Shown here: one piece after another, positions 1 to 60,235 of the stretch
How the letters are laid out: each line of letters starts with the position of its first letter
How positions within the stretch are numbered: position 1 is the first letter of the stretch
The notes under the pieces: generated by a model
Database searches by the model: none
The model's input: only the letters and a program-made list of their open reading frames with translations
Told to the model about the DNA's origin: nothing
Position numbers and translations under genes: made by a program
From: a virus
Length of the DNA stretch: 60,235 nt
Direction: 5' to 3' (one strand)
UHGV virus genome: UHGV-1364457

Positions 1-294
1 AACATTCACGGCGTGATGCAATTCGTCGCTTGTGACACTGTTCCCTCTGCGGTCAAGCGTGCCTGTATCGAACTTGCCGCGCTTTTCATTGCCGGGGAAG
101 ACCCGCTTGCACCCATCGAACGCGGTGGCCGTGTGGCGTCTGAAACCGTTGGGCCTATCTCTACCAGCTATTTTGACGATGCCGCTAGCGAAACCCTGTA
201 TCCTGCCGTTTCCGGCCTTGTATGGGCATTTTTGAGGGAAATTCCCGGTCAATCGGGGAGTATCTCTGGTTTTGCCGAAACGGGGAGGGCATAG
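1..294 (+). CDS. Head-tail connector-like protein, C-terminal part. The 5' end lies outside the window; reading frame 1 is open from base 1.
   Basis: No stop from nt 1 to TAG at 292-294. Frame and content continue the 5' partial ORF at 59963..60235 if the sequence is circular or tandem. Sits just before the head-tail joining genes. Confidence 0.45.
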   Translation, partial: NIHGVMQFVACDTVPSAVKRACIELAALFIAGEDPLAPIERGGRVASETVGPISTSYFDDAASETLYPAVSGLVWAFLREIPGQSGSISGFAETGRA

Positions 295-295
295 C

Positions 296-742
296 ATGGG
301 CTCTTGCATCTACCATCCCGAACTCTCACAAGTCCTTTCCCATACCCATATCCCGGTTGAAGGCGGCCCCAAGTACTGGACTGTCTACCTGTGGACGAAC
401 GGGAAGGCGTTGCAAAAGGCGAGGGATTGCCACGGTGATAAATGCTCAACCGCCGTCAAGGGACTCACGTGTCCCGAGTCCTTTACCCTGCGCCGGGATG
501 GAACGGTGGATGCCTCTGACGAACTTGGGGAGATCCATTTCGCGGTTGGGGAATGGGATGAAGAGATTGTTTCCCATGAGTGCCAGCACGCTAGCCAGCA
601 ATGCCGCCGTGTGTTGCAGATAAACCCCGACGCCAGCGTCGATGAAGAGGAACGCCTGTGTTACCTGACGGGGAAGCTCACAAAAGCCGTGTACAGGTGG
701 CTGTGGAGGCTAGACCCTGATATGTGGTGGGCTTACCGATGA
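296..742 (+). CDS. Hypothetical phage head-tail region protein with HECQH (HExxH-like) motif
   Basis: ATG 296 lies 9 nt after GGGGAGGG. Compact 149-codon ORF. SHECQHASQQ motif. Stop overlaps the next start. Confidence 0.5.
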   Translation: MGSCIYHPELSQVLSHTHIPVEGGPKYWTVYLWTNGKALQKARDCHGDKCSTAVKGLTCPESFTLRRDGTVDASDELGEIHFAVGEWDEEIVSHECQHASQQCRRVLQINPDASVDEEERLCYLTGKLTKAVYRWLWRLDPDMWWAYR

Positions 743-1134
743 ATCCTACAGCCCTTGCTAAAAAAGCGGATAAGCAGTTCAGAAAAAATGGACAGGCCAT
801 GACCTTCATTCAAGAGAATGAGAGTGAACAGCCAAATCCAGACACGGGGCAACCCGAAGTCGAGACAATACCCACAGAGTTCTATGGGTTGTGGGACACC
901 ATCTCTCTACAGGAGATTGGAACGCTCATCCAAGTTGGCGATGCCGTGATTTGGGCTGGAGGCTCGGCAATCCCCAAGCCTGACAATACCGACTGGATAG
1001 ATGTTGACGGGGAAGCGTGGAATATCGTTGATGTAGAACCCACAAAACCGGGTTCTATCCCTATCGTGTACAAAATATATGTTCGGAGTGCGGGAAGTTC
1101 AAAGGGATATAAGCGATTAGGGAGAAAAGCCTAA
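739..1134 (+). CDS. Hypothetical phage structural (head-tail) protein
   Basis: ATG 739 overlaps upstream TGA (ATGA coupling). Stop overlaps the next ATG (TAATG). Confidence 0.5.
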   Translation: MNPTALAKKADKQFRKNGQAMTFIQENESEQPNPDTGQPEVETIPTEFYGLWDTISLQEIGTLIQVGDAVIWAGGSAIPKPDNTDWIDVDGEAWNIVDVEPTKPGSIPIVYKIYVRSAGSSKGYKRLGRKA

Positions 1135-1646
1135 TGCCCGTTGAAGCCTACGAATACCGCATCCAAGAAATCCGTCGCAGGATCAAGGAACTTGATTCCG
1201 TCATGACGGACGATGTGAACAAGTTTGAGAAGATATTACAGGAGCAAGTTCGGCTTACCATTGAGGGGGAAGCCCTCCTCATCGTCAAGAAAGTAATCTC
1301 AGAAGTCTTTGTCCGCATCGTCATGCGAACGCCTGTCGATACGGGGCGGGCGAGGGCTTCATGGCAATTCGCCGTCGGAACGGCACCATCGGGGGTTGCT
1401 CCGGACAAAGAGTATCCCGAACTCAAAGATAAAGAAATTTCAGAAACTCAGGTGCGGGCGGCTGTCGCTTCTGCTCTTGAGGAAATATCGGTAGCTCCTG
1501 CATCTGTTTGGTTTATCTCAAACAATCTTGAGTACATCGAAGCGCTAGAGGCGGGATGGTCAAAGAAGCAGGCCCCTGCGGGCATGGTTTCGTTGACTCT
1601 CAGAGAAATGACCCGGCAACTTGAACTGGAACTTGGAAAAGCATGA
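1134..1646 (+). CDS. HK97 gp10-family head-tail joining / tail completion protein
   Basis: Motif TPVDTGRARASWQ matches the DTGxLRxSW signature of the HK97 gp10 family. Coupled to neighbours on both sides. Confidence 0.65.
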   Translation: MPVEAYEYRIQEIRRRIKELDSVMTDDVNKFEKILQEQVRLTIEGEALLIVKKVISEVFVRIVMRTPVDTGRARASWQFAVGTAPSGVAPDKEYPELKDKEISETQVRAAVASALEEISVAPASVWFISNNLEYIEALEAGWSKKQAPAGMVSLTLREMTRQLELELGKA

Positions 1647-2107
1647 TTCGGCTCGACCTCATACGGAAAGCTTTTGATAATGCCATGCTTGAGCAGATGA
1701 AGAAGCTTTTGCCGGGCACGCCCACTCAGTTCGTTTGGTTGGGGCTTAACGTGTCATCAACGCCTGACTTGTCCAAGCTGCATATCATAACCGGGTTCAA
1801 TCCGGGGGAATCCTCAACACAAGAACTTGGTGGCCCCGGTTCTCTCGCTGTCCGCGACGGTGTGTACATCATCACGCAATCCCTACCGCAGGGAATGAAT
1901 GTTGATGAAGCGTGGAGAATTGCCAGCGGCCTAGAGAGCTATTTTTGGCAATTCATAAGGGAAACCCCCTTTTACACTGGCGAGTGTCGTGTATGGCTTG
2001 ATGTGCCCTCTACCGCCAACAGGGGAACGGACCCCGATCAGGGACGTTACCTCATTTCTACAACCATTCCGTGGTATACCGCCTACTCGGGCGGTGCAAA
2101 GGAGTAA
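1643..2107 (+). CDS. Putative tail terminator / tail component protein
   Basis: ATGA overlap with the upstream gene. Position between the gp10-like gene and the major tail gene. Confidence 0.4.
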   Translation: MIRLDLIRKAFDNAMLEQMKKLLPGTPTQFVWLGLNVSSTPDLSKLHIITGFNPGESSTQELGGPGSLAVRDGVYIITQSLPQGMNVDEAWRIASGLESYFWQFIRETPFYTGECRVWLDVPSTANRGTDPDQGRYLISTTIPWYTAYSGGAKE

Positions 2108-2110
2108 ACG

Positions 2111-3259
2111 ATGTCGCAGTACTGCCCCTCTGTGCAGAAATCGAACGTCCAACGGGCGTTTGCGATGATTGAGACGGTTCCGGGAGAGTTGGAAAAACCG
2201 GCTGCATCCGGTTTTGTGGCCCCGGCAGGACGTGGTTCCATTTCTCAAGCCCCCACCTATACCGATTCCCCCGAACTCTCCAATACGCTTGACGTAGTGA
2301 GCCAGTCCAGAGACGCCATGCCGCCCGGCGATTGGTCTTTACCGATGGTGGCGCGGCTTGCTGCCAATGCCGGAGCACCACAGGGGGACGCCATGTTTCA
2401 TGCGGCACTTGGCAAGCTTGATACTTCGGTATCCGGCAAGCGCGCCTATAAATTGGATACCTGCCGACCCACGCTTTCCTTGTGGCTCCAGAATGATGAA
2501 ACCGTACAGTTCATGAGCGGTTGTACCGTGGAGTCCTTGGAATGGGCCGTAGACCGTGACGGATTGACCATCTTTACTTTCTCCGGTCGTGGAAGAAGGG
2601 CGGGGATTGTTGGCGTTGGGGAACTGGCGGAAGCCCCTACTTCCGCTACCGTCAAGCTTGAAGCAGGCCAATCGATGGCTTTTTCCATCGGGGGCTATAT
2701 CACCAACAGAACCAAACAAGACGGAACAGAGTACCAAATCACCGCCATTGATACGGCTACGGATACTATCGTCCTTGATAGTGCCCCTGCGGAGTGGGTT
2801 GCTGGTGAAGAGATTGGTCCGTGGCTTCCTGTGGCTGACTCCATCGGTAAAGAGGTCGAAAACAATAGCGTCATTTTGCTTATCGACGATGTAGAAGGGA
2901 AAATGCGCCCTTCTACCTTTACCGCGTCCCTTCCGACACAATTCCTTGAAGAGATCGGGGATCAATATCCCGGGGAAAGCGCCGACAACAAACGCTCCAT
3001 CACGATGGACATGAGCGTCTATTTCCGCCGTGCCGAGGCTGTACGGTTTGGGCAGGCTCTTGAGGGCAAGACCCTCTCTGTAAAGCTCAAGGCGAGAAAC
3101 GAGAATGGCAGTATCGAAGTTGCCATGCCCCGCGTTCGCATCTCTTCGCCTACCATTGGGGAAGACGACGCCGTTTTGACCCTCGACAGTTCGGGTACGG
3201 CTTTGGGGCTTACGGGCGAAGACTCTTTTACCATCACCATTACCAAGGCGGGCATCTAA
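2111..3259 (+). CDS. Putative major tail protein
   Basis: AGGAG RBS. 382 aa. Lies immediately upstream of the G/GT chaperone pair. Confidence 0.55.
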   Translation: MSQYCPSVQKSNVQRAFAMIETVPGELEKPAASGFVAPAGRGSISQAPTYTDSPELSNTLDVVSQSRDAMPPGDWSLPMVARLAANAGAPQGDAMFHAALGKLDTSVSGKRAYKLDTCRPTLSLWLQNDETVQFMSGCTVESLEWAVDRDGLTIFTFSGRGRRAGIVGVGELAEAPTSATVKLEAGQSMAFSIGGYITNRTKQDGTEYQITAIDTATDTIVLDSAPAEWVAGEEIGPWLPVADSIGKEVENNSVILLIDDVEGKMRPSTFTASLPTQFLEEIGDQYPGESADNKRSITMDMSVYFRRAEAVRFGQALEGKTLSVKLKARNENGSIEVAMPRVRISSPTIGEDDAVLTLDSSGTALGLTGEDSFTITITKAGI

Positions 3260-3624
3260 TGGCTTTTACTGTGCTCACGAAAAAGTTTGCTTCCCGTACT
3301 TTCAGGCTCGATCTTACCGCTGACGGTTCAGCTTATTTTGTCTGCAAGCCCATTGTTGGCTCAAAACAGAACGAAATCGCTAAAAAGGTCATGGCTGAAT
3401 ACGCTTTTGACGCGCAAATCGCAGCATTCAAGATGCTTCCTGCATTGCTTGAGGCGCATATTGTCGGTTGGGAAGGGTTACATGACGTTTCCGGAAGTAC
3501 GGTTCCCTATTCGAAAGAAATGCTTTTGGAATTGTGTGAACATGATTACGAATTTATGGAAGCACAGTTGAACCGCATTCGCCGTATTGCCCGAGAAGGG
3601 CGGTTGGAAGAAGAAAAAAACTGA
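3259..3624 (+). CDS. Tail assembly chaperone (gpG-like), zero-frame product
   Basis: TAATG coupling. Ends ...EEEKN at the stop right after an A-run. Position upstream of a -1 frame extension. Confidence 0.6.
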   Translation: MAFTVLTKKFASRTFRLDLTADGSAYFVCKPIVGSKQNEIAKKVMAEYAFDAQIAAFKMLPALLEAHIVGWEGLHDVSGSTVPYSKEMLLELCEHDYEFMEAQLNRIRRIAREGRLEEEKN

Positions 3625-3968
3625 CGGAGTGGGCCGCGTGGCAATTTGCCGAGCGGCCCACGTGTGACGAATGCCGATGGATTTATAAGGAAAAACAGGA
3701 TTGTTCATCCTGTACCCGCTTTCAACCGCTTTCCCCACGTTCTGAAATCGCCGTGGAACGGTGGGCGTCCCTTCGTCAACACGGTGCGGGCATAGATACG
3801 TGGGCGGGAATCCCGCTTCCTATCAGATATGAAGCCCTCCGCGCCGAGTGTGACCGTTTCCCTGATTCAGAAGAACTTTTTTGGCGTATTTCCCTGTTGG
3901 ACAGGCTGTTTCTGGAAGAACAGGCGAAAAAACGCGAGAAAGAAGAGAAAAAGAAGTCCAAAAAATAA
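3259..3968 (+). CDS. Tail assembly chaperone fusion (gpGT-like) made by programmed -1 ribosomal frameshift at 3615-3621
   Basis: Codon-by-codon check: the -1 frame (positions congruent to 0 mod 3) is open from 3621 through 3968 and equals ORF 3753..3968. Predicted product about 237 aa. Confidence 0.55.
3615..3621 (+). other. Slippery heptamer A_AAA_AAC (X_XXY_YYZ) for -1 frameshifting
   Basis: GAAGAAGAAAAAAACTGA; zero-frame codons AAA AAC then TGA. The same class of site occurs in dnaX and in phage G/GT genes. Confidence 0.6.
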
Positions 3969-4020
3969 GGGGGAGTTGGTAGCTCCCCCTCGACCCGGCG
4001 TAGCAGCGCCGGATCACGGC

Positions 4021-4061
4021 CCTATACGGGAATCGCGGCCCCCGTATAGGGTATCCGCGAT
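4021..4061. repeat. Interleaved inverted repeats A-B-A'-B' (H-type pseudoknot-like)
   Basis: CCTATACGGG(4021-4030) / CCCGTATAGG(4041-4050) are perfect 10-bp complements. AATCGCGG(4031-4038) / CCGCGAT(4055-4061) interleave with them. Confidence 0.5.
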
Positions 4062-4103
4062 CCCTGTCTAACGTGGGACTGCGGTTAGGGGTATGATTAT
4101 CAT

Positions 4104-4343
4104 ATGCCGCGTCCCCTCCAGATTTGTCCTGTTTGCGATACCTATTCTCTCCGTTGTTCCGAAACTCGCCCTGATGAGACGTACCTAGGGCATTATCTTG
4201 AAGCCTCACGGCGTTCGATATGGATATGTCGAACCTGCGGGGCTCGTTTTGTGCTTGATACCCCGGAAGGGAAGTTGACCAGAGTTCAGGACAGTCCGTC
4301 TTATTCTTATAGAAACACCTATCCATGTACTATGGATAGGTAA
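4104..4343 (+). CDS. Small zinc-ribbon protein (CxxC...CxxC)
   Basis: CPVC...CRTCG motif. Weak RBS. The gene end overlaps an operator-like palindrome. Confidence 0.35.
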   Translation: MPRPLQICPVCDTYSLRCSETRPDETYLGHYLEASRRSIWICRTCGARFVLDTPEGKLTRVQDSPSYSYRNTYPCTMDR

Positions 4344-4357
4344 GTAATTATCCATAG
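4318..4357. promoter_or_regulatory. Operator-like sites with TATCCAT half-sites (palindrome plus an extra half-site)
   Basis: CCTATCCAT-GTACT-ATGGATAGG (9-bp arms) plus TTATCCATAG 8 nt downstream. About 65 nt upstream of the Gly-rich operon start. Confidence 0.4.
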
Positions 4358-4420
4358 TTGAATCATCATGCCTCCAGAAGTTCCGGCATCCCGCCGGGCA
4401 AAAACTTTTGGAGGTTTCTT

Positions 4421-5260
4421 ATGGGTATGGACGGTCTCGTTCCTACTTTTTCCGTCAATGGCGACGGGAACGGCTACAATGGCGGCGGTTGGGGTGATGC
4501 GGTAGGCGCGTTCGCCGGCGCACTGATTGGTTCTTGGTGGGGCAACGGTTGGGGCGGTGGCTTCGGCAATGGCGGCGGGAACGGCGGTTGCTGTGGCTCC
4601 GCCCCTGCCGCCCCCTCGGTGGTCATTGCTGGCGGTGCTGGTGGTTGCTGTGGTTCTACTGCGGAACTTGACGCTTTGACGGGCCTTCAGGCCAGCGTCA
4701 ACAGCCTTGGCCTCCAGTCACTTCAAGGCCAGAACACGACCAATATGGCGATGTGTCAGGGATTCTCTGGCGTGGTTGCGGCTGACAACGCCAATACCGC
4801 CAGCCTGATGAACGCCACCACACAGGGTTTTGCGGGCCTGAACACCGCCATCATGACGGGCGATCAGGGGATTCAGCAATCCCTGTGTCAGGGCTTCAAC
4901 GGCCTGAACACTGCCGTGCTGGTCAGCTCCAAAGACGCCGCTCTCCAGAATTGCCAGTCCACCAATCAGCTGACCAACGCCATCGATTCGTGTTGCTGCA
5001 CGACCCAGCGCACTATCGCGGCGGAAGGTTCGGCTACTCGCGCTCTCGTGTCTCAGCTCGACCGTGAACGTCTCCTGACGCAGATCTGCGATCTCAAGAG
5101 CGAAAATTCCAGCCTGAAGAACCAGAACTTCACCACCGCCGCCATTTCCGCGCTGGGCTCTCAGCTCCGTACCGAAATGCAGCAGAACACCCTGAACATC
5201 ATCGGGCACATGGCGGTTATCCCGCGTCCCACTTCTGGCACTGCTACGGCTACGGCCTAA
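4421..5260 (+). CDS. Gly/Trp-rich protein with GGCCGS motifs and CQGF(x)G repeats (bacteriocin-like or structural low-complexity protein)
   Basis: GGAGG is 7 nt upstream of ATG 4421. N-terminal G/W-rich glycine-zipper-like segment. Two GGxGGCCGS motifs. Three CQGFxG(L/V) repeats. C-terminal CCC cluster. Confidence 0.55.
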   Translation: MGMDGLVPTFSVNGDGNGYNGGGWGDAVGAFAGALIGSWWGNGWGGGFGNGGGNGGCCGSAPAAPSVVIAGGAGGCCGSTAELDALTGLQASVNSLGLQSLQGQNTTNMAMCQGFSGVVAADNANTASLMNATTQGFAGLNTAIMTGDQGIQQSLCQGFNGLNTAVLVSSKDAALQNCQSTNQLTNAIDSCCCTTQRTIAAEGSATRALVSQLDRERLLTQICDLKSENSSLKNQNFTTAAISALGSQLRTEMQQNTLNIIGHMAVIPRPTSGTATATA

Positions 5261-5273
5261 AGGGGGGTGACCT

Positions 5274-5633
5274 ATGGCTATGCGCTATATGATGGGTTCG
5301 GAACGTGGTGACGGCTACAGCCGTAGCGGAAGCCGTTCTTCCCACGGTGGCGAGTATGGCGGGGGCCGCTATGAAGCGCGCCGCCTTCCCCCGCGCAACC
5401 GTTACGGGGAGTTCCGCCGCCGTCGCAGCCGCCGGGAATACAATGACGGCATGGGCCGTTATGAGTTCGGTGACGACTACGAAAATCGCCATTACCGCGA
5501 AGACGACTGGGATCGCTACGGTTACGACGAGCGCCGGGAGCCGTACTTTGAAGATGAAGAACGCGAACGCCGTCGCGAACGTCACCGCCGTATGATGGAT
5601 GAATACGGGGATGACGGCGACGGCTATGACTAG
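5274..5633 (+). CDS. Extreme low-complexity Arg/Tyr/Gly/Asp/Glu-rich protein
   Basis: RGG/RY-like N-terminal half, acidic C-terminal half. GGGG RBS. 11 nt after the upstream stop. Confidence 0.5.
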   Translation: MAMRYMMGSERGDGYSRSGSRSSHGGEYGGGRYEARRLPPRNRYGEFRRRRSRREYNDGMGRYEFGDDYENRHYREDDWDRYGYDERREPYFEDEERERRRERHRRMMDEYGDDGDGYD

Positions 5634-5734
5634 ATGAGGCTCAAGGACATCAAGAAGACCTTGAAGAACCTGACCAAGGATCTCGGAGCGGCGGTGATTA
5701 TCTACGGGAAACGCTGATTTTTGAACAGCATACC

Positions 5735-5971
5735 GTGGATAACCCACCCCCGACATGGCCGCCTTATCTAGCGAAGGGCGAATATTGGGGCATCGTTGAA
5801 ATGGAATACGGGGAAGCAAAGAAGGCCGTAGAAGGCTTCAAAAACGGCTCCATGTCTATCTGCGATGCCATCAAGGAACTTGGGCACGTCGCTTCTGCGG
5901 CGGCTCAGGCCCGCGCCCATCTGATGAAACTCTCTGAAATGCAAGACCTTCCTGAAAAGGTAAAGGTGTAA
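5735..5971 (+). CDS. Hypothetical protein
   Basis: ORF stop is 2 nt before the next ATG. Start uncertain (GTG 5735 or ATG 5801). Confidence 0.35.
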   Translation: MDNPPPTWPPYLAKGEYWGIVEMEYGEAKKAVEGFKNGSMSICDAIKELGHVASAAAQARAHLMKLSEMQDLPEKVKV

Positions 5972-5973
5972 AT

Positions 5974-6516
5974 ATGAGCAATAAGTTACCCCTTCCAGCG
6001 CGTTTCTCTGACGATGCAATGTCGTATTCGCTCGTGTACATCCCCGGACTCCCTGCGGATACAGATCCCCGGTATTCCGTTGAGCCCAATGTGACTAGCA
6101 TGAGGCCCATAGGTCGGAACGTCCAATCCGTGAATATCACGGGAAAAGGCAAGATGATCTTCACATGGGTCTTAATGGAGCAGCCCGCCAAACCGGGGAC
6201 GACAACCCCGGCCCGGCAGTATCTCTTCTTCCGGCTCTCGGATAAGCCTATCCCCTTGGATTTGCTCAAGCCTGGAGACATGATTTGCTACGCTGCTACG
6301 CCAAAACACGTCACTACAGATCCCGCTCAATGCTTTGTCGATTCCCTGTTTGGTCAGGTTTCGGCAGACGCACAGGCGGAACGTCCCCGTGACACGTGGG
6401 CAAGCGAACTGTTCCAGCCCCCACAGGAGCAGGAAGAAACGGAAACGGCCCCTCAATCTGAGATGCGGATTTCTGAACCCAACGGACAGGAAAACCATCA
6501 GGAGGAAGGGGAATGA
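5974..6516 (+). CDS. Hypothetical protein
   Basis: Tight coupling to neighbours. Acidic Q/E-rich tail. Confidence 0.5.
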   Translation: MSNKLPLPARFSDDAMSYSLVYIPGLPADTDPRYSVEPNVTSMRPIGRNVQSVNITGKGKMIFTWVLMEQPAKPGTTTPARQYLFFRLSDKPIPLDLLKPGDMICYAATPKHVTTDPAQCFVDSLFGQVSADAQAERPRDTWASELFQPPQEQEETETAPQSEMRISEPNGQENHQEEGE

Positions 6517-6746
6517 GCGAAGAAACCACCGTCGACCGCGTCTTTCGGCGCATAGAGCAGGATGTAGAACGTATTCTTGACCGTGAACCGAGTTCACGGG
6601 GTGTCCTTAATCAGGTCATCCAAGAAGGCGCGCCTATGTTCATGGCCTACAAGATGCGTGGTCGTGTCCCTTCGGTTGACGCTCTGGAAAGGGTAGCTAC
6701 CAAGTTGCTTGCCATCGTCGTAGCAACGGAAGAAGCGAGACGATGA
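6513..6746 (+). CDS. Hypothetical protein
   Basis: ATGA overlap with the upstream gene. Followed by a hairpin terminator. Confidence 0.5.
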   Translation: MSEETTVDRVFRRIEQDVERILDREPSSRGVLNQVIQEGAPMFMAYKMRGRVPSVDALERVATKLLAIVVATEEARR

Positions 6747-6753
6747 ACCAACA

Positions 6754-6784
6754 CCCCGGAGGGTTCACATCCTCCGGGGTTCTC
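6754..6784 (+). terminator. Rho-independent terminator-like hairpin ending the 4421-6746 operon
   Basis: CCCCGGAGG-gttcacat-CCTCCGGGG followed by TTCTC (short T tract). Confidence 0.5.
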
Positions 6785-7169
6785 AAGGATATTCGATATG
6801 CTACAATCATTTTTTTTGATGCGTAGAGTTCCTATACTGGTTCCCCCTTTTGTAAAGACCGCACCGCAAACCGCGTTGGGCGATGAAAAAGCAAAGAGGG
6901 CATCGGTACAATCCCTCTCTTCCCAAAAGGCAATAAGGCGTTCTGCAAAGAAAAAGGTCAAAAACAATGCCGACGCCGGATGATTCTGTATCCCCCAACG
7001 TCTTGAATCGCCCGTATCTGTTATGTGCTCTTTGCGCCCTGTGGATTCCGGGAAAAAGTCAGGAATCTAGGAACAATGACGCGGGGATATGTTCAAGAAA
7101 GAGGTGGCCTGAGATGAAGACAAGGCCGACAGACGGATGCAGGGAAGGTATCAGGCCAATGGGGGCGGC

Positions 7170-7391
7170 ATGACGCAAGACGAGAGAAAGCTTGTTGAGG
7201 TGCTTCTTTCCATCGACACCGCACTACCTCACGATTTCCCCTTACCCGAAGACGCACCCCGACCAGCATGGTGTCATCTTTTTATGCTGCATTTTGGAAC
7301 GGAAAAAGGCGAATGCTGCGGGATATGCCCGGAATTAAGCGAGGTAATGGTACAAGCCCTTGATAGGGTATATGAGAAATCAGGCTCCTGA
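7170..7391 (+). CDS. Hypothetical small protein
   Basis: GGGGGCGGC lies before ATG 7170. Start chosen inside ORF 7137..7391. Confidence 0.35.
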   Translation: MTQDERKLVEVLLSIDTALPHDFPLPEDAPRPAWCHLFMLHFGTEKGECCGICPELSEVMVQALDRVYEKSGS

Positions 7392-7565
7392 ATGGAGCCT
7401 TTCTTTTTTCGGAAGACGCAAACTTTCGTACCAACATCTTCTGGTTTTTTCCTCTCCAAGCGCATTGAATCTCTCTCGATATCCGGTGTCCGGTCGCTGA
7501 TGTGGTTCTCCTCTGTTACATATTGGCGGCGCGGACACATCAACCATCTAACAGAGAGTTTGTGT

Positions 7566-8342
7566 ATGTCCGAAATGCAAATTTTCGAGAAGGCTGAGTT
7601 TGGGAAGGTTCGGGTTGTCGAGCGCGATGGCCAGCCGTGGTTTGTGGCTAAGGACGTGTGCGAGTGTCTGGAACTTACTGATGTGAGCAAAACCATTTCC
7701 CTTTTGGATGACGACGAAAAGGGTACGAACAGTATTCGTACCCCCGGAGGAGAACAGCAGATGCTCGTCGTATCCGAACCCGGCCTGTATTCCCTCATCC
7801 TCCGTTCCCGCAAGCCGGAAGCCAAGGCGTTCAAACGGTGGGTGACGCATGATGTCATTCCCTCCATCCGTAAGCGCGGCCTGTACGCCACTCCTCAAAC
7901 CATCGAAGCTATGCTTGCTGACCCCGATACGGCTATCAAGCTGCTTACGTCACTGAAAGAGGAGCGTGCCAAAAGTGCCGCCCTCGCCGCCAAGGTCGAA
8001 CAAGACGCGCCGAAAGTCCTTTTTGCCGATTCCGTTGCGGCTTCCCGTTCGTCCATCCTGATTGGAGACTTGGCAAAGCTTCTGGTACAAAATGGCGTGA
8101 AGATCGGACAGAACCGCCTTTTTGTCTATCTCCGCGAGAAAGGCTTCCTCATTCAGTCCGGAAGCCGGAAGAATACGCCAACGCAGAGAAGTATGGAGAT
8201 GGGGCTGTTTGAGGTTAAGGAATACCTCGTTCATAACCCTGACGGCTCCACGCGAACGCGATTTACCACAAAGGTCACAGGCAAGGGGCAACTCTACTTC
8301 GTCAAAAAATTTCTCTCTGCCAACACGCCCGTAGCCGCCTAA
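7566..8342 (+). CDS. Phage antirepressor, Bro-N domain plus KilA-C (ANT) domain
   Basis: N-terminus FEKAEFGKVRVVERDGQPWFVAKDVCECLEL is Bro-N like. The C-terminal half is KilA-C like. ATG 7566 chosen inside the longer ORF. Confidence 0.7.
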   Translation: MSEMQIFEKAEFGKVRVVERDGQPWFVAKDVCECLELTDVSKTISLLDDDEKGTNSIRTPGGEQQMLVVSEPGLYSLILRSRKPEAKAFKRWVTHDVIPSIRKRGLYATPQTIEAMLADPDTAIKLLTSLKEERAKSAALAAKVEQDAPKVLFADSVAASRSSILIGDLAKLLVQNGVKIGQNRLFVYLREKGFLIQSGSRKNTPTQRSMEMGLFEVKEYLVHNPDGSTRTRFTTKVTGKGQLYFVKKFLSANTPVAA

Positions 8343-8401
8343 ATTTCCCCCTTCCCTATGCGAAAGCCCCAACCGTCTTGTCCTCCCACGGTTGGGGCTT
8401 T

Positions 8402-9031
8402 TTATTTATCTTCATTTACAGGTAGTTGTATGTTGGCATCAAGCCATGCATTTATGGCTTCCTGTATTACCCGTGAGCGCAGGACACCCTTATCTGCACA
8501 AGCTTTATCCAGACGCTCCCAAACTATATCCGGCATGGACACGGTTCTCGTCGTCGCCCGGCTTTCAGTCTTTTTTTTACGCCCATGTTTTTCTTTGAAT
8601 TTCCCGGAGATACCTTTTCGTGCACAAGCTTTATAGACGGCAGGGCGAGAGCATCCTAGCTTTTTTGCCACCTGAGCGACGGAAATTTTATCCATCTCAT
8701 CTATACTATCCCAATCTATGCTCTTAACCTGAGCATACGCAGGAATTCCCCTCACCTTCCGAGCGTGGATCACAGCAGCACGAGTGCATCCGAGTCTTCG
8801 TGCAAGGTCTTCGTCTGTACATTTTCCTAAATCTGAAATCAAATCCCATTTTATTTTATAGCTTTTTTTAGATGCTTTGGAAGTAAATGGGGCGATTCCA
8901 AGGCGTTTTCTGGCATAGTACACAGAAATTTCTCGGCAGCCTAGTTTTTCGGCTATTAAGCGGTCAGGAATCATGCCCAAGTCTTTTACAGCGTTCCAGT
9001 CAATCTTTTTTCTTTGCGGCTTTAAAGGCAT
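8402..9031 (-). CDS. DNA-binding protein with three or four tandem ~42-aa HTH-like repeats and a C-terminal RHH-like segment
   Basis: Repeats I(D/K)W..I.(D/E)LG...D.LA..LGC.R.AV..AR..GI occur three times clearly, with a fourth diverged copy. C-terminus TVSMPDIVWERLD...RSRVIQEAINAWL is RHH-like. Confidence 0.5.
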   Translation of the reverse strand: MPLKPQRKKIDWNAVKDLGMIPDRLIAEKLGCREISVYYARKRLGIAPFTSKASKKSYKIKWDLISDLGKCTDEDLARRLGCTRAAVIHARKVRGIPAYAQVKSIDWDSIDEMDKISVAQVAKKLGCSRPAVYKACARKGISGKFKEKHGRKKKTESRATTRTVSMPDIVWERLDKACADKGVLRSRVIQEAINAWLDANIQLPVNEDK

Positions 9032-9058
9032 ATGCTTATCCCAAGAAATTTTACTTTA

Positions 9059-10024
9059 TCATTTTTCTTTTATTCCTACCGGAATGGGCGGCATCCAGCG
9101 AAGATCAAAACGCCTTGGTTTTGATTCAATCCCCGGTTTGGCCTTGATTGTTCCGCTCCAGAATCCATGCCAGTGGGCACGCCGGATATGTGGGCTTGGG
9201 GAACCATGCGGGCCTTCTTTGGGTGCATATTCTCTTGACTCGCGCATTACCCTCCCAAACTCTTCTCCGATATGCCAGATTCGCATCTTATCCGGTGGAA
9301 AGAGTCTTATCCCCTTTTTGGTCTTTTGAGGATGAGGAGAAGATGGAGCTTGTCCGTTGTTACCCGATGTAGGCCATTGAATTCCGTCTGAACAGAGGTA
9401 CAGCGTCAGGTTGAGGGCGTGCGTGATCCATTTTTGCATTTCAGCATCAAAGGGGAGCAGTTGGATCTCAGGATCGTTTTTTTTAGCTTCCGCCATCATC
9501 CGCGCTATGCTTTCTTCAAGTGAGAAATTTCCGAGATGCAAGGGTACGGCTCTTTGTTCCCCAGAAGCCCAGTGAAAGAGAAAACGCAGCTCGTTGCGCC
9601 CATTATTCGCGTCTTCCTCAAGATGTACAAAAACGCCGGGGGCATTATCCCCTTGCAGTTCCAAGTAGGCGCACCAAACGGGAAGGCGCAGGGCTACATC
9701 GCAAGGAATGGCTCCTGAGAGTTCAGTGCCCGCTATGGCCTCGTATACGGTCGGATCGAAAGTGAAGACATCTTGAGAAGGCCGCCAAGCGCCAAGCGCC
9801 GCAAGAGCCTGCATGAGAGGTATAAGCGGCATGTCATCAGGGGAAAGCGGTTCTTTATCTAAAAGCTCACACGTGATCGCATACCATCCTGCAAAGGGCA
9901 AGAAACACCATGCGGGCCAATCGGGTAAATCCTTACCGCGATCAGCCCGAAATTCATCGGCGAGCTTCCACGCGGTGGAATACTTTTTATTGCATTCCAC
10001 CAGCAAAGATTGTGGGTTAAGCAT
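9059..10024 (-). CDS. Hypothetical 321-aa protein, Trp/His/Arg-rich C-terminus
   Basis: Co-directional operon with small upstream genes. RRAHWHGFWSG...RRFDLRWMPPIPV motif. No family recognised confidently. Confidence 0.5.
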   Translation of the reverse strand: MLNPQSLLVECNKKYSTAWKLADEFRADRGKDLPDWPAWCFLPFAGWYAITCELLDKEPLSPDDMPLIPLMQALAALGAWRPSQDVFTFDPTVYEAIAGTELSGAIPCDVALRLPVWCAYLELQGDNAPGVFVHLEEDANNGRNELRFLFHWASGEQRAVPLHLGNFSLEESIARMMAEAKKNDPEIQLLPFDAEMQKWITHALNLTLYLCSDGIQWPTSGNNGQAPSSPHPQKTKKGIRLFPPDKMRIWHIGEEFGRVMRESREYAPKEGPHGSPSPHIRRAHWHGFWSGTIKAKPGIESKPRRFDLRWMPPIPVGIKEK

Positions 10025-10033
10025 GGTTTTATC

Positions 10034-10237
10034 CTATTCATCACCCCAAGGTCGACCAGTTGCAGACCAAATCTTTCCGGGGTTGTAGTAACGGCGAGTG
10101 CCGCCTTCACTAGGCTTTTCTCGCATATTTCGGATTATCCCTCCCCGTCTCTTCGCAAGAAGCATTGCTTCCTTGAGGGTTTCAACGCGAGTACCGCCAT
10201 CTTCATCTTCCATCGTGTAAACATAATAGCGTTCCAT
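10034..10237 (-). CDS. Hypothetical small protein
   Basis: 67 aa. Abuts neighbours on both sides. Confidence 0.4.
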   Translation of the reverse strand: MERYYVYTMEDEDGGTRVETLKEAMLLAKRRGGIIRNMREKPSEGGTRRYYNPGKIWSATGRPWGDE

Positions 10238-10440
10238 TATTCAGCTTCCCTCCATTCCCCATAGTTAGAATCATATCCCGGCTCACCTGCGGTATTGCGC
10301 ACCACCTCTATGAGTTCTCCATCTTCAAAACTTTCTCCGCCCCATTGTTCGGCGGTCATGTTTTCGAAGTCGGCTCGCCATTCGCTTTCAGGGGCAACGC
10401 TTCCAGTGTATGGGTTCATCAACATGCGTTCGGTAGTCAT
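10237..10440 (-). CDS. Hypothetical small acidic protein
   Basis: 67 aa. ATGA-type coupling to the downstream gene. Confidence 0.4.
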   Translation of the reverse strand: MTTERMLMNPYTGSVAPESEWRADFENMTAEQWGGESFEDGELIEVVRNTAGEPGYDSNYGEWREAE

Positions 10441-10543
10441 AATGGTTTCTCCTTTTGTTCCCTTTCGTTGAAAACACTATGCTCCTTTTCGTGGTTTTTG
10501 TCAATAAAAATCACCTTAAATTATTTCATATAAAAACAGTATA

Positions 10544-10714
10544 TTATATATTTTTTTCAAGAATGGTTTCAAAAAAAGCACTAAGTGTCTGTCTTCTTGT
10601 CTCGGCTTCTAGCTTCACACGCTCTGCTAAAGCTTGAGGTAGATAGATCGTAACTCTTTGGGTTTTATCAGCTCTAGGCGGGCGTCCTACCGTCTTTTTT
10701 TTCTCAGTGGGCAT
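10544..10714 (-). CDS. Ribbon-helix-helix (CopG/Arc/MetJ-like) regulator, 56 aa; absent from the ORF track (<60 aa)
   Basis: Hand translation: MPTEKKKTVGRPPRADKTQRVTIYLPQALAERVKLEAETRRQTLSAFFETILEKNY*. AGGAGAT RBS is 7 nt upstream. Classic RHH beta-strand TIYLP followed by two helices. Confidence 0.5.
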   Translation of the reverse strand: MPTEKKKTVGRPPRADKTQRVTIYLPQALAERVKLEAETRRQTLSAFFETILEKNI

Positions 10715-10767
10715 TTCTATCTCCTTTTTGTCAATTTTTATTACCAGAAATCAATTTTGTAGGCAAT

Positions 10768-10795
10768 AAAAGGCGGCCCCGAAAAGCCGCCTTAC
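10768..10795. terminator. Hairpin terminator candidate (could act in either direction)
   Basis: AAAAGGCGGCC-ccgaaaa-GCCGCCTT in an AT-rich intergenic region. Confidence 0.45.
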
Positions 10796-10960
10796 CGTGA
10801 GCTAGCGATCATAGAAAAAACTGAGAATATCCTTAGATTTCAAGGTGTTAAGCCTATCCAGAGGCGTTCAATCCGTATCGGCCGCGAAATTCCAATAAGA
10901 ATGGATTATTTCATTATATTTAAATATATTATTCTTGAATTGACGAAATGAAATGCAAAA

Positions 10961-10990
10961 AAGAAGGCGGTCGTGATGACCGCCTTTATT
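10961..10990. terminator. Hairpin terminator candidate
   Basis: AAAAAAGAAGGCGGTC-gtga-TGACCGCCTTT, A/T-flanked on both sides. Confidence 0.45.
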
Positions 10991-10992
10991 GG

Positions 10993-11202
10993 TTAAGCCT
11001 CTTGTGCGCCTACTTTTTGTCTAAACTCTTCAAGTTGGATTTCGGACTTGCGCCTATCTTTTCGATACCACAGGAACATCATCACAGCGGCATACGTACT
11101 TAGCATAGGAGCAATCCAACCCATATCACGAGTCCAGCCCGCCGCAAATCCCATGCATAGAAGCATGGCACCGTGAAGGTATCTCTTTATCCTTGGATTC
11201 AT
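10993..11202 (-). CDS. Small two-TM membrane protein (holin-like?)
   Basis: Hydrophobic segments LLCMGFAAGW and IAPMLSTYAAVMMFLWY. Adjacent to an XhlA-like gene. Confidence 0.4.
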   Translation of the reverse strand: MNPRIKRYLHGAMLLCMGFAAGWTRDMGWIAPMLSTYAAVMMFLWYRKDRRKSEIQLEEFRQKVGAQEA

Positions 11203-11211
11203 AGAAACTCC

Positions 11212-11469
11212 TTAAAAGCCAAGCCAGCCGAAGCCCTTGGCCATAATAGCGGCGAGAGCTACCCACCCGCCGATCTGCCACTTGAGCAGGCGGAGTTCCA
11301 TTTCCTTCATTTCTTTCTGAATGCGCAATTCAGTTTCGTGCAGATCGCCTTTGGTAGCAACCGCGTTCTTCTGGTTTTCGTCATATTTTTCCAGCGTTTC
11401 TATGATAGCGCGGGCTGCTTCTTCACCTATGGCCTTTTCAAGCCTTTTTCCATCGTCAAACAGCAACAT
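11212..11469 (-). CDS. Coiled-coil protein with C-terminal TM segment (XhlA-like haemolysin family candidate)
   Basis: 85 aa. Central coiled coil, C-terminal GGWVALAAIMAKGFGWLGF. Confidence 0.35.
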   Translation of the reverse strand: MLLFDDGKRLEKAIGEEAARAIIETLEKYDENQKNAVATKGDLHETELRIQKEMKEMELRLLKWQIGGWVALAAIMAKGFGWLGF

Positions 11470-11770
11470 GGGAAGAATCCTCCGTCTGCATGGAGTTTAT
11501 CTGAAATGGGGCGGATTGCAATCTGTCCCCCTTCCACCGGAGTGCGGACTTTCCCTGTCCCACGTCGAGCAAGGCCAGCGCGTAGGGCGTGAGGAGGTAG
11601 TAGCGCAGGGAGTTTCCCTTGGCATCGGTACGCCGGGCGGCTTCAAATTCCGGGGCTTTCGTGTCGGGAAGGAGCACGCGAAGGCGGTCGATGTCCCTGA
11701 GCACCTGCCCATGCTTGCGGTTTGCGACTCGGGCCACTTCGAGAGAGGTCGTGACGTAGGTGCGTTCCAT
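11456..11770 (-). CDS. Phage regulatory protein Rha family
   Basis: TSLEVARVANRKHGQVLRDIDRL resembles the Rha N-terminal signature. Confidence 0.6.
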   Translation of the reverse strand: MERTYVTTSLEVARVANRKHGQVLRDIDRLRVLLPDTKAPEFEAARRTDAKGNSLRYYLLTPYALALLDVGQGKSALRWKGDRLQSAPFQINSMQTEDSSHVAV

Positions 11771-11772
11771 GC

Positions 11773-12723
11773 CTAAGCCCTCCCATTCCCGTTCAACTGC
11801 CTGACGATACCAAGCAACGAGTATCCGGGATTGCTGTACTGCTCAAGCTGTCGTCCCGGCGCGGTGAGTGCCTTCCTGACGTCATGGTACACGCTTTGGT
11901 GCAGGTAGCCGCGCAAGGTGTTCTCAGACAGCATATCCGGGACAAGGTACAGCCGGATGTCCGCCCGGCGTTCGAGGGCTTCGGATACCTTCCAACTTAA
12001 GGTGAACACGCTGTGATGGAGGTTCGACAGAATGCGGTCTACTTCCTCATGCGCCGCCTGCACCTCTTCGATGAACTCCAAGAAAGGCTTTTCGTCTATC
12101 ACCGGATGCGCTGCACACGGGGCGGGGAGGGCGGCTTGAGGCAATGCCTCTATCTTCCCCGCATTGACCTGCATGGAGAGCAGGAAATCCCGCGCATCAT
12201 CCATGCGAGAGCAGGGGAGTTGCTTATACTCGGCAATATGGAAGTGGCGATTAAAGCGTGTCCAAATTTCCTTGTACGCCCGACGCTGTACGGCCTTGGG
12301 CACCATCCCGGCCTTGGAGTCCACAATCAGCTTGAGTTCGGCGCGCTGTTCCGGGGAGATCGGGGCGTCATTGAGCGTTACGGGGTGGGCAATGGGCACC
12401 CTGTCGCCGTACTGTTCGATGACATCCAGTACCCAACGGCGGAACGCCTTAGCGACGGGGGTCCGGGCGAACATGGCAAGAAGGTGGCAGCCGCGAAGGG
12501 AGAAGATACGAACCCGGACCGTCAAATTGACGGTGTCGAGGTTTTCAACAACTTGCGTCATGTTTTCGGTGAATTCGTCTGCGTTTCTGTCATACAGGCG
12601 GCTCAGAGTATCTTCTCTGGCATACCCTAAAGCGCGGGCGATTTCAGATGACTTGAACCACGGCTGGTTGTCTCGCGTGACAGGGGAGAAAGTGAAATCA
12701 TTGAAGCAGAGAGAAGCGGTCAT
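11773..12723 (-). CDS. Bro-N domain protein (antirepressor-like)
   Basis: FNDFTFSPVTRDNQPWFKSSEIARALGY is Bro-N like. 316 aa. Confidence 0.6.
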   Translation of the reverse strand: MTASLCFNDFTFSPVTRDNQPWFKSSEIARALGYAREDTLSRLYDRNADEFTENMTQVVENLDTVNLTVRVRIFSLRGCHLLAMFARTPVAKAFRRWVLDVIEQYGDRVPIAHPVTLNDAPISPEQRAELKLIVDSKAGMVPKAVQRRAYKEIWTRFNRHFHIAEYKQLPCSRMDDARDFLLSMQVNAGKIEALPQAALPAPCAAHPVIDEKPFLEFIEEVQAAHEEVDRILSNLHHSVFTLSWKVSEALERRADIRLYLVPDMLSENTLRGYLHQSVYHDVRKALTAPGRQLEQYSNPGYSLLGIVRQLNGNGRA

Positions 12724-13068
12724 AGTGACCTCCTGTTAGGTTGTTCAATTCCCTTTCCCTAAATAGAAAAAGAGCCGGGAGCTTGAACACCGCCTAACAG
12801 TGCGGCCCATACACCTTTCCCTTGCGGGTCTTGTATAATGGATGGACTCCCGGCCCAAATACAGGCTGGATAATAGACCACTCCCAAGGTGAAAAACACT
12901 CTTGACAGGGCGTAAAAAATCCGCATCTGCGGGCGCGGTATCCGCTGTTAGAACGGCTGTTCAAGGCCGTGGGTAGACAACGCCACAGAAACGGGGGAAT
13001 GTCAAGGCAACGGTGATAGGCCCCAAAAGAGGTTGAAAAATACGCTAGCATCAGATATAAAAAGTTTA

Positions 13069-13096
13069 TTGAATTTGGCTTATAACTGGTTATAAG
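13069..13096 (+). promoter_or_regulatory. Sigma70-like promoter (TTGAAT-16-TATAAG) with embedded perfect palindrome CTTATAAC-TGG-GTTATAAG
   Basis: -35 at 13069-13074, -10 at 13091-13096. 8-bp inverted repeat at 13079-13096. AAGAGG RBS, then ATG 13116. Confidence 0.4.
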
Positions 13097-13115
13097 TGGT
13101 TAAAGAGGATAGCAC

Positions 13116-14306
13116 ATGGAAGAATTGCAGAATCCCTATGTCCCCGGAGCAGGAATACAACCTCCTGAATTGACTGGACGAGATGTGTTTTTGGAACATG
13201 CCCAAATGACTATTAAACGAGCAGAACGCAATTTTTTTAGTAAATCTTTTATTGCAGTTGGGTTACGAGGAGTTGGCAAGACAGTTGTCTTAAATCGTAT
13301 CAAGAGAATTGCAGAGGATCATAGTTGTGAGGTCGCGTTAATTGAAGTACATGAAGATAGAAAACTTTCATCTTTACTTGTACCTGTCATAAGAAAAATT
13401 CTTCTATCTTTAGATAGAAGGGGATCCGTGTCAGCCAGCGTAAAATATGCATTAAGAACATTAAAGAGCTTTATAAGTGTAATTAAGGTGTCTTATGAAG
13501 GAATTGAATTAAGTATTGATCCTGAAGTGGGAGTTGCAGATACAGGAGATTTGGAAATAGATTTGCCTGATTTATTTGTTGCAATCGGCAAAGCTGCCAT
13601 GTCAAAAAAAGTAACTATTGTCTTTATATTAGATGAAATACAGTATTTATCTGAAAAAGAGATGAGTGCATTGGTTATGTCTATGCACAAAACTTCTCAA
13701 GAAAACTTACCTGTCATATTAATGGGCGCTGGACTTCCGTTGCTTGTTGGTAAAATTGGTGAATCAAAAAGCTATGCAGAAAGATTGTTTAATTTTCCAG
13801 AAATAGGCGCTTTGAGCTATGAAGACGCATGTAAAGCTATTAATAGCCCTGCAAAGCGTGAAGGAGTAGAATTTGATGACAGAGCATTAAGAAAAATATT
13901 TAAAATCACTCAAGGCTATCCATATTTCATTCAAGAATGGGCATATGTATGCTGGAATATAGCAAATGGACCTGTCATTACTTGTGAAGATGTAGAAAAG
14001 GCTACTTCCAAAGTCATAACACGCCTTGACCAAAGTTTTTTTAGGGTTAGATTTGATAGATTAACCCCAAGAGAAAAACAATACTTGAGAGCCATGGCAG
14101 AATTGGGACATGGACCACATAGATCTGGAGATATAGCAGAAAAACTTCGGGTTCCAAGCAATAAGCTTGGCCCATGCAGATCGACTCTTATTTCGAAGGG
14201 GATGGTATACAGTCCATCATATGGAGATACTGCTTTCACTGTCCCTCTTTTTGATGAATACATGAAGAGAACGATGCCTTTTGCTACATGGAATGAACCA
14301 GAATAG
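13116..14306 (+). CDS. P-loop NTPase (Orc1/Cdc6- or archaeal-ATPase-like AAA) with probable C-terminal winged helix; low-GC accessory gene
   Basis: Walker A GLRGVGKT. Walker B VTIVFILDEIQ. N-terminal NPYVPGAGIQPPELTGRD. Markedly AT-rich relative to flanks. Confidence 0.7.
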   Translation: MEELQNPYVPGAGIQPPELTGRDVFLEHAQMTIKRAERNFFSKSFIAVGLRGVGKTVVLNRIKRIAEDHSCEVALIEVHEDRKLSSLLVPVIRKILLSLDRRGSVSASVKYALRTLKSFISVIKVSYEGIELSIDPEVGVADTGDLEIDLPDLFVAIGKAAMSKKVTIVFILDEIQYLSEKEMSALVMSMHKTSQENLPVILMGAGLPLLVGKIGESKSYAERLFNFPEIGALSYEDACKAINSPAKREGVEFDDRALRKIFKITQGYPYFIQEWAYVCWNIANGPVITCEDVEKATSKVITRLDQSFFRVRFDRLTPREKQYLRAMAELGHGPHRSGDIAEKLRVPSNKLGPCRSTLISKGMVYSPSYGDTAFTVPLFDEYMKRTMPFATWNEPE

Positions 14307-14338
14307 TCTAAAATATAAATGCATTAAACAAATAGACG

Positions 14339-14362
14339 AAAGGCGGCCCATAAGCCGCCTTT
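14339..14362. terminator. Hairpin terminator between convergent genes
   Basis: AAAGGCGGCC-cataa-GCCGCCTTTATTTTGTT. Confidence 0.5.
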
Positions 14363-14368
14363 ATTTTG

Positions 14369-14905
14369 TTATTCAGTAACGCTAGCCTTTGCTTTCTTTA
14401 TACCAAGTAATTGCTCTTTGAGGACTTTTACAATCTCCTGCGCCACGTCATCAAAAACAGTCTTCCATGCCCCGATGGTGTATCCCCCGCCAGCGGCGAT
14501 ACTGCGATTCACAGGGATTTTAGCCACAAGTACGCCTTCCGGGGTGTAGATTTCGCTTTCGGTAACGAGCTTAGTAGCTCCTGCACCGGGAAGCATCCAG
14601 CGGGCAAAAGCGTTGCCGGGGGAGTATTGCAGAATGGTTGTTTTGATAACGTAATCATTCCCTGCCAAATCCTCTGTGGCGAGTGCAGCGGTGAGAGAAG
14701 ATTTCATTGCGTCAGTAAGTACGATTTTGTCGTCCTTCTCTCCAAACACAAATCCAGATTTATCCGTGACTTCTCCTGATTCAAACTTAGCAGTTTGTGC
14801 AACTTTCATGGTCGGGCTGAGTCCTTCAAGGCTTGACTTGGTGGAACACCCGACCATCCCGAAACACATCCCCGCCACAACCAGCGTCAATAAAAGTTTT
14901 TTCAT
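14369..14905 (-). CDS. Lipoprotein (signal peptide with lipobox MVGC)
   Basis: MKKLLLTLVVAGMCFGMVGCSTK. 178 aa. Adjacent to the tape measure gene. Confidence 0.6.
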   Translation of the reverse strand: MKKLLLTLVVAGMCFGMVGCSTKSSLEGLSPTMKVAQTAKFESGEVTDKSGFVFGEKDDKIVLTDAMKSSLTAALATEDLAGNDYVIKTTILQYSPGNAFARWMLPGAGATKLVTESEIYTPEGVLVAKIPVNRSIAAGGGYTIGAWKTVFDDVAQEIVKVLKEQLLGIKKAKASVTE

Positions 14906-15023
14906 AACTCCTCCTGCCGATTCCGAACCATACCGGAGTTAGAAAGTCAACAGGTTGTTCATCGTGCGCTCAATAGCGGTTGACATGCGCCGGAAAATGT
15001 GGAGGGTGTGGGGGAAAAGGGGG

Positions 15024-15602
15024 ATGAATATGGAAGTATTATCTTTATTGCCCGGATTATTAGTATTATGTACTATTGGGAGTCTCTTTTTCCCTAAAAC
15101 TATGGCCTTTTGGTCTAAAAAAGAATCGCCAAGCAGATTAGGAACGTCAATAATTTACTTGTTTATTTTTTTTATTGCCTCAACTTATGTTTATAGAGAT
15201 AATAGTATATATCAAGATGATATAGTAAAAGAAGATATTAAAAATGATGCAATAGAAAATAATTCATATATTTATGAGATTCAACAATTAAAATCAAATA
15301 AATTAAACAAATTTGGTAAATATACTATAGAAGTATTTAAAAATGATCCAAAAAGAATGCTTATAAATATAAGATATGATAGAAAAATTTCCATAAAAGA
15401 TGCTATGGAATCTTCAGAAGAGTTTGCCCGCATTACTGCACGTCTTATTGCAAAAAAAGATGGAGAAATTAATAAATATATTAGTGTATTTCCGGGCTAT
15501 ATGACACAAGGTGAAACAGGAAAAAGCATCTTTATAACGTATAAAGGATATGCAGAGTATTCCCCTTATTCTGATTCTATTTCATGGATTAACGAACAAT
15601 AA
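15024..15602 (+). CDS. Low-GC membrane protein (two N-terminal TM segments)
   Basis: About 30% GC. GGGGGA RBS. Hydrophobic N-terminus, soluble K/D/E/I/N-rich C-terminal domain. Confidence 0.45.
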   Translation: MNMEVLSLLPGLLVLCTIGSLFFPKTMAFWSKKESPSRLGTSIIYLFIFFIASTYVYRDNSIYQDDIVKEDIKNDAIENNSYIYEIQQLKSNKLNKFGKYTIEVFKNDPKRMLINIRYDRKISIKDAMESSEEFARITARLIAKKDGEINKYISVFPGYMTQGETGKSIFITYKGYAEYSPYSDSISWINEQ

Positions 15603-15740
15603 CGGTATCTCTTATTGCCTCCAAAGCTCCCCATGCCTTGCAGGGGAGCTTTTTTTATGCCCTTCTCACATTTCGTACCAACGTTATGTCGCTTTTTCTC
15701 CTCCGATTGTGTTTGGTTTTACCAAATCAGTGAGGGTATT

Positions 15741-18449
15741 ATGGGCTTTACTGTCAAAATCGATCTCAATGAATTCAATCGGAAAATGGAAGAGGCAAAG
15801 AGAACAACTTCTGAGTTTTCCAATACGTTGAAAATTGTTCCTAGAGAAAGCCAAAATGCCGCACAGTCCTTAACCAAGCTAGGAAATACTGCCGTAACAG
15901 CTTTGAAGGGATTCGCTACCGCTTACGTTGTAACGCGAATAAATGAATTGAGAAAAGAGCTTGTCCAAGCGGGATCAGATGCAGAAGAAACTGCAAACAA
16001 ATTCAATGTAGTATTTGCTACTGTCTCCGAAAGGGCAAACCAAGCTGCTGACAATCTCAGGCTCAATTATGGATTGTCCCGTGAAGGAGCACAAGCCGCC
16101 CTTTCTAGCGTAGGTGACTTGCTTTCTGGCCTTGGAGTCGCCTCTGATAAGGCCCTTGAGCTTGCCCAACAAACAGTACAGCTTGGAACAGACTTAGCTA
16201 GCTTTACAAACTATGCAGGAGGAGCAGAGGGGGCAACACAAGCATTAACCAGTGCTCTCCTTGGAGAAACGGAAGCGGCTAAATCTTTGGGCGTTGTCCT
16301 TACGGACGACCAAATGGAAAAATACGCTTCCTCTGTGGGTAAAAGCTGGAAAAATCTCAATCTTGCAGAAAAAGCACAATTACGACTCAACGCCGCAATT
16401 GCTCAATCTCCTAATGCTGTTGGAGATTTTGCAAGAAGTATGAATAGCTATGCAAACCAAGTTCGCATAGCTGACGCTATTAGTAGAGATTTTACTACTA
16501 CAGTTGGTGAAGGTCTTCTTCAAGCTCATACATCCACTCTCATTGCAATTAATGGAAATCGTGGAGCTATTGAACAATTATCTACAGTCATATCTGGATT
16601 TTTAGCGTCAGAATCAGACGATTTAATATCTTTTATGGATGATGTGTCTGATTCTGGGGAAAAATCATCAACAGAAATATCCATACTTGCCTCTTCTTTC
16701 ATTCAGGCATCGGGTGGAGCTAAAGCCCTGTGGAACGGGATTCAAATTGCTGTAGATGGAATAATAGCTTTAGTAGATACTGTTATAGTTGGTAAAGAAC
16801 AAATAAATCTTTTTGGAGAAGCTCTATATAGAGTGATGACATTTGACTTTGAGGGTGCTTCTTCTTCGCTTAATAAAGCAGGTGAAATAGGTAAAAACTG
16901 GTCAAAAAATATAAGAGAATCTTTTTCTATAGACTGGAATGATATGACAAAAGGTCTAGATATGGTTTCTAGGCCAGATGCATTCTTTAAAGAATATACT
17001 AAGCGTGTTGAAAAGTTAAGAAAAGACGCTGCTGAATCCGCAAGAAAAACAGCACGCTCTAGTGGAGGTGGAACTGGAACTAATACTACCTCTACTGACT
17101 CAGAAAAAAGTAAGATTGAATCAGCGAAACGTGCGCTTGAAGGGGTCCGTGCTGAAATAGAAAAAATGCGTGGTTCTGGTAATGATTTTGGGATTGATCT
17201 TGTTAGAAAGCTTGATGATATAGCTAAGAATGCCAAAACAGCCGGACTTTCTATGTCCGAGATGAACGCATTACAAAATGAATACGCTCAAGCTGCAACT
17301 GCACAACATTATCAGAAAATAGCTGATGCAATCCGTGATGTAGATATTCAAATTGCCAATCTTAACGGAGATACGGCTAAAGCACGTATTCTTGAAGTCA
17401 ATAAGCAAGTTGAGGAGTTAACTAGGCGTTTAACGGAACTCGGGGAAGCTCCAGATAGAGTTACGAAAAAGGCTCAAGAGCTTCGCGCAGCCCTTAACCT
17501 GCAATCGCAGATCAAGGACGCGCAAGCCGCCGCCGACTTCTACCGTGAGCTTGCGCAATTGTCGGGAAACTATGGGCGTTCTCAGGAATATGTGGACCAG
17601 CTTCTTTCGCTACAGGCGGACAACCTGATTCGGAACGTGGGCATCACCCGTGAGCTTGCGGACGAATGGTTGCGGCTCCAGAAAATACAGAACAGCCGGG
17701 AAGCATGGGCCGGGGCGTACCGGGCAACGCAGGAATATTTCTCAGAGGCTACCAACCTCGCGCAAGGTTTTGAGAACCTGACCAGCAACGCCTTTTCGAG
17801 CATGGAAGACGGAATAGTCAGATTTACCATGACCGCAAAGCTATCGGTTAAGGACATGGTGAACTCTATAGCTTCCGATCTGATGCGAATTACGGTGAGA
17901 TCGAGCCTCACGGGGCCTCTGGCTGGTGCGTTGGGTGGCCTGTTCAACTTTGGAGGGGGCACTACCACAACGTCGGTTATGGGCAATTCCATATCCAGCG
18001 GTTGGGCAAGTTCTTTCATGGGCGGCTTAAACTTCTTCGCTACAGGTGGCGTTGCTTCCCCCTCGTGGGGCCTCCCAAGCTCCGGTGGGCTCCTGACTCG
18101 CCCCACGTATTTCCATGACGGCATGAACCGGGCCTATGCGCACGGCGGGCTTTCCGTAGCAGGTGAAGCCGGTCCGGAAGTCTTCATGCCTGCCGTTCCC
18201 ATGTCTGACGGGAAATATGGGGTGCGGGTGCAGGGAATGGGTTCATCCAGCCCTGTCGTAAACGTCACCGTCATCAACAACGCCGGGGCGCAGGTCGAGA
18301 CGAACCAACGGCAAAATGAAGACGGAAGCCTTGATGTTGAGATCATGATTGACCAAATGGTCACCCGTAGCATGGTCAAACGCAGTGGGGGGGCAAGCAA
18401 CGTGCTCCGCAAGGGCTACGGCATCGGAATGATTCCTATTTCAAGATAA
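15741..18449 (+). CDS. Tail tape measure protein
   Basis: About 900 aa, alpha-helical, A/Q/E-rich coiled coils. Position upstream of the distal tail genes. Start chosen at MGFTVKIDL with a GAGGGT RBS. Confidence 0.75.
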   Translation: MGFTVKIDLNEFNRKMEEAKRTTSEFSNTLKIVPRESQNAAQSLTKLGNTAVTALKGFATAYVVTRINELRKELVQAGSDAEETANKFNVVFATVSERANQAADNLRLNYGLSREGAQAALSSVGDLLSGLGVASDKALELAQQTVQLGTDLASFTNYAGGAEGATQALTSALLGETEAAKSLGVVLTDDQMEKYASSVGKSWKNLNLAEKAQLRLNAAIAQSPNAVGDFARSMNSYANQVRIADAISRDFTTTVGEGLLQAHTSTLIAINGNRGAIEQLSTVISGFLASESDDLISFMDDVSDSGEKSSTEISILASSFIQASGGAKALWNGIQIAVDGIIALVDTVIVGKEQINLFGEALYRVMTFDFEGASSSLNKAGEIGKNWSKNIRESFSIDWNDMTKGLDMVSRPDAFFKEYTKRVEKLRKDAAESARKTARSSGGGTGTNTTSTDSEKSKIESAKRALEGVRAEIEKMRGSGNDFGIDLVRKLDDIAKNAKTAGLSMSEMNALQNEYAQAATAQHYQKIADAIRDVDIQIANLNGDTAKARILEVNKQVEELTRRLTELGEAPDRVTKKAQELRAALNLQSQIKDAQAAADFYRELAQLSGNYGRSQEYVDQLLSLQADNLIRNVGITRELADEWLRLQKIQNSREAWAGAYRATQEYFSEATNLAQGFENLTSNAFSSMEDGIVRFTMTAKLSVKDMVNSIASDLMRITVRSSLTGPLAGALGGLFNFGGGTTTTSVMGNSISSGWASSFMGGLNFFATGGVASPSWGLPSSGGLLTRPTYFHDGMNRAYAHGGLSVAGEAGPEVFMPAVPMSDGKYGVRVQGMGSSSPVVNVTVINNAGAQVETNQRQNEDGSLDVEIMIDQMVTRSMVKRSGGASNVLRKGYGIGMIPISR

Positions 18450-18466
18450 AAAGCAAAGGGGATTGT

Positions 18467-19213
18467 ATGTCTGATTTTTCATACCAGCCGTCTAGCGGCC
18501 CGTTGTCCGGCATAGACTTTGAGAGGCAAACCACACAGTTCTTTCAGCAAGTATCGGCTGCGGCTGATGCAGCGTCGACGGCGGCAAGTGCGGCACAAAC
18601 CACGGCAAACGAGGCACTTGAGCGTGCCGCAGCCTCAAACCTTGTCGACGGGAAGACCACGCAGGCCGACACGGGCGGCGTGATCACCGTGAAAGATGTG
18701 GCGATTGGTGGGGATCTCGGGGATCTTGCGAGTGCGCGGGGGCAGATCGGGAACGCCGTAATTGTTGGAACCGTAGATTTTAATACACTTGTCAAGCAAG
18801 GCGTATACAGCCCTGAAGCGAATAGTACAAATGGCCCCAATTGGAGCGGCCAACAAGTTATCGTCGTTTATCAAAGAAATGTAGCAAATCAGGGAAGACG
18901 AGTTGTTCAGTATGCTTTTAACGCGACGACGAATGCGGCGGCTATACGAATCGGGCTTTTCACGACAGGTACCGAAGAAACGCCCGCGTCGTGGTCAAAT
19001 TGGACAAAAATAATCTCCGAAAATTCAATTGGCGACGGCATTCGCGACACAAACGGCATCATCTCCGTGCCTGAGTACGAGGGCGCGACGGCATCAGCTG
19101 CCGGGACAAGCGGCCTTGTGCCGCCCGCAGCCGCCGGGCAAGCCACCTACGTGCTCTGTGGCGATGGAGAATGGCGGGACATAGCGACGCTTATCGCCGC
19201 TGCGCAGGCTTAA
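18467..19213 (+). CDS. Tail protein with Ala-rich coiled-coil repeats (AAQTTA-type)
   Basis: AAGGGGA RBS. SAAADAASTAASAAQTTANEALERAAAS resembles repeats in the 24833..25792 fibre protein. Confidence 0.45.
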   Translation: MSDFSYQPSSGPLSGIDFERQTTQFFQQVSAAADAASTAASAAQTTANEALERAAASNLVDGKTTQADTGGVITVKDVAIGGDLGDLASARGQIGNAVIVGTVDFNTLVKQGVYSPEANSTNGPNWSGQQVIVVYQRNVANQGRRVVQYAFNATTNAAAIRIGLFTTGTEETPASWSNWTKIISENSIGDGIRDTNGIISVPEYEGATASAAGTSGLVPPAAAGQATYVLCGDGEWRDIATLIAAAQA

Positions 19214-19246
19214 CTCTGTTCCAGCCGAAGAGTAAAGGGTAACTTC

Positions 19247-19672
19247 ATGAATTTTCGGGCTGTTTTTAATACAAGAGCGTTGTCAAATCTCCGTGAAGAA
19301 GCCGTTATGTCACCGATCATATGGCCTCCTACTCTTCCGCAGCGCCCTCAATCTGACCCGTGGGCAAAAAATCAGCCTGCTTCCCGCTGGACGTTTGAAG
19401 CTGACGAAGGCCCGGCTATGACCCGGCCCAAGGGCACCGTGGGCGAAAAGATGAGCATGACTTTTGTGATGACGCTCGACCAGTGGGCGCAGTTCCGGCA
19501 ATTCTGGAAAGTCGGCTTAAACGGAGGCGTTATTCCCTTCAACTACTTTGATCCGGATCTCAATGAGTTTTTTGATGTGCGTTTTGATCCGTCAGCGAGC
19601 GAAGACTTTTCAGTGAAAGAGCGCGGCCCGCTTCACCGTGAAGTGAGCATGACATGGGAGGTTCTGCCGTGA
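19247..19672 (+). CDS. Putative distal tail / minor tail protein
   Basis: Occupies the position of the GTA-type g12-like genes. Confidence 0.4.
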   Translation: MNFRAVFNTRALSNLREEAVMSPIIWPPTLPQRPQSDPWAKNQPASRWTFEADEGPAMTRPKGTVGEKMSMTFVMTLDQWAQFRQFWKVGLNGGVIPFNYFDPDLNEFFDVRFDPSASEDFSVKERGPLHREVSMTWEVLP

Positions 19673-20190
19673 GCCAGATCCCTCTCGATTGCTCCATGTA
19701 TTTCGACCGTGATTGTGACGATTACCCCGTCTTTTTGCTGGAACTGACGCATCCTGACTATGAAGGGCTTTTGCGGCTGTGTTCTTCAAATGTCCAGCGC
19801 ATCGGGGAATGGGAGGATGGCGCACCCCAATATGGGGTGATGTCCACTCTCGGGGGGACGGAACTCAACCCATACATTTTCGTTCCGATGGCGCTCACGC
19901 CACCGTCACAGGAAGAAGACGGCGCGCCTACGGCATCCCTTACCGTTTTCAGGACGAATGAGCTTGTAGTCCTTCTCCGTACGTTCCGGACACGTATCTT
20001 TGTACGTATGTACCAAGTGAGCGCAAAGGAACCGAACCTTGTACGCGCCGATTATCCCGGATTTTCGCTTTCACACGTCGAAATAGGCGGGGCAACGGTG
20101 GACGGGACGATGGGCATAGACATGCAGGAGACGGAACCCTTTCCAGGCCCTTCCTACAGCAAAAAATATTTTCCGGGGGTGCATTCATGA
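19669..20190 (+). CDS. Putative minor tail protein
   Basis: GTG 19669 lies 6 nt after GGGAGG and overlaps the upstream stop. 19654 ATG is an alternative start. Confidence 0.4.
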   Translation: MSQIPLDCSMYFDRDCDDYPVFLLELTHPDYEGLLRLCSSNVQRIGEWEDGAPQYGVMSTLGGTELNPYIFVPMALTPPSQEEDGAPTASLTVFRTNELVVLLRTFRTRIFVRMYQVSAKEPNLVRADYPGFSLSHVEIGGATVDGTMGIDMQETEPFPGPSYSKKYFPGVHS

Positions 20191-20606
20191 GCCGTCCCGA
20201 CAACTGGCTTGATAGATACATCGGCCTGCCGTGGAAAATCGGGGGGCGGGAACTGCACGGCGGCATTGATTGTTGGGGCCTCGTGCGGCTCGTCATGCGC
20301 GACGAAGCCGGGATTGACATGCCGTCATGGGTTGATGACCCCGACGCTCACGGAGAGACATGCCGTTCCCGGTCGCGGGCATTCGATAGGCATCTTGATC
20401 ACTTTTTCCGTGTGCCTGCGGGTGAAGAGCAGCTTTTTGACATCGTGACCTTCTTTATCGGCCCCGCGCTGTGGCATGTCGGCGTTCTGGTGCAGCTTCC
20501 CCACACCATGCTGCACATCGAAGGCCCGGAGGGAAGCCAGTGCGAAGACTGGACGTCCCGGGCCGATCTGAAAAAGCAGTTTGGAGGCTTTTGGCGTGTC
20601 CGATGA
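20187..20606 (+). CDS. NlpC/P60-family tail-associated cell-wall peptidase
   Basis: YIGLPWKIGGRELHGGIDCWGLVRLV, catalytic Cys in the DCWGLV context. Later His residues present. Confidence 0.7.
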   Translation: MSRPDNWLDRYIGLPWKIGGRELHGGIDCWGLVRLVMRDEAGIDMPSWVDDPDAHGETCRSRSRAFDRHLDHFFRVPAGEEQLFDIVTFFIGPALWHVGVLVQLPHTMLHIEGPEGSQCEDWTSRADLKKQFGGFWRVR

Positions 20607-23600
20607 CCGCATCACGACCTCGACGCTCCCGGCGATTCCGGGGCGCGTTCATGCCTCAGCGATACCGAACGCGCTGGCTCCACATAAGCGTTGGACGGGG
20701 ACTGTCCCTGATCTCGTGACACTTTCTCATGTCGCGGCTACCATTTGCGACATGGCCCATGTCCCGCACTGTCTCCGTGGACAATGCAAAATGTGGCTGA
20801 ACGGCGTTTCCATCCCGGTGTGGGCGCATGATAAAATCCGTGTCCAGCATGGTGATCGTATTGAACTTATCGTTTGCCCGCGGGGAAGCGGTTTCAACAG
20901 TTTTTTGAAGTTGGTCGGCGCTGTCGTGGGCATCGCCATCGCTGCATGGGCACCTTTTGCGGGATTTGCTGGCGCGGCTTTCGTCAATGGCCTTTTTGCG
21001 GCTGGCGCCACCCTTGGCATCTCGCTTCTTGCCGACGCCATCGCCCCGATCCGTCCGCCGAAGTACGATACCAAAGAATCCTTGTCCGCCAGCCCGACAT
21101 ACAGCCTCAACGCTTCGTCGAACGCTATGGGCTTTGCGCAGCCGATACGCCGCCTGTACGGACGTCATTTGGTGCCTCCGACGCGCATCATGGACGACTA
21201 CACGGAAATTTCCGGAAGCGACGAGTATCTTTATTTCCTCGGCGTCATCGGCATCGGCGCATATCAGCTTGAAGATCCGCAGATAGGCGATACGGATCTT
21301 GATCTCTACAAGGATGTCTTTGTCCAGTATTGCTACGGGCATCAGGGGGAAGCCATTCCGAATATTTTCCCCTCTGTCGTCTATCAGGAAAGCCTTTCGA
21401 TTCAGCTTTTGAGCACGGATAGCCTTGGAAATCAGCTTGATTCCGGGAATTGGTGGGTGACGCGATCAACCCGCGCCGGGGTTGATGAAATCGGCATGGA
21501 TATTCAGGCACCGCAGGGACTCTATGAGCTTGACGATAAAGCAAACAGAAAAGCCATTTCGCGCTCTGTACAGATCAGATACAGGACAAAAGGGGGCGTC
21601 GGCGTACCTGTTGGTGAATGGCATGGACTGACGAGCCAAGTCACTGCCCAGTCCGTATCTTTCCCCTCGGCTATCTGGCCTGCGTACACTGAGACGGTAG
21701 GGGATCGTGACGCTTATCCATATATCGCGTATCATCCGGCGAGACCGTATTCCGCGCCTTCGCTCATCTATATCGATCAATCCGGTGTTATTGGCGTTGC
21801 GAACTGGAAAACCAAAAAGGATTGGTTTTTTGGTACAGTATCTGTTCCAAAAAGAGAGTTTGATAATCCAACACTTCCTTCTTCTTTTGTGACGCTCATT
21901 GCCCGCGTGACGATAACCGGAGATTCCATATCCTCTTTTACTCCTGAACCTATACTGAATGGAACAGGCATCACAATAACGAAGTCCGGCCCACTTACCC
22001 TTTCGTTTTCAGCGGGAACGTTCAGCACAGCATATACCTTTGTGACTTTGACCGGGCATAGCGCAGAACCGGACAAGTCTGTTAGAAAAGGCATCAAATG
22101 GCGTGTTCCCTATTCAGCCACCGGGTACGACATACAAATCAGGAGGCATGAACAGGAATCGACGAGTTCCCGTGTTGTTGATGCGCTGTATTGGAGCGCG
22201 ATACGTGCTGCGGATACGACGCAAAAGCCATATGCCGGAGATATTCCCATTGCAATGATGGGAATGAAGATCCGCGCAAGCAACCAGCTTTCTGGGTCGC
22301 TTCCGCTCGTCACTTTGATCGCTACTTCGGAACTCGCGGACTGGAATCGGGAAGCAAAAAATTGGAATACCGTGCACCCGACTAGAAACCCGGCCTCCGC
22401 TTTTCTTGATGTGCTCCGGGGGACTGCAAACCTGCGCCCAAGAAAAGACGAGGAGATCGATTTTGACAGCATCCAGCGTTGGCATGAGTGGTGCGACGAC
22501 AACGGCTACCTTTTCGATGGTGTCTATGACACGCAAAGCAAGGTCTGGGATGCGCTTTCGGATATTGCCGCCGCTGGTCGTGGTTCCCCATGTCTTATAG
22601 ACGGAAAATTTGGGGTCGTATGGCAGCATGAGCAGCCGGGGCAGCCTGTCGGACATATCACCGTCAGGAACAGCCGGGATTTCAAAAGCAGCCGGGAATA
22701 CAAAGAACTCATACACGGCGTGAAAATCAAGTTCGTCTCCGAAGAGCTGCGCTACGAGCAAGACGAGCTGACGGTATACGCGCCGGGCTATGACGAGCAT
22801 ACCGCGACGCTTTTTGAGAGTCTGGAACTCTTTGGAACGACGACGCCAGACCTCGCCGCGATGCGCGGGCGCTGGTATCTTATGCAGTCGCTCCTGTTGA
22901 TTGAGCAGTATAGCGTAACAATGCCGCTTGAATTCCTGCGCATCAAAAAAGGCGATAAAATACGCGTGCTGCGCCCGGAAGTGCTTTATGGCATCGGTTC
23001 CGCCGCGCTTGCCGCATGGACGCTTGATGATGCCGGGAATGTCACGGCTATTCGCTGGGATGCGGAACTTCAGATGACGCCGGGCCAGCGGTATGCCGCG
23101 ATAGTGCGCCTTGGCGACGGCAGCGAGTGGACTGTCACGGGTACCAGTGATGACGGTCGCACGATGCGCATAGACGATCCCCTCCCCGCCCCCGTGCCCG
23201 CTCCCCGAAAAGCCGACTTGGTTATGGTGGGCACCGTCAACGATGTGGGAAGGATGTGCCTTGTCACCAGCATTAAGCCGGGAAACAACCTTACCGCAAC
23301 CGTCGGGCTGTGTGACTACGTTGAGGAACTGTATAAGAAAGATGGTCAAATTCCTGATTATACGCCCTCGATCACGCTTCCCGGTACAGGGCCTTTGCGT
23401 AAAGCCCAAACACCAATTATCACGTCAATCCGCTCAGATGAGTCTGTGCTTACATATTCTTCGGGGCGAGGAAGTCAGCCTCGTATATACTTGGAGTGGC
23501 AATTCACTGACGATTCAACCACGGTTCAGGTACGCTATCGACAGACTGGAACCGATGTATGGTCATATGTCTCGGCACTCCAGAACAGAGCTACAGAGTG

Positions 23601-24822
23601 TTATATCTCGGGAGTAAAGGAGGGATGGGACATTGTTGAGGGTGCCAAGATACAGAACGGCATCACTTACGATGTGCAAGTACGGGCTGTAAATACAATT
23701 GGTTGGGCAAGTGACTGGGCGTCTATTTCCGGACATGCCGTCGTGGGGCGTACAACACCTCCTTCTCCTCCCGATCTGGTCGCACTGGATGGTTATGTAC
23801 TGACAATCCTAATGAACGACAAGCCTCTTGATGTCGTCGGTTTTGAAGTCTTTATCGCGATGGACGACACCGATACTTTCAGCATGTCTCTCAAAGTCAC
23901 AAGTCCGTATACCGCTGACGGAAAGTTCGATCTCAAACCTTGGGCAGGACATGCAAGGCGTTACTATGTGAGAGCTATCGATGAAGTTGGGCTTACTTCT
24001 GATTTGGTATCCGGGCTTATCGATTTTGGGGATGTGAAGCCAAACAATATTCTCATCGAGTATTCGCAAAAAGACCAAAATTGGCCCGGAACTCTCGTCA
24101 ATGGAACCATTGGTGAAAAAGACAGACTTTATGCTTCAGATGAAACGTTTGTCTTTGCTTCTATCTCTGAAGATTTCGTTTTCGCGGATACGGCAAAATC
24201 TTTGGTCTTTCCTGCATCTTCTGGGGCTCCTCTCGTTTATACGTTCCCGTTATCTATCCCAAAAGATATGGTTGGCGCACGTGTTCTTATCGTTCCTGAT
24301 ATTGTGCAAGGGGCTGTACAATCGATAGAATGGAGAAAATATACGATACCATATCTCTTCTCTTCTGGAGATGCATACATCTTCCCCGCCCAAGATATGG
24401 ATTTTGTTTTTCCGACGTTTGTTCCTGCTGAATGGGAAGCCACACCTACCAATTACATCACTCCGGGGAATGAGGTCTTAGACGTACGCGTAACGTTCGC
24501 TCCGGGGGAATCATCAGCGATTATTGATGACATACGCGTTGTACTTGATGTCCCCGATGTTGTGTTCCCGGTCAACAACATTCGTGTGCCCGCTTCCGGA
24601 ATACGCCTTCCGATTCCCCAAAAAACCTTCAGGACCATTCTTGGGGTGACTTTCGGTGTTGAAGCAGTATCAGGCTTGACCGCTGAAAAACCAGTAACAC
24701 TCGACAAGAACGGTGCTCGTGACGAATCCGGATACTTGCTTGAAGGTCCTCTCGTTGTCGGTATCGATGCATCCGGAAACTACGCAGAAATACAAATAGA
24801 TGCAGTAATCAGTGGATACTAA
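20581..24822 (+). CDS. Host specificity / central tail fibre protein (gpJ / GTA g15-like), 1413 aa
   Basis: Giant ORF right after the NlpC/P60 gene. C-terminal FN3-like segment. Start TTG 20581 or GTG 20596. Confidence 0.7.
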   Translation: MEAFGVSDDRITTSTLPAIPGRVHASAIPNALAPHKRWTGTVPDLVTLSHVAATICDMAHVPHCLRGQCKMWLNGVSIPVWAHDKIRVQHGDRIELIVCPRGSGFNSFLKLVGAVVGIAIAAWAPFAGFAGAAFVNGLFAAGATLGISLLADAIAPIRPPKYDTKESLSASPTYSLNASSNAMGFAQPIRRLYGRHLVPPTRIMDDYTEISGSDEYLYFLGVIGIGAYQLEDPQIGDTDLDLYKDVFVQYCYGHQGEAIPNIFPSVVYQESLSIQLLSTDSLGNQLDSGNWWVTRSTRAGVDEIGMDIQAPQGLYELDDKANRKAISRSVQIRYRTKGGVGVPVGEWHGLTSQVTAQSVSFPSAIWPAYTETVGDRDAYPYIAYHPARPYSAPSLIYIDQSGVIGVANWKTKKDWFFGTVSVPKREFDNPTLPSSFVTLIARVTITGDSISSFTPEPILNGTGITITKSGPLTLSFSAGTFSTAYTFVTLTGHSAEPDKSVRKGIKWRVPYSATGYDIQIRRHEQESTSSRVVDALYWSAIRAADTTQKPYAGDIPIAMMGMKIRASNQLSGSLPLVTLIATSELADWNREAKNWNTVHPTRNPASAFLDVLRGTANLRPRKDEEIDFDSIQRWHEWCDDNGYLFDGVYDTQSKVWDALSDIAAAGRGSPCLIDGKFGVVWQHEQPGQPVGHITVRNSRDFKSSREYKELIHGVKIKFVSEELRYEQDELTVYAPGYDEHTATLFESLELFGTTTPDLAAMRGRWYLMQSLLLIEQYSVTMPLEFLRIKKGDKIRVLRPEVLYGIGSAALAAWTLDDAGNVTAIRWDAELQMTPGQRYAAIVRLGDGSEWTVTGTSDDGRTMRIDDPLPAPVPAPRKADLVMVGTVNDVGRMCLVTSIKPGNNLTATVGLCDYVEELYKKDGQIPDYTPSITLPGTGPLRKAQTPIITSIRSDESVLTYSSGRGSQPRIYLEWQFTDDSTTVQVRYRQTGTDVWSYVSALQNRATECYISGVKEGWDIVEGAKIQNGITYDVQVRAVNTIGWASDWASISGHAVVGRTTPPSPPDLVALDGYVLTILMNDKPLDVVGFEVFIAMDDTDTFSMSLKVTSPYTADGKFDLKPWAGHARRYYVRAIDEVGLTSDLVSGLIDFGDVKPNNILIEYSQKDQNWPGTLVNGTIGEKDRLYASDETFVFASISEDFVFADTAKSLVFPASSGAPLVYTFPLSIPKDMVGARVLIVPDIVQGAVQSIEWRKYTIPYLFSSGDAYIFPAQDMDFVFPTFVPAEWEATPTNYITPGNEVLDVRVTFAPGESSAIIDDIRVVLDVPDVVFPVNNIRVPASGIRLPIPQKTFRTILGVTFGVEAVSGLTAEKPVTLDKNGARDESGYLLEGPLVVGIDASGNYAEIQIDAVISGY

Positions 24823-24832
24823 AGGAGATATT

Positions 24833-25792
24833 ATGGCAAAACAAAGATCGATGTACGGAAAAGACGATCTCTATGTCACGGATAGATCTAATCCTAACGC
24901 GACACGAGTGAACGATGTTCAAAAGTGGCGGACTAATCAAGACGACATCAGGCATCTTCCCGGTGCTCTGCCAATGCAAAAACTTGCAATCCAAGATGGA
25001 GCGATTAGCCCGTCAGCAGCCTTCATTGTTGTTGATACCGAAGGGGGGGCTCCCGCTGACGATCTTACGGCCATTAATCCTGGGGATCTTCATGATGGAA
25101 TGGAACTTGAGTTGATTAGCGCAGATTCATCGCGTGTAGTAACCATAAAAAACAGCACCGCTTTTTCAGGAATCCGGACGATACGCGGCGAAGATATTGT
25201 TCTTGGGATGTCTTACGTTTTTAGATTAAAGCTCGTCAGCACTGAAAGTATCACGTACTGGCAAGAACTTCCTACAGCTGTAAAAATTTCCGATAGTGTG
25301 AGCTTTGAAGATTCCAACACTGCGGCATCTTCAAAGGCGGTGAAGACGGCCTATGATCGTGGAACTTCTGGGCTTGAAGCTGCTGCATCTGCTCAAACTA
25401 CTGCTGATACTGCTTTGGAAGCTGCTGCATCTGCTCAAACTACTGCTGATAGTAAAGTAAGTAATATCGGCGGTCATATAATATCGCTGTATTGGAATGA
25501 AGAGCTATCGTCACCGATCTGGAGAACTGATGAAACAGATTTTGAACTTGCGGTAAAAGTGAAAAGTGCAACATATCTAAGCATAGGTAGTTCACAAACT
25601 GCATATGCACCGTCTGGAGGAGAATGGTTCTGTATTATATTTAGAATAAAAAAAGATATAGTATCTGGAGAAGATTTTTCAAGCTTTATAGTAGGAAATT
25701 CAACATGCGGGTTTTACTCAGGCGGACAGCACATACTTAGTACAGGTTCCGGAGATATGGCTGTTATCTTTTGCTTACAAACAAAGAGATGA
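24833..25792 (+). CDS. Tail fibre protein with low-GC C-terminal domain
   Basis: AGGAG RBS. AASAQTTADTALEAAASAQTTAD repeats. GC drops from about 25480 onward. Confidence 0.55.
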   Translation: MAKQRSMYGKDDLYVTDRSNPNATRVNDVQKWRTNQDDIRHLPGALPMQKLAIQDGAISPSAAFIVVDTEGGAPADDLTAINPGDLHDGMELELISADSSRVVTIKNSTAFSGIRTIRGEDIVLGMSYVFRLKLVSTESITYWQELPTAVKISDSVSFEDSNTAASSKAVKTAYDRGTSGLEAAASAQTTADTALEAAASAQTTADSKVSNIGGHIISLYWNEELSSPIWRTDETDFELAVKVKSATYLSIGSSQTAYAPSGGEWFCIIFRIKKDIVSGEDFSSFIVGNSTCGFYSGGQHILSTGSGDMAVIFCLQTKR

Positions 25793-25797
25793 TAAAA

Positions 25798-26229
25798 ATG
25801 AACAATATGATAAATTATGGTATCATCATAAAGCGTATCAAAGACAAATCGTATGTACTTTACAACGGTACGTATCACATACCTCATCCGTCTGACCCTT
25901 CTCTCAAAGAAAATGAGAAGGACTATTGGCGGGAAAAATGGGAGGATGTGAACTCCTACGCCGAGGCACATCCGGAGAAAGTAACCGAGGAGCAGCCATA
26001 CGTCCCGCCCGTACCGACAACCGAAGAACTCGCTGCTAGCGTACGCGTAAAACGCGATAGACGTATCGCTGAAACTGATTACCTTGTCATACCGGACTAT
26101 CCGATTTCACAAGACAAGCTTGAAGAGATCAAGGTCTATCGGCAAGCGCTCCGCGATTTGCCGCAACAGCCGGGATTTCCGTGGAATGGACCGGATGACC
26201 CGGCCTGTCCGTGGCCCGTGGAACCATAG
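25798..26229 (+). CDS. Tail fibre assembly chaperone (Tfa-like)
   Basis: C-terminus RDRRIAETDYLVIPDYPISQDKLEEIKVYRQALRDLPQQPGFP is Tfa-like. Low-GC N-terminus. Start ambiguous (25771-25807). Confidence 0.5.
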   Translation: MNNMINYGIIIKRIKDKSYVLYNGTYHIPHPSDPSLKENEKDYWREKWEDVNSYAEAHPEKVTEEQPYVPPVPTTEELAASVRVKRDRRIAETDYLVIPDYPISQDKLEEIKVYRQALRDLPQQPGFPWNGPDDPACPWPVEP

Positions 26230-26283
26230 CCATTGCAAAAATCGTAGGCATGGCTAGACTCTTTAGAAAAAAGGGGGAAGGCC

Positions 26284-26514
26284 ATGCCACTACCAATGCC
26301 CGAGGAAGAGGAAAACTTGCGGTGCCCACACGGTGAGCGCGTCCAAGCCCTGATGTTATGTTCTCTGGACTGTGCCGTGTCGGGTGCTCATCCCGACAGG
26401 AAAGCGAAAGCAGATGGTCGATTCATCATCACGCCGTGGTGGTGCCTGCATAAGTGCAGATGGCTGCCTGAGCACCGAGATGAGATTCGATTCGTGGCGA
26501 AAAAGCCGGATTGA
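26284..26514 (+). CDS. Hypothetical small Cys-containing protein
   Basis: 76 aa. Followed by two hairpin terminators. Confidence 0.35.
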   Translation: MPLPMPEEEENLRCPHGERVQALMLCSLDCAVSGAHPDRKAKADGRFIITPWWCLHKCRWLPEHRDEIRFVAKKPD

Positions 26515-26526
26515 AGACACAAAAAA

Positions 26527-26563
26527 ATCCCCCTCCCGGCGCGAACCGAGAGGGGGATTTTTG
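26527..26563 (+). terminator. Rho-independent terminator
   Basis: TCCCCCTC-ccggcgcgaaccga-GAGGGGGATTTTT. Confidence 0.55.
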
Positions 26564-26597
26564 AGCTTGGTAGCATAGCGGTAGCACAGCACAAGAA

Positions 26598-26636
26598 AAG
26601 GGGTTACACATAATGGTGTAACCCCTTGTTTTTTCT
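26598..26636 (+). terminator. Rho-independent terminator
   Basis: GGGGTTACAC-ataat-GGTGTAACCCC-TTGTTTTTT. Confidence 0.6.
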
Positions 26637-26667
26637 GGTGCGCCCGACAAGAATCGAACTTGTGGCC
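26636..26667 (-). other. 3'-terminal fragment of a tRNA gene (T-arm, acceptor 3' strand, CCA): attP/att core candidate
   Basis: Reverse complement GGCCACAAGTTCGATTCTTGTCGGGCGCACCA = T-stem ACAAG / loop TTCGATT / CTTGT, then CGGGCGC-A-CCA. No matching 5' acceptor strand upstream. Confidence 0.5.
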
Positions 26668-26814
26668 TACAGCTTAGGAGGCTAACAAAGCACTTTTCCT
26701 AGCATATCCTCTGGTATCCTGCGATAGCCTAATCTCATAATTCTCGTGAGTTATATTTCCTAGGCTATCCTTTGCTATCCTGACGTATCCGCCTTATGGT
26801 AGCACAGCGGTAGC

Positions 26815-27918
26815 ATGGGAGGTAGCATGGCAAAACGCGAGAAAACGAAATACCCCGGTGTCTATGAACGGGTACTTATTGATAGAAATGGAAAAGCTGA
26901 TGTGGCATTTGACATCGCATATCGTCACAATTCGAGAAAGATATGGGAGACTGTAGGGAGAAAAAGTGAGGGCGTCAATGCTTCTTATGCTTCTCGTATT
27001 CGTGGTGAACGCCTAAGGCATATAGAGAATAATGACTTTGTGGCTCCGGGTAATGTCCCCACTTTTAAACAGGCTGCGCATCGTTTCTTGACAGTGCATA
27101 TGGCGGGTAAGGCGTCCGCAAAAAATATGACCGGATACCTTGAACACCATATTATACCGATCTTCGGAGATGCGAGAATGGATAAAATCCGTCCCATGCA
27201 CATCGAAGAACTGAAAAAGGCTATTCAAAATAAAGGACTTTCTCCTCAGACAGAAAAGCATGTAATCGGATTTGTCAGGCAGGTTTATAGAAAAGCAAAA
27301 TTATGGGGAGTGTATGCGGGCAGTATCCCCACGGAAGGGGTGCAGCTTCCGGCAGTTGACTCCGCACGGCTTCGCTTCTTGACTGAAAAAGAAGCGCGGA
27401 TTTTGCTAGATGAATTAAAAAAAAGAAGCCCGCAATGGCACGATATTGCCTATGTTTCTTTGTATACGGGAATGCGGCTTAGAGAAGTTTTAAGCCTGAA
27501 GGTGGGGCATGTAAACATTGCCGCGAGGATTATCAACGTCATGGACGCGAAAGCGGGAACGCGGGCAGCTTACATGAATGAAGAGGTGCAGCGTATTTTT
27601 TTACGTCGTTGCGACGGGAAGGATACGGAGGGATTTGTTTTTGAGCAAAAAGGAGGGGGACATATCCGGTACATTTCGTCTGCATTCAAACGGACTGCGG
27701 ACATGCTCTTTAACGAAGGTATAACTGACGCAAGGTACAAAGTCGTTTTTCATACCTTGCGTCATACTTTTGGATCTTGGTTGGCACAGAAAGGAGTACC
27801 GCTGTACACAATCGCGGAACTCATGGGGCATTCCACACTTGAGATGACAAAACGGTACTCTAAACTTTCACCGGACACTAAAAGGGATGCCCTATCCCTG
27901 TTGCCAAACATTACATAA
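26815..27918 (+). CDS. int: Tyrosine site-specific integrase
   Basis: C-terminal HTLRHTFGSWLAQKGVPLYTIAELMGHSTLEMTKRY carries the R..H..R..Y catalytic pattern. Next to the att core. Confidence 0.8.
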   Translation: MGGSMAKREKTKYPGVYERVLIDRNGKADVAFDIAYRHNSRKIWETVGRKSEGVNASYASRIRGERLRHIENNDFVAPGNVPTFKQAAHRFLTVHMAGKASAKNMTGYLEHHIIPIFGDARMDKIRPMHIEELKKAIQNKGLSPQTEKHVIGFVRQVYRKAKLWGVYAGSIPTEGVQLPAVDSARLRFLTEKEARILLDELKKRSPQWHDIAYVSLYTGMRLREVLSLKVGHVNIAARIINVMDAKAGTRAAYMNEEVQRIFLRRCDGKDTEGFVFEQKGGGHIRYISSAFKRTADMLFNEGITDARYKVVFHTLRHTFGSWLAQKGVPLYTIAELMGHSTLEMTKRYSKLSPDTKRDALSLLPNIT

Positions 27919-28186
27919 CCTTCTGGCGATGGTGTTCAAGCCATTTTTTGATAGATTCATGCGTATATGCAACGGGACTGTTGTCTGTAACTTGAACAAA
28001 AGCCGGACCCTCGCGGTTTCTACGAAGTTTTTCAAGAGTAGACTTACCTATGGGGTATACTTTTGCGGCTTCTTCAGTCGTGATATAAGGTTTAGCGAGA
28101 ATTCGTTGTGTTTCTGCGAACTCTGATAGTGCAGCAGAAAAAGCCATATTGAGTTGTTCTTGCGGAATATTATGAAGCGTTTCCAT
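27911..28186 (-). CDS. xis: Excisionase / AlpA-type HTH DNA-binding protein
   Basis: ITTEEAAKVYPIGKSTLEKLRRNREGPAFVQV. AAGGAG RBS before ATG 28186. Confidence 0.55.
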   Translation of the reverse strand: METLHNIPQEQLNMAFSAALSEFAETQRILAKPYITTEEAAKVYPIGKSTLEKLRRNREGPAFVQVTDNSPVAYTHESIKKWLEHHRQKVM

Positions 28187-28202
28187 CCTTTCTCCTTTCA
28201 TC

Positions 28203-28697
28203 CTACGCGGCCCGCTCGTACACCCGCGTCCCAATCTCAGCGATTCGCGGGTCTACCTTTTCGAGCGCATTGCACAGCGTGGTCAGCGTCTTGAGCAGGT
28301 TGTGCCAGTGAAGGCCCCGGAAGTAGGCGGGGCAGGTGTTCCGGGCGTCTTCGAGAAAGGTCAGCCCGGCCCACATCCCGGCGCCCCATTGCGTCCAACG
28401 GGAAGCGTCCCCGGCAGCGGCCTGAACATCCCCGACGTGCCCAGCAAGGATATGGAACCGGGCATCCAGATCTCGCTTCGCGCCTGCGGAGAGTCTGCGC
28501 TTCTGCGTGTCGTCCGCGCATCGGTCGATCCAGCGGTTGACCTTCTCGACTTGTCTGCCAAGGTCGCCAAGCTGTGCCAGCATTTCTGGCTTGAGGAGGG
28601 ATAGCGCCACGGTGATCATGGACAAGGCCAGAACACAGCGGGTGTGCTGGATGGCCTCGTGCGGGTACGGGATTACGGGGTTGATGGGTCTTCGCAT
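28203..28697 (-). CDS. Hypothetical early protein
   Basis: GGAGGAG RBS 4 nt before ATG 28697. Start chosen inside the longer ORF. Confidence 0.45.
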   Translation of the reverse strand: MRRPINPVIPYPHEAIQHTRCVLALSMITVALSLLKPEMLAQLGDLGRQVEKVNRWIDRCADDTQKRRLSAGAKRDLDARFHILAGHVGDVQAAAGDASRWTQWGAGMWAGLTFLEDARNTCPAYFRGLHWHNLLKTLTTLCNALEKVDPRIAEIGTRVYERAA

Positions 28698-28732
28698 GTT
28701 CTCCTCCAGAAAAAGGAAAGCCCCTTTCGGGG

Positions 28733-29203
28733 CTACTTCGGTTCGCGGGGTTCGGGTATATACCTCATATTCCATGCGTCGCGCATATCTTTGGCGCTAT
28801 GCCATCCGATAGATCTGACAATATGCGATGCTATGCCCAGCCATTCTGCATGGTATGGTGGAGCCCCGATATATCGACCATGGTAGATTACAGTCGGAAG
28901 TTTCCCGGTGAAGGGGCATGGAAGCAAGCCAAGGCCGCCCCATACGACTCCCTTTTCCCCTTCCGGCTCATTTGGCGACGCAACGCGCCATTCCAGCCCA
29001 TTGGGGATATGCCATTTCCATCCGTCCCATCTCGCACAACTCGGAAAATAAATATCAGGTTGGCATAGGGGAGAAAAGAGTTTCTCCGACCACTCCGGCT
29101 GCATGACCAGTCCCAGAATCTCCTGTGCGGGGATACGCCAGCGATATACTAGCTTGGCATCCGTAGGCTGCTGCTCGCTCCACAACGTCCAGCTATCCAT
29201 CAT
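28733..29203 (-). CDS. Hypothetical Trp-rich protein, paralogous C-terminus (..IPEPREPK)
   Basis: AAGGAGG RBS before ATG 29203. Shares its C-terminal module with 29193..29609. Confidence 0.45.
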   Translation of the reverse strand: MMDSWTLWSEQQPTDAKLVYRWRIPAQEILGLVMQPEWSEKLFSPLCQPDIYFPSCARWDGWKWHIPNGLEWRVASPNEPEGEKGVVWGGLGLLPCPFTGKLPTVIYHGRYIGAPPYHAEWLGIASHIVRSIGWHSAKDMRDAWNMRYIPEPREPK

Positions 29204-29609
29204 ATCCTCCTTGTTCCTTCGGTTCGCGGGGTTCGGGGATGGGGCCTGCCCATTGTCCATGCAGAATGGACATCCAGTTACCAACACCTCCAATCACAGC
29301 ATATAATTCGTTCATTTTACGAGAGTCATGCTTGATCCTTGCGATGCGGATGCCATATTCATCCTTGAACCAATACCACCCCGGCACCTTCGGAGGCTCT
29401 GTCGTCAACTCCAGCGCTCGGGGCAGGGCGTTCCACGATGCTGCGGCCTTTTCTCTGGAGCCGTGCTCACTTGTGGTCAAACATCCCCGCGTGCAGTATG
29501 CGGACCAGCCTATTGCGACGTGTCCCTTGCCGTCTCTCTCGAATGAGTCGATGATGTCCGCTTTCCCTCCACACGCCGGGCACGGTAGCAACGTCAGTTC
29601 TTCGGACAT
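29193..29609 (-). CDS. Lar-family restriction alleviation-like zinc-ribbon protein with paralogous C-terminal module
   Basis: N-terminus LLPCPACGGKADII...GWSAYCTRGC. C-terminus ..GPIPEPREPK. Confidence 0.5.
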   Translation of the reverse strand: MSEELTLLPCPACGGKADIIDSFERDGKGHVAIGWSAYCTRGCLTTSEHGSREKAAASWNALPRALELTTEPPKVPGWYWFKDEYGIRIARIKHDSRKMNELYAVIGGVGNWMSILHGQWAGPIPEPREPKEQGGYDG

Positions 29610-29812
29610 GATTCCTCCAGTATCTTTCTGATTGTCAGAAGTGAATCATCTACATAGAGAAGATCGTTGATAGCTAATTTGAGCAAGTCTTGATACCGTC
29701 GATGCTTTCCACATCGCTTCTTCATTTCTCTAAGATGTTCGACGATTGCCCCGATTTCCCATTGCCGCTGCTCAAGTTCCGCATCAAGTCCGTTCAGCGC
29801 GTGCTCTTTCAT
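29594..29812 (-). CDS. Hypothetical small protein
   Basis: 72 aa. Overlap coupling with neighbours. Confidence 0.4.
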   Translation of the reverse strand: MKEHALNGLDAELEQRQWEIGAIVEHLREMKKRCGKHRRYQDLLKLAINDLLYVDDSLLTIRKILEESCPKN

Positions 29813-30273
29813 CTCCCTCCCTCCACGGCTTTGCGGGCGGCTTCTACAAGACCATACAGACTTCCGTAATCGCTAGCCGTTCCGTTAAATGCTACAGCGG
29901 CTATCCAAAGATTGGACTGTTCCAGCAAATACGCCTTCCGCTCCGCTGCTTCCAGTTGAGCCTTGACCTGTTTGTCTGTTTCATCGCAATCGTCGATGTG
30001 ACCAGAACCGCCACACCAAGGGCAGTTATATCTTTCGGTAAATTCTTCTTCGGTCATGTGAGTATGACCGGGCAACGGCGACGGGATTTCCCAGCCCCAT
30101 GCTGCGGCTGCTACTTCTGACATGGTGACGGCGTGTTTCCGAGCTAGTTCCAATTCCCGGCACAGCCTGAAAACCGTAGCCGCCGGACTAAGTTTGTCGA
30201 GTTCCTTGGAGTCTCCGAGCATGTCGCCAATGGCGGCGGCCCGGAGACTGGCGAGCTCTTCGGTGGTGATCAT
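29809..30273 (-). CDS. Hypothetical protein with CxxC zinc-ribbon
   Basis: YNCPWCGGSGH. Start set at MITTEEL (ATGA coupling with the upstream gene). Confidence 0.45.
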   Translation of the reverse strand: MITTEELASLRAAAIGDMLGDSKELDKLSPAATVFRLCRELELARKHAVTMSEVAAAAWGWEIPSPLPGHTHMTEEEFTERYNCPWCGGSGHIDDCDETDKQVKAQLEAAERKAYLLEQSNLWIAAVAFNGTASDYGSLYGLVEAARKAVEGGR

Positions 30274-30614
30274 TCTTTTGGCTCCGTAGCTTGATATGCG
30301 TCTTGGAGGACTTCTTCCGACGTCCTTATCACCCATTCTCCTGAGCAAGAAACCTCGCCGCTTGCCTCTTCGGAAAGGTATTTCACCATCTCCACCAGCC
30401 TCGGCACGGCGTTGCACGCGGCGACGATGTAGGCGGCGTTATCCGGTTCTGTGGACATGTATTTCATCCGGCAGATGATGCGCTCTTCTTTATCGGTGAT
30501 GTAGTATTCTTCTTCATCCTCTCCAAAAAAGAGTTTCTTCCTGAGATAATAGGGCGGCATGATCGCCGCCTTCCTCAGCCGTTCAAGCTCGTCAAGCCAT
30601 TCCTGTGCTGTCAT
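30270..30614 (-). CDS. Hypothetical protein
   Basis: GGGGGG RBS before ATG 30614. Confidence 0.4.
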   Translation of the reverse strand: MTAQEWLDELERLRKAAIMPPYYLRKKLFFGEDEEEYYITDKEERIICRMKYMSTEPDNAAYIVAACNAVPRLVEMVKYLSEEASGEVSCSGEWVIRTSEEVLQDAYQATEPKE

Positions 30615-30799
30615 TGGTTCCCCCCCCGGTATATTTGTTTCAAAGTCGTTGCATATCCCGCGTGCTTGCAAAACCTGCACTCATCCTTTTGACGCGGCCT
30701 GTAGCCACAGGCATTCTGCCTGTCCCGCACAAGTTCCCGTTCGAGCTTGTGGGCTTCTGTGAGGGAGTTGACCACGATTACGATTTGGGGTTCAGGCAT
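30611..30799 (-). CDS. Small Cys-containing protein
   Basis: AGGAG RBS. 62 aa. ACGY...CRFCKHAG. Confidence 0.35.
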   Translation of the reverse strand: MPEPQIVIVVNSLTEAHKLERELVRDRQNACGYRPRQKDECRFCKHAGYATTLKQIYRGGNQ

Positions 30800-31008
30800 C
30801 CTCTCTTCTCCTGCGCGCTGTTCAACACTTCTTCCCAAGCTTGAGGAGTAACGTCTGAGCACCACACCTCTTTCATAGGGCAATTTTCTGTTTCTTCGCC
30901 ATGTAGCGGGCATCGAGTATAAACCGATGCACTGATTTTGCACATATATGCCAGCGCAATCGCCTTTTTCGAGCACTTCATGATTTCATCAAGAGTGGTT
31001 TCGTTCAT
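30778..31008 (-). CDS. Hypothetical small protein
   Basis: GAGGAG RBS before ATG 31008. Confidence 0.4.
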   Translation of the reverse strand: MNETTLDEIMKCSKKAIALAYMCKISASVYTRCPLHGEETENCPMKEVWCSDVTPQAWEEVLNSAQEKRGCLNPKS

Positions 31009-31363
31009 TGTCCATCTCCTCTTCAACGTACAAGCGGGCGTGCTTCAACCCGCAGCGGGTAGCCTGAGTGCCAAATCGGTTATAGTTACCATCACAATTG
31101 TCAGGGCAGTCACCAGCATAACCGTAAGGGCAATCATAGTCGTATTGGAGACAGGGTTGCGCTCCGTTTGCAGCGACCACCGCCACTCTCGCCTCGAACT
31201 CGGCGGCGTCGCGGTAGTCTGGACAAAGAGACAGCCCGTACAAACTTCTGGAACGACAAGAAGAGCACAGTTCATAATAGCCAACCCGATTCGGACAAGT
31301 ATCACAATGTTGGGTGCGTTTCTTCCGCTCCTCCAGCCACTTTTTTTCCTGTTTCGTCAGCAT
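30989..31363 (-). CDS. Cys-rich (multi-CxxC) protein
   Basis: HCDTCPNR...CSSC...CPDY...CPYGYAGDCPDNCDG. GGGGTG RBS. Confidence 0.45.
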   Translation of the reverse strand: MLTKQEKKWLEERKKRTQHCDTCPNRVGYYELCSSCRSRSLYGLSLCPDYRDAAEFEARVAVVAANGAQPCLQYDYDCPYGYAGDCPDNCDGNYNRFGTQATRCGLKHARLYVEEEMDNERNHS

Positions 31364-31468
31364 ATTTCACCCCACGCGTTGTTCATGCAGCCGCGCCCCT
31401 GCACACCATCCAGACCACCCACATGAAGAAGGCGACCCACACCCACGTGAGCCGCCTTTCCCATTTCG

Positions 31469-31738
31469 TCATTCATCCACCTTTTCATAGGTGGCTTCAA
31501 AGATGTCAGGCTTGCATGGATACAGCTCACCTTTAATGCCCCGGATGATGTAGTCACCGGGTGATGCGAGATGCTGACCTTCAAGCGTGAAGATGATGAG
31601 GTCGCCGTCTTCATTGACCAGCAACTCGCGGCAGGAACCGCCATTCAGGGCTTCTACCTCAGCGAAGTTGTTGTTTCCATGTCCATCTCTCCACCATTGG
31701 ACGGCCTCAATCACAACGGGTCTTTTTCTGTATTTCAT
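31469..31738 (-). CDS. Hypothetical small protein
   Basis: ATGA coupling. PGDYIIRGIKGELYPCKPDIFEATYE motif. Confidence 0.45.
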   Translation of the reverse strand: MKYRKRPVVIEAVQWWRDGHGNNNFAEVEALNGGSCRELLVNEDGDLIIFTLEGQHLASPGDYIIRGIKGELYPCKPDIFEATYEKVDE

Positions 31739-32052
31739 TTGATGTATTCCCAATTCTTGGCGACGAAAAAACTTTTCATTCCATCCTTGAAATAGGCCAC
31801 ATCGGAATAGGGGTCAGCTTCTTCATCAGTGCATGGTTCGACGCGCTCAAACAGCGGGCCTTGACGGAGAAGGGTGATTCCCCAGATACCCATTCCTCCC
31901 TTTCCATACTTCACTTCAAGGGCAGTTCCATCGGAACCGACGATCAGAACACCGCGTTCTTTTTCGTCAGTGCCGTAACATCCGATCTCGTCATTGATGT
32001 GGCCTTCAATTTCAATGAGATCATCACTGCAACCATAGATTTTTGTTTCCAT
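31735..32052 (-). CDS. Hypothetical protein
   Basis: 105 aa. Coupled operon member. Confidence 0.4.
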   Translation of the reverse strand: METKIYGCSDDLIEIEGHINDEIGCYGTDEKERGVLIVGSDGTALEVKYGKGGMGIWGITLLRQGPLFERVEPCTDEEADPYSDVAYFKDGMKSFFVAKNWEYIK

Positions 32053-32133
32053 ATTTTTAGCGTGATTCGTATGCGCGGCCCACGGTTTGGGGTATGAAAA
32101 GCCCCGCCGGGGGAAGGCGGGGCGTGGGGTGCT

Positions 32134-32514
32134 TCAATATTGAGGTAACTGTCCGATCTTTTGGAGATAGTTATATCGAGAGCAAACAGTATGCAGATCA
32201 TGTGCGGGAATATACGCTGCACATCCTTCGCGTTTTTCCCCGGTTGCTTTCAACGGACAATCTGCGAAATATGTACCTTCACCATCGCAGTGTTCGCAGC
32301 TTGTGCACTTTCCGATAATGCTGTCGATCTCGTATCCGTGTAGGTCTTCAAAGTTACATACAAATTCTTCCACAGAAGCATTGTCTTTACAGTCATCAAG
32401 ACATCTTTCAGCTTGCTGATATGTATGATACTCTTTATGACATATCGGACAAACGTATTTTTTTACTTTCATACTTTCTCCGCAATCCTCAGCTTGCTTG
32501 CGGGAACCGTCCAT
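32134..32514 (-). CDS. Cys-rich zinc-finger-like protein
   Basis: CPICHKEY...CLDDC...CTSCEHCDGEG...C. Confidence 0.45.
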   Translation of the reverse strand: MDGSRKQAEDCGESMKVKKYVCPICHKEYHTYQQAERCLDDCKDNASVEEFVCNFEDLHGYEIDSIIGKCTSCEHCDGEGTYFADCPLKATGEKREGCAAYIPAHDLHTVCSRYNYLQKIGQLPQY

Positions 32515-32720
32515 TTCCCCTCGTATCCGTACACGGTGACGTACATAGCCTTGCGTCCCTTCCCGAAATCACGGGGATATGGGGCTGTGGAGGCCGTCAC
32601 GGTGACGGTTTGACGTTCGCCGCCTACCTTGGCTCGGTAGAGGAAACGACGCCCCGGAATTATCGATGCCAAATCAGGACATTTTAGTCTGATTTCTGGG
32701 AGGGCGTCGGTGTCGGGCAT
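32469..32720 (-). CDS. Hypothetical small protein
   Basis: GGAGAA RBS before ATG 32720. Confidence 0.35.
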   Translation of the reverse strand: MPDTDALPEIRLKCPDLASIIPGRRFLYRAKVGGERQTVTVTASTAPYPRDFGKGRKAMYVTVYGYEGKWTVPASKLRIAEKV

Positions 32721-33022
32721 AGTGCATTCTCCATACAATTTGGGCAATTGTACTCTGTGACCGGGACGTTCACGGTATAGCTGAAAGCTCCAAATTTCAG
32801 GTTGAGCATGACCTTATGCTCACCGTCGCAAACATGATAGGTCTGCGTTGCCTTTAGGCCCTTAGCAAAGGCTATCATTCCGCCTATGCTTGCGCCCATG
32901 AACAGCAAGCAATTTGCGATGACGCAAAGAGTCAGTCCAATTGTGCGGAAATCAAAAAGAACTCCAACGAAAGCACCGCATAGACCTATAATAAGACAAA
33001 ATATAAGCAAATTCCCCATCAT
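32684..33022 (-). CDS. Small integral membrane protein (3 TM)
   Basis: Strongly hydrophobic N-terminal two thirds. C-terminal CPNC. Confidence 0.45.
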   Translation of the reverse strand: MMGNLLIFCLIIGLCGAFVGVLFDFRTIGLTLCVIANCLLFMGASIGGMIAFAKGLKATQTYHVCDGEHKVMLNLKFGAFSYTVNVPVTEYNCPNCMENALCPTPTPSQKSD

Positions 33023-33066
33023 ATCACCTCAAAAGAAAGGCCCGGTGGTGAGCCGGGCCGGGGTGG

Positions 33067-33972
33067 TTATTCGGCCCACGCCGGGCATCCGGCGCGCTGT
33101 TCGCAGTCGGAGCACGTCCAGTCGCTGACCTGCTTTTCAGTTTTCGGACAGGTGATCAGATTGACGGGTTGCGCTTCCGGCGTGCTTCCCGTGAGTGCCG
33201 CGTTTAGGCCATCTGTCGGCGTCAATTCAGGAAGAACAAGTTGGGATTCCCCGCGTTCTGACTTGTCGTCGAGGTCAACGGCCATTGCCAGCATTTCCGT
33301 CTGAGGAAGCCAAGCGGCAAGACGTTTGATGGCTGTCTTCATCCACATGGCTTCTGGAGAAGAAATCCACGGGCTGTCCTTTCCATACTTTTTGTTCGCG
33401 GCGAGACTGGCGCTAGTCTTTTGTGCGCGCTCGATGTCCTTTTTATCAACAAGTCGAAGCATCCCCTCACCGCCGCCCTTGAGCGTACATGCTGCATAGG
33501 CCGCAATAAGTTCTCCCTCGCGGGCTTCTGGATGCAGTAGATCGACTTTGTGGGTAATGGTTGGTGTGATCCCTTTACGGTATTCGAACATACCGTTTTC
33601 AACCTCAGCCCTGTATACAACATCGGCATTGAATGATGAGACAATGCCAGAACGATATACGAGCTGTAGAAACCCTTTGTATCCAATTTGAAATTGGCAT
33701 TCATCCTTATAGGGAATAAGATATGCCAATTCCTGCGGCGTATTGGGCTCAAGGTTGAGCTGTGCACAGTTCATAAGAGCCGCTGCAAAGCTTTCTTGCG
33801 AGCACTTCATGAGTTTTGGATTTTTACGGACAGCGGTCAGGCAGATACGTGCAAAACGTTCTGCCTTGATTTTTCGATCCCGTTCCGATGTACCATTCAT
33901 CACCAAAGCAATGGCGGGCATCTGTGATTTAATAAGGTCTGTGATATTGTTCTGCTGTACAAGTTGACTCAT
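33067..33972 (-). CDS. recT: RecT-family single-strand annealing recombinase
   Basis: RecT-like sequence throughout (ICLTAVRKNPKL...YLIPYKDECQFQIGYKGF...). AGGAG RBS before ATG 33972. Confidence 0.7.
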   Translation of the reverse strand: MSQLVQQNNITDLIKSQMPAIALVMNGTSERDRKIKAERFARICLTAVRKNPKLMKCSQESFAAALMNCAQLNLEPNTPQELAYLIPYKDECQFQIGYKGFLQLVYRSGIVSSFNADVVYRAEVENGMFEYRKGITPTITHKVDLLHPEAREGELIAAYAACTLKGGGEGMLRLVDKKDIERAQKTSASLAANKKYGKDSPWISSPEAMWMKTAIKRLAAWLPQTEMLAMAVDLDDKSERGESQLVLPELTPTDGLNAALTGSTPEAQPVNLITCPKTEKQVSDWTCSDCEQRAGCPAWAE

Positions 33973-34799
33973 GCTGCGAATCTCCTCTTGTAAGCCCATT
34001 CGGGCAGGTCAAGATCGATGATTTCAGAAACGTATCCGGGCCAGAGGCCGGACTTGGTGCAGGATGCGTATGTGCTGAGTGCGTCCTTGATTTCTTCAAG
34101 TCCGACCTGCTGCGCGGCCTCGCTGACGTTGGCGGCGGTGACAAGGTGGGGGGCGGTCTTTTCGACGGCGACGAGCACAAATACGCTGGAGTCCATGCCC
34201 ACGGCCCGGAGTGCGCGGCGGTACCATACTGCCTGTCTGTGATATCCCCACTTGAGTACAGAGCGGGCCAACCCTTCCGGGCTGGCGTCGTCCGTGCTTT
34301 TAAGGTCAACGGCGACGAGCCCGAACCCCGGCACGGTTGCAAGCATGTCCAGCCGGGCCTTGCATGGAATTTCGAGCCCGTCCACGGTTTCGCTCCAGTA
34401 TATAGAGACTTCCGTCCGCTTATCCTTTGCAGTCATCAACTTGCCGATCAAAGGATGAATCAGAACGGATTCCGCCATTGCCGAAGCTGCATTGTGTATT
34501 TTGGCTGGCACCAGTTCCAGCCCTGCGGCCTTGGCGGTCGCGGTTTCTTCCTTGCCCGCCTTGGTTGAGCCGTTGAATTGCTTTACAGAGTACCGTTTGC
34601 CGAATTCTCCGGGTTCGAGTGCAAGGCAGTGGAAAACAGAACCGAAAAGGAATGCTTCCGTTTCCTCTTCTGTAACGCCGTCCATCCAAGCTTTGAATTT
34701 TGCGGGGGCCTGCCGGAGCTTGTCCATGCCGCTTTTGCTGATGGCGCGGGTGGCGTGGTAGGTTTCTGGCGGTTCATTGAGCCGCATTTCCGGTTTCAT
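33969..34799 (-). CDS. YqaJ-type (lambda-exonuclease-like, PD-(D/E)xK) recombination exonuclease
   Basis: Paired with RecT through an ATGA overlap. GLVAVDLKST...KWGYHRQ motifs. Confidence 0.65.
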   Translation of the reverse strand: MKPEMRLNEPPETYHATRAISKSGMDKLRQAPAKFKAWMDGVTEEETEAFLFGSVFHCLALEPGEFGKRYSVKQFNGSTKAGKEETATAKAAGLELVPAKIHNAASAMAESVLIHPLIGKLMTAKDKRTEVSIYWSETVDGLEIPCKARLDMLATVPGFGLVAVDLKSTDDASPEGLARSVLKWGYHRQAVWYRRALRAVGMDSSVFVLVAVEKTAPHLVTAANVSEAAQQVGLEEIKDALSTYASCTKSGLWPGYVSEIIDLDLPEWAYKRRFAA

Positions 34800-34981
34800 C
34801 GCATGGCCTCCATCCCGTACAAGATCTGTGGAAGAATGCAGATACCGAGCATGACAGCCATAAAGATGATGACCGCAGCAACTCTAGCCCGGTCAACCTT
34901 TTTAGGCCGTTCCAGTGATACCTTGGCGTGCTTCATGTAGACGTTGGAAATCATGCCGTCGCCTCCGTCTCTCTCAGCCAT
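34796..34981 (-). CDS. Small membrane protein
   Basis: 61 aa. ATGA coupling. C-terminal TM segment. Confidence 0.35.
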   Translation of the reverse strand: MAERDGGDGMISNVYMKHAKVSLERPKKVDRARVAAVIIFMAVMLGICILPQILYGMEAMR

Positions 34982-35133
34982 TGTTCCGCTGCCTTGCGCA
35001 CGCTGGCCTTTCTTGTCGTGTCACGGATACGTTCAAGACGTTCCCGGAGCGTTGTACCTTTGCGCTTCCCGGTGAGCACGGGATGGCTACGGGTAAAGTC
35101 GTCTGCGTGAGATATGGTCATAGTCATATTCAT
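34951..35133 (-). CDS. Small basic protein
   Basis: 60 aa. Overlaps neighbours. Confidence 0.3.
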   Translation of the reverse strand: MNMTMTISHADDFTRSHPVLTGKRKGTTLRERLERIRDTTRKASVRKAAEQWLRETEATA

Positions 35134-35374
35134 ACACTTCTCTCCTGCGTTGAAGTCTGGATCGGCGTCCCAATCCCGTTTCCTGCCCCGGAATCCGGGG
35201 CAAGTGCGGGGCTAGGCCGGGTTTCACGGCTCCAATCCTTTTTGTCTTCGCCGTGTGTGCTCCGCCCATGCTTTCGCTACCAGAGGCCAACGCCATGCCG
35301 CATGATGCGGGTACAACGTCGCGCTTGGGGGCATCTTCGCGCTGATTGTCAAAGAACCGTGCGGAGCTACGGGG

Positions 35375-35605
35375 CTACCAAGCCCTGCACAGCGTCGCCG
35401 GGAAATCGATTCCGGGGCGCACGCCGAAGTATTCCGGCGTCCATTCGGCATCGTCATCATCCCAAGGTTCAGCCTGATCCTCTTCTTCGCCGGGAAAATC
35501 GCTGATGTACTGGCGGGCATCTTCGAGGCAGTCGAGATGTTCGATTTCGATTGCTCCGGTTGATGTCGCGGTCAGAACCGTGCAGGGCGTAGAAAAAGCG
35601 GTCAT
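35375..35605 (-). CDS. Small acidic protein
   Basis: AAGGAG RBS before ATG 35605. Confidence 0.4.
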   Translation of the reverse strand: MTAFSTPCTVLTATSTGAIEIEHLDCLEDARQYISDFPGEEEDQAEPWDDDDAEWTPEYFGVRPGIDFPATLCRAW

Positions 35606-35982
35606 GGCTGTTCTCCTTTGTGGGGGGTTCGTTCCCCGTCTCGTTGAAAACAGAATGAACTTTAATAGTTCTTTTGTCAATCACATTTTGAACTATTTTC
35701 AAACTTTTTTTGTCCACAAAAAAAGCCCGTTTACCGGGCCATGCTGAAAAAAGTTTGCTCAGGGCATGAAAAAAGGCGGCTGCGCGGGGGCAGTCGCCGG
35801 GGTAGGGCAGAGGTATGGGCAAAAGAAAAGGCCAAGAACGAATCCTTGGCCTCATAGCAAGCCCATATGGGCCAAATAGACACTACAGCGGATTGCAATC
35901 TCTCTTCTGTAGCGGCCTGAAGGACGAACCCGCAGGACTTAGGCCACACCATACTGGTGGGCACCGACAGCCTTAATATAGG

Positions 35983-36396
35983 CTAGATCTTTTCAAAGTC
36001 AATGGAGGTTATACCGATAGCCGCCGCTACACAGCGGCGAACTTCGCGCATTTCGGGCTCGCTTAACCTAAGCTTTACATATAATCTATTGCCGAATTTG
36101 TCTTTTCCTTTTGAAGGCATAAAAAGACGCTGAAATCCCACGGCTGAAATCATATCGCCTTTCAGCCAGTGGACTTTAGAGTCATAAGGTGCGGGCAGGG
36201 TCTTAGGGGTATTGATCAGGCAGTGCCAAGGCTGTTGTTCTTCCGGGTCGGTGGTGCTTAATGGTGCAACAAGACACAAACGTGGAGAAACCGAAGATAG
36301 TATGATAACTGGTCTTTTCTTAGTCATTTCAGGTTCTATTCCGCTAAATTCGCATAGAAGAATGGAACCAATTTCAGGTTGAAATTTTATAGCCAT
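35983..36396 (-). CDS. MazF/PemK-family toxin-like protein
   Basis: GSILLCEFSGIEPEMTKKRPVIILSS...LCLVAPLSTTD...YDSKVHWLKGDMISAVGFQRL match the MazF/PemK fold signatures. Lower GC than the backbone. Confidence 0.65.
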   Translation of the reverse strand: MAIKFQPEIGSILLCEFSGIEPEMTKKRPVIILSSVSPRLCLVAPLSTTDPEEQQPWHCLINTPKTLPAPYDSKVHWLKGDMISAVGFQRLFMPSKGKDKFGNRLYVKLRLSEPEMREVRRCVAAAIGITSIDFEKI

Positions 36397-36463
36397 ATCC
36401 TACTTCCCCGCCGCCTTGACCGCCTTCAACGTCTCACGACATTTCTTCGCCGAATCCATACCG

Positions 36464-37201
36464 TCACCAAGTAAGCCCCAATCGTTCAAGGTGTTCTTCG
36501 CGTGTTTCATATTTAGCAATTTTTGTTTCTATTGTTGGTATATTTTCTAATTCGTCACTTACAAATTGATTACTCGTTTTGTAAAGCCAAGAACTATCTT
36601 TTCTCCATGAAGATAAAGCATCAAGTATTTGTTCAGGTTCATATTCAAAAGCATGACATAGGCAAAGAAAATCACTCAAACTAAGTTTATGCGTACCATC
36701 AAAAATATTTTTTGTTTTTTCTATGTTATTTTGAACTGATGGAAAGGCTCTACTTGCTATATCATCTATAGAAAGCATACGTTTTTCTTTTAAAATATTG
36801 AACAATGAAACTGAACTATCATTGTATTCTTGATAAATACTTGGCAAGTCATATACAGGAAATTTGTGTTCACATTTTTTTTGCGTTGGATGAATATTTA
36901 CTAATCTTCCAGCAGTATCGCGTATTTCAAACCTTTCGTTACCAAGAACTTCAATAGCTTTTATATACTTAGCTTTGTTTTGGTAGAATGCCTGTTTTGT
37001 CCCTGCGACTTCAATATACATATCTCTTTCTTCATCGTAAAAGTCTGGGCGATATGTATATTCACCAAAGTCAATTGGCTTAGGTTGGCTTATCCATTTG
37101 TCATGTTTAAAAAAGTTTTCAGCAAAAAAACGTTCATTATCATTTTTTATTTGGGCTATTTTTTCTTCTCTTGTCATTTTATCCCACCTTAGTTTCGTCA
37201 A
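36464..37201 (-). CDS. Low-GC protein: putative PD-(D/E)xK-like N-terminal domain fused to C-terminal XRE-type HTH
   Basis: YRPDFYDEERDMYIEVAGTK is nuclease-core like (tentative). C-terminus LSIDDIASRAFPSVQNNIEKTKNIFDGTHKLSLSDFLCLCHAFEYEP is an XRE HTH. Confidence 0.5.
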   Translation of the reverse strand: MTKLRWDKMTREEKIAQIKNDNERFFAENFFKHDKWISQPKPIDFGEYTYRPDFYDEERDMYIEVAGTKQAFYQNKAKYIKAIEVLGNERFEIRDTAGRLVNIHPTQKKCEHKFPVYDLPSIYQEYNDSSVSLFNILKEKRMLSIDDIASRAFPSVQNNIEKTKNIFDGTHKLSLSDFLCLCHAFEYEPEQILDALSSWRKDSSWLYKTSNQFVSDELENIPTIETKIAKYETREEHLERLGLTW

Positions 37202-37469
37202 TGCGATTTAGAACCACACCAAGAGCTTCTAAAGGGCTTATTCCCAATGCTCTAGCCATTTTGACGAATTCTCCGAGAGACAGAGCGCGAGTTTTTCCAT
37301 TAGCTTGAGGCTTGCGAAGTCTTTGAATAATCATCCGTGCATTCGGAACGCCGGGGAAAACTTCATTCGCCAATGCCTCAACAGAAATTTTGGGCTTAAC
37401 CGAAAGTCGCTTTTCATCAAAAAGGCGCATGGCCTCTTGTTCAATCCTCACTTGCAAGTCCTCGTTCAT
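37179..37469 (-). CDS. XRE-family HTH transcriptional regulator
   Basis: AGGAGG RBS 4 nt before ATG 37469. TRALSLGEFVKMARALGISPLEALGVVL. Overlaps the downstream gene. Confidence 0.55.
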   Translation of the reverse strand: MNEDLQVRIEQEAMRLFDEKRLSVKPKISVEALANEVFPGVPNARMIIQRLRKPQANGKTRALSLGEFVKMARALGISPLEALGVVLNRIDETKVG

Positions 37470-39021
37470 ATGACCTCCTAATATGGAGATCACAAGTTAA
37501 CATCTTTCTGAGTACAAAAAAGTACTTCAAAAAAGCTCTTGACTTATGATCTACCATAGTTCATTTATGCAAGCAAGAGATTTGCAACAGCTATCCCCAT
37601 CCACAGGGCACGCCCAACCGCCCCGCGAAGAAGCGAACAGGAGGGAGTAGGCCACCGCTTAAGGGGCACCAGCATCTGGACGGCTCGATACGGTGGCGGA
37701 TGTTGGGAGGATTATCGGGAACCACGACCCCATGCCCGAAGCGCAGAGACGAGACAGGAGAAGACGCGGGGAAGGCGGCGCATCGGCCGGAAAGCTCCTG
37801 ACCTGTGGCATGATGCAGTGACCGCAGGGGCCATGAAGCGACGGCGGCTCCATACCGGAACCACTACGCGGAAAGGTCATATCTCCCCACAATGGGTAAG
37901 GGGAGACTTTGGCCTTTCGCTCAGGCTCACCACCCGGAAGACCTGAAAGGCTGTAGATACGGGGAAAGCTCAAATGCCTTTGGTTTTTGCCTCTTTGCCT
38001 TTCCTCTTCGGCATATGCCTTCACCTCTTCGCCTACCGAGAGCCAGGGTCAGGGCGGGAACCGCCCTCTTGCCGGAATGGGGAGACGCGGGAAAGATGAA
38101 AAAGGGGCACGGAATCTCAAAAGCCGTTTTCAATTCTTTTTGAGATTCCGGGAAGTTTGAAAAACAAAGCTGAAACAGGACATTCTACCCAACTGTTAAG
38201 TTTTTCTAAACAGTTCGTTCTTTGACAATCAGCCCCGACGATCCGCCCAGTCCGTTCCGGCCCACGTATCCCTCCACAGGGGCGCGTCCCGCAGCGGTGG
38301 TATGGCGGATAGGGAAAACTTCATGGGCGGGCGGCATCGAACCACCCGCCCACATGCGGTTACTGCCCGGAGGAGAGGCACCGGGGCTTCACTGGTTACC
38401 TTTTCAACGCGGCTATGACCGATGCCTAGTTCAATACACCGGGAATCACCACGTCCTAGACCAGCGGCTAGTGTCGAAATCTATCACCGGATGTTTTCAC
38501 ACCCTTACCGCCAACGTCTTGCGCTGGCGGTCGGATAGGAAACCTATTGTACTATTCTGATTCAGCGCACTCTTCGGAAGGGTTCTTTTCACCGGATTTG
38601 TTCACATTACCGAGCATCATGGCTGAAACTGCGGCAAGCTGTGCGTTCATGTCGGTTTCACGCCTTACAAGAGGCTTCAAGATCACTTCTGCGCTAAGTC
38701 CAAGACGACAGGCTGCCAAGGCAATCTGGCGCGAGAGCAGTTTGATTTCTTCATCTTCGATCTGGTTATCCATTGTATTTCCATTATATTGTATATTGTT
38801 ACGCTGCTATGGTCGGTCAACAGCTACCTTGCGTCCTTTCGGAGTACGCCATTCCACATGACGCCTTTTCTCGCACCATACCCCCGAAGGGCACCTTGTC
38901 CTTTGCCTTCTGAATCGGAACGCCGTTCCGTGTTGATGCAGGGAAATGAAGTTGGCTGACATCTCACCATCTTGATGGCTAATGGTTATCCCCGCATCAC
39001 AGGGAACGGCGATATTTGAAC

Positions 39022-39096
39022 GTGGCAGCCGGGGACGGGATCGAACCGTCGATCACAGGGTCAAAGCCTGTTGCCGTAACCGCTTGGCTACCCGGC
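39022..39096 (-). tRNA. tRNA-Gln (anticodon TTG)
   Basis: Acceptor AGCCGGG/CCCGGCT. Anticodon loop CTTTGAC. T-arm GACGG-TTCGATC-CCGTC. CCA encoded. Confidence 0.6.
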
Positions 39097-39307
39097 TGTG
39101 TTTGCGGCTTCATAGCTGGCCCGGAGACGTACTCCGGGCCTTGGCGCGAACTATCTTAATTATATATGATTATTACTACATACGCTGGCCTTTTCAGCGC
39201 GTAGCGGGATCATATTGGCAATTAAGAGAGCTTCGCCTAGCAAAAGGGACATAGGAACCTCTCTTGCTGGCCTTGTCGGGCCAGCTATAAAGCCACAAAC
39301 GCTATTC

Positions 39308-39396
39308 ACTTTTCAATCTGGCGGACGGGGTGGGATTCGAACCCACGGATGCTTTCACATCGGCGGTTTTCAAGACCGCTGCCTTCATCCTCTCGG
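39308..39396 (-). tRNA. tRNA-Ser (anticodon TGA), long variable arm
   Basis: 89 nt. Anticodon loop CTTGAAA. T-arm GTGGG-TTCGAAT-CCCAC. CCA encoded. Confidence 0.6.
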
Positions 39397-39398
39397 CA

Positions 39399-39499
39399 AC
39401 CCGTCCCTTTGGTTCCGGGTAAGGGACTCGAACCCTTAAGGAGTATGGGTAACTACCCACTCTCTCCACATTTTGAATGTGGTGCGTCTTCCTATGTCC
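39399..39499 (-). tRNA. Atypical ~101-nt type-II tRNA-like, anticodon CAA (Leu?)
   Basis: D-arm TGGCGGACATAGGAAGACGC is Leu-like. Anticodon loop TTCAAAA. About 28-nt variable region with a 6-bp stem. One acceptor mismatch (G7-A66). Confidence 0.45.
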
Positions 39500-39502
39500 G
39501 CC

Positions 39503-39579
39503 ACCCCGGAATTTGGTGCCACCCGTGGGAGTCGAACCCACACTAGACGGGGCTTAAACCCGTTGCCTCTGCCGATTGC
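39503..39579 (-). tRNA. Atypical 77-nt type-I tRNA-like with anticodon TAA (Leu-decoding anticodon on a short scaffold)
   Basis: Acceptor and T-arm pair well. Anticodon stem ACGGG/CCCGT, loop TTTAAGC. D-stem pairing is weak. Confidence 0.4.
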
Positions 39580-39592
39580 GCTAGAGTGGCTT

Positions 39593-39668
39593 GTGGTGGG
39601 AATGTCGGGATTTGAACCCGAAACCCGCAGATTATGAGTCTGACGCTCTGCCAATTGAGCTACATTCC
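39593..39668 (-). tRNA. tRNA-Met (anticodon CAT)
   Basis: D-arm TAGCTCAATTGGCAGAGCG. Loop CTCATAA. T-arm TCGGG-TTCAAAT-CCCGA. CCA encoded. Confidence 0.6.
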
Positions 39669-40178
39669 CTATTGGTCTACGTCCTGTTGCTGTTCCTGAA
39701 CCTCACCAGTCTCACGGGCCTCTTTCGAGCTTTCCGGGCGGCCTCTTGCTCCGCCCACCGTATCGCTACGGCCTTCATGCCGCCCAAACTGGCTTCCTCC
39801 GTCCGGGGCTTTCTGGCTACTTTCCGGCTAGGTGCCGGGCGTGTTCGCCTTCCCCGTTCGTCGTGAGAACAGTGTGCGATACTTCGAACAGTATGTCAAG
39901 AAAATCGTTCGATACATCGAATGATAAGATCAAAAAAAATCCCTACTCGGTGGAGTAGGGAAATATTTTCAACATCCTATAGAGTCCAAGTAAGCAAATG
40001 GGTCTAATTCTTGGGGAACCTCACCGTAACAGAATAAGGCTTTCCGTAATAAGCGGTAACAATGCGTTAAAACAAAATCTTTTTTCTCCCCAACAAGTAG
40101 TGATTCAGATACTCTTTTGAAAATTTTTTTATAAATTTTAGCTATTTTCCGTTCAACATCCTTTTTGGCACGCGCAAT

Positions 40179-40222
<44 letters not shown>

Positions 40223-40376
40223 GAGGGGATAGGAGAAGTATAGAGCGTTTCTACAGAAGAAAAAGAGCGAAGTTTAGACATGGGGATGCTCCTTTGAGTG
40301 AGTTTAATTATTAATCATGTGATACATATTATACGGCTTGCTGATCTATTAGATAAGATGTTATACTCTTTATATC

Positions 40377-40724
40377 TTGATGATAATAATGGATGAACGC
40401 ACAACCAATAAAAAATCCCGCATGGAGCGGGAAGGACACAATATGGAATCCAGCAATGAAGATCGTATTATTTCTTTGTTAGAAGATATTAAGAATATTT
40501 TACTCTCTCAGAGAGATTTGTACTTATACTATAACACGCAAGAATATCATCATGCTATTTTCGGAAAAGAACAAGATAGATCATATGTATTGCATACAAT
40601 GTACCCGGAACCTTTCGGTATATTGACACAACGCGGTAAAATTCCTGCCCCTTTATTTATGCAACCTTTTTTTGAAAACGCACTAGAAAATATAACTAAA
40701 TTTTACAATAAGGATAAAGAATAA
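40377..40724 (+). CDS. Low-GC hypothetical protein
   Basis: 115 aa, about 33% GC. Confidence 0.4.
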   Translation: MMIIMDERTTNKKSRMEREGHNMESSNEDRIISLLEDIKNILLSQRDLYLYYNTQEYHHAIFGKEQDRSYVLHTMYPEPFGILTQRGKIPAPLFMQPFFENALENITKFYNKDKE

Positions 40725-41146
40725 TATTGTACGTATTAAATCCACAAAACCATGATCGTTTTATTTTTATTTCTATTTCATATTTACATTTCCCATTTGA
40801 TAATAAACAATTAAATTTATATTTTTGATTTTTATATAAAACTTTTTGAATATTTTTTACATTTCCAATTTTTATGTACTCTTTAAATTGTCCAGTATTT
40901 GGGTCTATTTCTTCTGAGTTTTCGATAATATAGAATCCCTTAATAGATAAGGCTTTACATATAGTTATGGGTTTTGACGAAGTATTATATAGAGTTTACT
41001 TATCTTCAAGAATCAAACCTATATTCTGATTTGCTTTGAATGTAAGGTATACTGTAGCACAAGCTGTTACTATTCCAGCAATATCAGCAATCGTTATACT
41101 ATAAGACATAACATCATTCCCCGCCCTGTGCGGTTTTTTTTAACAA

Positions 41147-41593
41147 CTATCCATCATGTTTATTTTTATTCTTTGATACATTGAGTAATGACTCGTACTG
41201 TTCTATACGGAGTTTTTTTTCTTCTAAAAGTTCTTTCAGATAATCATTTTGTTCTTTTATTAGGTCGTATCGTTCTTTGAGCGATTTTAATTCTGAATCG
41301 CATTCTGATGGAACTTCTCCCGGCAAAAAAACTTTTACCCCTAACTTATCAAGCCAAGAACAGAAAGTATCCGCCTTCGATATATTGATAAAACGTAACA
41401 CACCGCTGAGTGTGGAATCTCCTACACCCAAAAGCCTTGCTGTTGCATTCTGTCCTCCGTAAAGAGGAATAATATCTGTTTCTATCCATCTTATAATACG
41501 TTTATATGTATTACTTTTCACTTCTTGAGGCACTTTCGACGACTTAAAAAGCGCAGCTTTTTGGGGGTCTCTTCTTTCTTTTGTGTAGGTCAT
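41147..41593 (-). CDS. CI-like repressor candidate (HTH plus C-terminal coiled coil)
   Basis: GAGGAGG RBS before ATG 41593. GQNATARLLGVGDSTLSGVL HTH. Divergent from a Cro-like gene. Confidence 0.5.
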   Translation of the reverse strand: MTYTKERRDPQKAALFKSSKVPQEVKSNTYKRIIRWIETDIIPLYGGQNATARLLGVGDSTLSGVLRFINISKADTFCSWLDKLGVKVFLPGEVPSECDSELKSLKERYDLIKEQNDYLKELLEEKKLRIEQYESLLNVSKNKNKHDG

Positions 41594-41695
41594 AGCAAGC
41601 CTCCTCATCACTGCATAGCAGAATATGCGAAAATTCGTACACCAAAACTTCGAATAATTATTGCTTTTTCATGCGAACTACCGCATAATGCAGCC

Positions 41696-41941
41696 ATGAA
41701 TGCAAAGCAACTAGTCAAGAAACATTTAGAATCAAGCGGCGAATCCATTCAGTCCTTTGTAGAGAGGGCAGATGTGGGGCGTTCAAGCTACTATGACTTG
41801 ATGCTAGACAGGCACGTGACAACTGTTCCTGTTCTACAAAAAATTTTAAGAGCTTGCGGGTATAAACTGACTATAACGCCTATCCCCACAGCCGCCCCCA
41901 ATACTCCCAACGAATGCAAAGAGGCATCCTGCAATGAGTAA
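41696..41941 (+). CDS. Cro-like HTH regulator candidate
   Basis: 81 aa, start chosen inside ORF 41525..41941. ...GESIQSFVERADVGRSSYYDL.... Confidence 0.45.
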   Translation: MNAKQLVKKHLESSGESIQSFVERADVGRSSYYDLMLDRHVTTVPVLQKILRACGYKLTITPIPTAAPNTPNECKEASCNE

Positions 41942-42188
41942 CATCTTGATAGGAATTGTTGTGGCCCTTGTTATGCTCGTCGTCTTTGCCCCTACCGACT
42001 AACCGCGCCGCGCATCTCTGTACCACCTCTTCCGGTTCTGGGTACTCCGCTACTCGGTAGCTTTTCCAGAAAATGGAGCCACGAAAGAGGATGCGGACAC
42101 GCCAGACGGCACGACGCCGGGTGATGAGTAGGTGAACGGTTTCCATGAGGCCAGAATACGGATTCTAAGCATTAGAAGGAAAAATAAT

Positions 42189-42725
42189 ATGAGCGAAGTT
42201 TCCCAACGCATCGCGCGCATCATGCACAGGCAATGCTGCCAGTATCCGGGCGGCATTCAGGCCATCGCCAGAATCCTTTCTCAGGAAGACGGGCGGGCTG
42301 AATCCACCATCTACAACGATCTTAGCCCGAACATGAAGCAACGGCCCAATGGCGAGTTGAAAGAGCCTCAACCCAAGGTTTCAGATCTGATCCGGGTACA
42401 GGAACTTGTCGGAAACCTGGATGCGCTGAATGTCTTGAATGCGCATTTTGGAATGGTTGCTGTGAGCATGAGCGCGATTCATCCCGATATGCCCACGGTC
42501 GAAACGGAAATGCTCCAAGATGTGCCTTCCGTGGTCGAGCTGCATAAGGCTATCGACGAATACCTTGCGGGTAAGTGTGGTCAGGAAAAGGTTCTTGCCG
42601 CCCTTGATTTCGCTACCCAAGACCTTCGGCAAACGGTTGTTCGCGCGTTCGAGAATGAGCCCAAATCCGGACATATTTTCAGGCAGGGGCAAGGTTGGGT
42701 TCCTGTCAAACAAGCGAGGCAGTAA
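42189..42725 (+). CDS. Putative CII-like regulatory protein
   Basis: Position downstream of the Cro-like gene. AGGA RBS. Confidence 0.35.
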   Translation: MSEVSQRIARIMHRQCCQYPGGIQAIARILSQEDGRAESTIYNDLSPNMKQRPNGELKEPQPKVSDLIRVQELVGNLDALNVLNAHFGMVAVSMSAIHPDMPTVETEMLQDVPSVVELHKAIDEYLAGKCGQEKVLAALDFATQDLRQTVVRAFENEPKSGHIFRQGQGWVPVKQARQ

Positions 42726-42727
42726 CC

Positions 42728-43213
42728 ATGCAAAAATGCCAGCTTTGCGGAAGGTGGATCAGGGGGAAAAAGGCGGATCATGTTTGTCCTCCGCCTCTTG
42801 ACCCCCGTACCTGCCCCATATGCGGACAGGTATTCACCCCGCTTAAGGATTCGCAGATATGCTGCTCAATAAAGTGCGGCAGGATAAGGCAAAAGCGGGA
42901 AAGTTACGAGCGGGTGCGTCAGTTCAGAGAGAAGGAAAAAGAGGATAGGGAGACAAGGCGTTGTGCCATATGTGAGGAAGAATTTATCCCGCGTAGTCAC
43001 AACCAATTGGTATGTGAAAAGCAATCATGCAGGGCAGAATACAAGAAGCGGTATGATGCCGCCCGATACAAAGGGGATTTTACTCCTGCACCTTGGTACG
43101 GGCAATTCTGTATGCCTGATCCTTACCAAGGGAAGAAGCTGTACTTCGACGGACTGCATAGCGTCCGGGGGAGTATGCCGGGAAGGGCCGCAGATCCGGT
43201 TCTGGGGTTTTGA
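42728..43213 (+). CDS. Multi-zinc-ribbon protein
   Basis: Four CxxC pairs (CQLCGR, CPICGQ, CCSIKCGR, CAICEE...CEKQSC). Confidence 0.45.
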   Translation: MQKCQLCGRWIRGKKADHVCPPPLDPRTCPICGQVFTPLKDSQICCSIKCGRIRQKRESYERVRQFREKEKEDRETRRCAICEEEFIPRSHNQLVCEKQSCRAEYKKRYDAARYKGDFTPAPWYGQFCMPDPYQGKKLYFDGLHSVRGSMPGRAADPVLGF

Positions 43214-43476
43214 TATGTCGCTCCATTGCCGTCACCGCCTCCCCACTCCGCAAGCCGCAGGGTACGAGACGAAAGAGGCATTGCTGGAGGCTATCAGCGC
43301 ATTTCCGCACTTGAGGCCATGCCCAAAAGCTAACTGGTGGTGGCTCGACAAGAAGCGATGCCAGAAGTGCCGGAACAGGGTTGAAGTGAAGCTTAATGCT
43401 TCTAAGGCATAGGCAAAAGAAAAGGCCCGATGCGGGAACACCGGGCCAAACATAAAACCAACTCAATGGGTGAATT

Positions 43477-44427
43477 ATGGACGAAACATTCCGTAAAGTC
43501 AATGACGAAAGAGGTTATTTTAAAGTTTGGCGCAAGGTTGAGGACAACAAGTCTTGGAGCCGGGGCGCGCTATATCGTGGGCTCATGATCACTATTCTCC
43601 AAAAAGCAAACTGGAAAAAAGGCTACTTCCACGGGTACGAAATACAGCCCGGACAAATGGCTTTTTCAGGTTCATGCCTTGCCTCTGAACTGAATATTCC
43701 CCGTCCATCGGTTGTTCGTATGTTGGGGATCTTGGAGTCAGACGGGTTCATACAGCGCTCAAACATGAACAACAGATATACACTAATTACGGTTGTAAAT
43801 TGGAATAGTTACCAAGCGAATGATGAAGAGCGTGAACAACCAATGAGCAATCAGCGGTCAATCGATGGTCGACCAGTGAACACTATCAAAGAATTAAAGA
43901 AAGAAAGAATAAATACAGGGTGTGTGCTTAACGCGTGCGCGCGCGTTGAACGCTCGGAGGAAAATCAGGAGACGGAAAACATCCCTTCCCGTCAGCCCTC
44001 GTTGGCCTTTGACGAGTTCTTCGAAGCCTACCCGGTGCAGCATCGTGGCGGAAGGATTGAGGCCGAAAAAGCATGGGTAGCGCTTGAGGCAAAACGTGTT
44101 CTTCCCGGTCTTCCCAAACTCTTCGATGCGCTTGCGGTGTGGGAAGATTCTCCGGACTGGAAAGAGCAGGGAGGACGGTATGTGCCCACGCTTGAAAACT
44201 TCCTTGCCCGTGAATACTGGCTGAGAGTCCCAAAAGACCGTACGGCGCGCTCCAGCCCCGGATTTCAAGAGCGTCCAAAGGCGAACACAGTGGCACAGAA
44301 ACAAGCACAAGATAACGACGATATGGCGAAAATGCTTTTACAGGCAAGGAGGGCTCAACATGCACAACCCGGACTTCATGCTTCAACTGCTGGTCAATCT
44401 GGCGCTGCATTACCCGCAGGCAGGTAG
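43477..44427 (+). CDS. Putative replication initiation / replisome organiser protein (N-terminal wHTH)
   Basis: SGSCLASELNIPRPSVVRMLGILESDGFIQRS is wHTH-like. Confidence 0.5.
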   Translation: MDETFRKVNDERGYFKVWRKVEDNKSWSRGALYRGLMITILQKANWKKGYFHGYEIQPGQMAFSGSCLASELNIPRPSVVRMLGILESDGFIQRSNMNNRYTLITVVNWNSYQANDEEREQPMSNQRSIDGRPVNTIKELKKERINTGCVLNACARVERSEENQETENIPSRQPSLAFDEFFEAYPVQHRGGRIEAEKAWVALEAKRVLPGLPKLFDALAVWEDSPDWKEQGGRYVPTLENFLAREYWLRVPKDRTARSSPGFQERPKANTVAQKQAQDNDDMAKMLLQARRAQHAQPGLHASTAGQSGAALPAGR

Positions 44428-44788
44428 GACGCCCGCCCAGTTGCAGATTTTGGCTGAGGATTGGGCCGAAGACCTCTCGGAGTTTTCTCCCTGTGTGGTG
44501 GAAAAGGCCGTAAAGCGATACCGCTGCAATTCGGCTTACTTCCCGACTGTGGCCGACATCTGGGCACATTGCGACGAATTGCGGCGGGGAGAAACGGCGC
44601 AGGCCGATGCACTGGCACTTCCTGAGCAAACAAAGACGTTCGATGAGCGTTGCGAAGAGGGCGCCGACTGGTGCGCGAAGATTCTCGCCAACCTGCGGGG
44701 GAAGATGGACGCCCGGAAGCAGGGAAGGCCGGATATGCCCTTGAACGAACAGCTTGCCAATCTCCGGGCGTTGGGGGTGGAGCAGTGA
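44360..44788 (+). CDS. Hypothetical replication-module protein
   Basis: AGGAGGG RBS 7 nt before ATG 44360. Confidence 0.45.
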   Translation: MHNPDFMLQLLVNLALHYPQAGRTPAQLQILAEDWAEDLSEFSPCVVEKAVKRYRCNSAYFPTVADIWAHCDELRRGETAQADALALPEQTKTFDERCEEGADWCAKILANLRGKMDARKQGRPDMPLNEQLANLRALGVEQ

Positions 44789-45078
44789 GTACAGCGCAAA
44801 ACCCGATAATGTCGGCTGCATGGGCGGACTTCATCATGTGGTGCGAGGAACAGCCCGAAACAGTAGCCGCGTTCAATGCCGAAACAGGCCGGGCATACAT
44901 GAAGCCGAAACCGCCCATCGAAGCCATGATTGACGACGCTACAGGCAAAGCTCAGGACGACGCTTTCGCTTTTGCCCGGTGGGTTACTGAGAATCATTGG
45001 GGCATGGAATACGCCCCGGAAGCATTCCGCGAAGAATGCGAGAGAAGAGACAGGGAGGAAGGAAATGGCAGAGCCTAA
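44785..45078 (+). CDS. Hypothetical protein (GTG start)
   Basis: GGGGTGGAG before GTG 44785. Abuts the upstream stop. Confidence 0.35.
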   Translation: MSTAQNPIMSAAWADFIMWCEEQPETVAAFNAETGRAYMKPKPPIEAMIDDATGKAQDDAFAFARWVTENHWGMEYAPEAFREECERRDREEGNGRA

Positions 45079-45304
45079 ATTTAAATGGGAAAGCGTAGGC
45101 GTTATACATGTATGCCCCTTTGGTGCTTTGATTGGTGAAGATGGAAAAGAATTCTGGGCATTTCCCGCAAGTTCAAAAAAATTAATATTTCCTCCCATGA
45201 CTCTCAAAGAAGCGAAAATAAAATTTGAACGTATAGCACGCAGAAAAGCGAAAATAATGCTCAAAAAAGCAAAGGAAATTCTCGAAAAGTTGGGGGATGC
45301 ATGA
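45065..45304 (+). CDS. Hypothetical small protein
   Basis: GGGAGGAAGGAA RBS before ATG 45065. Confidence 0.4.
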   Translation: MAEPKFKWESVGVIHVCPFGALIGEDGKEFWAFPASSKKLIFPPMTLKEAKIKFERIARRKAKIMLKKAKEILEKLGDA

Positions 45305-45675
45305 TGGAAACCGTACGCCTTGAGCTACCTATCCCGCCGCTCGTCAACCACTACTGGCGGCACATTACCATCAAGGGCACCCCAAGAACGCTCATATCTG
45401 CCCGTGGACGCGATTTTAGAAAAAACGTGATGCAGATTGTGGGTGATGAAAAGAAGGCTCTAAAAATCGATTCTCGCGTCAAAGTCAATGTGGTTGTTTG
45501 CCCGCCAGATCGCCGTAAGAGAGATATTGACGGGTATCTGAAAGCCCTTCTTGATTCCCTTACCCACGCCGGGGTGTGGCTGGACGATGAGCAAGTCGAT
45601 TCGATTTACATCACACGCGGAGAAGTGGTGAAGGGTGGAAAGGCTGTTGTCGAGATCCTGCCGATGGAGGTGTGA
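45301..45675 (+). CDS. rusA: RusA-family Holliday junction resolvase
   Basis: RusA-like sequence (LELPIPPLVNHYWRH...DIDGYLKALLDSLTHAGVWLDDEQV). ATGA coupling. Confidence 0.7.
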   Translation: MMETVRLELPIPPLVNHYWRHITIKGTPRTLISARGRDFRKNVMQIVGDEKKALKIDSRVKVNVVVCPPDRRKRDIDGYLKALLDSLTHAGVWLDDEQVDSIYITRGEVVKGGKAVVEILPMEV

Positions 45676-45875
45676 GCATGGCTGAGAATGAACGGAAATT
45701 GCTGTGCGGGTGGAAGGCCATCACAGCCTACACCCGAGTTAGCCGCCTCCTCATGATCCGCTACGCCTACCCTGTCCACGACTGCGACAGGGCCGCTAAT
45801 CACGGGTACGGCGTATGCGCTTATACCGACGAGCTTGACGCCCACAGGGAGGCTATCAAGCATGGGAAAGCCTAG
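45672..45875 (+). CDS. Hypothetical small protein
   Basis: 67 aa. Overlap coupling. Confidence 0.4.
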   Translation: MSMAENERKLLCGWKAITAYTRVSRLLMIRYAYPVHDCDRAANHGYGVCAYTDELDAHREAIKHGKA

Positions 45876-45969
45876 CGGAAGCAGGTTGTGGGCGTATGGG
45901 TGCGTTGGCGTCGTGTTAATTATCGCGGCTGTGGTTGGAGTCATAAGTAAGGCAATGGGGTGGTGAACA

Positions 45970-46281
45970 ATGGAAAGATGTTTTTCATGCAGAAAACGTT
46001 TTGCATGTAATTTATTAATCAATAAAAGGCATGAATGCACTTCTTTTGAAGAAGATGTTATGATTAAAAATACGGAACAACCTTTTTATTATTCACGTTT
46101 TCCTATTCAGCCGATAGATTTTATTTCAGCGAACAAAATTGATTTTCTTGTCGGGAACGTCATCAAGTACGTTTGTCGGTATGATGCCAAGAATGGAGTG
46201 GAAGATCTCAAAAAGGCCAAGGTCTATCTTGAAAAATTGATTGAGCGTACGGAACAGGAGGCCAAAGAATGGACAGTGTGA
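45970..46281 (+). CDS. DUF3310-like phage protein (low GC)
   Basis: C-terminal NVIKYVCRYDAKNGVEDLKKAKVYLEKLI signature-like. Confidence 0.5.
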   Translation: MERCFSCRKRFACNLLINKRHECTSFEEDVMIKNTEQPFYYSRFPIQPIDFISANKIDFLVGNVIKYVCRYDAKNGVEDLKKAKVYLEKLIERTEQEAKEWTV

Positions 46282-46703
46282 CCATCAAATTCAAACGCCT
46301 TCATCCTGACGCCGTTACCCCGAAACAGGGGTCGGAATGGGCTGCGGGGTTCGACATTACCGCGATCAGCCGCAAATGGCTTCCCGATGAAGCCTGTTAC
46401 GAATACGGTACCGGGCTTGCTATTGAAGTCCCCAAAGGATTCGCCGCCCTCCTGTTTCCCCGTTCGTCCATTTTCCGGGTTCCGCTCCAGCTCTCCAATT
46501 CCGTGGGCGTGATTGACGCTGATTACCGTGGGGAAATCAAGGCAAAGTTCAGGCGTACCGATGGAGGCGAGCCGCTTTACCAGCCCGGTGACCGCATCGG
46601 ACAGCTTGTTATCATCCCCATTCCGTCAGTCCAGTATATCGAAGCAAAGGAACTTTCACCCTCCAAGCGTGGAACAAACGGCTACGGAAGCACGGGAAGG
46701 TAA
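46269..46703 (+). CDS. dut: dUTP diphosphatase
   Basis: dUTPase motifs AAGFDITA, RSS, GVIDADYRGE, ..YGSTGR. Confidence 0.7.
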   Translation: MDSVTIKFKRLHPDAVTPKQGSEWAAGFDITAISRKWLPDEACYEYGTGLAIEVPKGFAALLFPRSSIFRVPLQLSNSVGVIDADYRGEIKAKFRRTDGGEPLYQPGDRIGQLVIIPIPSVQYIEAKELSPSKRGTNGYGSTGR

Positions 46704-46705
46704 GC

Positions 46706-47245
46706 ATGAGAAAACGCGCCAAGCTGGACTTTGAACGCAGGGGCGGGTTGACCGCTATTGACGATGTAGCCTTTGCCCGGATTCTCCCTATCATCCACCA
46801 GTACATGCCCCGCATCCATCTTTCCATGTCTGCCATTCAAATCAGGGCGCATCTGGACGCTATTCTGTATCTGTCCATTTTCTACTGTCCTTGGCGCAAA
46901 ATCAAGAACTACCGCTCCATCTATCGCTTTTATCGACGGTTGCGCAGCCGTGGCGCGCTTACCATCATTCAAGTCAAAATAGGACGTTCTACTCCCCTCG
47001 AAATCATCCGTCCACGTAAGGAAGCCCGGACTGAGCCCAGAAAGCGCAAGTGCCCGCCGTGCCCCAAGTGCCATGAGGACGCAATGGTGTGTTATCACAC
47101 CAAGAAAAAATATGACGATGATGGGAACATCCGCATGATTGTCAGGTACTCAAAGTGCTCTGCCTGTGGGCATACCTCCGTTTTCATTGAGACGAAAAAC
47201 AATAAATGGTGGAATAATCCAAACTTCGTACCAACATGCTGTTGA
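46706..47245 (+). CDS. Q-like late-gene regulator candidate with C-terminal zinc ribbon
   Basis: CPPCPKC...CSACGH. Sits immediately upstream of the lysis cassette. Confidence 0.35.
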   Translation: MRKRAKLDFERRGGLTAIDDVAFARILPIIHQYMPRIHLSMSAIQIRAHLDAILYLSIFYCPWRKIKNYRSIYRFYRRLRSRGALTIIQVKIGRSTPLEIIRPRKEARTEPRKRKCPPCPKCHEDAMVCYHTKKKYDDDGNIRMIVRYSKCSACGHTSVFIETKNNKWWNNPNFVPTCC

Positions 47246-47293
47246 TTTTTCTCCTCCAGAAGCTCCTAGTTTCCAGAAATAGGAGCTTTTCTT

Positions 47294-47677
47294 ATGCAAA
47301 TTTCTCTTCGCCATTTCTCTCCGGGTGAATTCCGTTGCAAGGACGGATGCGGTGGCGGCATTGAGCACATGAATCAAGACTTGCTCATGATGCTTGATCA
47401 AGTTCGAGATCGTGCTGGTATCCCGCTGGTATTGTCTTCCGCCTACCGTTGTCCGGCGCACAATCAGGCAGTCGGTGGAGTGGACGATTCCGCCCATACC
47501 CGTGGGTACGCCGTAGATATCAAGTGCATCAACTCGCACACCCGTTTCCTGATTCTCCAAGCTGCGCTTGAAGTCGGATTCAGGCGCATCGAACTGGCCC
47601 CCACATGGGTTCATCTCGACAACGATCCGAACAAGCCGCAGGACGTCGCCTTTTACCAGCATGGAGGCAAATACTGA
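47294..47677 (+). CDS. Peptidase M15-family endolysin (zinc D-Ala-D-Ala carboxypeptidase-like)
   Basis: SAYRCPAHNQAVGGVDDSAHTRGYAVD...WVHLD carries the H-x6-D ... H zinc ligands. Confidence 0.65.
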   Translation: MQISLRHFSPGEFRCKDGCGGGIEHMNQDLLMMLDQVRDRAGIPLVLSSAYRCPAHNQAVGGVDDSAHTRGYAVDIKCINSHTRFLILQAALEVGFRRIELAPTWVHLDNDPNKPQDVAFYQHGGKY

Positions 47678-47967
47678 TGGAAACCACCGTGATTGACTTC
47701 ATTCTGTCTACCTTGGCGCAGCTTTCTGCGCAGTATCCCGACGCGGCATGGATCATCACCGCCCTGAGCGTGCTCATGACTGTGTGCGGCCTATGCGCCG
47801 TAGCCACCGTATGGATGCCCGTACCCAAGGAAACAACCGGGGCCTATGCCGCCGTATATCGGTGGGTTCATGCCTTTGCAGCGCATTTTGGACAGAACAA
47901 GGGGGCCGTGGCTGACGGGAAGTCCCCCGCCGTACAGTCTGAAGTTAAGGCCGTGACCGGGAAGTGA
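47677..47967 (+). CDS. Holin-like membrane protein
   Basis: ATGA-type overlap with the endolysin gene. Hydrophobic segments. Confidence 0.5.
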   Translation: METTVIDFILSTLAQLSAQYPDAAWIITALSVLMTVCGLCAVATVWMPVPKETTGAYAAVYRWVHAFAAHFGQNKGAVADGKSPAVQSEVKAVTGK

Positions 47968-47971
47968 GGGC

Positions 47972-48265
47972 ATGTGTCGAACATTACCGCCGTCATTCTG
48001 TCCTTCCTGCAACTTGCTTTACGCCTTCTTGATACGGTGGATAAAGCCGCTGCTGACGATTTTCGGCGGTCTGTTGCTCTTGATGCTTCTGGGGTGCTCG
48101 TCAGCAAATTGGGCGGAAAGAACACAGATACCGTCTACGCCCATACTGGCGAGCATCCGAAAAGTGAATCTTGATGGAATCGATGGCGTGTGGATGGATT
48201 CAAGAGATGCCGGGACTCTCGCCCAATGGATCAATGACGTGGAACAGGTCAAAGCAAGGTATTAA
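47972..48265 (+). CDS. Lipoprotein (spanin-like), lipobox LLGC
   Basis: LLLLMLLGCSSANW. Confidence 0.5.
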   Translation: MCRTLPPSFCPSCNLLYAFLIRWIKPLLTIFGGLLLLMLLGCSSANWAERTQIPSTPILASIRKVNLDGIDGVWMDSRDAGTLAQWINDVEQVKARY

Positions 48266-48276
48266 TATGGCTGGTT

Positions 48277-48603
48277 ATGCTGGAAAAAATTATCGCGGAT
48301 TTTTCCCGTGCTATCGACCTGCTTTCGGGCGGAATTACTTGGATCATTCTTGGGGCTGTAGGCGGTGTAGCCGTGGAATGGGAAACCGCTAGGGCATATC
48401 ATCGTGAGATGAGGGTGAGCGACATCCTCGCCTCGTGGGTCATTGGCATTTGCTTTGGTGCCATGACTTGGGTGTGTGCCGCAAATTCATCCGAAGGTAT
48501 ACGTATGGTTTACACGGTTTCGTCTGCTATGTTCGGACATGGTTGCGGGCCTCTTATCAAGAGAAATATCAAGGGAATCATAGAAAATCTCGGCAAGAAA
48601 TAG
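48277..48603 (+). CDS. Membrane protein of the lysis cassette
   Basis: Two to three TM segments. Confidence 0.45.
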   Translation: MLEKIIADFSRAIDLLSGGITWIILGAVGGVAVEWETARAYHREMRVSDILASWVIGICFGAMTWVCAANSSEGIRMVYTVSSAMFGHGCGPLIKRNIKGIIENLGKK

Positions 48604-48662
48604 CCTCATCTTGCCCTGCCCAAGGTTTTCATGCGGGGCCGATAGCGGAGTTGGAAAAATGG

Positions 48663-49079
48663 ATGGACACTTACGCCTTGCAACGGGTTATCCTGAAAAT
48701 GGATTTGCTGCCCGGTGAACGCTATGTCGGAATGGTGCTTGCACTACATCTCAATCAAAAAACGGGAACCATCCAAGTCCGTCAGAAGACGCTCATTGAG
48801 GAGACAGGCTATTCACGGAACACGGTACAAAAAGCCCTTCAACGCCTGGTAGCTTCCGGGGTGTTCATTTCTCAGCAAACAGGACGCGCTGCGGTTCTTG
48901 CGCTTGGAAATAATACTGGAAATATGGATACCCCAAATACTGGGCATCAGCTACCCCAAAAATTGGGGTATCGGCGCAAACGGAAAGGAGCACCTTTTGA
49001 TTTGGACACGTCGCTCAGTACGCGAATCGAAGAACTGAACAAGCGCGATGAAAAACGGTTCCAGAGGGAACAGAAATAG
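48663..49079 (+). CDS. wHTH DNA-binding protein
   Basis: IQVRQKTLIEETGYSRNTVQKALQRLVASGVF. Confidence 0.45.
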   Translation: MDTYALQRVILKMDLLPGERYVGMVLALHLNQKTGTIQVRQKTLIEETGYSRNTVQKALQRLVASGVFISQQTGRAAVLALGNNTGNMDTPNTGHQLPQKLGYRRKRKGAPFDLDTSLSTRIEELNKRDEKRFQREQK

Positions 49080-49172
49080 ATTTCTTGCCCCCTCGTTAGT
49101 GAGTGGGTTTGAAATATCGGCAGAGGCTTTTTGCTCAATTTGAGAAACAACCTGATGAATATGGAGGCTACT

Positions 49173-49304
49173 ATGGACCCTCGTGAAGTTCAGCGGCGTA
49201 TCAATGCGACTACGGGCGTAAACCGTGGGCGTACTCGTGCGATCCGTACACAGCGTGCCAGAACTGCGGCGCGTCGTGTGTCTCGTGGCGGCATGGGCGG
49301 TTGA
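49173..49304 (+). CDS. Small Arg-rich protein; absent from the ORF track
   Basis: GGAGG is 5 nt upstream of ATG 49173. MDPREVQRRINATTGVNRGRTRAIRTQRARTAARRVSRGGMGG. Stop overlaps the next start. Confidence 0.3.
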   Translation: MDPREVQRRINATTGVNRGRTRAIRTQRARTAARRVSRGGMGG

Positions 49305-49990
49305 TGATGAACGGCCTTCCGCTCTTTCGTTCCATTGAGACGGCGGCGGCCATTACCGACCGGGTTCTTGTTTCCTTTTCTGGGGGCAAGGATTCGGTCG
49401 TTACCCTCGACCTGTGCATGAAACATTTCAAGCATGTTGAGGGCTTTTTTATGTACCAAGTTCGCGGGTTATCTTTTCAGGAAGCAATTATCCGGTATTA
49501 CGAGGATAAATACAGTATACCCATTCATAGAATACCCCATTTTGAGCTTTCTCAATGGCTTCGATATGGGGCATTTCGCAATTATGATTTTTCATGTCCT
49601 ATCGTCAGCGTAAAAGAGACATACGATTACATCCGAGACAATACGGGTATTTGGTGGATTGCAGCAGGTGAACGCATTTCAGATAGTGTTTGGCGCAGGG
49701 CTATAATCAAGAGTTCTGGCACCATCGATGAAAAGCGCGGGCGATTTTACCCGATAGCTGAGTGGGGTAAGGATGCTGTCAGGGCATATATCAGACAGCG
49801 AAAATTGAGAGTGGGTGCTGAATCTGAAAAGCTCGGTTTCTCATTTCGCTCATTCGCTCCGAAAGACCTGATTGCCATTCGCGACAACTTCCCGGCTGAT
49901 TATGCAAAGATTAAAGAATGGTTCCCGCTTGTGGACGTAAACATCCTGCAATACCAAATGAAGGCAGAGCGATATGGTGAATCAGAGTAA
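49304..49990 (+). CDS. PAPS-reductase-like (PP-loop ATP pyrophosphatase) protein
   Basis: PP-loop VSFSGGKDSVV. Confidence 0.6.
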   Translation: MMNGLPLFRSIETAAAITDRVLVSFSGGKDSVVTLDLCMKHFKHVEGFFMYQVRGLSFQEAIIRYYEDKYSIPIHRIPHFELSQWLRYGAFRNYDFSCPIVSVKETYDYIRDNTGIWWIAAGERISDSVWRRAIIKSSGTIDEKRGRFYPIAEWGKDAVRAYIRQRKLRVGAESEKLGFSFRSFAPKDLIAIRDNFPADYAKIKEWFPLVDVNILQYQMKAERYGESE

Positions 49991-50645
49991 GTATCAAAAG
50001 TTTGAGATGGACACGGTTAGCCGAAAACAGATTCATGGTGCTGATTATAACCCCCGTGTGATTTCGGAAGATGCAAGAAAGCGTCTTCGCAAGATGCTGG
50101 CGAAACATGGACTTGTCCAGCCGTTGGTCTGGAATAGGCGCACGGGCAACCTTGTATCCGGGCATCAACGGCTTTCTGCCCTTGATTCCCTTGAGCGGAC
50201 GCAAGATTACTCATTGCAAGTTGCTATTGTTGACTTGAATGAGCGTGAAGAAAAGATTCTTAATGTCCAGCTTAACAACCCGTCCATGCAAGGGGATTGG
50301 GATATGGATAAGCTGATTGAAATGAGCGAAGACAGCGATATTGCCCCCACTGAGTTCGGATTCTCTGATGGAGATGTAGCAATCATGTTCGGAGACAATG
50401 GGGAGATTGACGAGCTTATGGGGGATTCGCCCGGCGTTTCAGACGCAAAAGACACGCTGAAAGAGATCAAAGAGCATCGTGCCGAGAGCATGGCGAAGAT
50501 GCAGAAAGAGCAGTCTGCGGACTTTTATTTCACCGTGGTATGCGAAACTGAAGAGCAGAAAAAGGCCATCCTTAAACGCTTTGGGGTTCCAGTATGGGAG
50601 GCATTCGTGGATGGCCGAAAATTGGCGAGTGAGCTTGGGCTTTAG
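49974..50645 (+). CDS. ParB-like nuclease domain protein
   Basis: LVWNRRTGNLVSGHQRLSAL (ParB N-terminal-domain like). Confidence 0.55.
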   Translation: MVNQSKYQKFEMDTVSRKQIHGADYNPRVISEDARKRLRKMLAKHGLVQPLVWNRRTGNLVSGHQRLSALDSLERTQDYSLQVAIVDLNEREEKILNVQLNNPSMQGDWDMDKLIEMSEDSDIAPTEFGFSDGDVAIMFGDNGEIDELMGDSPGVSDAKDTLKEIKEHRAESMAKMQKEQSADFYFTVVCETEEQKKAILKRFGVPVWEAFVDGRKLASELGL

Positions 50646-51076
50646 GCAGGGTGTTCTTTGAGGTAGACGCAATGATCTTTGTATCCGTCCGGCAATTTTT
50701 CCATTTTTGCATCAATCTCAAAAACATTCAGTTTCCCTTTCACAGGAAATGGAATGATTTCATACAATTTTTTGACATGCCAAGCATACCCTTTGAGTGC
50801 CTCGGGGTACCAGTCTTCAGGCAAAAAAGATTTTTCCAAATCTGCCTTGGTCATAGGGGAAATATCGATAAGCTCAACGACACCCAAAGCCATGCCGCCG
50901 GGGGAAACGAGTCCGTCATTGATCTCAAAATCGCCTTTGCTTGAGCAGATAAGTAGCTGTCCACGATAGGCCGTTTTCCAAGTCCGACACTCCACAGTCT
51001 TATAGCCAGCAGCGACGAGAGAGGCCCACGGCTGTTTGATAGATATGGCTTTCATATAACCTCCGTATAGGCACAT
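50642..51076 (-). CDS. ASCH domain protein
   Basis: ISIKQPWASLVAAGYKTVECRTW. Confidence 0.55.
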   Translation of the reverse strand: MCLYGGYMKAISIKQPWASLVAAGYKTVECRTWKTAYRGQLLICSSKGDFEINDGLVSPGGMALGVVELIDISPMTKADLEKSFLPEDWYPEALKGYAWHVKKLYEIIPFPVKGKLNVFEIDAKMEKLPDGYKDHCVYLKEHPA

Positions 51077-51112
51077 TATACAAGCTATCTATTTAAAAGT
51101 ACAGGATATTAA

Positions 51113-51706
51113 ATGGCTCAATGCACAGCTACATCAAAGCGAACCGGGGAACGTTGCAAACGCATGTGCGCCCCCGGAAAGACCGTGTGTAAATGGCATG
51201 GCGGGAACTCGAAGGGTGCACCAAAAGGCAATAAAAATGCTTTAAAACATGGTGCTTATGAGAGTATTTCCCTTGAAACGATGTTTCCTGACGAGATTGA
51301 ATATGCCAATTCCATTTCTCTCGATCCGTTGACAACGCTGCAAGAGCAGCTTCGATTTTTGCGTGTCAAAGAGGCTCGCCTTGCCAAGCGCATGAAAAAG
51401 GCTCTTGAAGCCGAGATGAACGCAGAAAAAGATGACGGAACGGGGAAGAAGGGCGGTAAGATGGTGGTCATCACCGCCACCCAAACACAAGCCGAGAATT
51501 TCCAGGGCGAAAAGAGCAAGACGATTACGACGACCTCAGAAACGCACAGTATGCAATACCTGCGGCTCGAACAGGCGCATTCTATCGTTTTGGATCAAAT
51601 CAGGCGTGTTCTTGAGGCCATTGCCAAGATCGAAAGCATAACCGGACAGAATGACGAACCTTTGCCCCTTTATACCGTCATTCCCGAGGATATGCAGAAT
51701 GAATAA
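51113..51706 (+). CDS. Terminase small subunit candidate
   Basis: KGNKNALKHGAY motif. Sits upstream of terL. Confidence 0.55.
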   Translation: MAQCTATSKRTGERCKRMCAPGKTVCKWHGGNSKGAPKGNKNALKHGAYESISLETMFPDEIEYANSISLDPLTTLQEQLRFLRVKEARLAKRMKKALEAEMNAEKDDGTGKKGGKMVVITATQTQAENFQGEKSKTITTTSETHSMQYLRLEQAHSIVLDQIRRVLEAIAKIESITGQNDEPLPLYTVIPEDMQNE

Positions 51707-53000
51707 TATTCGCATATTATCGCGGCCACAGGCCACCGTATACCTTTCTCCGGCCCGATTCAGGGTATTGGTTTCGGGGCGTCGTTTTGGCAAGACAATA
51801 CTATCCATTGAAGAATTGCTACGGGAAGTCCAGTCTGGGCATGGCAAAAGGTGCTGGTATGTGGCTCCTACCTACCGTCAGGCGCAGCAAATATGCTGGC
51901 AAATGTTGAAAGATCGTCTTTCCCTTGGGAACTGGATTGCATCTAAGAACGAAAGCGATTTGTCCATCGTCCTAAAAAAGACTGGAAATACTATTTCTCT
52001 CAGGGGGGCAGACAATTTTGATTCTTTGCGTGGCGTCGGCCTCCACTTCCTCGTTATGGATGAATTTGCCGACATCAAGCCCGAAGCATGGTTTGAGGTT
52101 CTTCGCGCCACCTTGTCTGATACCGGGGGGAAAGCTCTTTTTTGTGGGACTCCCAAGGGCCGTAATTGGGCGTATGATTTATTTCAGAGAGGAAAAGAGC
52201 CTCATGAAAGAGACTGGGCTTCATTCTCCTATACGACTGTGGAGGGTGGTAATGTCCCACCAGAAGAAGTGGAGACGGCACGGCGTGAACTGGACGAACT
52301 GACTTTTCGGCAAGAATATGAAGCCTCTTTTGTGAATTTTGAAGGCCGAGTTTACTATCCGTTCTTGCTCGAAACCCACACCGCCCCTCTTTTCCAGTGT
52401 TATAATGCCGACGCCCCCCTTGCATTCTGCTTTGACTTCAACGTCGAACCGGGCGTGGCCGCCGTCTGCCAAGAAGTAAATCTTCCCAATGGGAATATGG
52501 GAACCGCAGTCATTGGGGAAGTATATATCCCGAGAAACAGCAATACTCCTGCGGTATGCCGCAAGTTGATTCAAGATTGGATAAACCATCGTGGCCCCAT
52601 ACGCTGTTACGGTGACGCTACAGGCGGTAGTCGTGGAAGCGCAAAGATTGCTGGTTCAGACTGGGATTTAATCAAGGCTGAATTCCGGCAATCTGCATTT
52701 AGAAACAGGATTAGCTACCGGGTTCGGTCATCCAATCCTCCTGAGCGTAGCCGTGTCAACGCGATGAATAGCCGTCTCAAAAGCGAATCAGGGGAAATCA
52801 GATTGATGGTTGATCCCGTGAAAGCTCCTCACGTTGTGCGCGATCTTGAAGGCGTCGTACTTCTCAAAGGGGGCAGCGGAGAGATAGATAAGAAAGGGAC
52901 ACCAGACCTGACGCATATTTCCGATGCGTTGGGTTATTATATAGAGGCTGAATTCCCAACAACAAAACGTGAAGTCTTTTTCGGCAGTTCAATGGGCTAG
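51699..53000 (+). CDS. Terminase large subunit
   Basis: Walker A SGRRFGKT. Position between terS and the portal gene. Confidence 0.65.
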   Translation: MNNIRILSRPQATVYLSPARFRVLVSGRRFGKTILSIEELLREVQSGHGKRCWYVAPTYRQAQQICWQMLKDRLSLGNWIASKNESDLSIVLKKTGNTISLRGADNFDSLRGVGLHFLVMDEFADIKPEAWFEVLRATLSDTGGKALFCGTPKGRNWAYDLFQRGKEPHERDWASFSYTTVEGGNVPPEEVETARRELDELTFRQEYEASFVNFEGRVYYPFLLETHTAPLFQCYNADAPLAFCFDFNVEPGVAAVCQEVNLPNGNMGTAVIGEVYIPRNSNTPAVCRKLIQDWINHRGPIRCYGDATGGSRGSAKIAGSDWDLIKAEFRQSAFRNRISYRVRSSNPPERSRVNAMNSRLKSESGEIRLMVDPVKAPHVVRDLEGVVLLKGGSGEIDKKGTPDLTHISDALGYYIEAEFPTTKREVFFGSSMG

Positions 53001-53010
53001 GAGAAAATAT

Positions 53011-54468
53011 ATGGCTGACAACACTGAGTATAGCAAAAAGCACCCGGACTATTCCGAGTCATACCAACGCCGGGGGCTGGCCCTTGACCTGTATGAAGGC
53101 GGCAGGCGTGTGGAGGAAAACCCCGCGTATCTTATCCGGCACCCGTACGAGACGCAAAAGCAGTATGATATCCGGTTCCAGCGGGCAACCTACCGCAATT
53201 TTGCGGCCCCCATTGTTGACGTGTTCGCCAGCTTCATCAACGAAGGGCGGCCCCCACGCGTATTGCCCGCCAAGCTTGAGGATATGCAGGACAACGTTGA
53301 CCGTCTCGGCACCAAGGCCAATACCTTCTTTGCCGATGTGACGCGCCTTGCCGCTGCCGGGGGCATCAGGTTTGTGCAAGTGGATGCGGAGCCTCAGGCG
53401 GGCGTTACACAAGCCGAAGCGGAAGAAGCCGGGCGCAGGCAGTGGCCTTATTTCATCTCCCTTGATCCCACGGACGTATGGGATTGGGAAATCGGCGCGG
53501 ACGGTTTGGATTGGGTTGTCATTCACGGCGCAGGTATGGAGGGGAATGCCCCATTCACCAAGGGTACGCGCTACGAAACCTTGACCGTGTGGACGCGGAC
53601 GGAATGGACGCGCTACAGGCGGGAAACGGATTCCACGGCAAAAGCAGGGACCAGCCTCGGGTGGAAAGAATACGACAAAGGGATAAACCCTTCCGGGGTG
53701 GTACCCATCGTTCCGTTCACGTTTGAAGATACGGCGGGCTCCATCATGTCTGGCGTCCCGGCGACGGATGACGTTCTTTCGCTTGTTCTTCGCATTTACA
53801 GGCGCGATTCCGAACTGGATAAGATGCTGTTCGACCGGGCCGTCCCTCTGCTCAATGTGGGCGGGATAAGCCGAGAAAATTGGGATTCCTTTATTTTGGG
53901 AAGCACCAATGCCCTTATGAGTACGGACCCGGGCGGCATCACGGCTGAATATGTGGAATCCACGGGGACCTCCTTTTCGGCGCAGACTGAATTTTTGACC
54001 CGTGACGAGAACTCGGTGCGTGAAATCGCGCTCCGCATGATCCGCCCGCAGTCCGGGGTAGGGGAGTCCGCCGAATCCAAACAGCTTGACCGTCAACAGC
54101 TTGATACACAGCTTGCGAACTTCGCCCGCAGGTGTGCCAATGCTGAGGCGCAGTGCTGGAAAATCGCGGCCCGATGGATGGGACTGGACGATAGCGACAT
54201 TTCCACGCCCTATACTGAGAATTACGATGTGGAGGCCGCAGGGGATGCAATTGTGTCCGCGCTGGTATCCCTGAACTCGCAAGCTATTATCTCCAAGCAA
54301 ACCATCAGGAACACATCCGCAGTCAAGAAGATGATGCCCGAGGGATGGAATCCCAAAGAGGAAGAGACGCGGTTGCAGCAAGAGCTTGGAAGCACGAGGG
54401 GAGCTTCTGGAACTTTGCGTTTGCCGAATCTTCTTGGAGGGACGGGAACGCAAGGCATGAATATTTAA
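53011..54468 (+). CDS. Portal protein candidate
   Basis: GGAG RBS. 485 aa. Between terL and the gp7-like gene. Confidence 0.55.
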   Translation: MADNTEYSKKHPDYSESYQRRGLALDLYEGGRRVEENPAYLIRHPYETQKQYDIRFQRATYRNFAAPIVDVFASFINEGRPPRVLPAKLEDMQDNVDRLGTKANTFFADVTRLAAAGGIRFVQVDAEPQAGVTQAEAEEAGRRQWPYFISLDPTDVWDWEIGADGLDWVVIHGAGMEGNAPFTKGTRYETLTVWTRTEWTRYRRETDSTAKAGTSLGWKEYDKGINPSGVVPIVPFTFEDTAGSIMSGVPATDDVLSLVLRIYRRDSELDKMLFDRAVPLLNVGGISRENWDSFILGSTNALMSTDPGGITAEYVESTGTSFSAQTEFLTRDENSVREIALRMIRPQSGVGESAESKQLDRQQLDTQLANFARRCANAEAQCWKIAARWMGLDDSDISTPYTENYDVEAAGDAIVSALVSLNSQAIISKQTIRNTSAVKKMMPEGWNPKEEETRLQQELGSTRGASGTLRLPNLLGGTGTQGMNI

Positions 54469-54560
54469 AGATAAAGGTACGGTTCGCGCCGTGCCTTTTT
54501 ACTTCCAATGGGTTGTGATGTTTGGTAGAATGGCGGGTAAATACATAATAGGGGGGAGAT

Positions 54561-54932
54561 ATGAAATTCGAAGAACACGTTGAAATTGTTGGACACTGTG
54601 CGAAGAAAATGTATATGTCCATACACAAGGCTAGGCAGAATAATATTGACTTTGAAGTACATATAGAAAGTAGAAGAAGATATTTGGGAGATTATGGCAC
54701 ATACTCTGAGGTTTACGTTGGAGATGCTAGGTTGATTTCCGGCGTAACCAGCCCTCTTAACAATGAAGAAATACAAAAACTAAGAAAAGAGATTGAAGAA
54801 GCATCGTATGAACTTGAATCTGCATTAAATATCGCAATGAAAGATAGATATTCATTTGATATACGTGGAGCCATTTTTGATGACGATGTAGTAGTTGATA
54901 TTTGTGTTAACGGTTCCAATGTAACTATATAG
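54561..54932 (+). CDS. Low-GC hypothetical protein in the head module
   Basis: About 35% GC. GGGGGGAG RBS. Confidence 0.45.
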   Translation: MKFEEHVEIVGHCAKKMYMSIHKARQNNIDFEVHIESRRRYLGDYGTYSEVYVGDARLISGVTSPLNNEEIQKLRKEIEEASYELESALNIAMKDRYSFDIRGAIFDDDVVVDICVNGSNVTI

Positions 54933-55006
54933 AATTAAAATACACCGATTTATATGGCAGACATAAACGCCGATGAAGATTTCAAGAGTAAGCTGTGGGA
55001 GGAAAA

Positions 55007-55315
55007 ATGAAAGATCTTACCAAGGTTGAACGTGAACCTTACCGTAAGGCTATTGAAGACGCCGTGATGAATCTTTGTGCCGCATGTAGTAATGCTCTTG
55101 CACAAGGCTTAGATGTAGACATTAATATTCAACATTTAACTGATTTCGATCCGCTGAAAGGGCCTATCCGTAGTATCACTTCAAACAGAATTATAACCGC
55201 AAACCATAAAATGCCCATTGAAGAAATAGTAAGCCCTTACTCTCCACCGTCAGTAAAAATAGACGTTGAAGGGTGTGATAGAGATAATATTGTTCTTCAA
55301 GAGGCCGTAAAATAA
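55007..55315 (+). CDS. Low-GC hypothetical protein in the head module
   Basis: GGGAGGAAAA before the ATG. Confidence 0.45.
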   Translation: MKDLTKVEREPYRKAIEDAVMNLCAACSNALAQGLDVDINIQHLTDFDPLKGPIRSITSNRIITANHKMPIEEIVSPYSPPSVKIDVEGCDRDNIVLQEAVK

Positions 55316-55318
55316 AGA

Positions 55319-56437
55319 ATGAATACCCAAGACCTCGCTGAACTCTATCTTCTCTCTCGTTCCCTTTGGTGGCGGCATGAACTCGGCTTGCTTTCCGATC
55401 AGGCCGTGTCGGAACTCATCAAAGTGCTGCGTTCGGCACGTGCCGGAATCGTGGCGCAAATCGAAGCCGAAGCTCAAGGTCTGGCCTCCATTTCGGAGTG
55501 GACGAGGGAAAGGAATGACCAGATTTCCGCATGGATTGACGAAGTTCTTGCGGGCACATCGGCAAGCGTCACCAGCTACATTTCCGAAGCGTCCGTAGGC
55601 GTGGCCCTTGCGTCTGTGGCGACGTACAACAGCATCCTGTCTTTTGACGGGAAAGCAAAGGCGGTAAAGCTGGTTGAAGGGCTCACACGGGAACAGGTGA
55701 AGCAATTCTTCCAAGACCAGCCCCTAGGCGGGAAATTACTTTCCGACTGGGTGGGCAATGCCTTCTCGACCGGGGCGCGGGATTCCATTCTGGACGCCAT
55801 CCGCGAGGGCGTGGTCATGGGTGAGGGATACCGCAAGCTCGTCAAACGTGTCATGACGGCGGCTGATGCGGGGTTCTCCATTACTCAACGCGAGGCCACA
55901 ACCTTAGTCCGAACGTACGTTCAGAGTGCCAATACAGGCGCACAAGAAGCGGTTTACGAGCAGAATGAGGGAATAATCAAGGGATACAAGCGCGTTGAGA
56001 CGCTCGATAACCGTACATGCCGAATCTGTGCGTTGGCAGATGGAGCCGTGTATGGCAAGAACGAGAAACGCCCGGAACTTCCGGCGCACCCGAATTGCCG
56101 AGGGGTATGGCTTCCTCTTTTAAAATCATTTCGAGAGATTGGGTTGAATATAGACGAACTTGAGGAAGTTGCGAGGCCGTGGACTATCCGAGAGCAGGGG
56201 CCGATAGGTACGGGCGGTCGAAAAATCCTGAACTTCGGCACCACGAAAGAGAATTTCGGCGGCTGGTGGGAATCCCTCTCGGCAGAAGACAAGCTGAAAA
56301 CCAGCGTCGGGCCAGTGCGTGGAAGGTTGCTTCAAGAGGGACTAGTGCGATGGGAAGACCTGAGCGATAAGCGCACAGGGTTGCCGTACACGCTGGAACA
56401 GTTGGGATTTGATGAACAGGGAAATCCGTTGCGCTAG
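55319..56437 (+). CDS. Head morphogenesis protein, SPP1 gp7 / Mu F-like family
   Basis: RTCRICALADGAVYGKNEKRPELPAHPNCRGVWLP. Confidence 0.65.
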   Translation: MNTQDLAELYLLSRSLWWRHELGLLSDQAVSELIKVLRSARAGIVAQIEAEAQGLASISEWTRERNDQISAWIDEVLAGTSASVTSYISEASVGVALASVATYNSILSFDGKAKAVKLVEGLTREQVKQFFQDQPLGGKLLSDWVGNAFSTGARDSILDAIREGVVMGEGYRKLVKRVMTAADAGFSITQREATTLVRTYVQSANTGAQEAVYEQNEGIIKGYKRVETLDNRTCRICALADGAVYGKNEKRPELPAHPNCRGVWLPLLKSFREIGLNIDELEEVARPWTIREQGPIGTGGRKILNFGTTKENFGGWWESLSAEDKLKTSVGPVRGRLLQEGLVRWEDLSDKRTGLPYTLEQLGFDEQGNPLR

Positions 56438-56939
56438 TGGCTCTTGACCTTCCCAACAGGAAAATTTATCTTCTAGAGAAGAAGGGCGGCAAGTGCGCTA
56501 ACACTCACCGCCCCGTGTGGGGCACGTCCCCCGTGATTCAGCATCACAGTTTTGCGCCCCGGTAGGTTCGCTCCCTACCGGGGCAACTGCGTTTTTAGAG
56601 GTTCAGCAAGCGAACCACCACAGCCGCAAGAACGCTCGCCAGCAAGCCGACGAGAACGTCCCGGAGGAAGCGTTTCATGGGGATACCCTCCTTTCGGGAG
56701 AGGTTGCCCCACATCCCTATCCTACAAAATCACACCTCCATCCGCAATCAATATCCCCCGTGTCAGACGATGCGGGGGATTTTTTTGTGCCTTTTCGTAT
56801 TTCGTACCAACATCACGTTGTTTTTTTCTCTCCAGCCTCGTCTATTCTGAGCAGTTACGCGGCACGAGCCGCAGAGGTGGCGTGAAGCCGAGGCAATGAA
56901 TCCGGCGTGATGCCGCAACAACGAACCGAGAAGGAAAAG

Positions 56940-57767
56940 ATGAAACTCAAGCTCGATGACAACGGCAATGCGGTTTTGCAGGAAGGTATCCCTGTATGGG
57001 TAGCCGATGACGGCAAAGAAATCCCCTACAATGTCCCCGATCTCGTAGGCAAGCTGTCCGCTGTGAATGCGGAATCCGCCGGACGCCGTAAGGAACTGGA
57101 TGACCTCAATGCCAAGTTCAAGCTGTTTGAAGGGCTTGATCCGGAGAAGGCTAAGGCCGCCCTTGAAACCGTCGCCAACCTTGAAGCCGGGAAACTCATT
57201 GACGCCGGGAAGGTGGAAGAGTTCAAGGCGCAGGTTGATCAGGGATGGAAAGTCAAGCTTGAAGATAAAGACAAGGCTCATGTGAAGGAAATTGAAAAAC
57301 TCACAGAAGCCTTGGATAGCAAGAACGCGGCGATTCGCAATCTCGTTGTGCGGGGTGCTTTTGAAGCAAGTACCTTTTTGCGAGAAAAAACTACCCTTCC
57401 CGCTGACATGGCCTATGCCGCTTTCGGCAAACATTTCGAAGTGAAAGAAGAAAACGGCGAACTTAAAGCCGTGGCATCCCTCGACGGTCAGCCCATTTTC
57501 AGCCGTTCCAATCCGGGAACATTCGCTTCTCCGGAAGAGGCTATCGAAGCACTGATCGAAAAGTATCCCTACAAAGAACGCATTTTGCGGGACACCATGC
57601 CCGGCGGTTCCGGTGCGACCAAGCCTAGCTTTGTAAGCTCCGCCAAAAATCCGTGGGCAAAGGAAAGTTGGAACGTAGGGGAACAAATGAAACTTTTTAG
57701 CGTTAATCCGGCCCGCGCCAAAGCGTTGATGCAAGAAGCTGGCGTCCCGATTCCTGCGGGCCTCTAA
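56940..57767 (+). CDS. Scaffolding protein candidate
   Basis: Helical K/E/A-rich. AAGGAAAAG RBS. Lies before the capsid gene. Confidence 0.5.
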   Translation: MKLKLDDNGNAVLQEGIPVWVADDGKEIPYNVPDLVGKLSAVNAESAGRRKELDDLNAKFKLFEGLDPEKAKAALETVANLEAGKLIDAGKVEEFKAQVDQGWKVKLEDKDKAHVKEIEKLTEALDSKNAAIRNLVVRGAFEASTFLREKTTLPADMAYAAFGKHFEVKEENGELKAVASLDGQPIFSRSNPGTFASPEEAIEALIEKYPYKERILRDTMPGGSGATKPSFVSSAKNPWAKESWNVGEQMKLFSVNPARAKALMQEAGVPIPAGL

Positions 57768-57776
57768 GGAGTATTT

Positions 57777-58805
57777 ATGGCAGTTCAGAGCGGTTCTCAG
57801 GTTTCCACTCGTCTCTCCGATGTGCCGATTGTACCGGAGATTGCGACCGCAGCCATCATTCTGCGTTCGCTTAACAGCAATGCGTTCGTCAATTCCGGGG
57901 TTATGATCCGTGACCCGGAAGCCGACGCCTTTTTGACCAACAATCTTGGCGGCAAAACCTTTGCGCCTCGTTATCTCGGCCCGCTTGCCGATGATGAGCC
58001 GAACATTTCCTCGGATGACCCTTCCGAAAAGTCCACGCCCAAAAAGATTACGGGCGGGAAAAATAAGGCTGTCAGGCAAAGCCTCAACCAGTCGTGGTCT
58101 TCGATGGATTTGACCAATACCTATTTGGGGTTGGACATTACCACGGCGATCACCAATCAGATCGGCGATTACTGGAATACCCAAGAAAACAAAAGACTTT
58201 TGGCTTCTCTTAAAGGGATCATCGCCGCAGATTTGGCGACAGGTAGTCCCGTCATGACCGTAGACGTTACGGGGAAGACGGGCGCTGATGCCCTGTTCAA
58301 TGCCGAAGCATTTATCGATGCTCAAACCACGATGGGGGACATGGCGTCCTCTCTGACTGCTGTAGCCGTACACTCTACTGTGTACGCCACCATGAAAAAA
58401 CTTAACCTGATTGACTTCATCCCCGCTTCTGAGGGGAGGGTGGAAATTCCCACCTATCAAGGCCTTACTGTCATTCAGGATGACGCCATGACCTATGTTC
58501 CTGCGGTCACTGGCGATTCTCCTTCTCCTGCTAAATATTACACCTACCTGTTCGGACGGGGCGCGGTAGCTCTCGGCGTGGGCACTCCGAAGACCCCCTT
58601 TGCTATCCATCGTGATGAAGCTGCGGGCAATGGCGGCGGTGAAGAAATCGTTCATTCCCGCCTTGAATGGATCATCCACCCGCAGGGGTTCAGTTTCGGT
58701 CTGGAAGAGACGCCTACCTTGGCGCAGCTTGAAACGGCAAGCAACTGGACTCGTCAGTATGAGCGCAAGCGCATTGCCCTTGCTGCCCTGATTACGCAGG
58801 GCTAG
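57777..58805 (+). CDS. Major capsid protein candidate
   Basis: AAGGAG RBS. 342 aa. Follows the scaffold gene. Confidence 0.55.
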   Translation: MAVQSGSQVSTRLSDVPIVPEIATAAIILRSLNSNAFVNSGVMIRDPEADAFLTNNLGGKTFAPRYLGPLADDEPNISSDDPSEKSTPKKITGGKNKAVRQSLNQSWSSMDLTNTYLGLDITTAITNQIGDYWNTQENKRLLASLKGIIAADLATGSPVMTVDVTGKTGADALFNAEAFIDAQTTMGDMASSLTAVAVHSTVYATMKKLNLIDFIPASEGRVEIPTYQGLTVIQDDAMTYVPAVTGDSPSPAKYYTYLFGRGAVALGVGTPKTPFAIHRDEAAGNGGGEEIVHSRLEWIIHPQGFSFGLEETPTLAQLETASNWTRQYERKRIALAALITQG

Positions 58806-58816
58806 GAGGCGTCTTT

Positions 58817-59047
58817 ATGGCGAAAGAAAAAGAATCCCCTGAGCAGCCTGTAGAGGAAAAGATTCCGCCTCAACAGAGTAAGGAATCAGGTAAAGCCGAG
58901 CGCATGAGCGAAAGAACCCCCAACCAGCAAAATATGTATATTTCTGAACTGTTGCGTAAAAAGGCACAGGGGCAGAGCATGGATGCCTTGCGGGGTGAAA
59001 ACCAAATGCTCAAAGCAAAGCTCAAAAGGCTTGAATCAGGACAATAA
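58817..59047 (+). CDS. Small coiled-coil protein
   Basis: 76 aa. Confidence 0.4.
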   Translation: MAKEKESPEQPVEEKIPPQQSKESGKAERMSERTPNQQNMYISELLRKKAQGQSMDALRGENQMLKAKLKRLESGQ

Positions 59048-59177
59048 GACATCAAGGTCACGAGCACAGGCCCACAGCAACAGCACTCCTTAACGCCTAG
59101 CGTCTGAGCTTGACCACGGGCGGGGCACAGCCTCCCATGTCCCGCCCGGAATCAAGAACGGAACAAAGGACAAAGAT

Positions 59178-59546
59178 ATGTCGTATGAAACGGTTGAACT
59201 CAATGTCACGAAGCTTTCCGAGAACAAGTATCGGGACGGGAACAAGGTCTATATCGTCGCCAACTTGATTGAGCGGGCGAAAGAGCTTGAGCCGTTTGAC
59301 TTGCCCCTGATTGCCCTCAACGCTAGTTCCAATGTTTGGCACCCCGTTTCTTGCGCGTATGACCTTGCCCGCAAGATGAAGCGAGTTCAGCAAGCCGATC
59401 TGAATTGTCCGATTATCCTTGATGAATCAGGGTTCGTCATGGACGGATGGCATCGCATCGCAAAGGCTCTTTTCGAAGGCCGGGAAACCATCAAGGCGGT
59501 ACGGTTTAAAGAAACGCCGCCCTGTGACTATGTTGAAGAAGAGTAG
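59178..59546 (+). CDS. ParB-like nuclease domain protein (small)
   Basis: ILDESGFVMDGWHRIAKAL resembles the ParB N-terminal-domain DGxHR motif. Confidence 0.45.
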   Translation: MSYETVELNVTKLSENKYRDGNKVYIVANLIERAKELEPFDLPLIALNASSNVWHPVSCAYDLARKMKRVQQADLNCPIILDESGFVMDGWHRIAKALFEGRETIKAVRFKETPPCDYVEEE

Positions 59547-59564
59547 GGAACAAGTGAGAAGCCA

Positions 59565-59960
59565 ATGATATATGAAACCAATGAGAAACATTTCTCTGTA
59601 TTCAAAGAAGAATGTATCAAGTGGATCAAATTCTTTGGAATTACAGAATGGGAAATATTTTTCGTTCATGAAACATATGAAGATGGATGCAGAGCGGCGT
59701 GCTATACAAAACATTTGCATAAAATAGCGCACCTTGCTTTGAATAAAAGACAAGAAGTATGTGAACCAATTACAGATGAATCCATAAAAAAATCGGCATT
59801 CCATGAAGTGTGTGAATTACTTCTTTCAAGCATTACTTTTATAGCACTTGATGAAGAAATACCTCATCATGAAAGACAGGGGCTTACAGAATCTGAAACT
59901 CATGAAGTAATCAGAAGAATGGAAAATTCTATTTTCAACCATGTTAAACTAGAGGCGTAA
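59565..59960 (+). CDS. Low-GC hypothetical protein
   Basis: 131 aa, about 36% GC. Confidence 0.4.
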   Translation: MIYETNEKHFSVFKEECIKWIKFFGITEWEIFFVHETYEDGCRAACYTKHLHKIAHLALNKRQEVCEPITDESIKKSAFHEVCELLLSSITFIALDEEIPHHERQGLTESETHEVIRRMENSIFNHVKLEA

Positions 59961-59962
59961 AT

Positions 59963-60235
59963 ATGGCCCTTATCGTTGAAGATGGAACCATGCCCGAAGG
60001 CGCAAATACCTACGCTTCAGTATCAGAAGCGGACACTTATCTTTTATCCCGTGGTGTTTCTGATTGGCCCGCGCCGCCGTCTTCCGATCTGGAGCCAGAT
60101 CCGCAGCTTTCAGCTAAAGAAGCCGCCCTCATCCGTTCCGCCGATTACCTCAACGGTTTGAAGTGGAAAGGCGAAAAAATTGAGTACGATTGGCCTATGG
60201 CGTGGCCCCGCGCCGGAGTACCTACCGGAGTCAAG
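59963..60235 (+). CDS. Head-tail connector-like protein, N-terminal part (3' end beyond the window edge)
   Basis: ATG 59963 overlaps the upstream stop. Open to the last base. 273 nt = 91 codons exactly. MALIVEDGTMPEGANTYASVSEADTYLLSRG... Confidence 0.5.
   Translation, partial: MALIVEDGTMPEGANTYASVSEADTYLLSRGVSDWPAPPSSDLEPDPQLSAKEAALIRSADYLNGLKWKGEKIEYDWPMAWPRAGVPTGVK

Follow-up and report, generated by a model that had tools for sequence, protein, structure and literature searches.

An 11,772-nt putative accessory locus between the G/GT chaperone and tape measure genes of virus genome UHGV-1364457

Why is the tape measure gene of UHGV-1364457 separated from the tail assembly chaperone genes by 11,772 nt, where most tail modules leave almost nothing? 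The window analyzed here is the whole stretch of 60,235 nt, and the interval (3969–15740) takes up 20% of the genome. The virus belongs to a group of temperate gut siphophages, with Bilophila as the probable host, judged from a single MAG match. An initial annotation, made from the letters alone, placed an accessory island between the GT stop and the tape measure start, and its coordinates proved exact. We consider it likely (probability about 0.8) that the interval is an accessory locus kept by recombination and that the tail operon is split into two late units.

Results

The left flank contains Hc1, Neck1 and tail terminator genes, followed by the tail tube gene (2111–3259, plus strand; Pfam Phage_tube_2, E 2e-15), which is 98–99% identical in close relatives. 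Immediately 3′ of it, a 121-aa ORF (3259–3624, plus strand) encodes tail assembly chaperone G. Homologues at the same position in loci L181, L182 and L186 are 36–58% identical. Read directly, G ends with GAA GAA AAA AAC TGA, which in the G frame contains the canonical −1 slippery heptamer A_AAA_AAC (3615–3621, plus strand). The −1 frame is open from there to a stop at 3966–3968 and gives the T extension of the GT product (3621–3968, plus strand). The T part itself has only a weak match (phrog_3817 "tail chaperonin", E 8e-4). L181, L182 and L186 share the G/slip site/T layout, and in each of them G likewise ends with the heptamer. The proposed chaperone pair at 3259–3968 holds. On the right flank, the tape measure gene (15741–18449, plus strand) matches Tape_meas_lam_C (E 1.6e-19) and PHROG tape measure families, and its start agrees with where related tape measure proteins begin.

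To provide a baseline, 47 unrelated IMG/VR loci were selected by similar tape measure. In at least 40 of these 47, a −1 G/GT pair ends 42 nt or less from the tape measure start, compared with 11,772 nt here. The position is thus very unusual, as had been claimed.

About 22 genes occupy the interval. They lie on both strands and form at least six transcription units, where four or more had been proposed. The accompanying claim of many separate terminators stood in part: four individual hairpins with T-runs are clear (7382–7400, 10964–10986, 14339–14362 and 15627–15657), but overall counts of consensus promoters and terminators were not above shuffled controls. Some island genes deviate strongly in GC content (28–37% versus about 52%).

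Alignment with relatives revealed several states of the junction, in agreement with an insertion hotspot. In L181 (tube 48% identical), no island is present and a gap of 3 nt separates the T stop from the ATG of the tape measure gene. L182 (tube 77% identical) carries a single reverse-strand 108-aa gene with a bidirectional terminator. Seven relatives, R1–R5 and L143 among them, have islands of 9.6–14.6 kb with differing cargo. The existence of relatives without an island means that it is dispensable for the tail module. Its presence is patchy with respect to tube identity (absent from L182 at 77%, present in L186 at 43%), so the order of gain and loss does not follow from it. Since mosaicism is genome-wide in this phage group, the junction is one hotspot and not the sole one.

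The left boundary is formed by a cluster of G+C-rich stem-loops at the end of the head–tube–G/GT unit (3968–4100, plus strand). The fold of 3960–4110 has a free energy of −76.6 kcal/mol (z −4.65), and pairing of the first two hairpins is kept by compensatory changes in L184 and L007. All island-bearing relatives keep the left third of the island (3969–8400, from zn79 to Ant), even one whose tube is 43% identical, and this third is hence an old, portable module rather than a recent insertion.

Besides p84 and an antirepressor gene, this third comprises a zinc-ribbon gene and five genes of a Gly/Cys-rich cassette. At the head of the cassette is zn79 (4104–4343, plus strand), an ORF for a small CxxC...CxxC zinc-ribbon protein. 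Its homologues lie 5′ of the gly gene in L143, L184, L186, L092 and L145; the one in L007 has only a sub-threshold Ogr_Delta match (E 0.012). The gly300 product (4358–5260, plus strand; likely start 4421; phrog_9288, E 3.5e-23) has a Gly-rich N-terminus and a helical Cys-rich part with an invariant CCC motif. None of its 322 homologues is named. On the same strand follow lc119 (5274–5633), an R/E/D/Y/G-rich low-complexity protein that is 100% identical in close relatives and has a compositional homologue in the L089 cassette; p78 (5735–5971), 44% identical in that cassette and found together with gly in 15 loci; p180 (5974–6516), 39% identical in L089 and without a match in family searches; and p77 (6513–6746), 39% identical in L089 and present in eight loci. 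The small Cys-rich protein p84 (7137–7391, plus strand), 3′ of the cassette, has homologues in L143, L184, L186 and L188. The last gene of the left third, Ant (7392–8342, plus strand; likely start 7566), encodes a Bro-N/KilA-C antirepressor as first described, with matches to Bro-N (E 8e-26), KilAC (Pfam ANT, E 4e-33) and phrog_130 (E 4e-99).

A conserved cassette co-oriented with the late genes could have a virion-related role. In its full form, this alternative states that the genes from zn79 to p84 encode late virion-associated or assembly proteins and that only the right two-thirds is accessory. It accounts for the position of the cassette directly 3′ of G/GT in four lineages, and for the conservation of lc119, p78, p180 and p77 (99–100% protein identity) above that of nearby structural genes such as G (91–95%). 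In other phages the cassette lies 3′ of a tail fibre gene, 3′ of giant polyvalent-protein genes where the late operon ends, or 5′ of a holin gene, which fits as well. However, L181 and L182 lack it despite the same tail module, it carries its own small regulator gene, and its neighbours in L089 and L144 are repressor or Rha genes on one side and the integrase gene on the other. Pfam and PHROG searches gave its proteins no structural annotation. We therefore regard this alternative as unlikely and the whole interval as the probable accessory locus.

The next operon runs leftward (8402–10714) in the order RHH56–s67b–s67a–u321–HTH209. Its head gene, RHH56 (10544–10714, minus strand), encodes a ribbon-helix-helix protein (RHH_1, 22.7 bits with a cut-off of 20.5; RHH_5, E 1.6e-5). 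Two 67-aa ORFs, s67a and s67b (10034–10440, minus strand), lie upstream of u321; neither had a match in family searches, and s67b is 80% identical in L143. The 321-aa protein u321 (9059–10024, minus strand), previously listed without a family, belongs to the AcrVA2/FinQ family (AcrVA2, PDB 7ci1, E 6.8e-14; phrog_6160). Its counterpart in L143, 88% identical, carries PF26125 AcrVA2-like. Judged against the functional residues of AcrVA2 (bioRxiv 10.1101/2022.11.29.518452), u321 retains the equivalents of W79, D89, H286, R288 and H291.

The last gene of this operon encodes HTH209 (8402–9031, minus strand; 209 aa), a candidate Aca-like regulator. It had been described as a tandem-HTH/RHH gene, and family matches bear out three tandem HTH repeats, with which a 126-nt DNA repeat (D6) coincides. 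In relatives, a 73-aa HTH protein, 59–61% identical, occupies the equivalent terminal position. An RHH-like C-terminal end of HTH209 was read by eye only.

A second antirepressor module is encoded on the minus strand further right. It consists of a protein with Bro-N (E 6e-13) and ORF6C (E 5e-6) domains (11773–12723; phrog_2127, E 8e-45) and a Rha-domain protein (11456–11770; Phage_pRha, E 3e-8). This pair had been recognized correctly. The operon ends with two ORFs for small membrane proteins, tm69 and x85 (10993–11469, minus strand), which are 98–100% identical in relatives. They had no family match, and searches extended to E 10 gave no support for the suggested XhlA-like partner. A full-length small RNA of the sRNA-Xcc1 family (12765–12855, minus strand; RF02221, 60.8 bits with a gathering score of 53) lies immediately upstream of the Bro gene. 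L009 and L012 have this sRNA–Bro pairing too, which makes three phages in all.

The remaining cargo agrees with what had been noted earlier: a low-GC ATPase with an operator-type element, a lipoprotein and a low-GC membrane protein. The ATPase (13116–14306, plus strand; AAA_22/AAA_16, 35–37% GC) is an orphan with more than 8000 homologues, and accessory positions in other prophages hold it too. A copy 72% identical is present in the L186 island, and no PADLOC system matched it. An 8+8-nt palindrome (13079–13096) lies 20 nt 5′ of its start codon. A bidirectional terminator, found on both strands (14339–14362), separates the ATPase gene from the convergent gene of a DUF4410 lipoprotein (14369–14905, minus strand; E 4e-12), in which a signal peptide with Cys was read. 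This lipoprotein is identical in R4 and replaced by others in R1–R3 and R5. The last island gene, mem215 (14955–15602, plus strand; likely start 15030), encodes a membrane protein at 28% GC. It is present in R1, R2 and R5, and R3 and R4 have a YbjQ-domain protein instead.

The right two-thirds is mosaic: among otherwise 95–99% identical phages, different cassettes lie between short conserved linkers. One low-GC linker with two terminator hairpins (10768–10998; hairpins 10771–10796 and 10964–10986) is 83–91% identical in R1–R4 despite different flanking cargo. Another, with a divergent promoter region (14843–15024), is 95–99% identical in all five close relatives. In the slot of the leftward AcrVA2-family operon, relatives have an HTH gene together with one for a Cas8f/Cas5f-like protein. 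At other places in the mosaic part they carry HEC-02A/B (E 2.7e-146 and 7.7e-40) and HEC-09, and HicB and HicA are also among their island cargo. This pattern, with the linkers and the deviant GC of some genes, favors the earlier suggestion of assembly by several events. The suggestion of defence-like cargo is borne out by the AcrVA2 homologue here and by the HEC, HicAB and Cas8f/Cas5f-like genes of relatives, but a PADLOC scan found no known defence system in the window itself.

Discussion

In the immI regions of P22 (mnt-arc-ant) and P1 (c4-icd-ant), an antirepressor lies under small-RNA or small-repressor control in a late or virion gene region. A similar arrangement is predicted here, and the interval might be read not as cargo but as a second regulatory or immunity region integral to this phage lineage, which the lysis–lysogeny decision would need and which would merely be sited among late genes. 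Two antirepressor modules, one of them adjoining an sRNA, an RHH protein and an HTH protein would suit such a region, as would the retention of the left third, including Ant, in all island-bearing relatives. However, relatives with the same tail module have no such region or a single unrelated gene there, and the right part mostly differs between near-identical phages. Much of the content does not concern immunity: AcrVA2-like protein, ATPase and lipoprotein here, HEC-02/09 and HicAB in relatives. Unlike in immI, the RNA belongs to sRNA-Xcc1 and not to c4 or sar, an Arc/Mnt arrangement was not found beside ant, and the island is mostly unrelated to immunity. We consider this reading improbable.

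A single mobile element (a transposon, a satellite or an integrative element) that entered this junction once would explain why the boundaries are sharp, one at the stop of GT and the other shortly 5′ of the tape measure gene. It is very improbable, given that family searches found no recombinase or transposase in the island, that no flanking direct or inverted repeats were found, that GC is heterogeneous across the island, and that relatives show intermediate and mosaic states. An assembly chimera, conceivable where relatives' data are mostly metagenome assemblies, is practically negligible: the same architecture recurs in eight or more contigs that are independent and come from different samples, including the isolate-genome prophage IMG 2562617176.

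How would tail genes be expressed across an accessory locus? A motif of about 40 nt lies 5′ of the lysis genes, the scaffold/capsid genes, Ant and the tape measure gene (four copies observed versus 0.28 expected), and its conservation is extended. The copy before Ant (7424–7462, plus strand), conserved in relatives, follows a hairpin and T-run (7382–7400). Upstream of the tape measure gene (15627–15708, plus strand), a terminator hairpin (15627–15657) precedes a copy (15671–15708) that lies 33 nt before the ATG and is preserved in all close relatives. L011 and L012 have a diverged copy 5′ of their different tape measure gene. The position of the motif behind a terminator suggests a way in which tail expression may survive the split. 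The first late unit (head–neck–tube–G/GT) ends at the conserved stem-loops right 3′ of the GT stop, and 5′ of the second (tape measure and tail-tip genes) lie the hairpin with its T-run and then the motif. As the lineage's putative late promoter or leader, the motif would restore co-ordinated expression of tape measure and tip genes; it could also be something other than a promoter.

All functions given here are predicted. Homologous recombination at the linkers may swap cassettes, and foreign low-GC genes may now and then have entered by illegitimate insertion. The leftward operon may be a counter-defence operon of the acr–aca type, in which u321 would reduce the amount of some protein of the host or of a rival element and HTH209 would be the autoregulator. 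The sRNA-Xcc1 RNA may control the adjoining Bro/Rha operon. As for the ATPase, the lipoprotein and the membrane protein, they may act as exclusion or defence morons expressed in the lysogen.

HK97 gp15 is a moron inside a late operon. JBD26 Tab, between terS and terL, is another (PMC10884400). Like these, the island genes are dispensable extras among virion genes, patchy among relatives, and such extras frequently confer exclusion or defence on the lysogen. In contrast to these single small genes, the island comprises some 22 genes, divided between the two strands and organized in six units or more, and the tail genes downstream would need their own start signal.

The acr–aca loci of Mu-like Pseudomonas phages are embedded in the structural region. 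They share with our locus variable counter-defence genes, a shared terminal HTH regulator and a fixed slot among late genes. Our assignment is predicted from sequence, however; the HTH protein is a candidate Aca-like regulator of no assigned Aca family, and AcrVA2/FinQ members occur mostly in hosts without Cas12a. The Cas8f/Cas5f-like protein in the equivalent slot of relatives recalls AcrIB3 and AcrIB4, which are Cas-homologue Acrs (bioRxiv 10.1101/2023.06.24.545427).

The present locus has diverse cassettes that replace one another at a fixed position between conserved genes. Rousset et al. (2022) reportedly described defence-system hotspots of this kind in P2-like phages and P4-like satellites. 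Those hotspots lie at sites other than the G/GT–tape measure junction, and here defence, counter-defence, antirepressor and other modules are mixed. A one-gene insert known at this same junction is likewise present or absent among close relatives. That insert is of the homing-endonuclease type, about 0.6 kb long and in the same orientation, whereas UHGV-1364457 has a multi-operon cargo region instead.

Junction between the G/GT and tape measure genes

The initial annotation placed an accessory island at 3969-15740, between the G/GT chaperone genes and the tape measure gene. These limits proved exact, as judged from the tube gene, the slip site, the -1 frame, the tape measure matches and the tape measure start. 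On the left side, head-closure, neck and tail-terminator genes precede the tail tube gene (2111-3259; Phage_tube_2, E 2e-15), and the G/GT pair follows directly 3′ of it as two overlapping ORFs. G (3259-3624) ends with GAA GAA AAA AAC TGA. The slippery heptamer A_AAA_AAC at 3615-3621, near the end of G, is of the X_XXY_YYZ type in the right register for a -1 slip, and the -1 frame is open from there through to 3968. The heptamer recurs in three more distant relatives (L181, L182 and L186), whose G and T are homologous to those of the window (36-58% and 34-59% identical, respectively). Matches to chaperone families were weak: T matched phrog_3817 at E 8e-4, L181 G matched PF27119 weakly, and G of the window matched none. 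On the right side, the tape measure gene (15741-18449) matched Tape_meas_lam_C (E 1.6e-19) and PHROG tape measure families. Its start was set by the N-termini of related proteins.

Few features of long-tailed phages are as conserved as the order tube, G/GT, tape measure, which serves as an annotation anchor. The baseline comprised 47 further IMG/VR loci in which the tape measure is related and the upstream sequence is long enough. A -1 G/GT pair with its T stop no more than 42 nt from the tape measure start was found in at least 40 of the 47, a lower bound because runs of seven A were missed by the script. Simply measuring how far upstream the nearest co-oriented ORF lies failed to discriminate, and the explicit G/GT test was used instead.

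Several observations concern the tape measure gene itself. Its N-terminal half (15741-17500) and the membrane-protein gene at 14955-15602 are low in GC (28-45%). In loci L011 and L012, homology is confined to the C-terminal half of the tape measure, which points to a recombination joint inside the gene. In L013:1-10000, a relative of the tape measure gene, apparently split, shows 72% identity over its C-terminal part, and upstream of it genes for a large serine recombinase and a 700-aa protein are found instead of tail genes. L013 is probably a decayed or rearranged prophage.

Contents of the junction in relatives

Five close relatives (R1-R5; stitched IMG/VR contigs, one from an isolate genome) have tube proteins 98-99% identical. 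All five carry an island of 9.6-14.6 kb at the same junction. Positions 1-8400 of the window are collinear with R1-R5 at 95-97.5% nucleotide identity, and from ~8400 to 14843 matches are limited to short segments.

More distant relatives form a graded series. An arrangement in which the G/GT pair abuts the tape measure gene, which the initial annotation expected alignment to reveal, was found in L181 (tube 48% identical). Here the homologous pair lies between the tube and tape measure genes, with 3 nt separating the T stop from the tape measure ATG. L182 (tube 77%) has one reverse-strand gene for a 108-aa secreted-type protein and a bidirectional terminator at the junction, ~0.5 kb in total. 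L184, L185 and L007 (tube 72-74%) have the zinc-ribbon gene zn79 and the cassette, then an inverted block from tape measure to NlpC, an arrangement found in many independent contigs. L143 (tube 50%) has the full layout, including an AcrVA2-like gene and HEC-02. L186 and L187 (tube 43%) have G, the slip site, T, the zinc-ribbon gene, the cassette and p84, then variable cargo. That of L186 includes HicAB and a copy of the island ATPase, and L187 has other genes there.

Thus the site is empty in L181, holds one gene in L182 and carries differing cargo in R1-R5, L143 and L186/L187, so the island is dispensable for this tail module and variable. These relatives bear out the proposal of a hotspot for accessory genes. 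Because the presence of the island is patchy with respect to tube identity, the series gives no order of gains and losses. Insertion of the island as a single element was rejected, as it has no recombinase and no flanking repeats.

The inverted block (L184:15400-20569, L185:13959-19179 and L007:12616-17731) consists of the tape measure gene, two minor tail genes and the NlpC gene, and converges on the end of the cassette. This lineage has no host-specificity gene after NlpC.

The left cassette

The island starts with a G+C-rich run of stem-loops (3968-4100; fold z -4.65). Pairing in the first two hairpins is kept through compensatory changes in more distant relatives. The hairpin directly after the GT stop (3970-3990, and its equivalents in L001, L004 and L143) occurs in both orientations among near-identical phages, the flipped stem-loop reading GAGTTGGTAGCTC or GAGCTACCAACTC.

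A rightward unit (+ strand) follows, with zn79, gly300, lc119, p78, p180, p77 and p84 in this order. The zn79 protein is a zinc ribbon and lc119 is rich in R, E, D, Y and G. The gly300 protein has a Gly-rich N-terminus and a helical remainder with an invariant CCC motif. Of its 322 homologues in the database none is named, and it has relatives in 52 GTDB species genomes of several phyla. AlphaFold models were too poor for use (gly300 pLDDT 41, p180 pLDDT 43). The zn79 protein is more likely the cassette's own regulator, because it travels with the cassette. A match to Ogr/Delta-type late activators was sub-threshold and limited to the L007 homologue, and this assignment was rejected. A role as a lysis module was ruled out, since the Peptidase_M15 endolysin region is at 47.3-48.3 kb.

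The zinc-ribbon and Gly/Cys-rich cassette (4104-6746; also in L086, L089, L144, L145, L186 and L188) is portable and occurs in gut phages of several phyla, often at the end of a late operon. As a multi-gene unit, it lies between a cI-type repressor and the integrase (L089), beside the integrase (L144), after the tail fibre gene (L086) or just before the holin (L145). In L089, L144 and L188 it follows genes for giant polyvalent proteins.

GC of the left cassette does not deviate from the phage average. Against ~52% for the phage, the ATPase gene (35-37%), the last island gene mem215 (28%) and the linker at 10501-11000 (37%) are low. The island has clear hairpin and T-run terminators and some promoter-like sites, with consensus promoter and terminator counts equal to those of shuffled sequence.

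Candidate anti-CRISPR operons

A leftward operon (- strand) encodes RHH56, two 67-aa proteins, u321 and HTH209. The candidate promoter features seen were a promoter-like site (10572-10476) and a direct repeat of 32 nt (at 10495 and 10725). HTH209 has three tandem HTH repeats and, by eye only, an RHH-like C-terminal end. The 321-aa protein u321 matched the AcrVA2 sequence of solved structure PDB 7ci1 (E 6.8e-14) and is 88% identical to an L143 protein whose precomputed family is AcrVA2-like. The alignment keeps W79, D89, H286, R288 and H291 of AcrVA2, including the HxRxxH motif. These residues were reported to be important for AcrVA2 activity, and the family mostly occurs without Cas12a (bioRxiv 10.1101/2022.11.29.518452).

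In relatives, the slot of this operon is occupied by a gene for a Cas8f/Cas5f-like protein of 463-470 aa (PADLOC Cas8f E 2e-24, Cas5f E 9e-23; Pfam Cas_Csy2) and its partner of 166-191 aa. A small HTH gene comes after it in R1 and R5, encoding a protein of 73 aa (HTH73) that is 59-61% identical to part of HTH209. No such small HTH gene was detected after the Cas8f/Cas5f-like gene in L002. The loci are L001:16603-18517, L002:16407-18691 and L008:3582-5532 (- strand), and the N-terminal part of the protein corresponds to Cas8f and the C-terminal part to Cas5f.

The u321 operon resembles acr-aca anti-CRISPR operons in gene homology and arrangement, and u321 is a candidate anti-CRISPR. It is homologous to an experimentally validated Acr, and its operon ends with an HTH regulator common to different upstream genes (HTH209 after u321, HTH73 after the Cas8f/Cas5f-like gene in relatives). 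The Cas8f/Cas5f-like protein is a candidate Cascade-poisoning anti-CRISPR. Homologues of Cas5 and Cas8b acting as anti-CRISPRs are a published precedent (bioRxiv 10.1101/2023.06.24.545427).

Antirepressor, ATPase and defence-type genes

A conserved low-GC linker with two terminators (10768-10998) separates the u321 operon from a second leftward operon (- strand), which encodes Bro-N/ORF6C, Rha and two small membrane proteins. The "XhlA-like" label given to its small protein x85 found no support in a family search. An sRNA-Xcc1-family RNA (RF02221; 12765-12855, - strand) is present at full length directly upstream of the Bro-N/ORF6C gene, with 60.8 bits against a gathering score of 53. L009 and L012 have the same RNA in front of a Bro gene, and in APSE phages sRNA-Xcc1 was reported upstream of an ORF6N gene. 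As in immI-type secondary immunity regions (P22, P1), antirepressor genes are present (Bro-N with KilAC (ANT), and Bro-N with ORF6C and Rha). As for a regulator, the sRNA-Xcc1-family RNA precedes the Bro gene, no c4 match was found, and RHH56 is in a different operon.

Next is a rightward gene for an orphan AAA ATPase (13116-14306; 396 aa, 35-37% GC), with an 8+8-nt palindrome upstream and a bidirectional terminator at its end. The family is very large and strongly conserved (~56% identical across Proteobacteria), and recurs at accessory positions of unrelated prophages (L146, L148). It is absent from PADLOC. The copy at L186:13999-15195 is 72% identical. After the terminator come a leftward DUF4410 lipoprotein gene, a conserved linker (14843-15024) and the 28%-GC membrane-protein gene.

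Described defence systems were matched in the relatives and not in the window. With the models of PADLOC-DB 2.0, ten island proteins of the window gave weak single-domain matches only. Islands of the relatives encode HEC-02A/B (E 2.7e-146 and 7.7e-40) and HEC-09, a NYN-domain protein. HicB and HicA were recognized by PDB matches (E 5e-15 and 3e-8), and further cargo includes a ParA-like ATPase, a VRR-NUC protein, YbjQ-domain proteins and other lipoproteins.

A repeated motif before late genes

A two-copy repeat led to a motif of ~40 nt (TTTCGTACCAAC...TTTTTCTCCTCC) found on the + strand at 7424-7462, 15671-15708, 47224-47261 and 56800-56837. These copies precede the Bro-N/KilAC antirepressor gene (Ant), the tape measure gene, the endolysin gene and the scaffold/capsid genes, respectively. 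The pattern TTTCGTACCAAC-N8-9-GTyGnTTTTTyCyCTCC has 4 copies on this strand against 0.28 expected, and no shuffle out of 100 had as many. A hairpin with a T-run precedes three of the four copies, at 7382-7400 before the Ant copy and at 15627-15657 before the tape measure copy. The latter copy ends 33 nt before the tape measure ATG, and the spacing to the endolysin gene is the same. Close relatives keep the motif at the same places. L011 and L012 have a diverged copy behind a terminator, before otherwise different tape measure genes, and lineages without this regulatory background lack the motif. Sequences shared with the region upstream of mem215 were also sought by k-mers, with no convincing result.

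The motif is probably the late promoter or leader of this lineage, which would make the tape measure and tip genes a separate, co-regulated late unit.

Implications of the island

The island is real, and its interpretation in the initial annotation is supported with refinements, with functions assigned from homology and position. In a broader reading, the junction would serve an entire group of gut siphophages as a site dedicated to exchanging defence and counter-defence genes, with new systems among its residents and a tail operon adapted by a second copy of the late start signal. We hold this tentatively, at a probability of about one in three. The new systems would be the cross-phylum five-gene zinc-ribbon and Gly/Cys-rich cassette, the 396-aa orphan ATPase, the pair of 67-aa proteins encoded beside the AcrVA2-like gene, and the partner (166-191 aa) of the Cas8f/Cas5f-like protein. 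One sister lineage has the whole tape measure block inverted. Such genes could then be sought by position, in the way acr loci were mined.

Up to ~15 kb of cargo, transcribed in both directions, is tolerated at the junction, and the tape measure block can even be inverted, so the coupling of G/GT to the tape measure need not be transcriptional. Counter-defence, defence and antirepressor genes concentrated at one locus, in phages of a clinically relevant gut sulfidogen, would be a positional guide to new ones. The locus has further brought to light a cassette that is widespread in phages, its homologues numbering at least 322 in Bacillota, Bacteroidota, Pseudomonadota and Gastranaerophilales.

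Parts of this locus have counterparts in acr loci, in defence hotspots and in immI regions. Corndog-type mycobacteriophages have an HNH gene at the same junction, and single genes within late operons are well known, such as Tab between terS and terL (PMC10884400). A limited literature search turned up no account of an island of 10-15 kb at this site with several operons in both directions.

Genome context and host

No near-identity match to the window was found among GenBank phages and E. coli genomes, and a profile search of genome contigs with the tube alignment gave no match. Among GTDB species genomes, the protein closest to one of the island proteins is encoded by an uncultured Bilophila MAG (87% identity), and the related contigs derive from human-gut-type metagenomes. 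On these grounds the host is probably Bilophila.

The window (60 kb) can be read as the complete genome of a temperate siphophage in circularly permuted form. Genes of the head-tail connector, tube and tail (1-27 kb) are followed by a tyrosine integrase (26815-27918), leftward early genes including RecT, a PDDEXK exonuclease and a MazF-like toxin (28-37 kb), five tRNAs (39.0-39.7 kb), and RusA, dUTPase and the Peptidase_M15 endolysin (45-48 kb). Terminase-, portal- and capsid-like ORFs at 51-59 kb were assigned by size and placement, with names from Pfam matches of homologous genes in L143, L182 and L184. A whole-genome comparison with RecT and a 316-aa early protein showed that early regions differ in close tail relatives.

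The PemK/MazF-like toxin gene (35983-36396, - strand), in the low-GC (38%) early-left region, may be another moron. The tRNA-Phe with anticodon AAA (39410-39510, - strand) is unusually long at 101 nt (ARAGORN) and has the lowest Rfam score among the five tRNAs.

What the first reader, a model, noticed from the sequence alone, without database searches (positions are those of the whole stretch)
35983..37469. Lower-GC three-gene block: XRE HTH, nuclease-like protein fused to an HTH, and a MazF/PemK-like toxin with no canonical small antitoxin
The MazF/PemK-like gene (137 aa, convincing fold motifs) is preceded by a 245-aa low-GC protein rather than a MazE-type antitoxin. The upstream gap can only encode a 19-aa peptide. 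That 245-aa protein pairs a putative PD-(D/E)xK-like N-terminal half with an XRE HTH C-terminus. It overlaps an upstream XRE regulator. The block is compositionally foreign and sits between the recombination genes and the immunity region. It looks like a non-canonical toxin-antitoxin or abortive-infection module. The HTH-fused protein may act as antitoxin and regulator, or the block may be a two-effector system.
Basis: partly seen in the sequence, partly recalled or inferred. Interest (0 to 1): 0.7.

Follow-up and report, generated by a model that had tools for sequence, protein, structure and literature searches.

The report
Orphan MazF toxin with partner RNA
The three genes are real but are two unrelated phage modules spliced together, and the steady partner of the MazF-like toxin is not a neighbouring protein but a previously uncatalogued structured small RNA gene just downstream, which may be its antidote.

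Summary
All three minus-strand genes exist: a 96-aa XRE-like protein (g1), a 237-aa protein (g2, not 245 aa) and a 137-aa PemK/MazF protein. A structure model shows g2 as a PD-(D/E)xK-fold N-domain plus an XRE HTH. The 19-codon ORF is real. It is the scar of a g1-family gene that sits intact, 3 nt upstream of nearly identical MazF genes, in ten sister contigs.

The block is not one system. The g1-g2 pair occurs without MazF in nine loci. Two of them carry a Panacea toxin-antitoxin pair in the MazF slot. MazF occurs without g2 in about 90 loci.

What travels with this MazF subfamily is a three-hairpin RNA that starts 3-68 nt after the stop codon. It has its own conserved sigma-70 promoter (TTGAC-N16/17-TATAnT) and a terminator. 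It is found in 53 of 83 testable loci and in five named plasmids. Twenty of its 24 base pairs show compensatory changes. It has no Rfam match. It is absent from 16 MazF-less sister loci.

My best reading is a self-contained toxin plus RNA-antitoxin cassette that works like type III ToxIN but is built differently, dropped into a variable cargo slot behind g1-g2. The antitoxin role is inferred, not shown.

The parts
37179..37469 (-). g1: 96-aa small XRE-like protein. It is the first gene of the leftward early operon and belongs to a Desulfovibrionaceae-phage family of 91-120-aa proteins.
   Evidence: ATG with an AGGAGG RBS. Weak Pfam HTH_3 hit, E 0.12. The family profile finds 149 clusters with no Pfam domain, some named Desulfovibrio sp.. 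It occupies the same position in sister phages with or without a downstream toxin.
36464..37177 (-). g2: 237-aa protein of GC 0.315. Residues 1 to about 100 form a PD-(D/E)xK-fold N-domain with invariant E15, D45 and E56 and nearly invariant Q62 and K70. Residues about 108-190 form an XRE-type HTH. The tail is disordered.
36400..36459 (-). 19-codon ORF (MDSAKKCRETLKAVKAAGK). It is a scar of the 3' end of a g1-family gene that is intact upstream of MazF in sister phages.
   Evidence: It matches the C-termini ...AKECREALEAVKAAGK and ...VGREALKAVKAAGK of the 93-100-aa genes lying 3 nt upstream of 87-100 % identical MazF genes. The same scar follows g2 in L114, where Panacea replaces MazF.
35983..36396 (-). 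137-aa PemK/MazF-family protein of an orphan subfamily that one source labels YifN-like.
   Evidence: Pfam hit above cutoff. PHROG hit. 45 homologues, with the conserved EPEMTKKRPV, PLSTT and WxKxDM motifs. Aligns to MazF structures in the PDB.
35975..36002 (-). Sigma-70-type promoter of the RNA gene: -35 TTGACT (36002-35997), 16-nt spacer, -10 TATATT (35980-35975). The -35 lies inside the last MazF codons.
   Evidence: It is the best promoter-like site in 35600-37800, matching 10 of 12 positions. TTGAC-N16/17-TATAnT is conserved across 47 distinct loci.
35821..35968 (-). Structured small RNA gene of about 150 nt. It has hairpins P2 (35962-35943), P3 (35938-35915) and P4 (35914-35881, with the loop GAUUGCAA). 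The single-stranded motif CUAAGUCC lies at 35942-35935. A variable hairpin lies at 35872-35861. An intrinsic terminator lies at 35853-35821.
   Evidence: Conserved with covariation. Covariance model hits. Terminator. Fold z-score -2.71. No Rfam family.
35769..36471 (.). Cassette present here but absent from g1-g2 sister phages of the L002 type. It holds the scar, MazF, the RNA and its terminator.
   Evidence: blastn breakpoints are as follows. L002-type homology runs 38104 to 36472 and resumes at 35780. L008-type homology runs 36435 to 35769. Fine mapping of the left junction.

Best explanation
The block is a mosaic of two independent modules.

Module A is g1 plus g2. g1 is a small XRE-like early regulator. 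g2 is an HTH-tethered PD-(D/E)xK-fold nuclease. Together they head the leftward early operon of a group of Desulfovibrionaceae (Bilophila/Desulfovibrio-type) temperate phages. The position just behind them is a slot where cargo cassettes are exchanged.

Module B, the cargo here, is a two-part cassette. It holds an orphan MazF/PemK-family endoribonuclease gene, followed immediately by a separately transcribed RNA. That RNA has its own promoter and terminator and is about 150 nt long and structured.

I infer that the RNA keeps the toxin in check. Most likely it binds MazF as a pseudo-substrate or as a processed ligand. If the RNA is lost, for example when transcription is shut off during phage infection or when the element is lost, the nuclease is released. 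This is the logic of type III ToxIN. The architecture differs: the RNA is single-copy, non-repetitive and downstream, and the toxin comes from the MazF family.

The 19-codon ORF is a recombination scar.

Shown: the mosaic, the separability of the modules, the RNA's structure, promoter and terminator, and its linkage to MazF. Inferred: RNase activity, toxicity and neutralisation by the RNA.
For: Mosaic and separability:
- blastn breakpoints.
- g1-g2 without MazF in L002-L006.
- g2 at 100 % identity followed by a Panacea pair in L114/L115. L114 keeps both the scar upstream and part of the RNA plus its terminator downstream, so it derives from a window-like ancestor by cassette replacement.
- L007 carries two Panacea pairs in the same slot.
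- g1-family genes head early operons with no adjacent toxin.

No conserved protein partner:
- I clustered all flanking ORFs of 91 distinct MazF loci. The commonest neighbour is a cI/LexA-type repressor, in only 16 loci. The small XRE gene appears in only 10, all from one phage clade.
- Chromosomal relatives L010-L014 have no upstream same-strand gene.

The RNA:
- 8 compensatory pairs among 7 close sequences.
- In 48 distinct sequences, 20 of 24 pairs carry compensatory changes and 92.6 % of cells are paired, against 69 % in shuffles. No shuffle in 500 reached the observed values, and slid controls gave 31-45 %.
- Frequent G-U pairs fix the strand.
- Conserved TTGAC-N16/17-TATAnT.
- A hit 3-68 nt after the stop codon in 53 of 83 loci that have at least 150 nt downstream.
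- Found unannotated after annotated PemK/MazF genes on Polaromonas, Aquitalea, Fluviibacter and Sphingomonas plasmids, and weakly on an Enterobacter plasmid.
- Starting from the RNA side, 15 of 22 testable viral-contig matches have a MazF-like ORF upstream.
- No significant hit in 16 MazF-less sister loci, 94 kb in all.
- The RNA stays intact where MazF carries an internal deletion, in L014, L016, L021 and L068.

In about 16 loci MazF sits just behind the prophage repressor gene, where it could be co-expressed with the repressor in lysogens.
Against: - No experiment or expression data supports any step.
- Seven RNA matches in viral contigs lack a MazF-like ORF. Several follow small membrane proteins or an integrase. 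The RNA may therefore have a function independent of MazF, or these may be orphaned copies.
- 30 of the 83 loci, mostly below 40 % identity, gave no hit. This could reflect model reach or real absence.
- In this phage clade a small XRE gene abuts MazF with a 3-nt gap, which is the classic type II layout, so a protein antitoxin cannot be excluded.
- Here MazF lies in an early lytic operon that is probably repressed in the lysogen, so it might need no antidote.
- The covariation counts use model-fitted alignments, which lean towards the modelled structure.
Confidence: 0.5

Rival explanations
1. This is a type II system with a substitute antitoxin. In this phage clade the small XRE protein is the MazF antitoxin: an N-terminal HTH with a C-terminal ...LKAVKAAGK tail that binds the toxin. 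In the window its paralogues g1 or the g2 C-domain take over. Alternatively the 19-aa tail peptide does so, translated by coupling to the g2 stop (TGAcggtATG). The RNA then does something else.
For: - Ten loci with 87-100 % identical MazF carry a 93-100-aa XRE-like gene 3 nt upstream.
- The N-terminal parts of those genes vary widely while the last 10-12 codons stay constant.
- The g2 C-domain and g1 belong to the same family.
- The scar keeps an ATG and an open frame both here and in L114.
Against: - The same family heads early operons with no toxin nearby. It also precedes g2, a 275-aa protein or complete Panacea pairs.
- MazF relatives outside this clade lack it entirely.
- The scar persists in L114, where MazF is gone, as expected of a neutral remnant.
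- g1 is only 15-20 % identical to the MazF-adjacent alleles.
- No structural or binding test was possible.
Confidence: 0.2
2. This is an un-neutralised lytic-phase effector. MazF is made only from the early-left operon after induction or infection. It cleaves host or competitor RNA as a takeover or exclusion function and needs no antidote. The downstream RNA is an independent phage regulatory sRNA, or a stabiliser and terminator of the mRNA 3' end.
For: - MazF lies in the early operon behind g1-g2 and ahead of the recombination genes.
- PHROG 1936, 'MazF-like growth inhibitor', is filed under host takeover.
- The RNA occurs after non-MazF genes in seven viral contigs.
Against: - In many relatives MazF sits on plasmids or chromosomes, or directly behind the prophage repressor gene, a position that suggests expression in lysogens. 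An unchecked RNase would be costly in all of these settings.
- The RNA has its own conserved promoter rather than being a mere 3' UTR.
- The RNA co-travels with MazF across distant taxa and is absent from MazF-less sister phages.
Confidence: 0.17
3. This is a type I-like antisense system. The RNA base-pairs with the MazF mRNA and blocks its translation or triggers its decay.
For: The adjacent, separately transcribed sRNA gene resembles tisB/istR-1 or zor/orz layouts (my own knowledge of those systems).
Against: - The RNA is on the same strand as MazF and does not overlap it.
- The longest complementary runs between each RNA and its own MazF translation-start region are no better than with non-cognate ones (17.15 against 17.75, p 0.95). 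For the whole mRNA the scores are 23.4 against 22.7, p 0.06.
- The conserved RNA loops have no conserved complement in the mRNA.
Confidence: 0.05
4. One reading: g1, g2 and MazF form one three-gene system, with g2 as the antitoxin/regulator or as a second effector.
For: The genes are tightly packed on one strand. The g2 C-domain is an XRE HTH of the family found next to MazF elsewhere.
Against: The trio is found nowhere else. g2 pairs with other cargo or with none. MazF is never next to g2 in about 90 other loci. Clear recombination junctions and the scar separate the two parts.
Confidence: 0.05

Closest known systems
Type III toxin-antitoxin systems (ToxIN, CptIN, TenpIN)
   Same: Both have a predicted endoribonuclease toxin and an adjacent non-coding RNA as the only conserved partner. 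Both are carried on phages, plasmids and prophages. The proposed logic is the same: decay of the RNA frees the nuclease.
   Different: The known antitoxins are tandem repeats upstream of the toxin, separated from it by a terminator and processed by the toxin. Here the RNA is a single non-repetitive three-hairpin molecule downstream of the toxin, with its own sigma-70 promoter. The toxin matches Pfam PemK_toxin. Its relation to the ToxN/AbiQ, CptN and TenpN families was not tested. No binding or processing has been shown.
Canonical type II MazEF / PemIK / Kis-Kid
   Same: The toxin domain is the same (PF02452), and the Arg and Ser/Thr positions aligned to E. coli MazF are conserved.
   Different: There is no MazE/PemI/Kis-type gene. 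The upstream gene in sister phages is an XRE-like protein that also occurs without any toxin. In this window it is reduced to 19 codons. Across the subfamily no protein neighbour is conserved.
E. coli YifN (PemK-superfamily protein, pseudogene in K-12)
   Same: One source labels distant homologues 'YifN (PemK superfamily)'. yifN also stands alone without an annotated antitoxin.
   Different: K-12 yifN is disrupted by stop codons. Only a sub-threshold, truncated RNA-like match lies downstream of it (6.8 bits, E 0.23).
Panacea (PanA) toxin-antitoxin cassettes
   Same: They occupy exactly the same slot behind g1-g2 in L114, L115 and L007. This shows that the site exchanges toxin-antitoxin cargo.
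   Different: They are complete protein-protein pairs and are unrelated in sequence to MazF or to the RNA.
Small PD-(D/E)xK nucleases (Bax1 nuclease domain, TnsA, VRR-NUC, Hjc, Vsr) and XRE/controller proteins, for g2
   Different: The N-domain has no Pfam model. The lysine is not at the classical (D/E)xK position. No methyltransferase partner is consistently present. The function is unknown.

Membership tests
PemK/MazF toxin family (Pfam PF02452) | Domain match above the curated threshold | tested here: met
   38.5 bits against a cutoff of 23.1, covering residues 10-125. All close homologues carry PF02452.
PemK/MazF toxin family (Pfam PF02452) | Conserved catalytic Arg and Thr/Ser (E. coli MazF R29 and T52, numbering from my own knowledge) | tested here: met
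   R28 is invariant and S47 is invariant in PLSTT across 22 sequences. The profile aligns KKRPVvvLS to HRPAVVLS and VPLsT to VPCTT of MazF chains 3nfc and 5ck9.
PemK/MazF toxin family (Pfam PF02452) | Sequence-specific endoribonuclease activity and toxicity | not testable with these tools
   Requires expression and cleavage assays.
Type II toxin-antitoxin module | Adjacent, co-transcribed protein antitoxin gene that co-occurs with the toxin | tested here: not met
   Only a 19-codon scar lies upstream here. No flanking protein family is shared by more than 16 of 91 loci.
Type III toxin-antitoxin module (ToxIN-like) | RNA antitoxin made of tandem direct repeats upstream of the toxin, with a terminator between the two | tested here: not met
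   The RNA is single-copy and lies downstream, with its own promoter. The 67-nt upstream gap holds only the scar.
Type III toxin-antitoxin module (ToxIN-like) | The RNA binds and inhibits the toxin protein and is processed by it | not testable with these tools
   Only genomic linkage has been shown.
Type I toxin-antitoxin module | Antisense complementarity between the RNA and the toxin mRNA | tested here: not met
   Cognate pairs are no better than non-cognate pairs (p 0.95 for the start region, p 0.06 for the whole mRNA).
Any Rfam 15 RNA family | Covariance-model match | tested here: not met
   Only chance-level matches (E 0.22 and 0.53) in 35600-36500. Nothing at the gathering threshold in this region.
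PD-(D/E)xK nuclease superfamily (g2 N-domain) | Restriction-endonuclease-like alpha-beta-beta-beta-alpha-beta core | tested here: met
PD-(D/E)xK nuclease superfamily (g2 N-domain) | Catalytic D...(D/E)xK signature | tested here: inconclusive
   E15 and E56 are invariant and D45 is nearly invariant across 43 sequences. The residue two positions after E56 is not Lys. K/R61, Q62 and K70 are conserved nearby.
XRE/Cro-CI HTH (g2 C-domain and g1) | Five-helix HTH fold or a Pfam HTH_3 match | tested here: met
Known anti-phage defence systems (PADLOC-DB 2.0) | Match to a defence-system protein model | tested here: not met
   Nothing for g1 or MazF. g2 gave one weak 30-residue hit to a PD-DEXK model, E 0.0033.

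The most novel reading that the evidence does not exclude
The MazF-like gene and its downstream RNA define a new class of RNA-antidote toxin systems. The toxin comes from the MazF/PemK family. It is held in check by a single-copy, non-repetitive, three-hairpin RNA transcribed from its own strong promoter downstream of the toxin gene. The cassette is spread on prophages, phage-like elements, plasmids and chromosomes of Desulfovibrionaceae and of Alpha-, Beta- and Gammaproteobacteria. It often sits just behind the prophage repressor gene and acts there as an abortive-infection or exclusion module.
Probability: 0.4. Interest if true: 0.85.

Novelty: new variant of a known kind. Interest (0 to 1): 0.7.

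Why it matters
'Orphan' MazF/PemK toxins are routinely annotated as type II toxins with a missing antitoxin. All four plasmid loci where the RNA was clearly found label the toxin gene that way and leave the RNA region unannotated. If the RNA is the antidote, three things follow.
- A sizeable toxin subfamily changes class.
- RNA-antitoxin systems extend beyond the three repeat-based type III families.
- A compact toxin/RNA pair becomes available for phage-defence and biotechnology studies.

The result also gives a clean example of a cargo slot in Desulfovibrionaceae gut phages where toxin cassettes (MazF plus RNA, or Panacea pairs) are exchanged, with scars that record the order of events. The claim can be tested directly with a few plasmid constructs.

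Tried and rejected
- Megablast of 35500-38000 against phage genomes and E. coli genomes found no match.
- tblastn of g2 against phages found no match.
- Pfam, NCBIfam and PHROGs gave nothing meaningful for g1 or g2. PADLOC gave nothing usable.
- Rfam gave no family for the RNA.
- Sequence search of the g2 family against the PDB gave only marginal HipB-type HTH hits.
- I considered tRNA-like, attC-like and retron-type readings of the RNA. ARAGORN finds no tRNA there. The element has three hairpins with conserved loops, not one long imperfect hairpin. No reverse transcriptase gene appeared among the called or clustered genes next to the MazF loci.
- I considered an R-M reading of g1-g2 (controller protein plus nuclease). 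A methyltransferase lies nearby only in L006.
- ViennaRNA duplexfold in the sandbox gave implausible energies, with shuffles averaging -35 kcal/mol. I discarded and replaced them with a contiguous-complementarity test. One search timed out.
- Six literature searches found no description of a PemK/MazF-linked downstream sRNA. The one lead, the HnrS preprint, concerns a different sRNA that pairs with canonical mazF. The library is incomplete, so prior description cannot be excluded.
- Downstream of E. coli K-12 yifN there is only a sub-threshold RNA-like match.
Full report
THE OBSERVATION

The three minus-strand ORFs are present.

- g1 starts at the ATG at 37469, behind AGGAGG, and encodes 96 aa.
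- g2 was read as 245 aa from a TTG. The ATG at 37177 follows AAGGTGGG, lies 1 nt after the g1 stop, and is where all six database homologues start. So g2 is 237 aa and does not overlap g1.
- The third gene (35983-36396, 137 aa) passes the Pfam PemK_toxin threshold, 38.5 bits against 23.1. It also matches phrog_15698 at 1.8e-19.
- In a 22-sequence family alignment the motifs EPEMTKKRPV, PLSTT and WxKxDM are conserved. The family profile aligns the Arg and the Ser/Thr to the RPAVVLS and VPCTT segments of E. coli MazF structures. The gene therefore looks intact and under selection.
- GC content is 0.454 for g1, 0.315 for g2 and 0.442 for MazF, against 0.53-0.56 in the flanks.
- The 67-nt gap between g2 and MazF contains only the 19-codon ORF at 36400-36459.

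WHAT g2 IS

Only six full-length relatives exist among 5.8 billion proteins.

- A profile of the N-domain finds 387 representative clusters in 1.8 billion proteins. None carries a Pfam model for this domain. Several are fused to HTH or zinc-ribbon domains.
- E15 and E56 are invariant and D45 is nearly invariant. The classical Lys position is not kept.

Activity is unknown.

THE BLOCK IS A MOSAIC

blastn against related contigs shows two kinds of homology.

- L002-type phages match from 38104 down to 36472, which covers the upstream region, g1 and g2. The match resumes at 35780.
- L008-type phages match from 36435 down to 35769, which covers MazF and what follows it.

The g1-g2 pair occurs without MazF in L002-L006. 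In L007 it is followed by two Panacea pairs. In L114 and L115 a g2 gene that is 100 % identical is followed by a Panacea pair.

Conversely, ten contigs carry MazF at 87-100 % identity with an intact 93-100-aa gene 3 nt upstream.

The 19-codon ORF (…AKKCRETLKAVKAAGK) is the C-terminal remnant of such a gene. Compare …AKECREALEAVKAAGK in L058 and …VGREALKAVKAAGK in L059.

L114 keeps this scar upstream of its Panacea pair. It also keeps part of the downstream RNA and the terminator region. L114 therefore descends from a window-like arrangement by replacement of the MazF cassette.

THE SMALL XRE FAMILY

g1, the MazF-adjacent 93-100-aa proteins and the g2 C-domain are homologous. This is clearest in P0006, whose C-terminus reads …NLCEAVGLSWVDVGREALKAVK.

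A family profile finds 149 clusters of 91-120 aa with no Pfam domain, and some are named Desulfovibrio.

In other phages this gene heads the early operon and is followed by quite different things.
- A 275-aa protein.
- Small genes after a 200-nt gap, then a PDDEXK_1 exonuclease gene, with a faint RecT match beyond it in one locus, and no toxin.

The family therefore behaves as a resident early regulator with a variable cargo slot behind it, not as a dedicated MazF antitoxin.

THE CONSTANT PARTNER OF MazF IS AN RNA

DNA conservation continues past the MazF stop codon even in distant chromosomal relatives, and there it is higher than in the coding region.

Structure:
- The conserved stretch forms three hairpins. 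Eight pairs show compensatory changes among seven close sequences.
- Covariance models built from it find the element 3-68 nt after the stop codon in 53 of 83 MazF-like loci that have at least 150 nt of downstream sequence.
- In 48 distinct sequences, 20 of 24 pairs carry compensatory changes and 92.6 % of cells are paired, against 69 % in shuffles. No shuffle in 500 reached the observed values, and slid controls gave 31-45 %.
- Many G-U pairs fix the strand as that of MazF.

Transcription signals:
- Immediately upstream lies a conserved sigma-70 promoter, TTGAC(A)-N16/17-TATAnT.
- In the window this is TTGACT-16-TATATT at 36002-35975, the best promoter-like site in the region. An intrinsic terminator follows at 35853-35821.
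- The -35 lies inside the last MazF codons. This probably explains the conserved C-terminal Leu/Ile-Asp of the protein.

Other properties:
- The conserved single-stranded motifs are (C/U)UAAGUCC and the P4 loop GAUnnCAA.
- The window RNA folds with a z-score of -2.71.
- Rfam 15 has no matching family.

INDEPENDENT CHECKS OF THE LINKAGE

- On five named plasmids the element lies, unannotated, right after genes annotated 'type II toxin-antitoxin system PemK/MazF family toxin'. Scores are 69 bits in Polaromonas, 56 in Aquitalea, 28 in Fluviibacter, 19 in Sphingomonas and a weak 12 in Enterobacter.
- From the RNA side, an exact-pattern scan of viral contigs gave 23 matches. Of the 22 testable, 15 have a MazF-like ORF within 700 nt upstream.
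- As a negative control, 16 MazF-less sister loci (94 kb) gave no significant hit.
- The RNA stays intact where MazF has an internal deletion, in L014, L016, L021 and L068.
- I clustered all flanking ORFs of 91 distinct loci. No protein partner is shared widely. The commonest, a cI/LexA-type repressor directly upstream, occurs in 16 loci.

HOW IT MOST LIKELY WORKS

Inference: the MazF-like RNase and the separately transcribed RNA form a self-contained cassette, and the RNA restrains the toxin.

An antisense mechanism is unlikely. Each RNA is no more complementary to its own MazF mRNA than to foreign ones. That leaves direct RNA-protein binding, as in type III ToxIN, as the most economical model.

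The architecture fails the defining features of type III systems. There are no repeats, the RNA is downstream, and it has its own promoter. I therefore say it 'works like' type III and do not file it as a member.

Where the cassette follows the prophage repressor gene, it could be expressed in lysogens. That position would suit an exclusion or abortive-infection role. In this window it sits in the early lytic operon, so only the RNA is likely to be made in the lysogen.

CAVEATS AND RIVALS

- Nothing here is experimental.
- Seven RNA matches lack MazF. Some follow small membrane proteins and one follows an integrase.
- Thirty distant loci gave no hit.
- The 3-nt XRE-MazF juxtaposition in this clade keeps a type II reading alive, with g1, the g2 C-domain or the 19-aa tail as a substitute antitoxin.
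- MazF may simply be an un-neutralised lytic effector.
- The available literature did not describe this RNA, but the library is incomplete.

VERDICT

- The three-gene-system interpretation is not supported.
- The absence of a canonical antitoxin is real.
- The best current explanation is a conserved downstream RNA gene that is absent from Rfam and unannotated in the four plasmid records where it was clearly found. That would make this a new variant of RNA-controlled toxin systems.

Noticed in passing
window 12765-12855 (-): Rfam gathering-level match to sRNA-Xcc1 (RF02221, 60.8 bits), next to a 316-aa ORF at 11773-12723 (-), inside the structural-gene half of the phage.
   Followed up: no
window 39023-39669 (-): Cluster of five tRNA genes (Gln, Ser, Leu, Met and an odd 101-nt 'Phe' with anticodon aaa) between the early-left operon and a very low-GC region at about 40000-41400.
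   Followed up: no
window 37676-37949: GC-rich (about 0.6) stretch upstream of g1 with no convincing ORF. It is conserved at 72-80 % in sister phages L006-L009 and at about 84 % in the L002 type, whatever cargo follows. It may hold a regulatory region or another RNA.
   Followed up: no
L114 1571-2665; L115; L007 5686-7339: The slot behind g1-g2 carries SocA_Panacea antitoxin-toxin pairs in other contigs. L114 keeps both the 19-codon scar and half of the MazF-linked RNA, which records a cassette replacement.
   Followed up: yes
L142 (Sphingomonas parapaucimobilis plasmid NZ_CP155755.1) 376-3158: A MazF-like gene with the downstream RNA (18.9 bits) is wedged between dnaN and recF, 9 nt after dnaN. 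This is a housekeeping replication locus on a 201-kb replicon.
   Followed up: partly
L138 (E. coli K-12 NC_000913.3) 1405-1961 (-): yifN is a stop-riddled PemK-like pseudogene. The ppiC-yifN spacer gives a sub-threshold, truncated match to the RNA model (6.8 bits, E 0.23) with a -10-like GATAAT, CUAAGU and a terminator hairpin.
   Followed up: partly
L117/L137, L122, L124, L118, L129, L134 (viral contigs): Full-motif copies of the RNA occur without a MazF-like ORF. They lie after 106-125-aa proteins with hydrophobic C-terminal segments, or after an integrase-like ORF. These may be alternative partners or orphaned RNAs.
   Followed up: partly
L012 4612-4890, L014 4591-4869, L016 7207-7485: In chromosomal Desulfovibrionaceae loci a conserved 92-aa protein (MPTLFDPLAYLA...) with no Pfam match follows the RNA terminator. 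It is absent from the phage loci.
   Followed up: no
L006 220-3289: A C5 DNA methyltransferase gene lies just upstream of the g1-like and g2-like genes in one contig only. This hints that some g1-g2 pairs could be parts of an R-M-like unit.
   Followed up: no
L144-L146 2784-4326: In other Desulfovibrio phages the small XRE gene is followed, 1 nt later, by an uncharacterised 275-aa protein and then by a weak Cas2-like 93-aa ORF.
   Followed up: no
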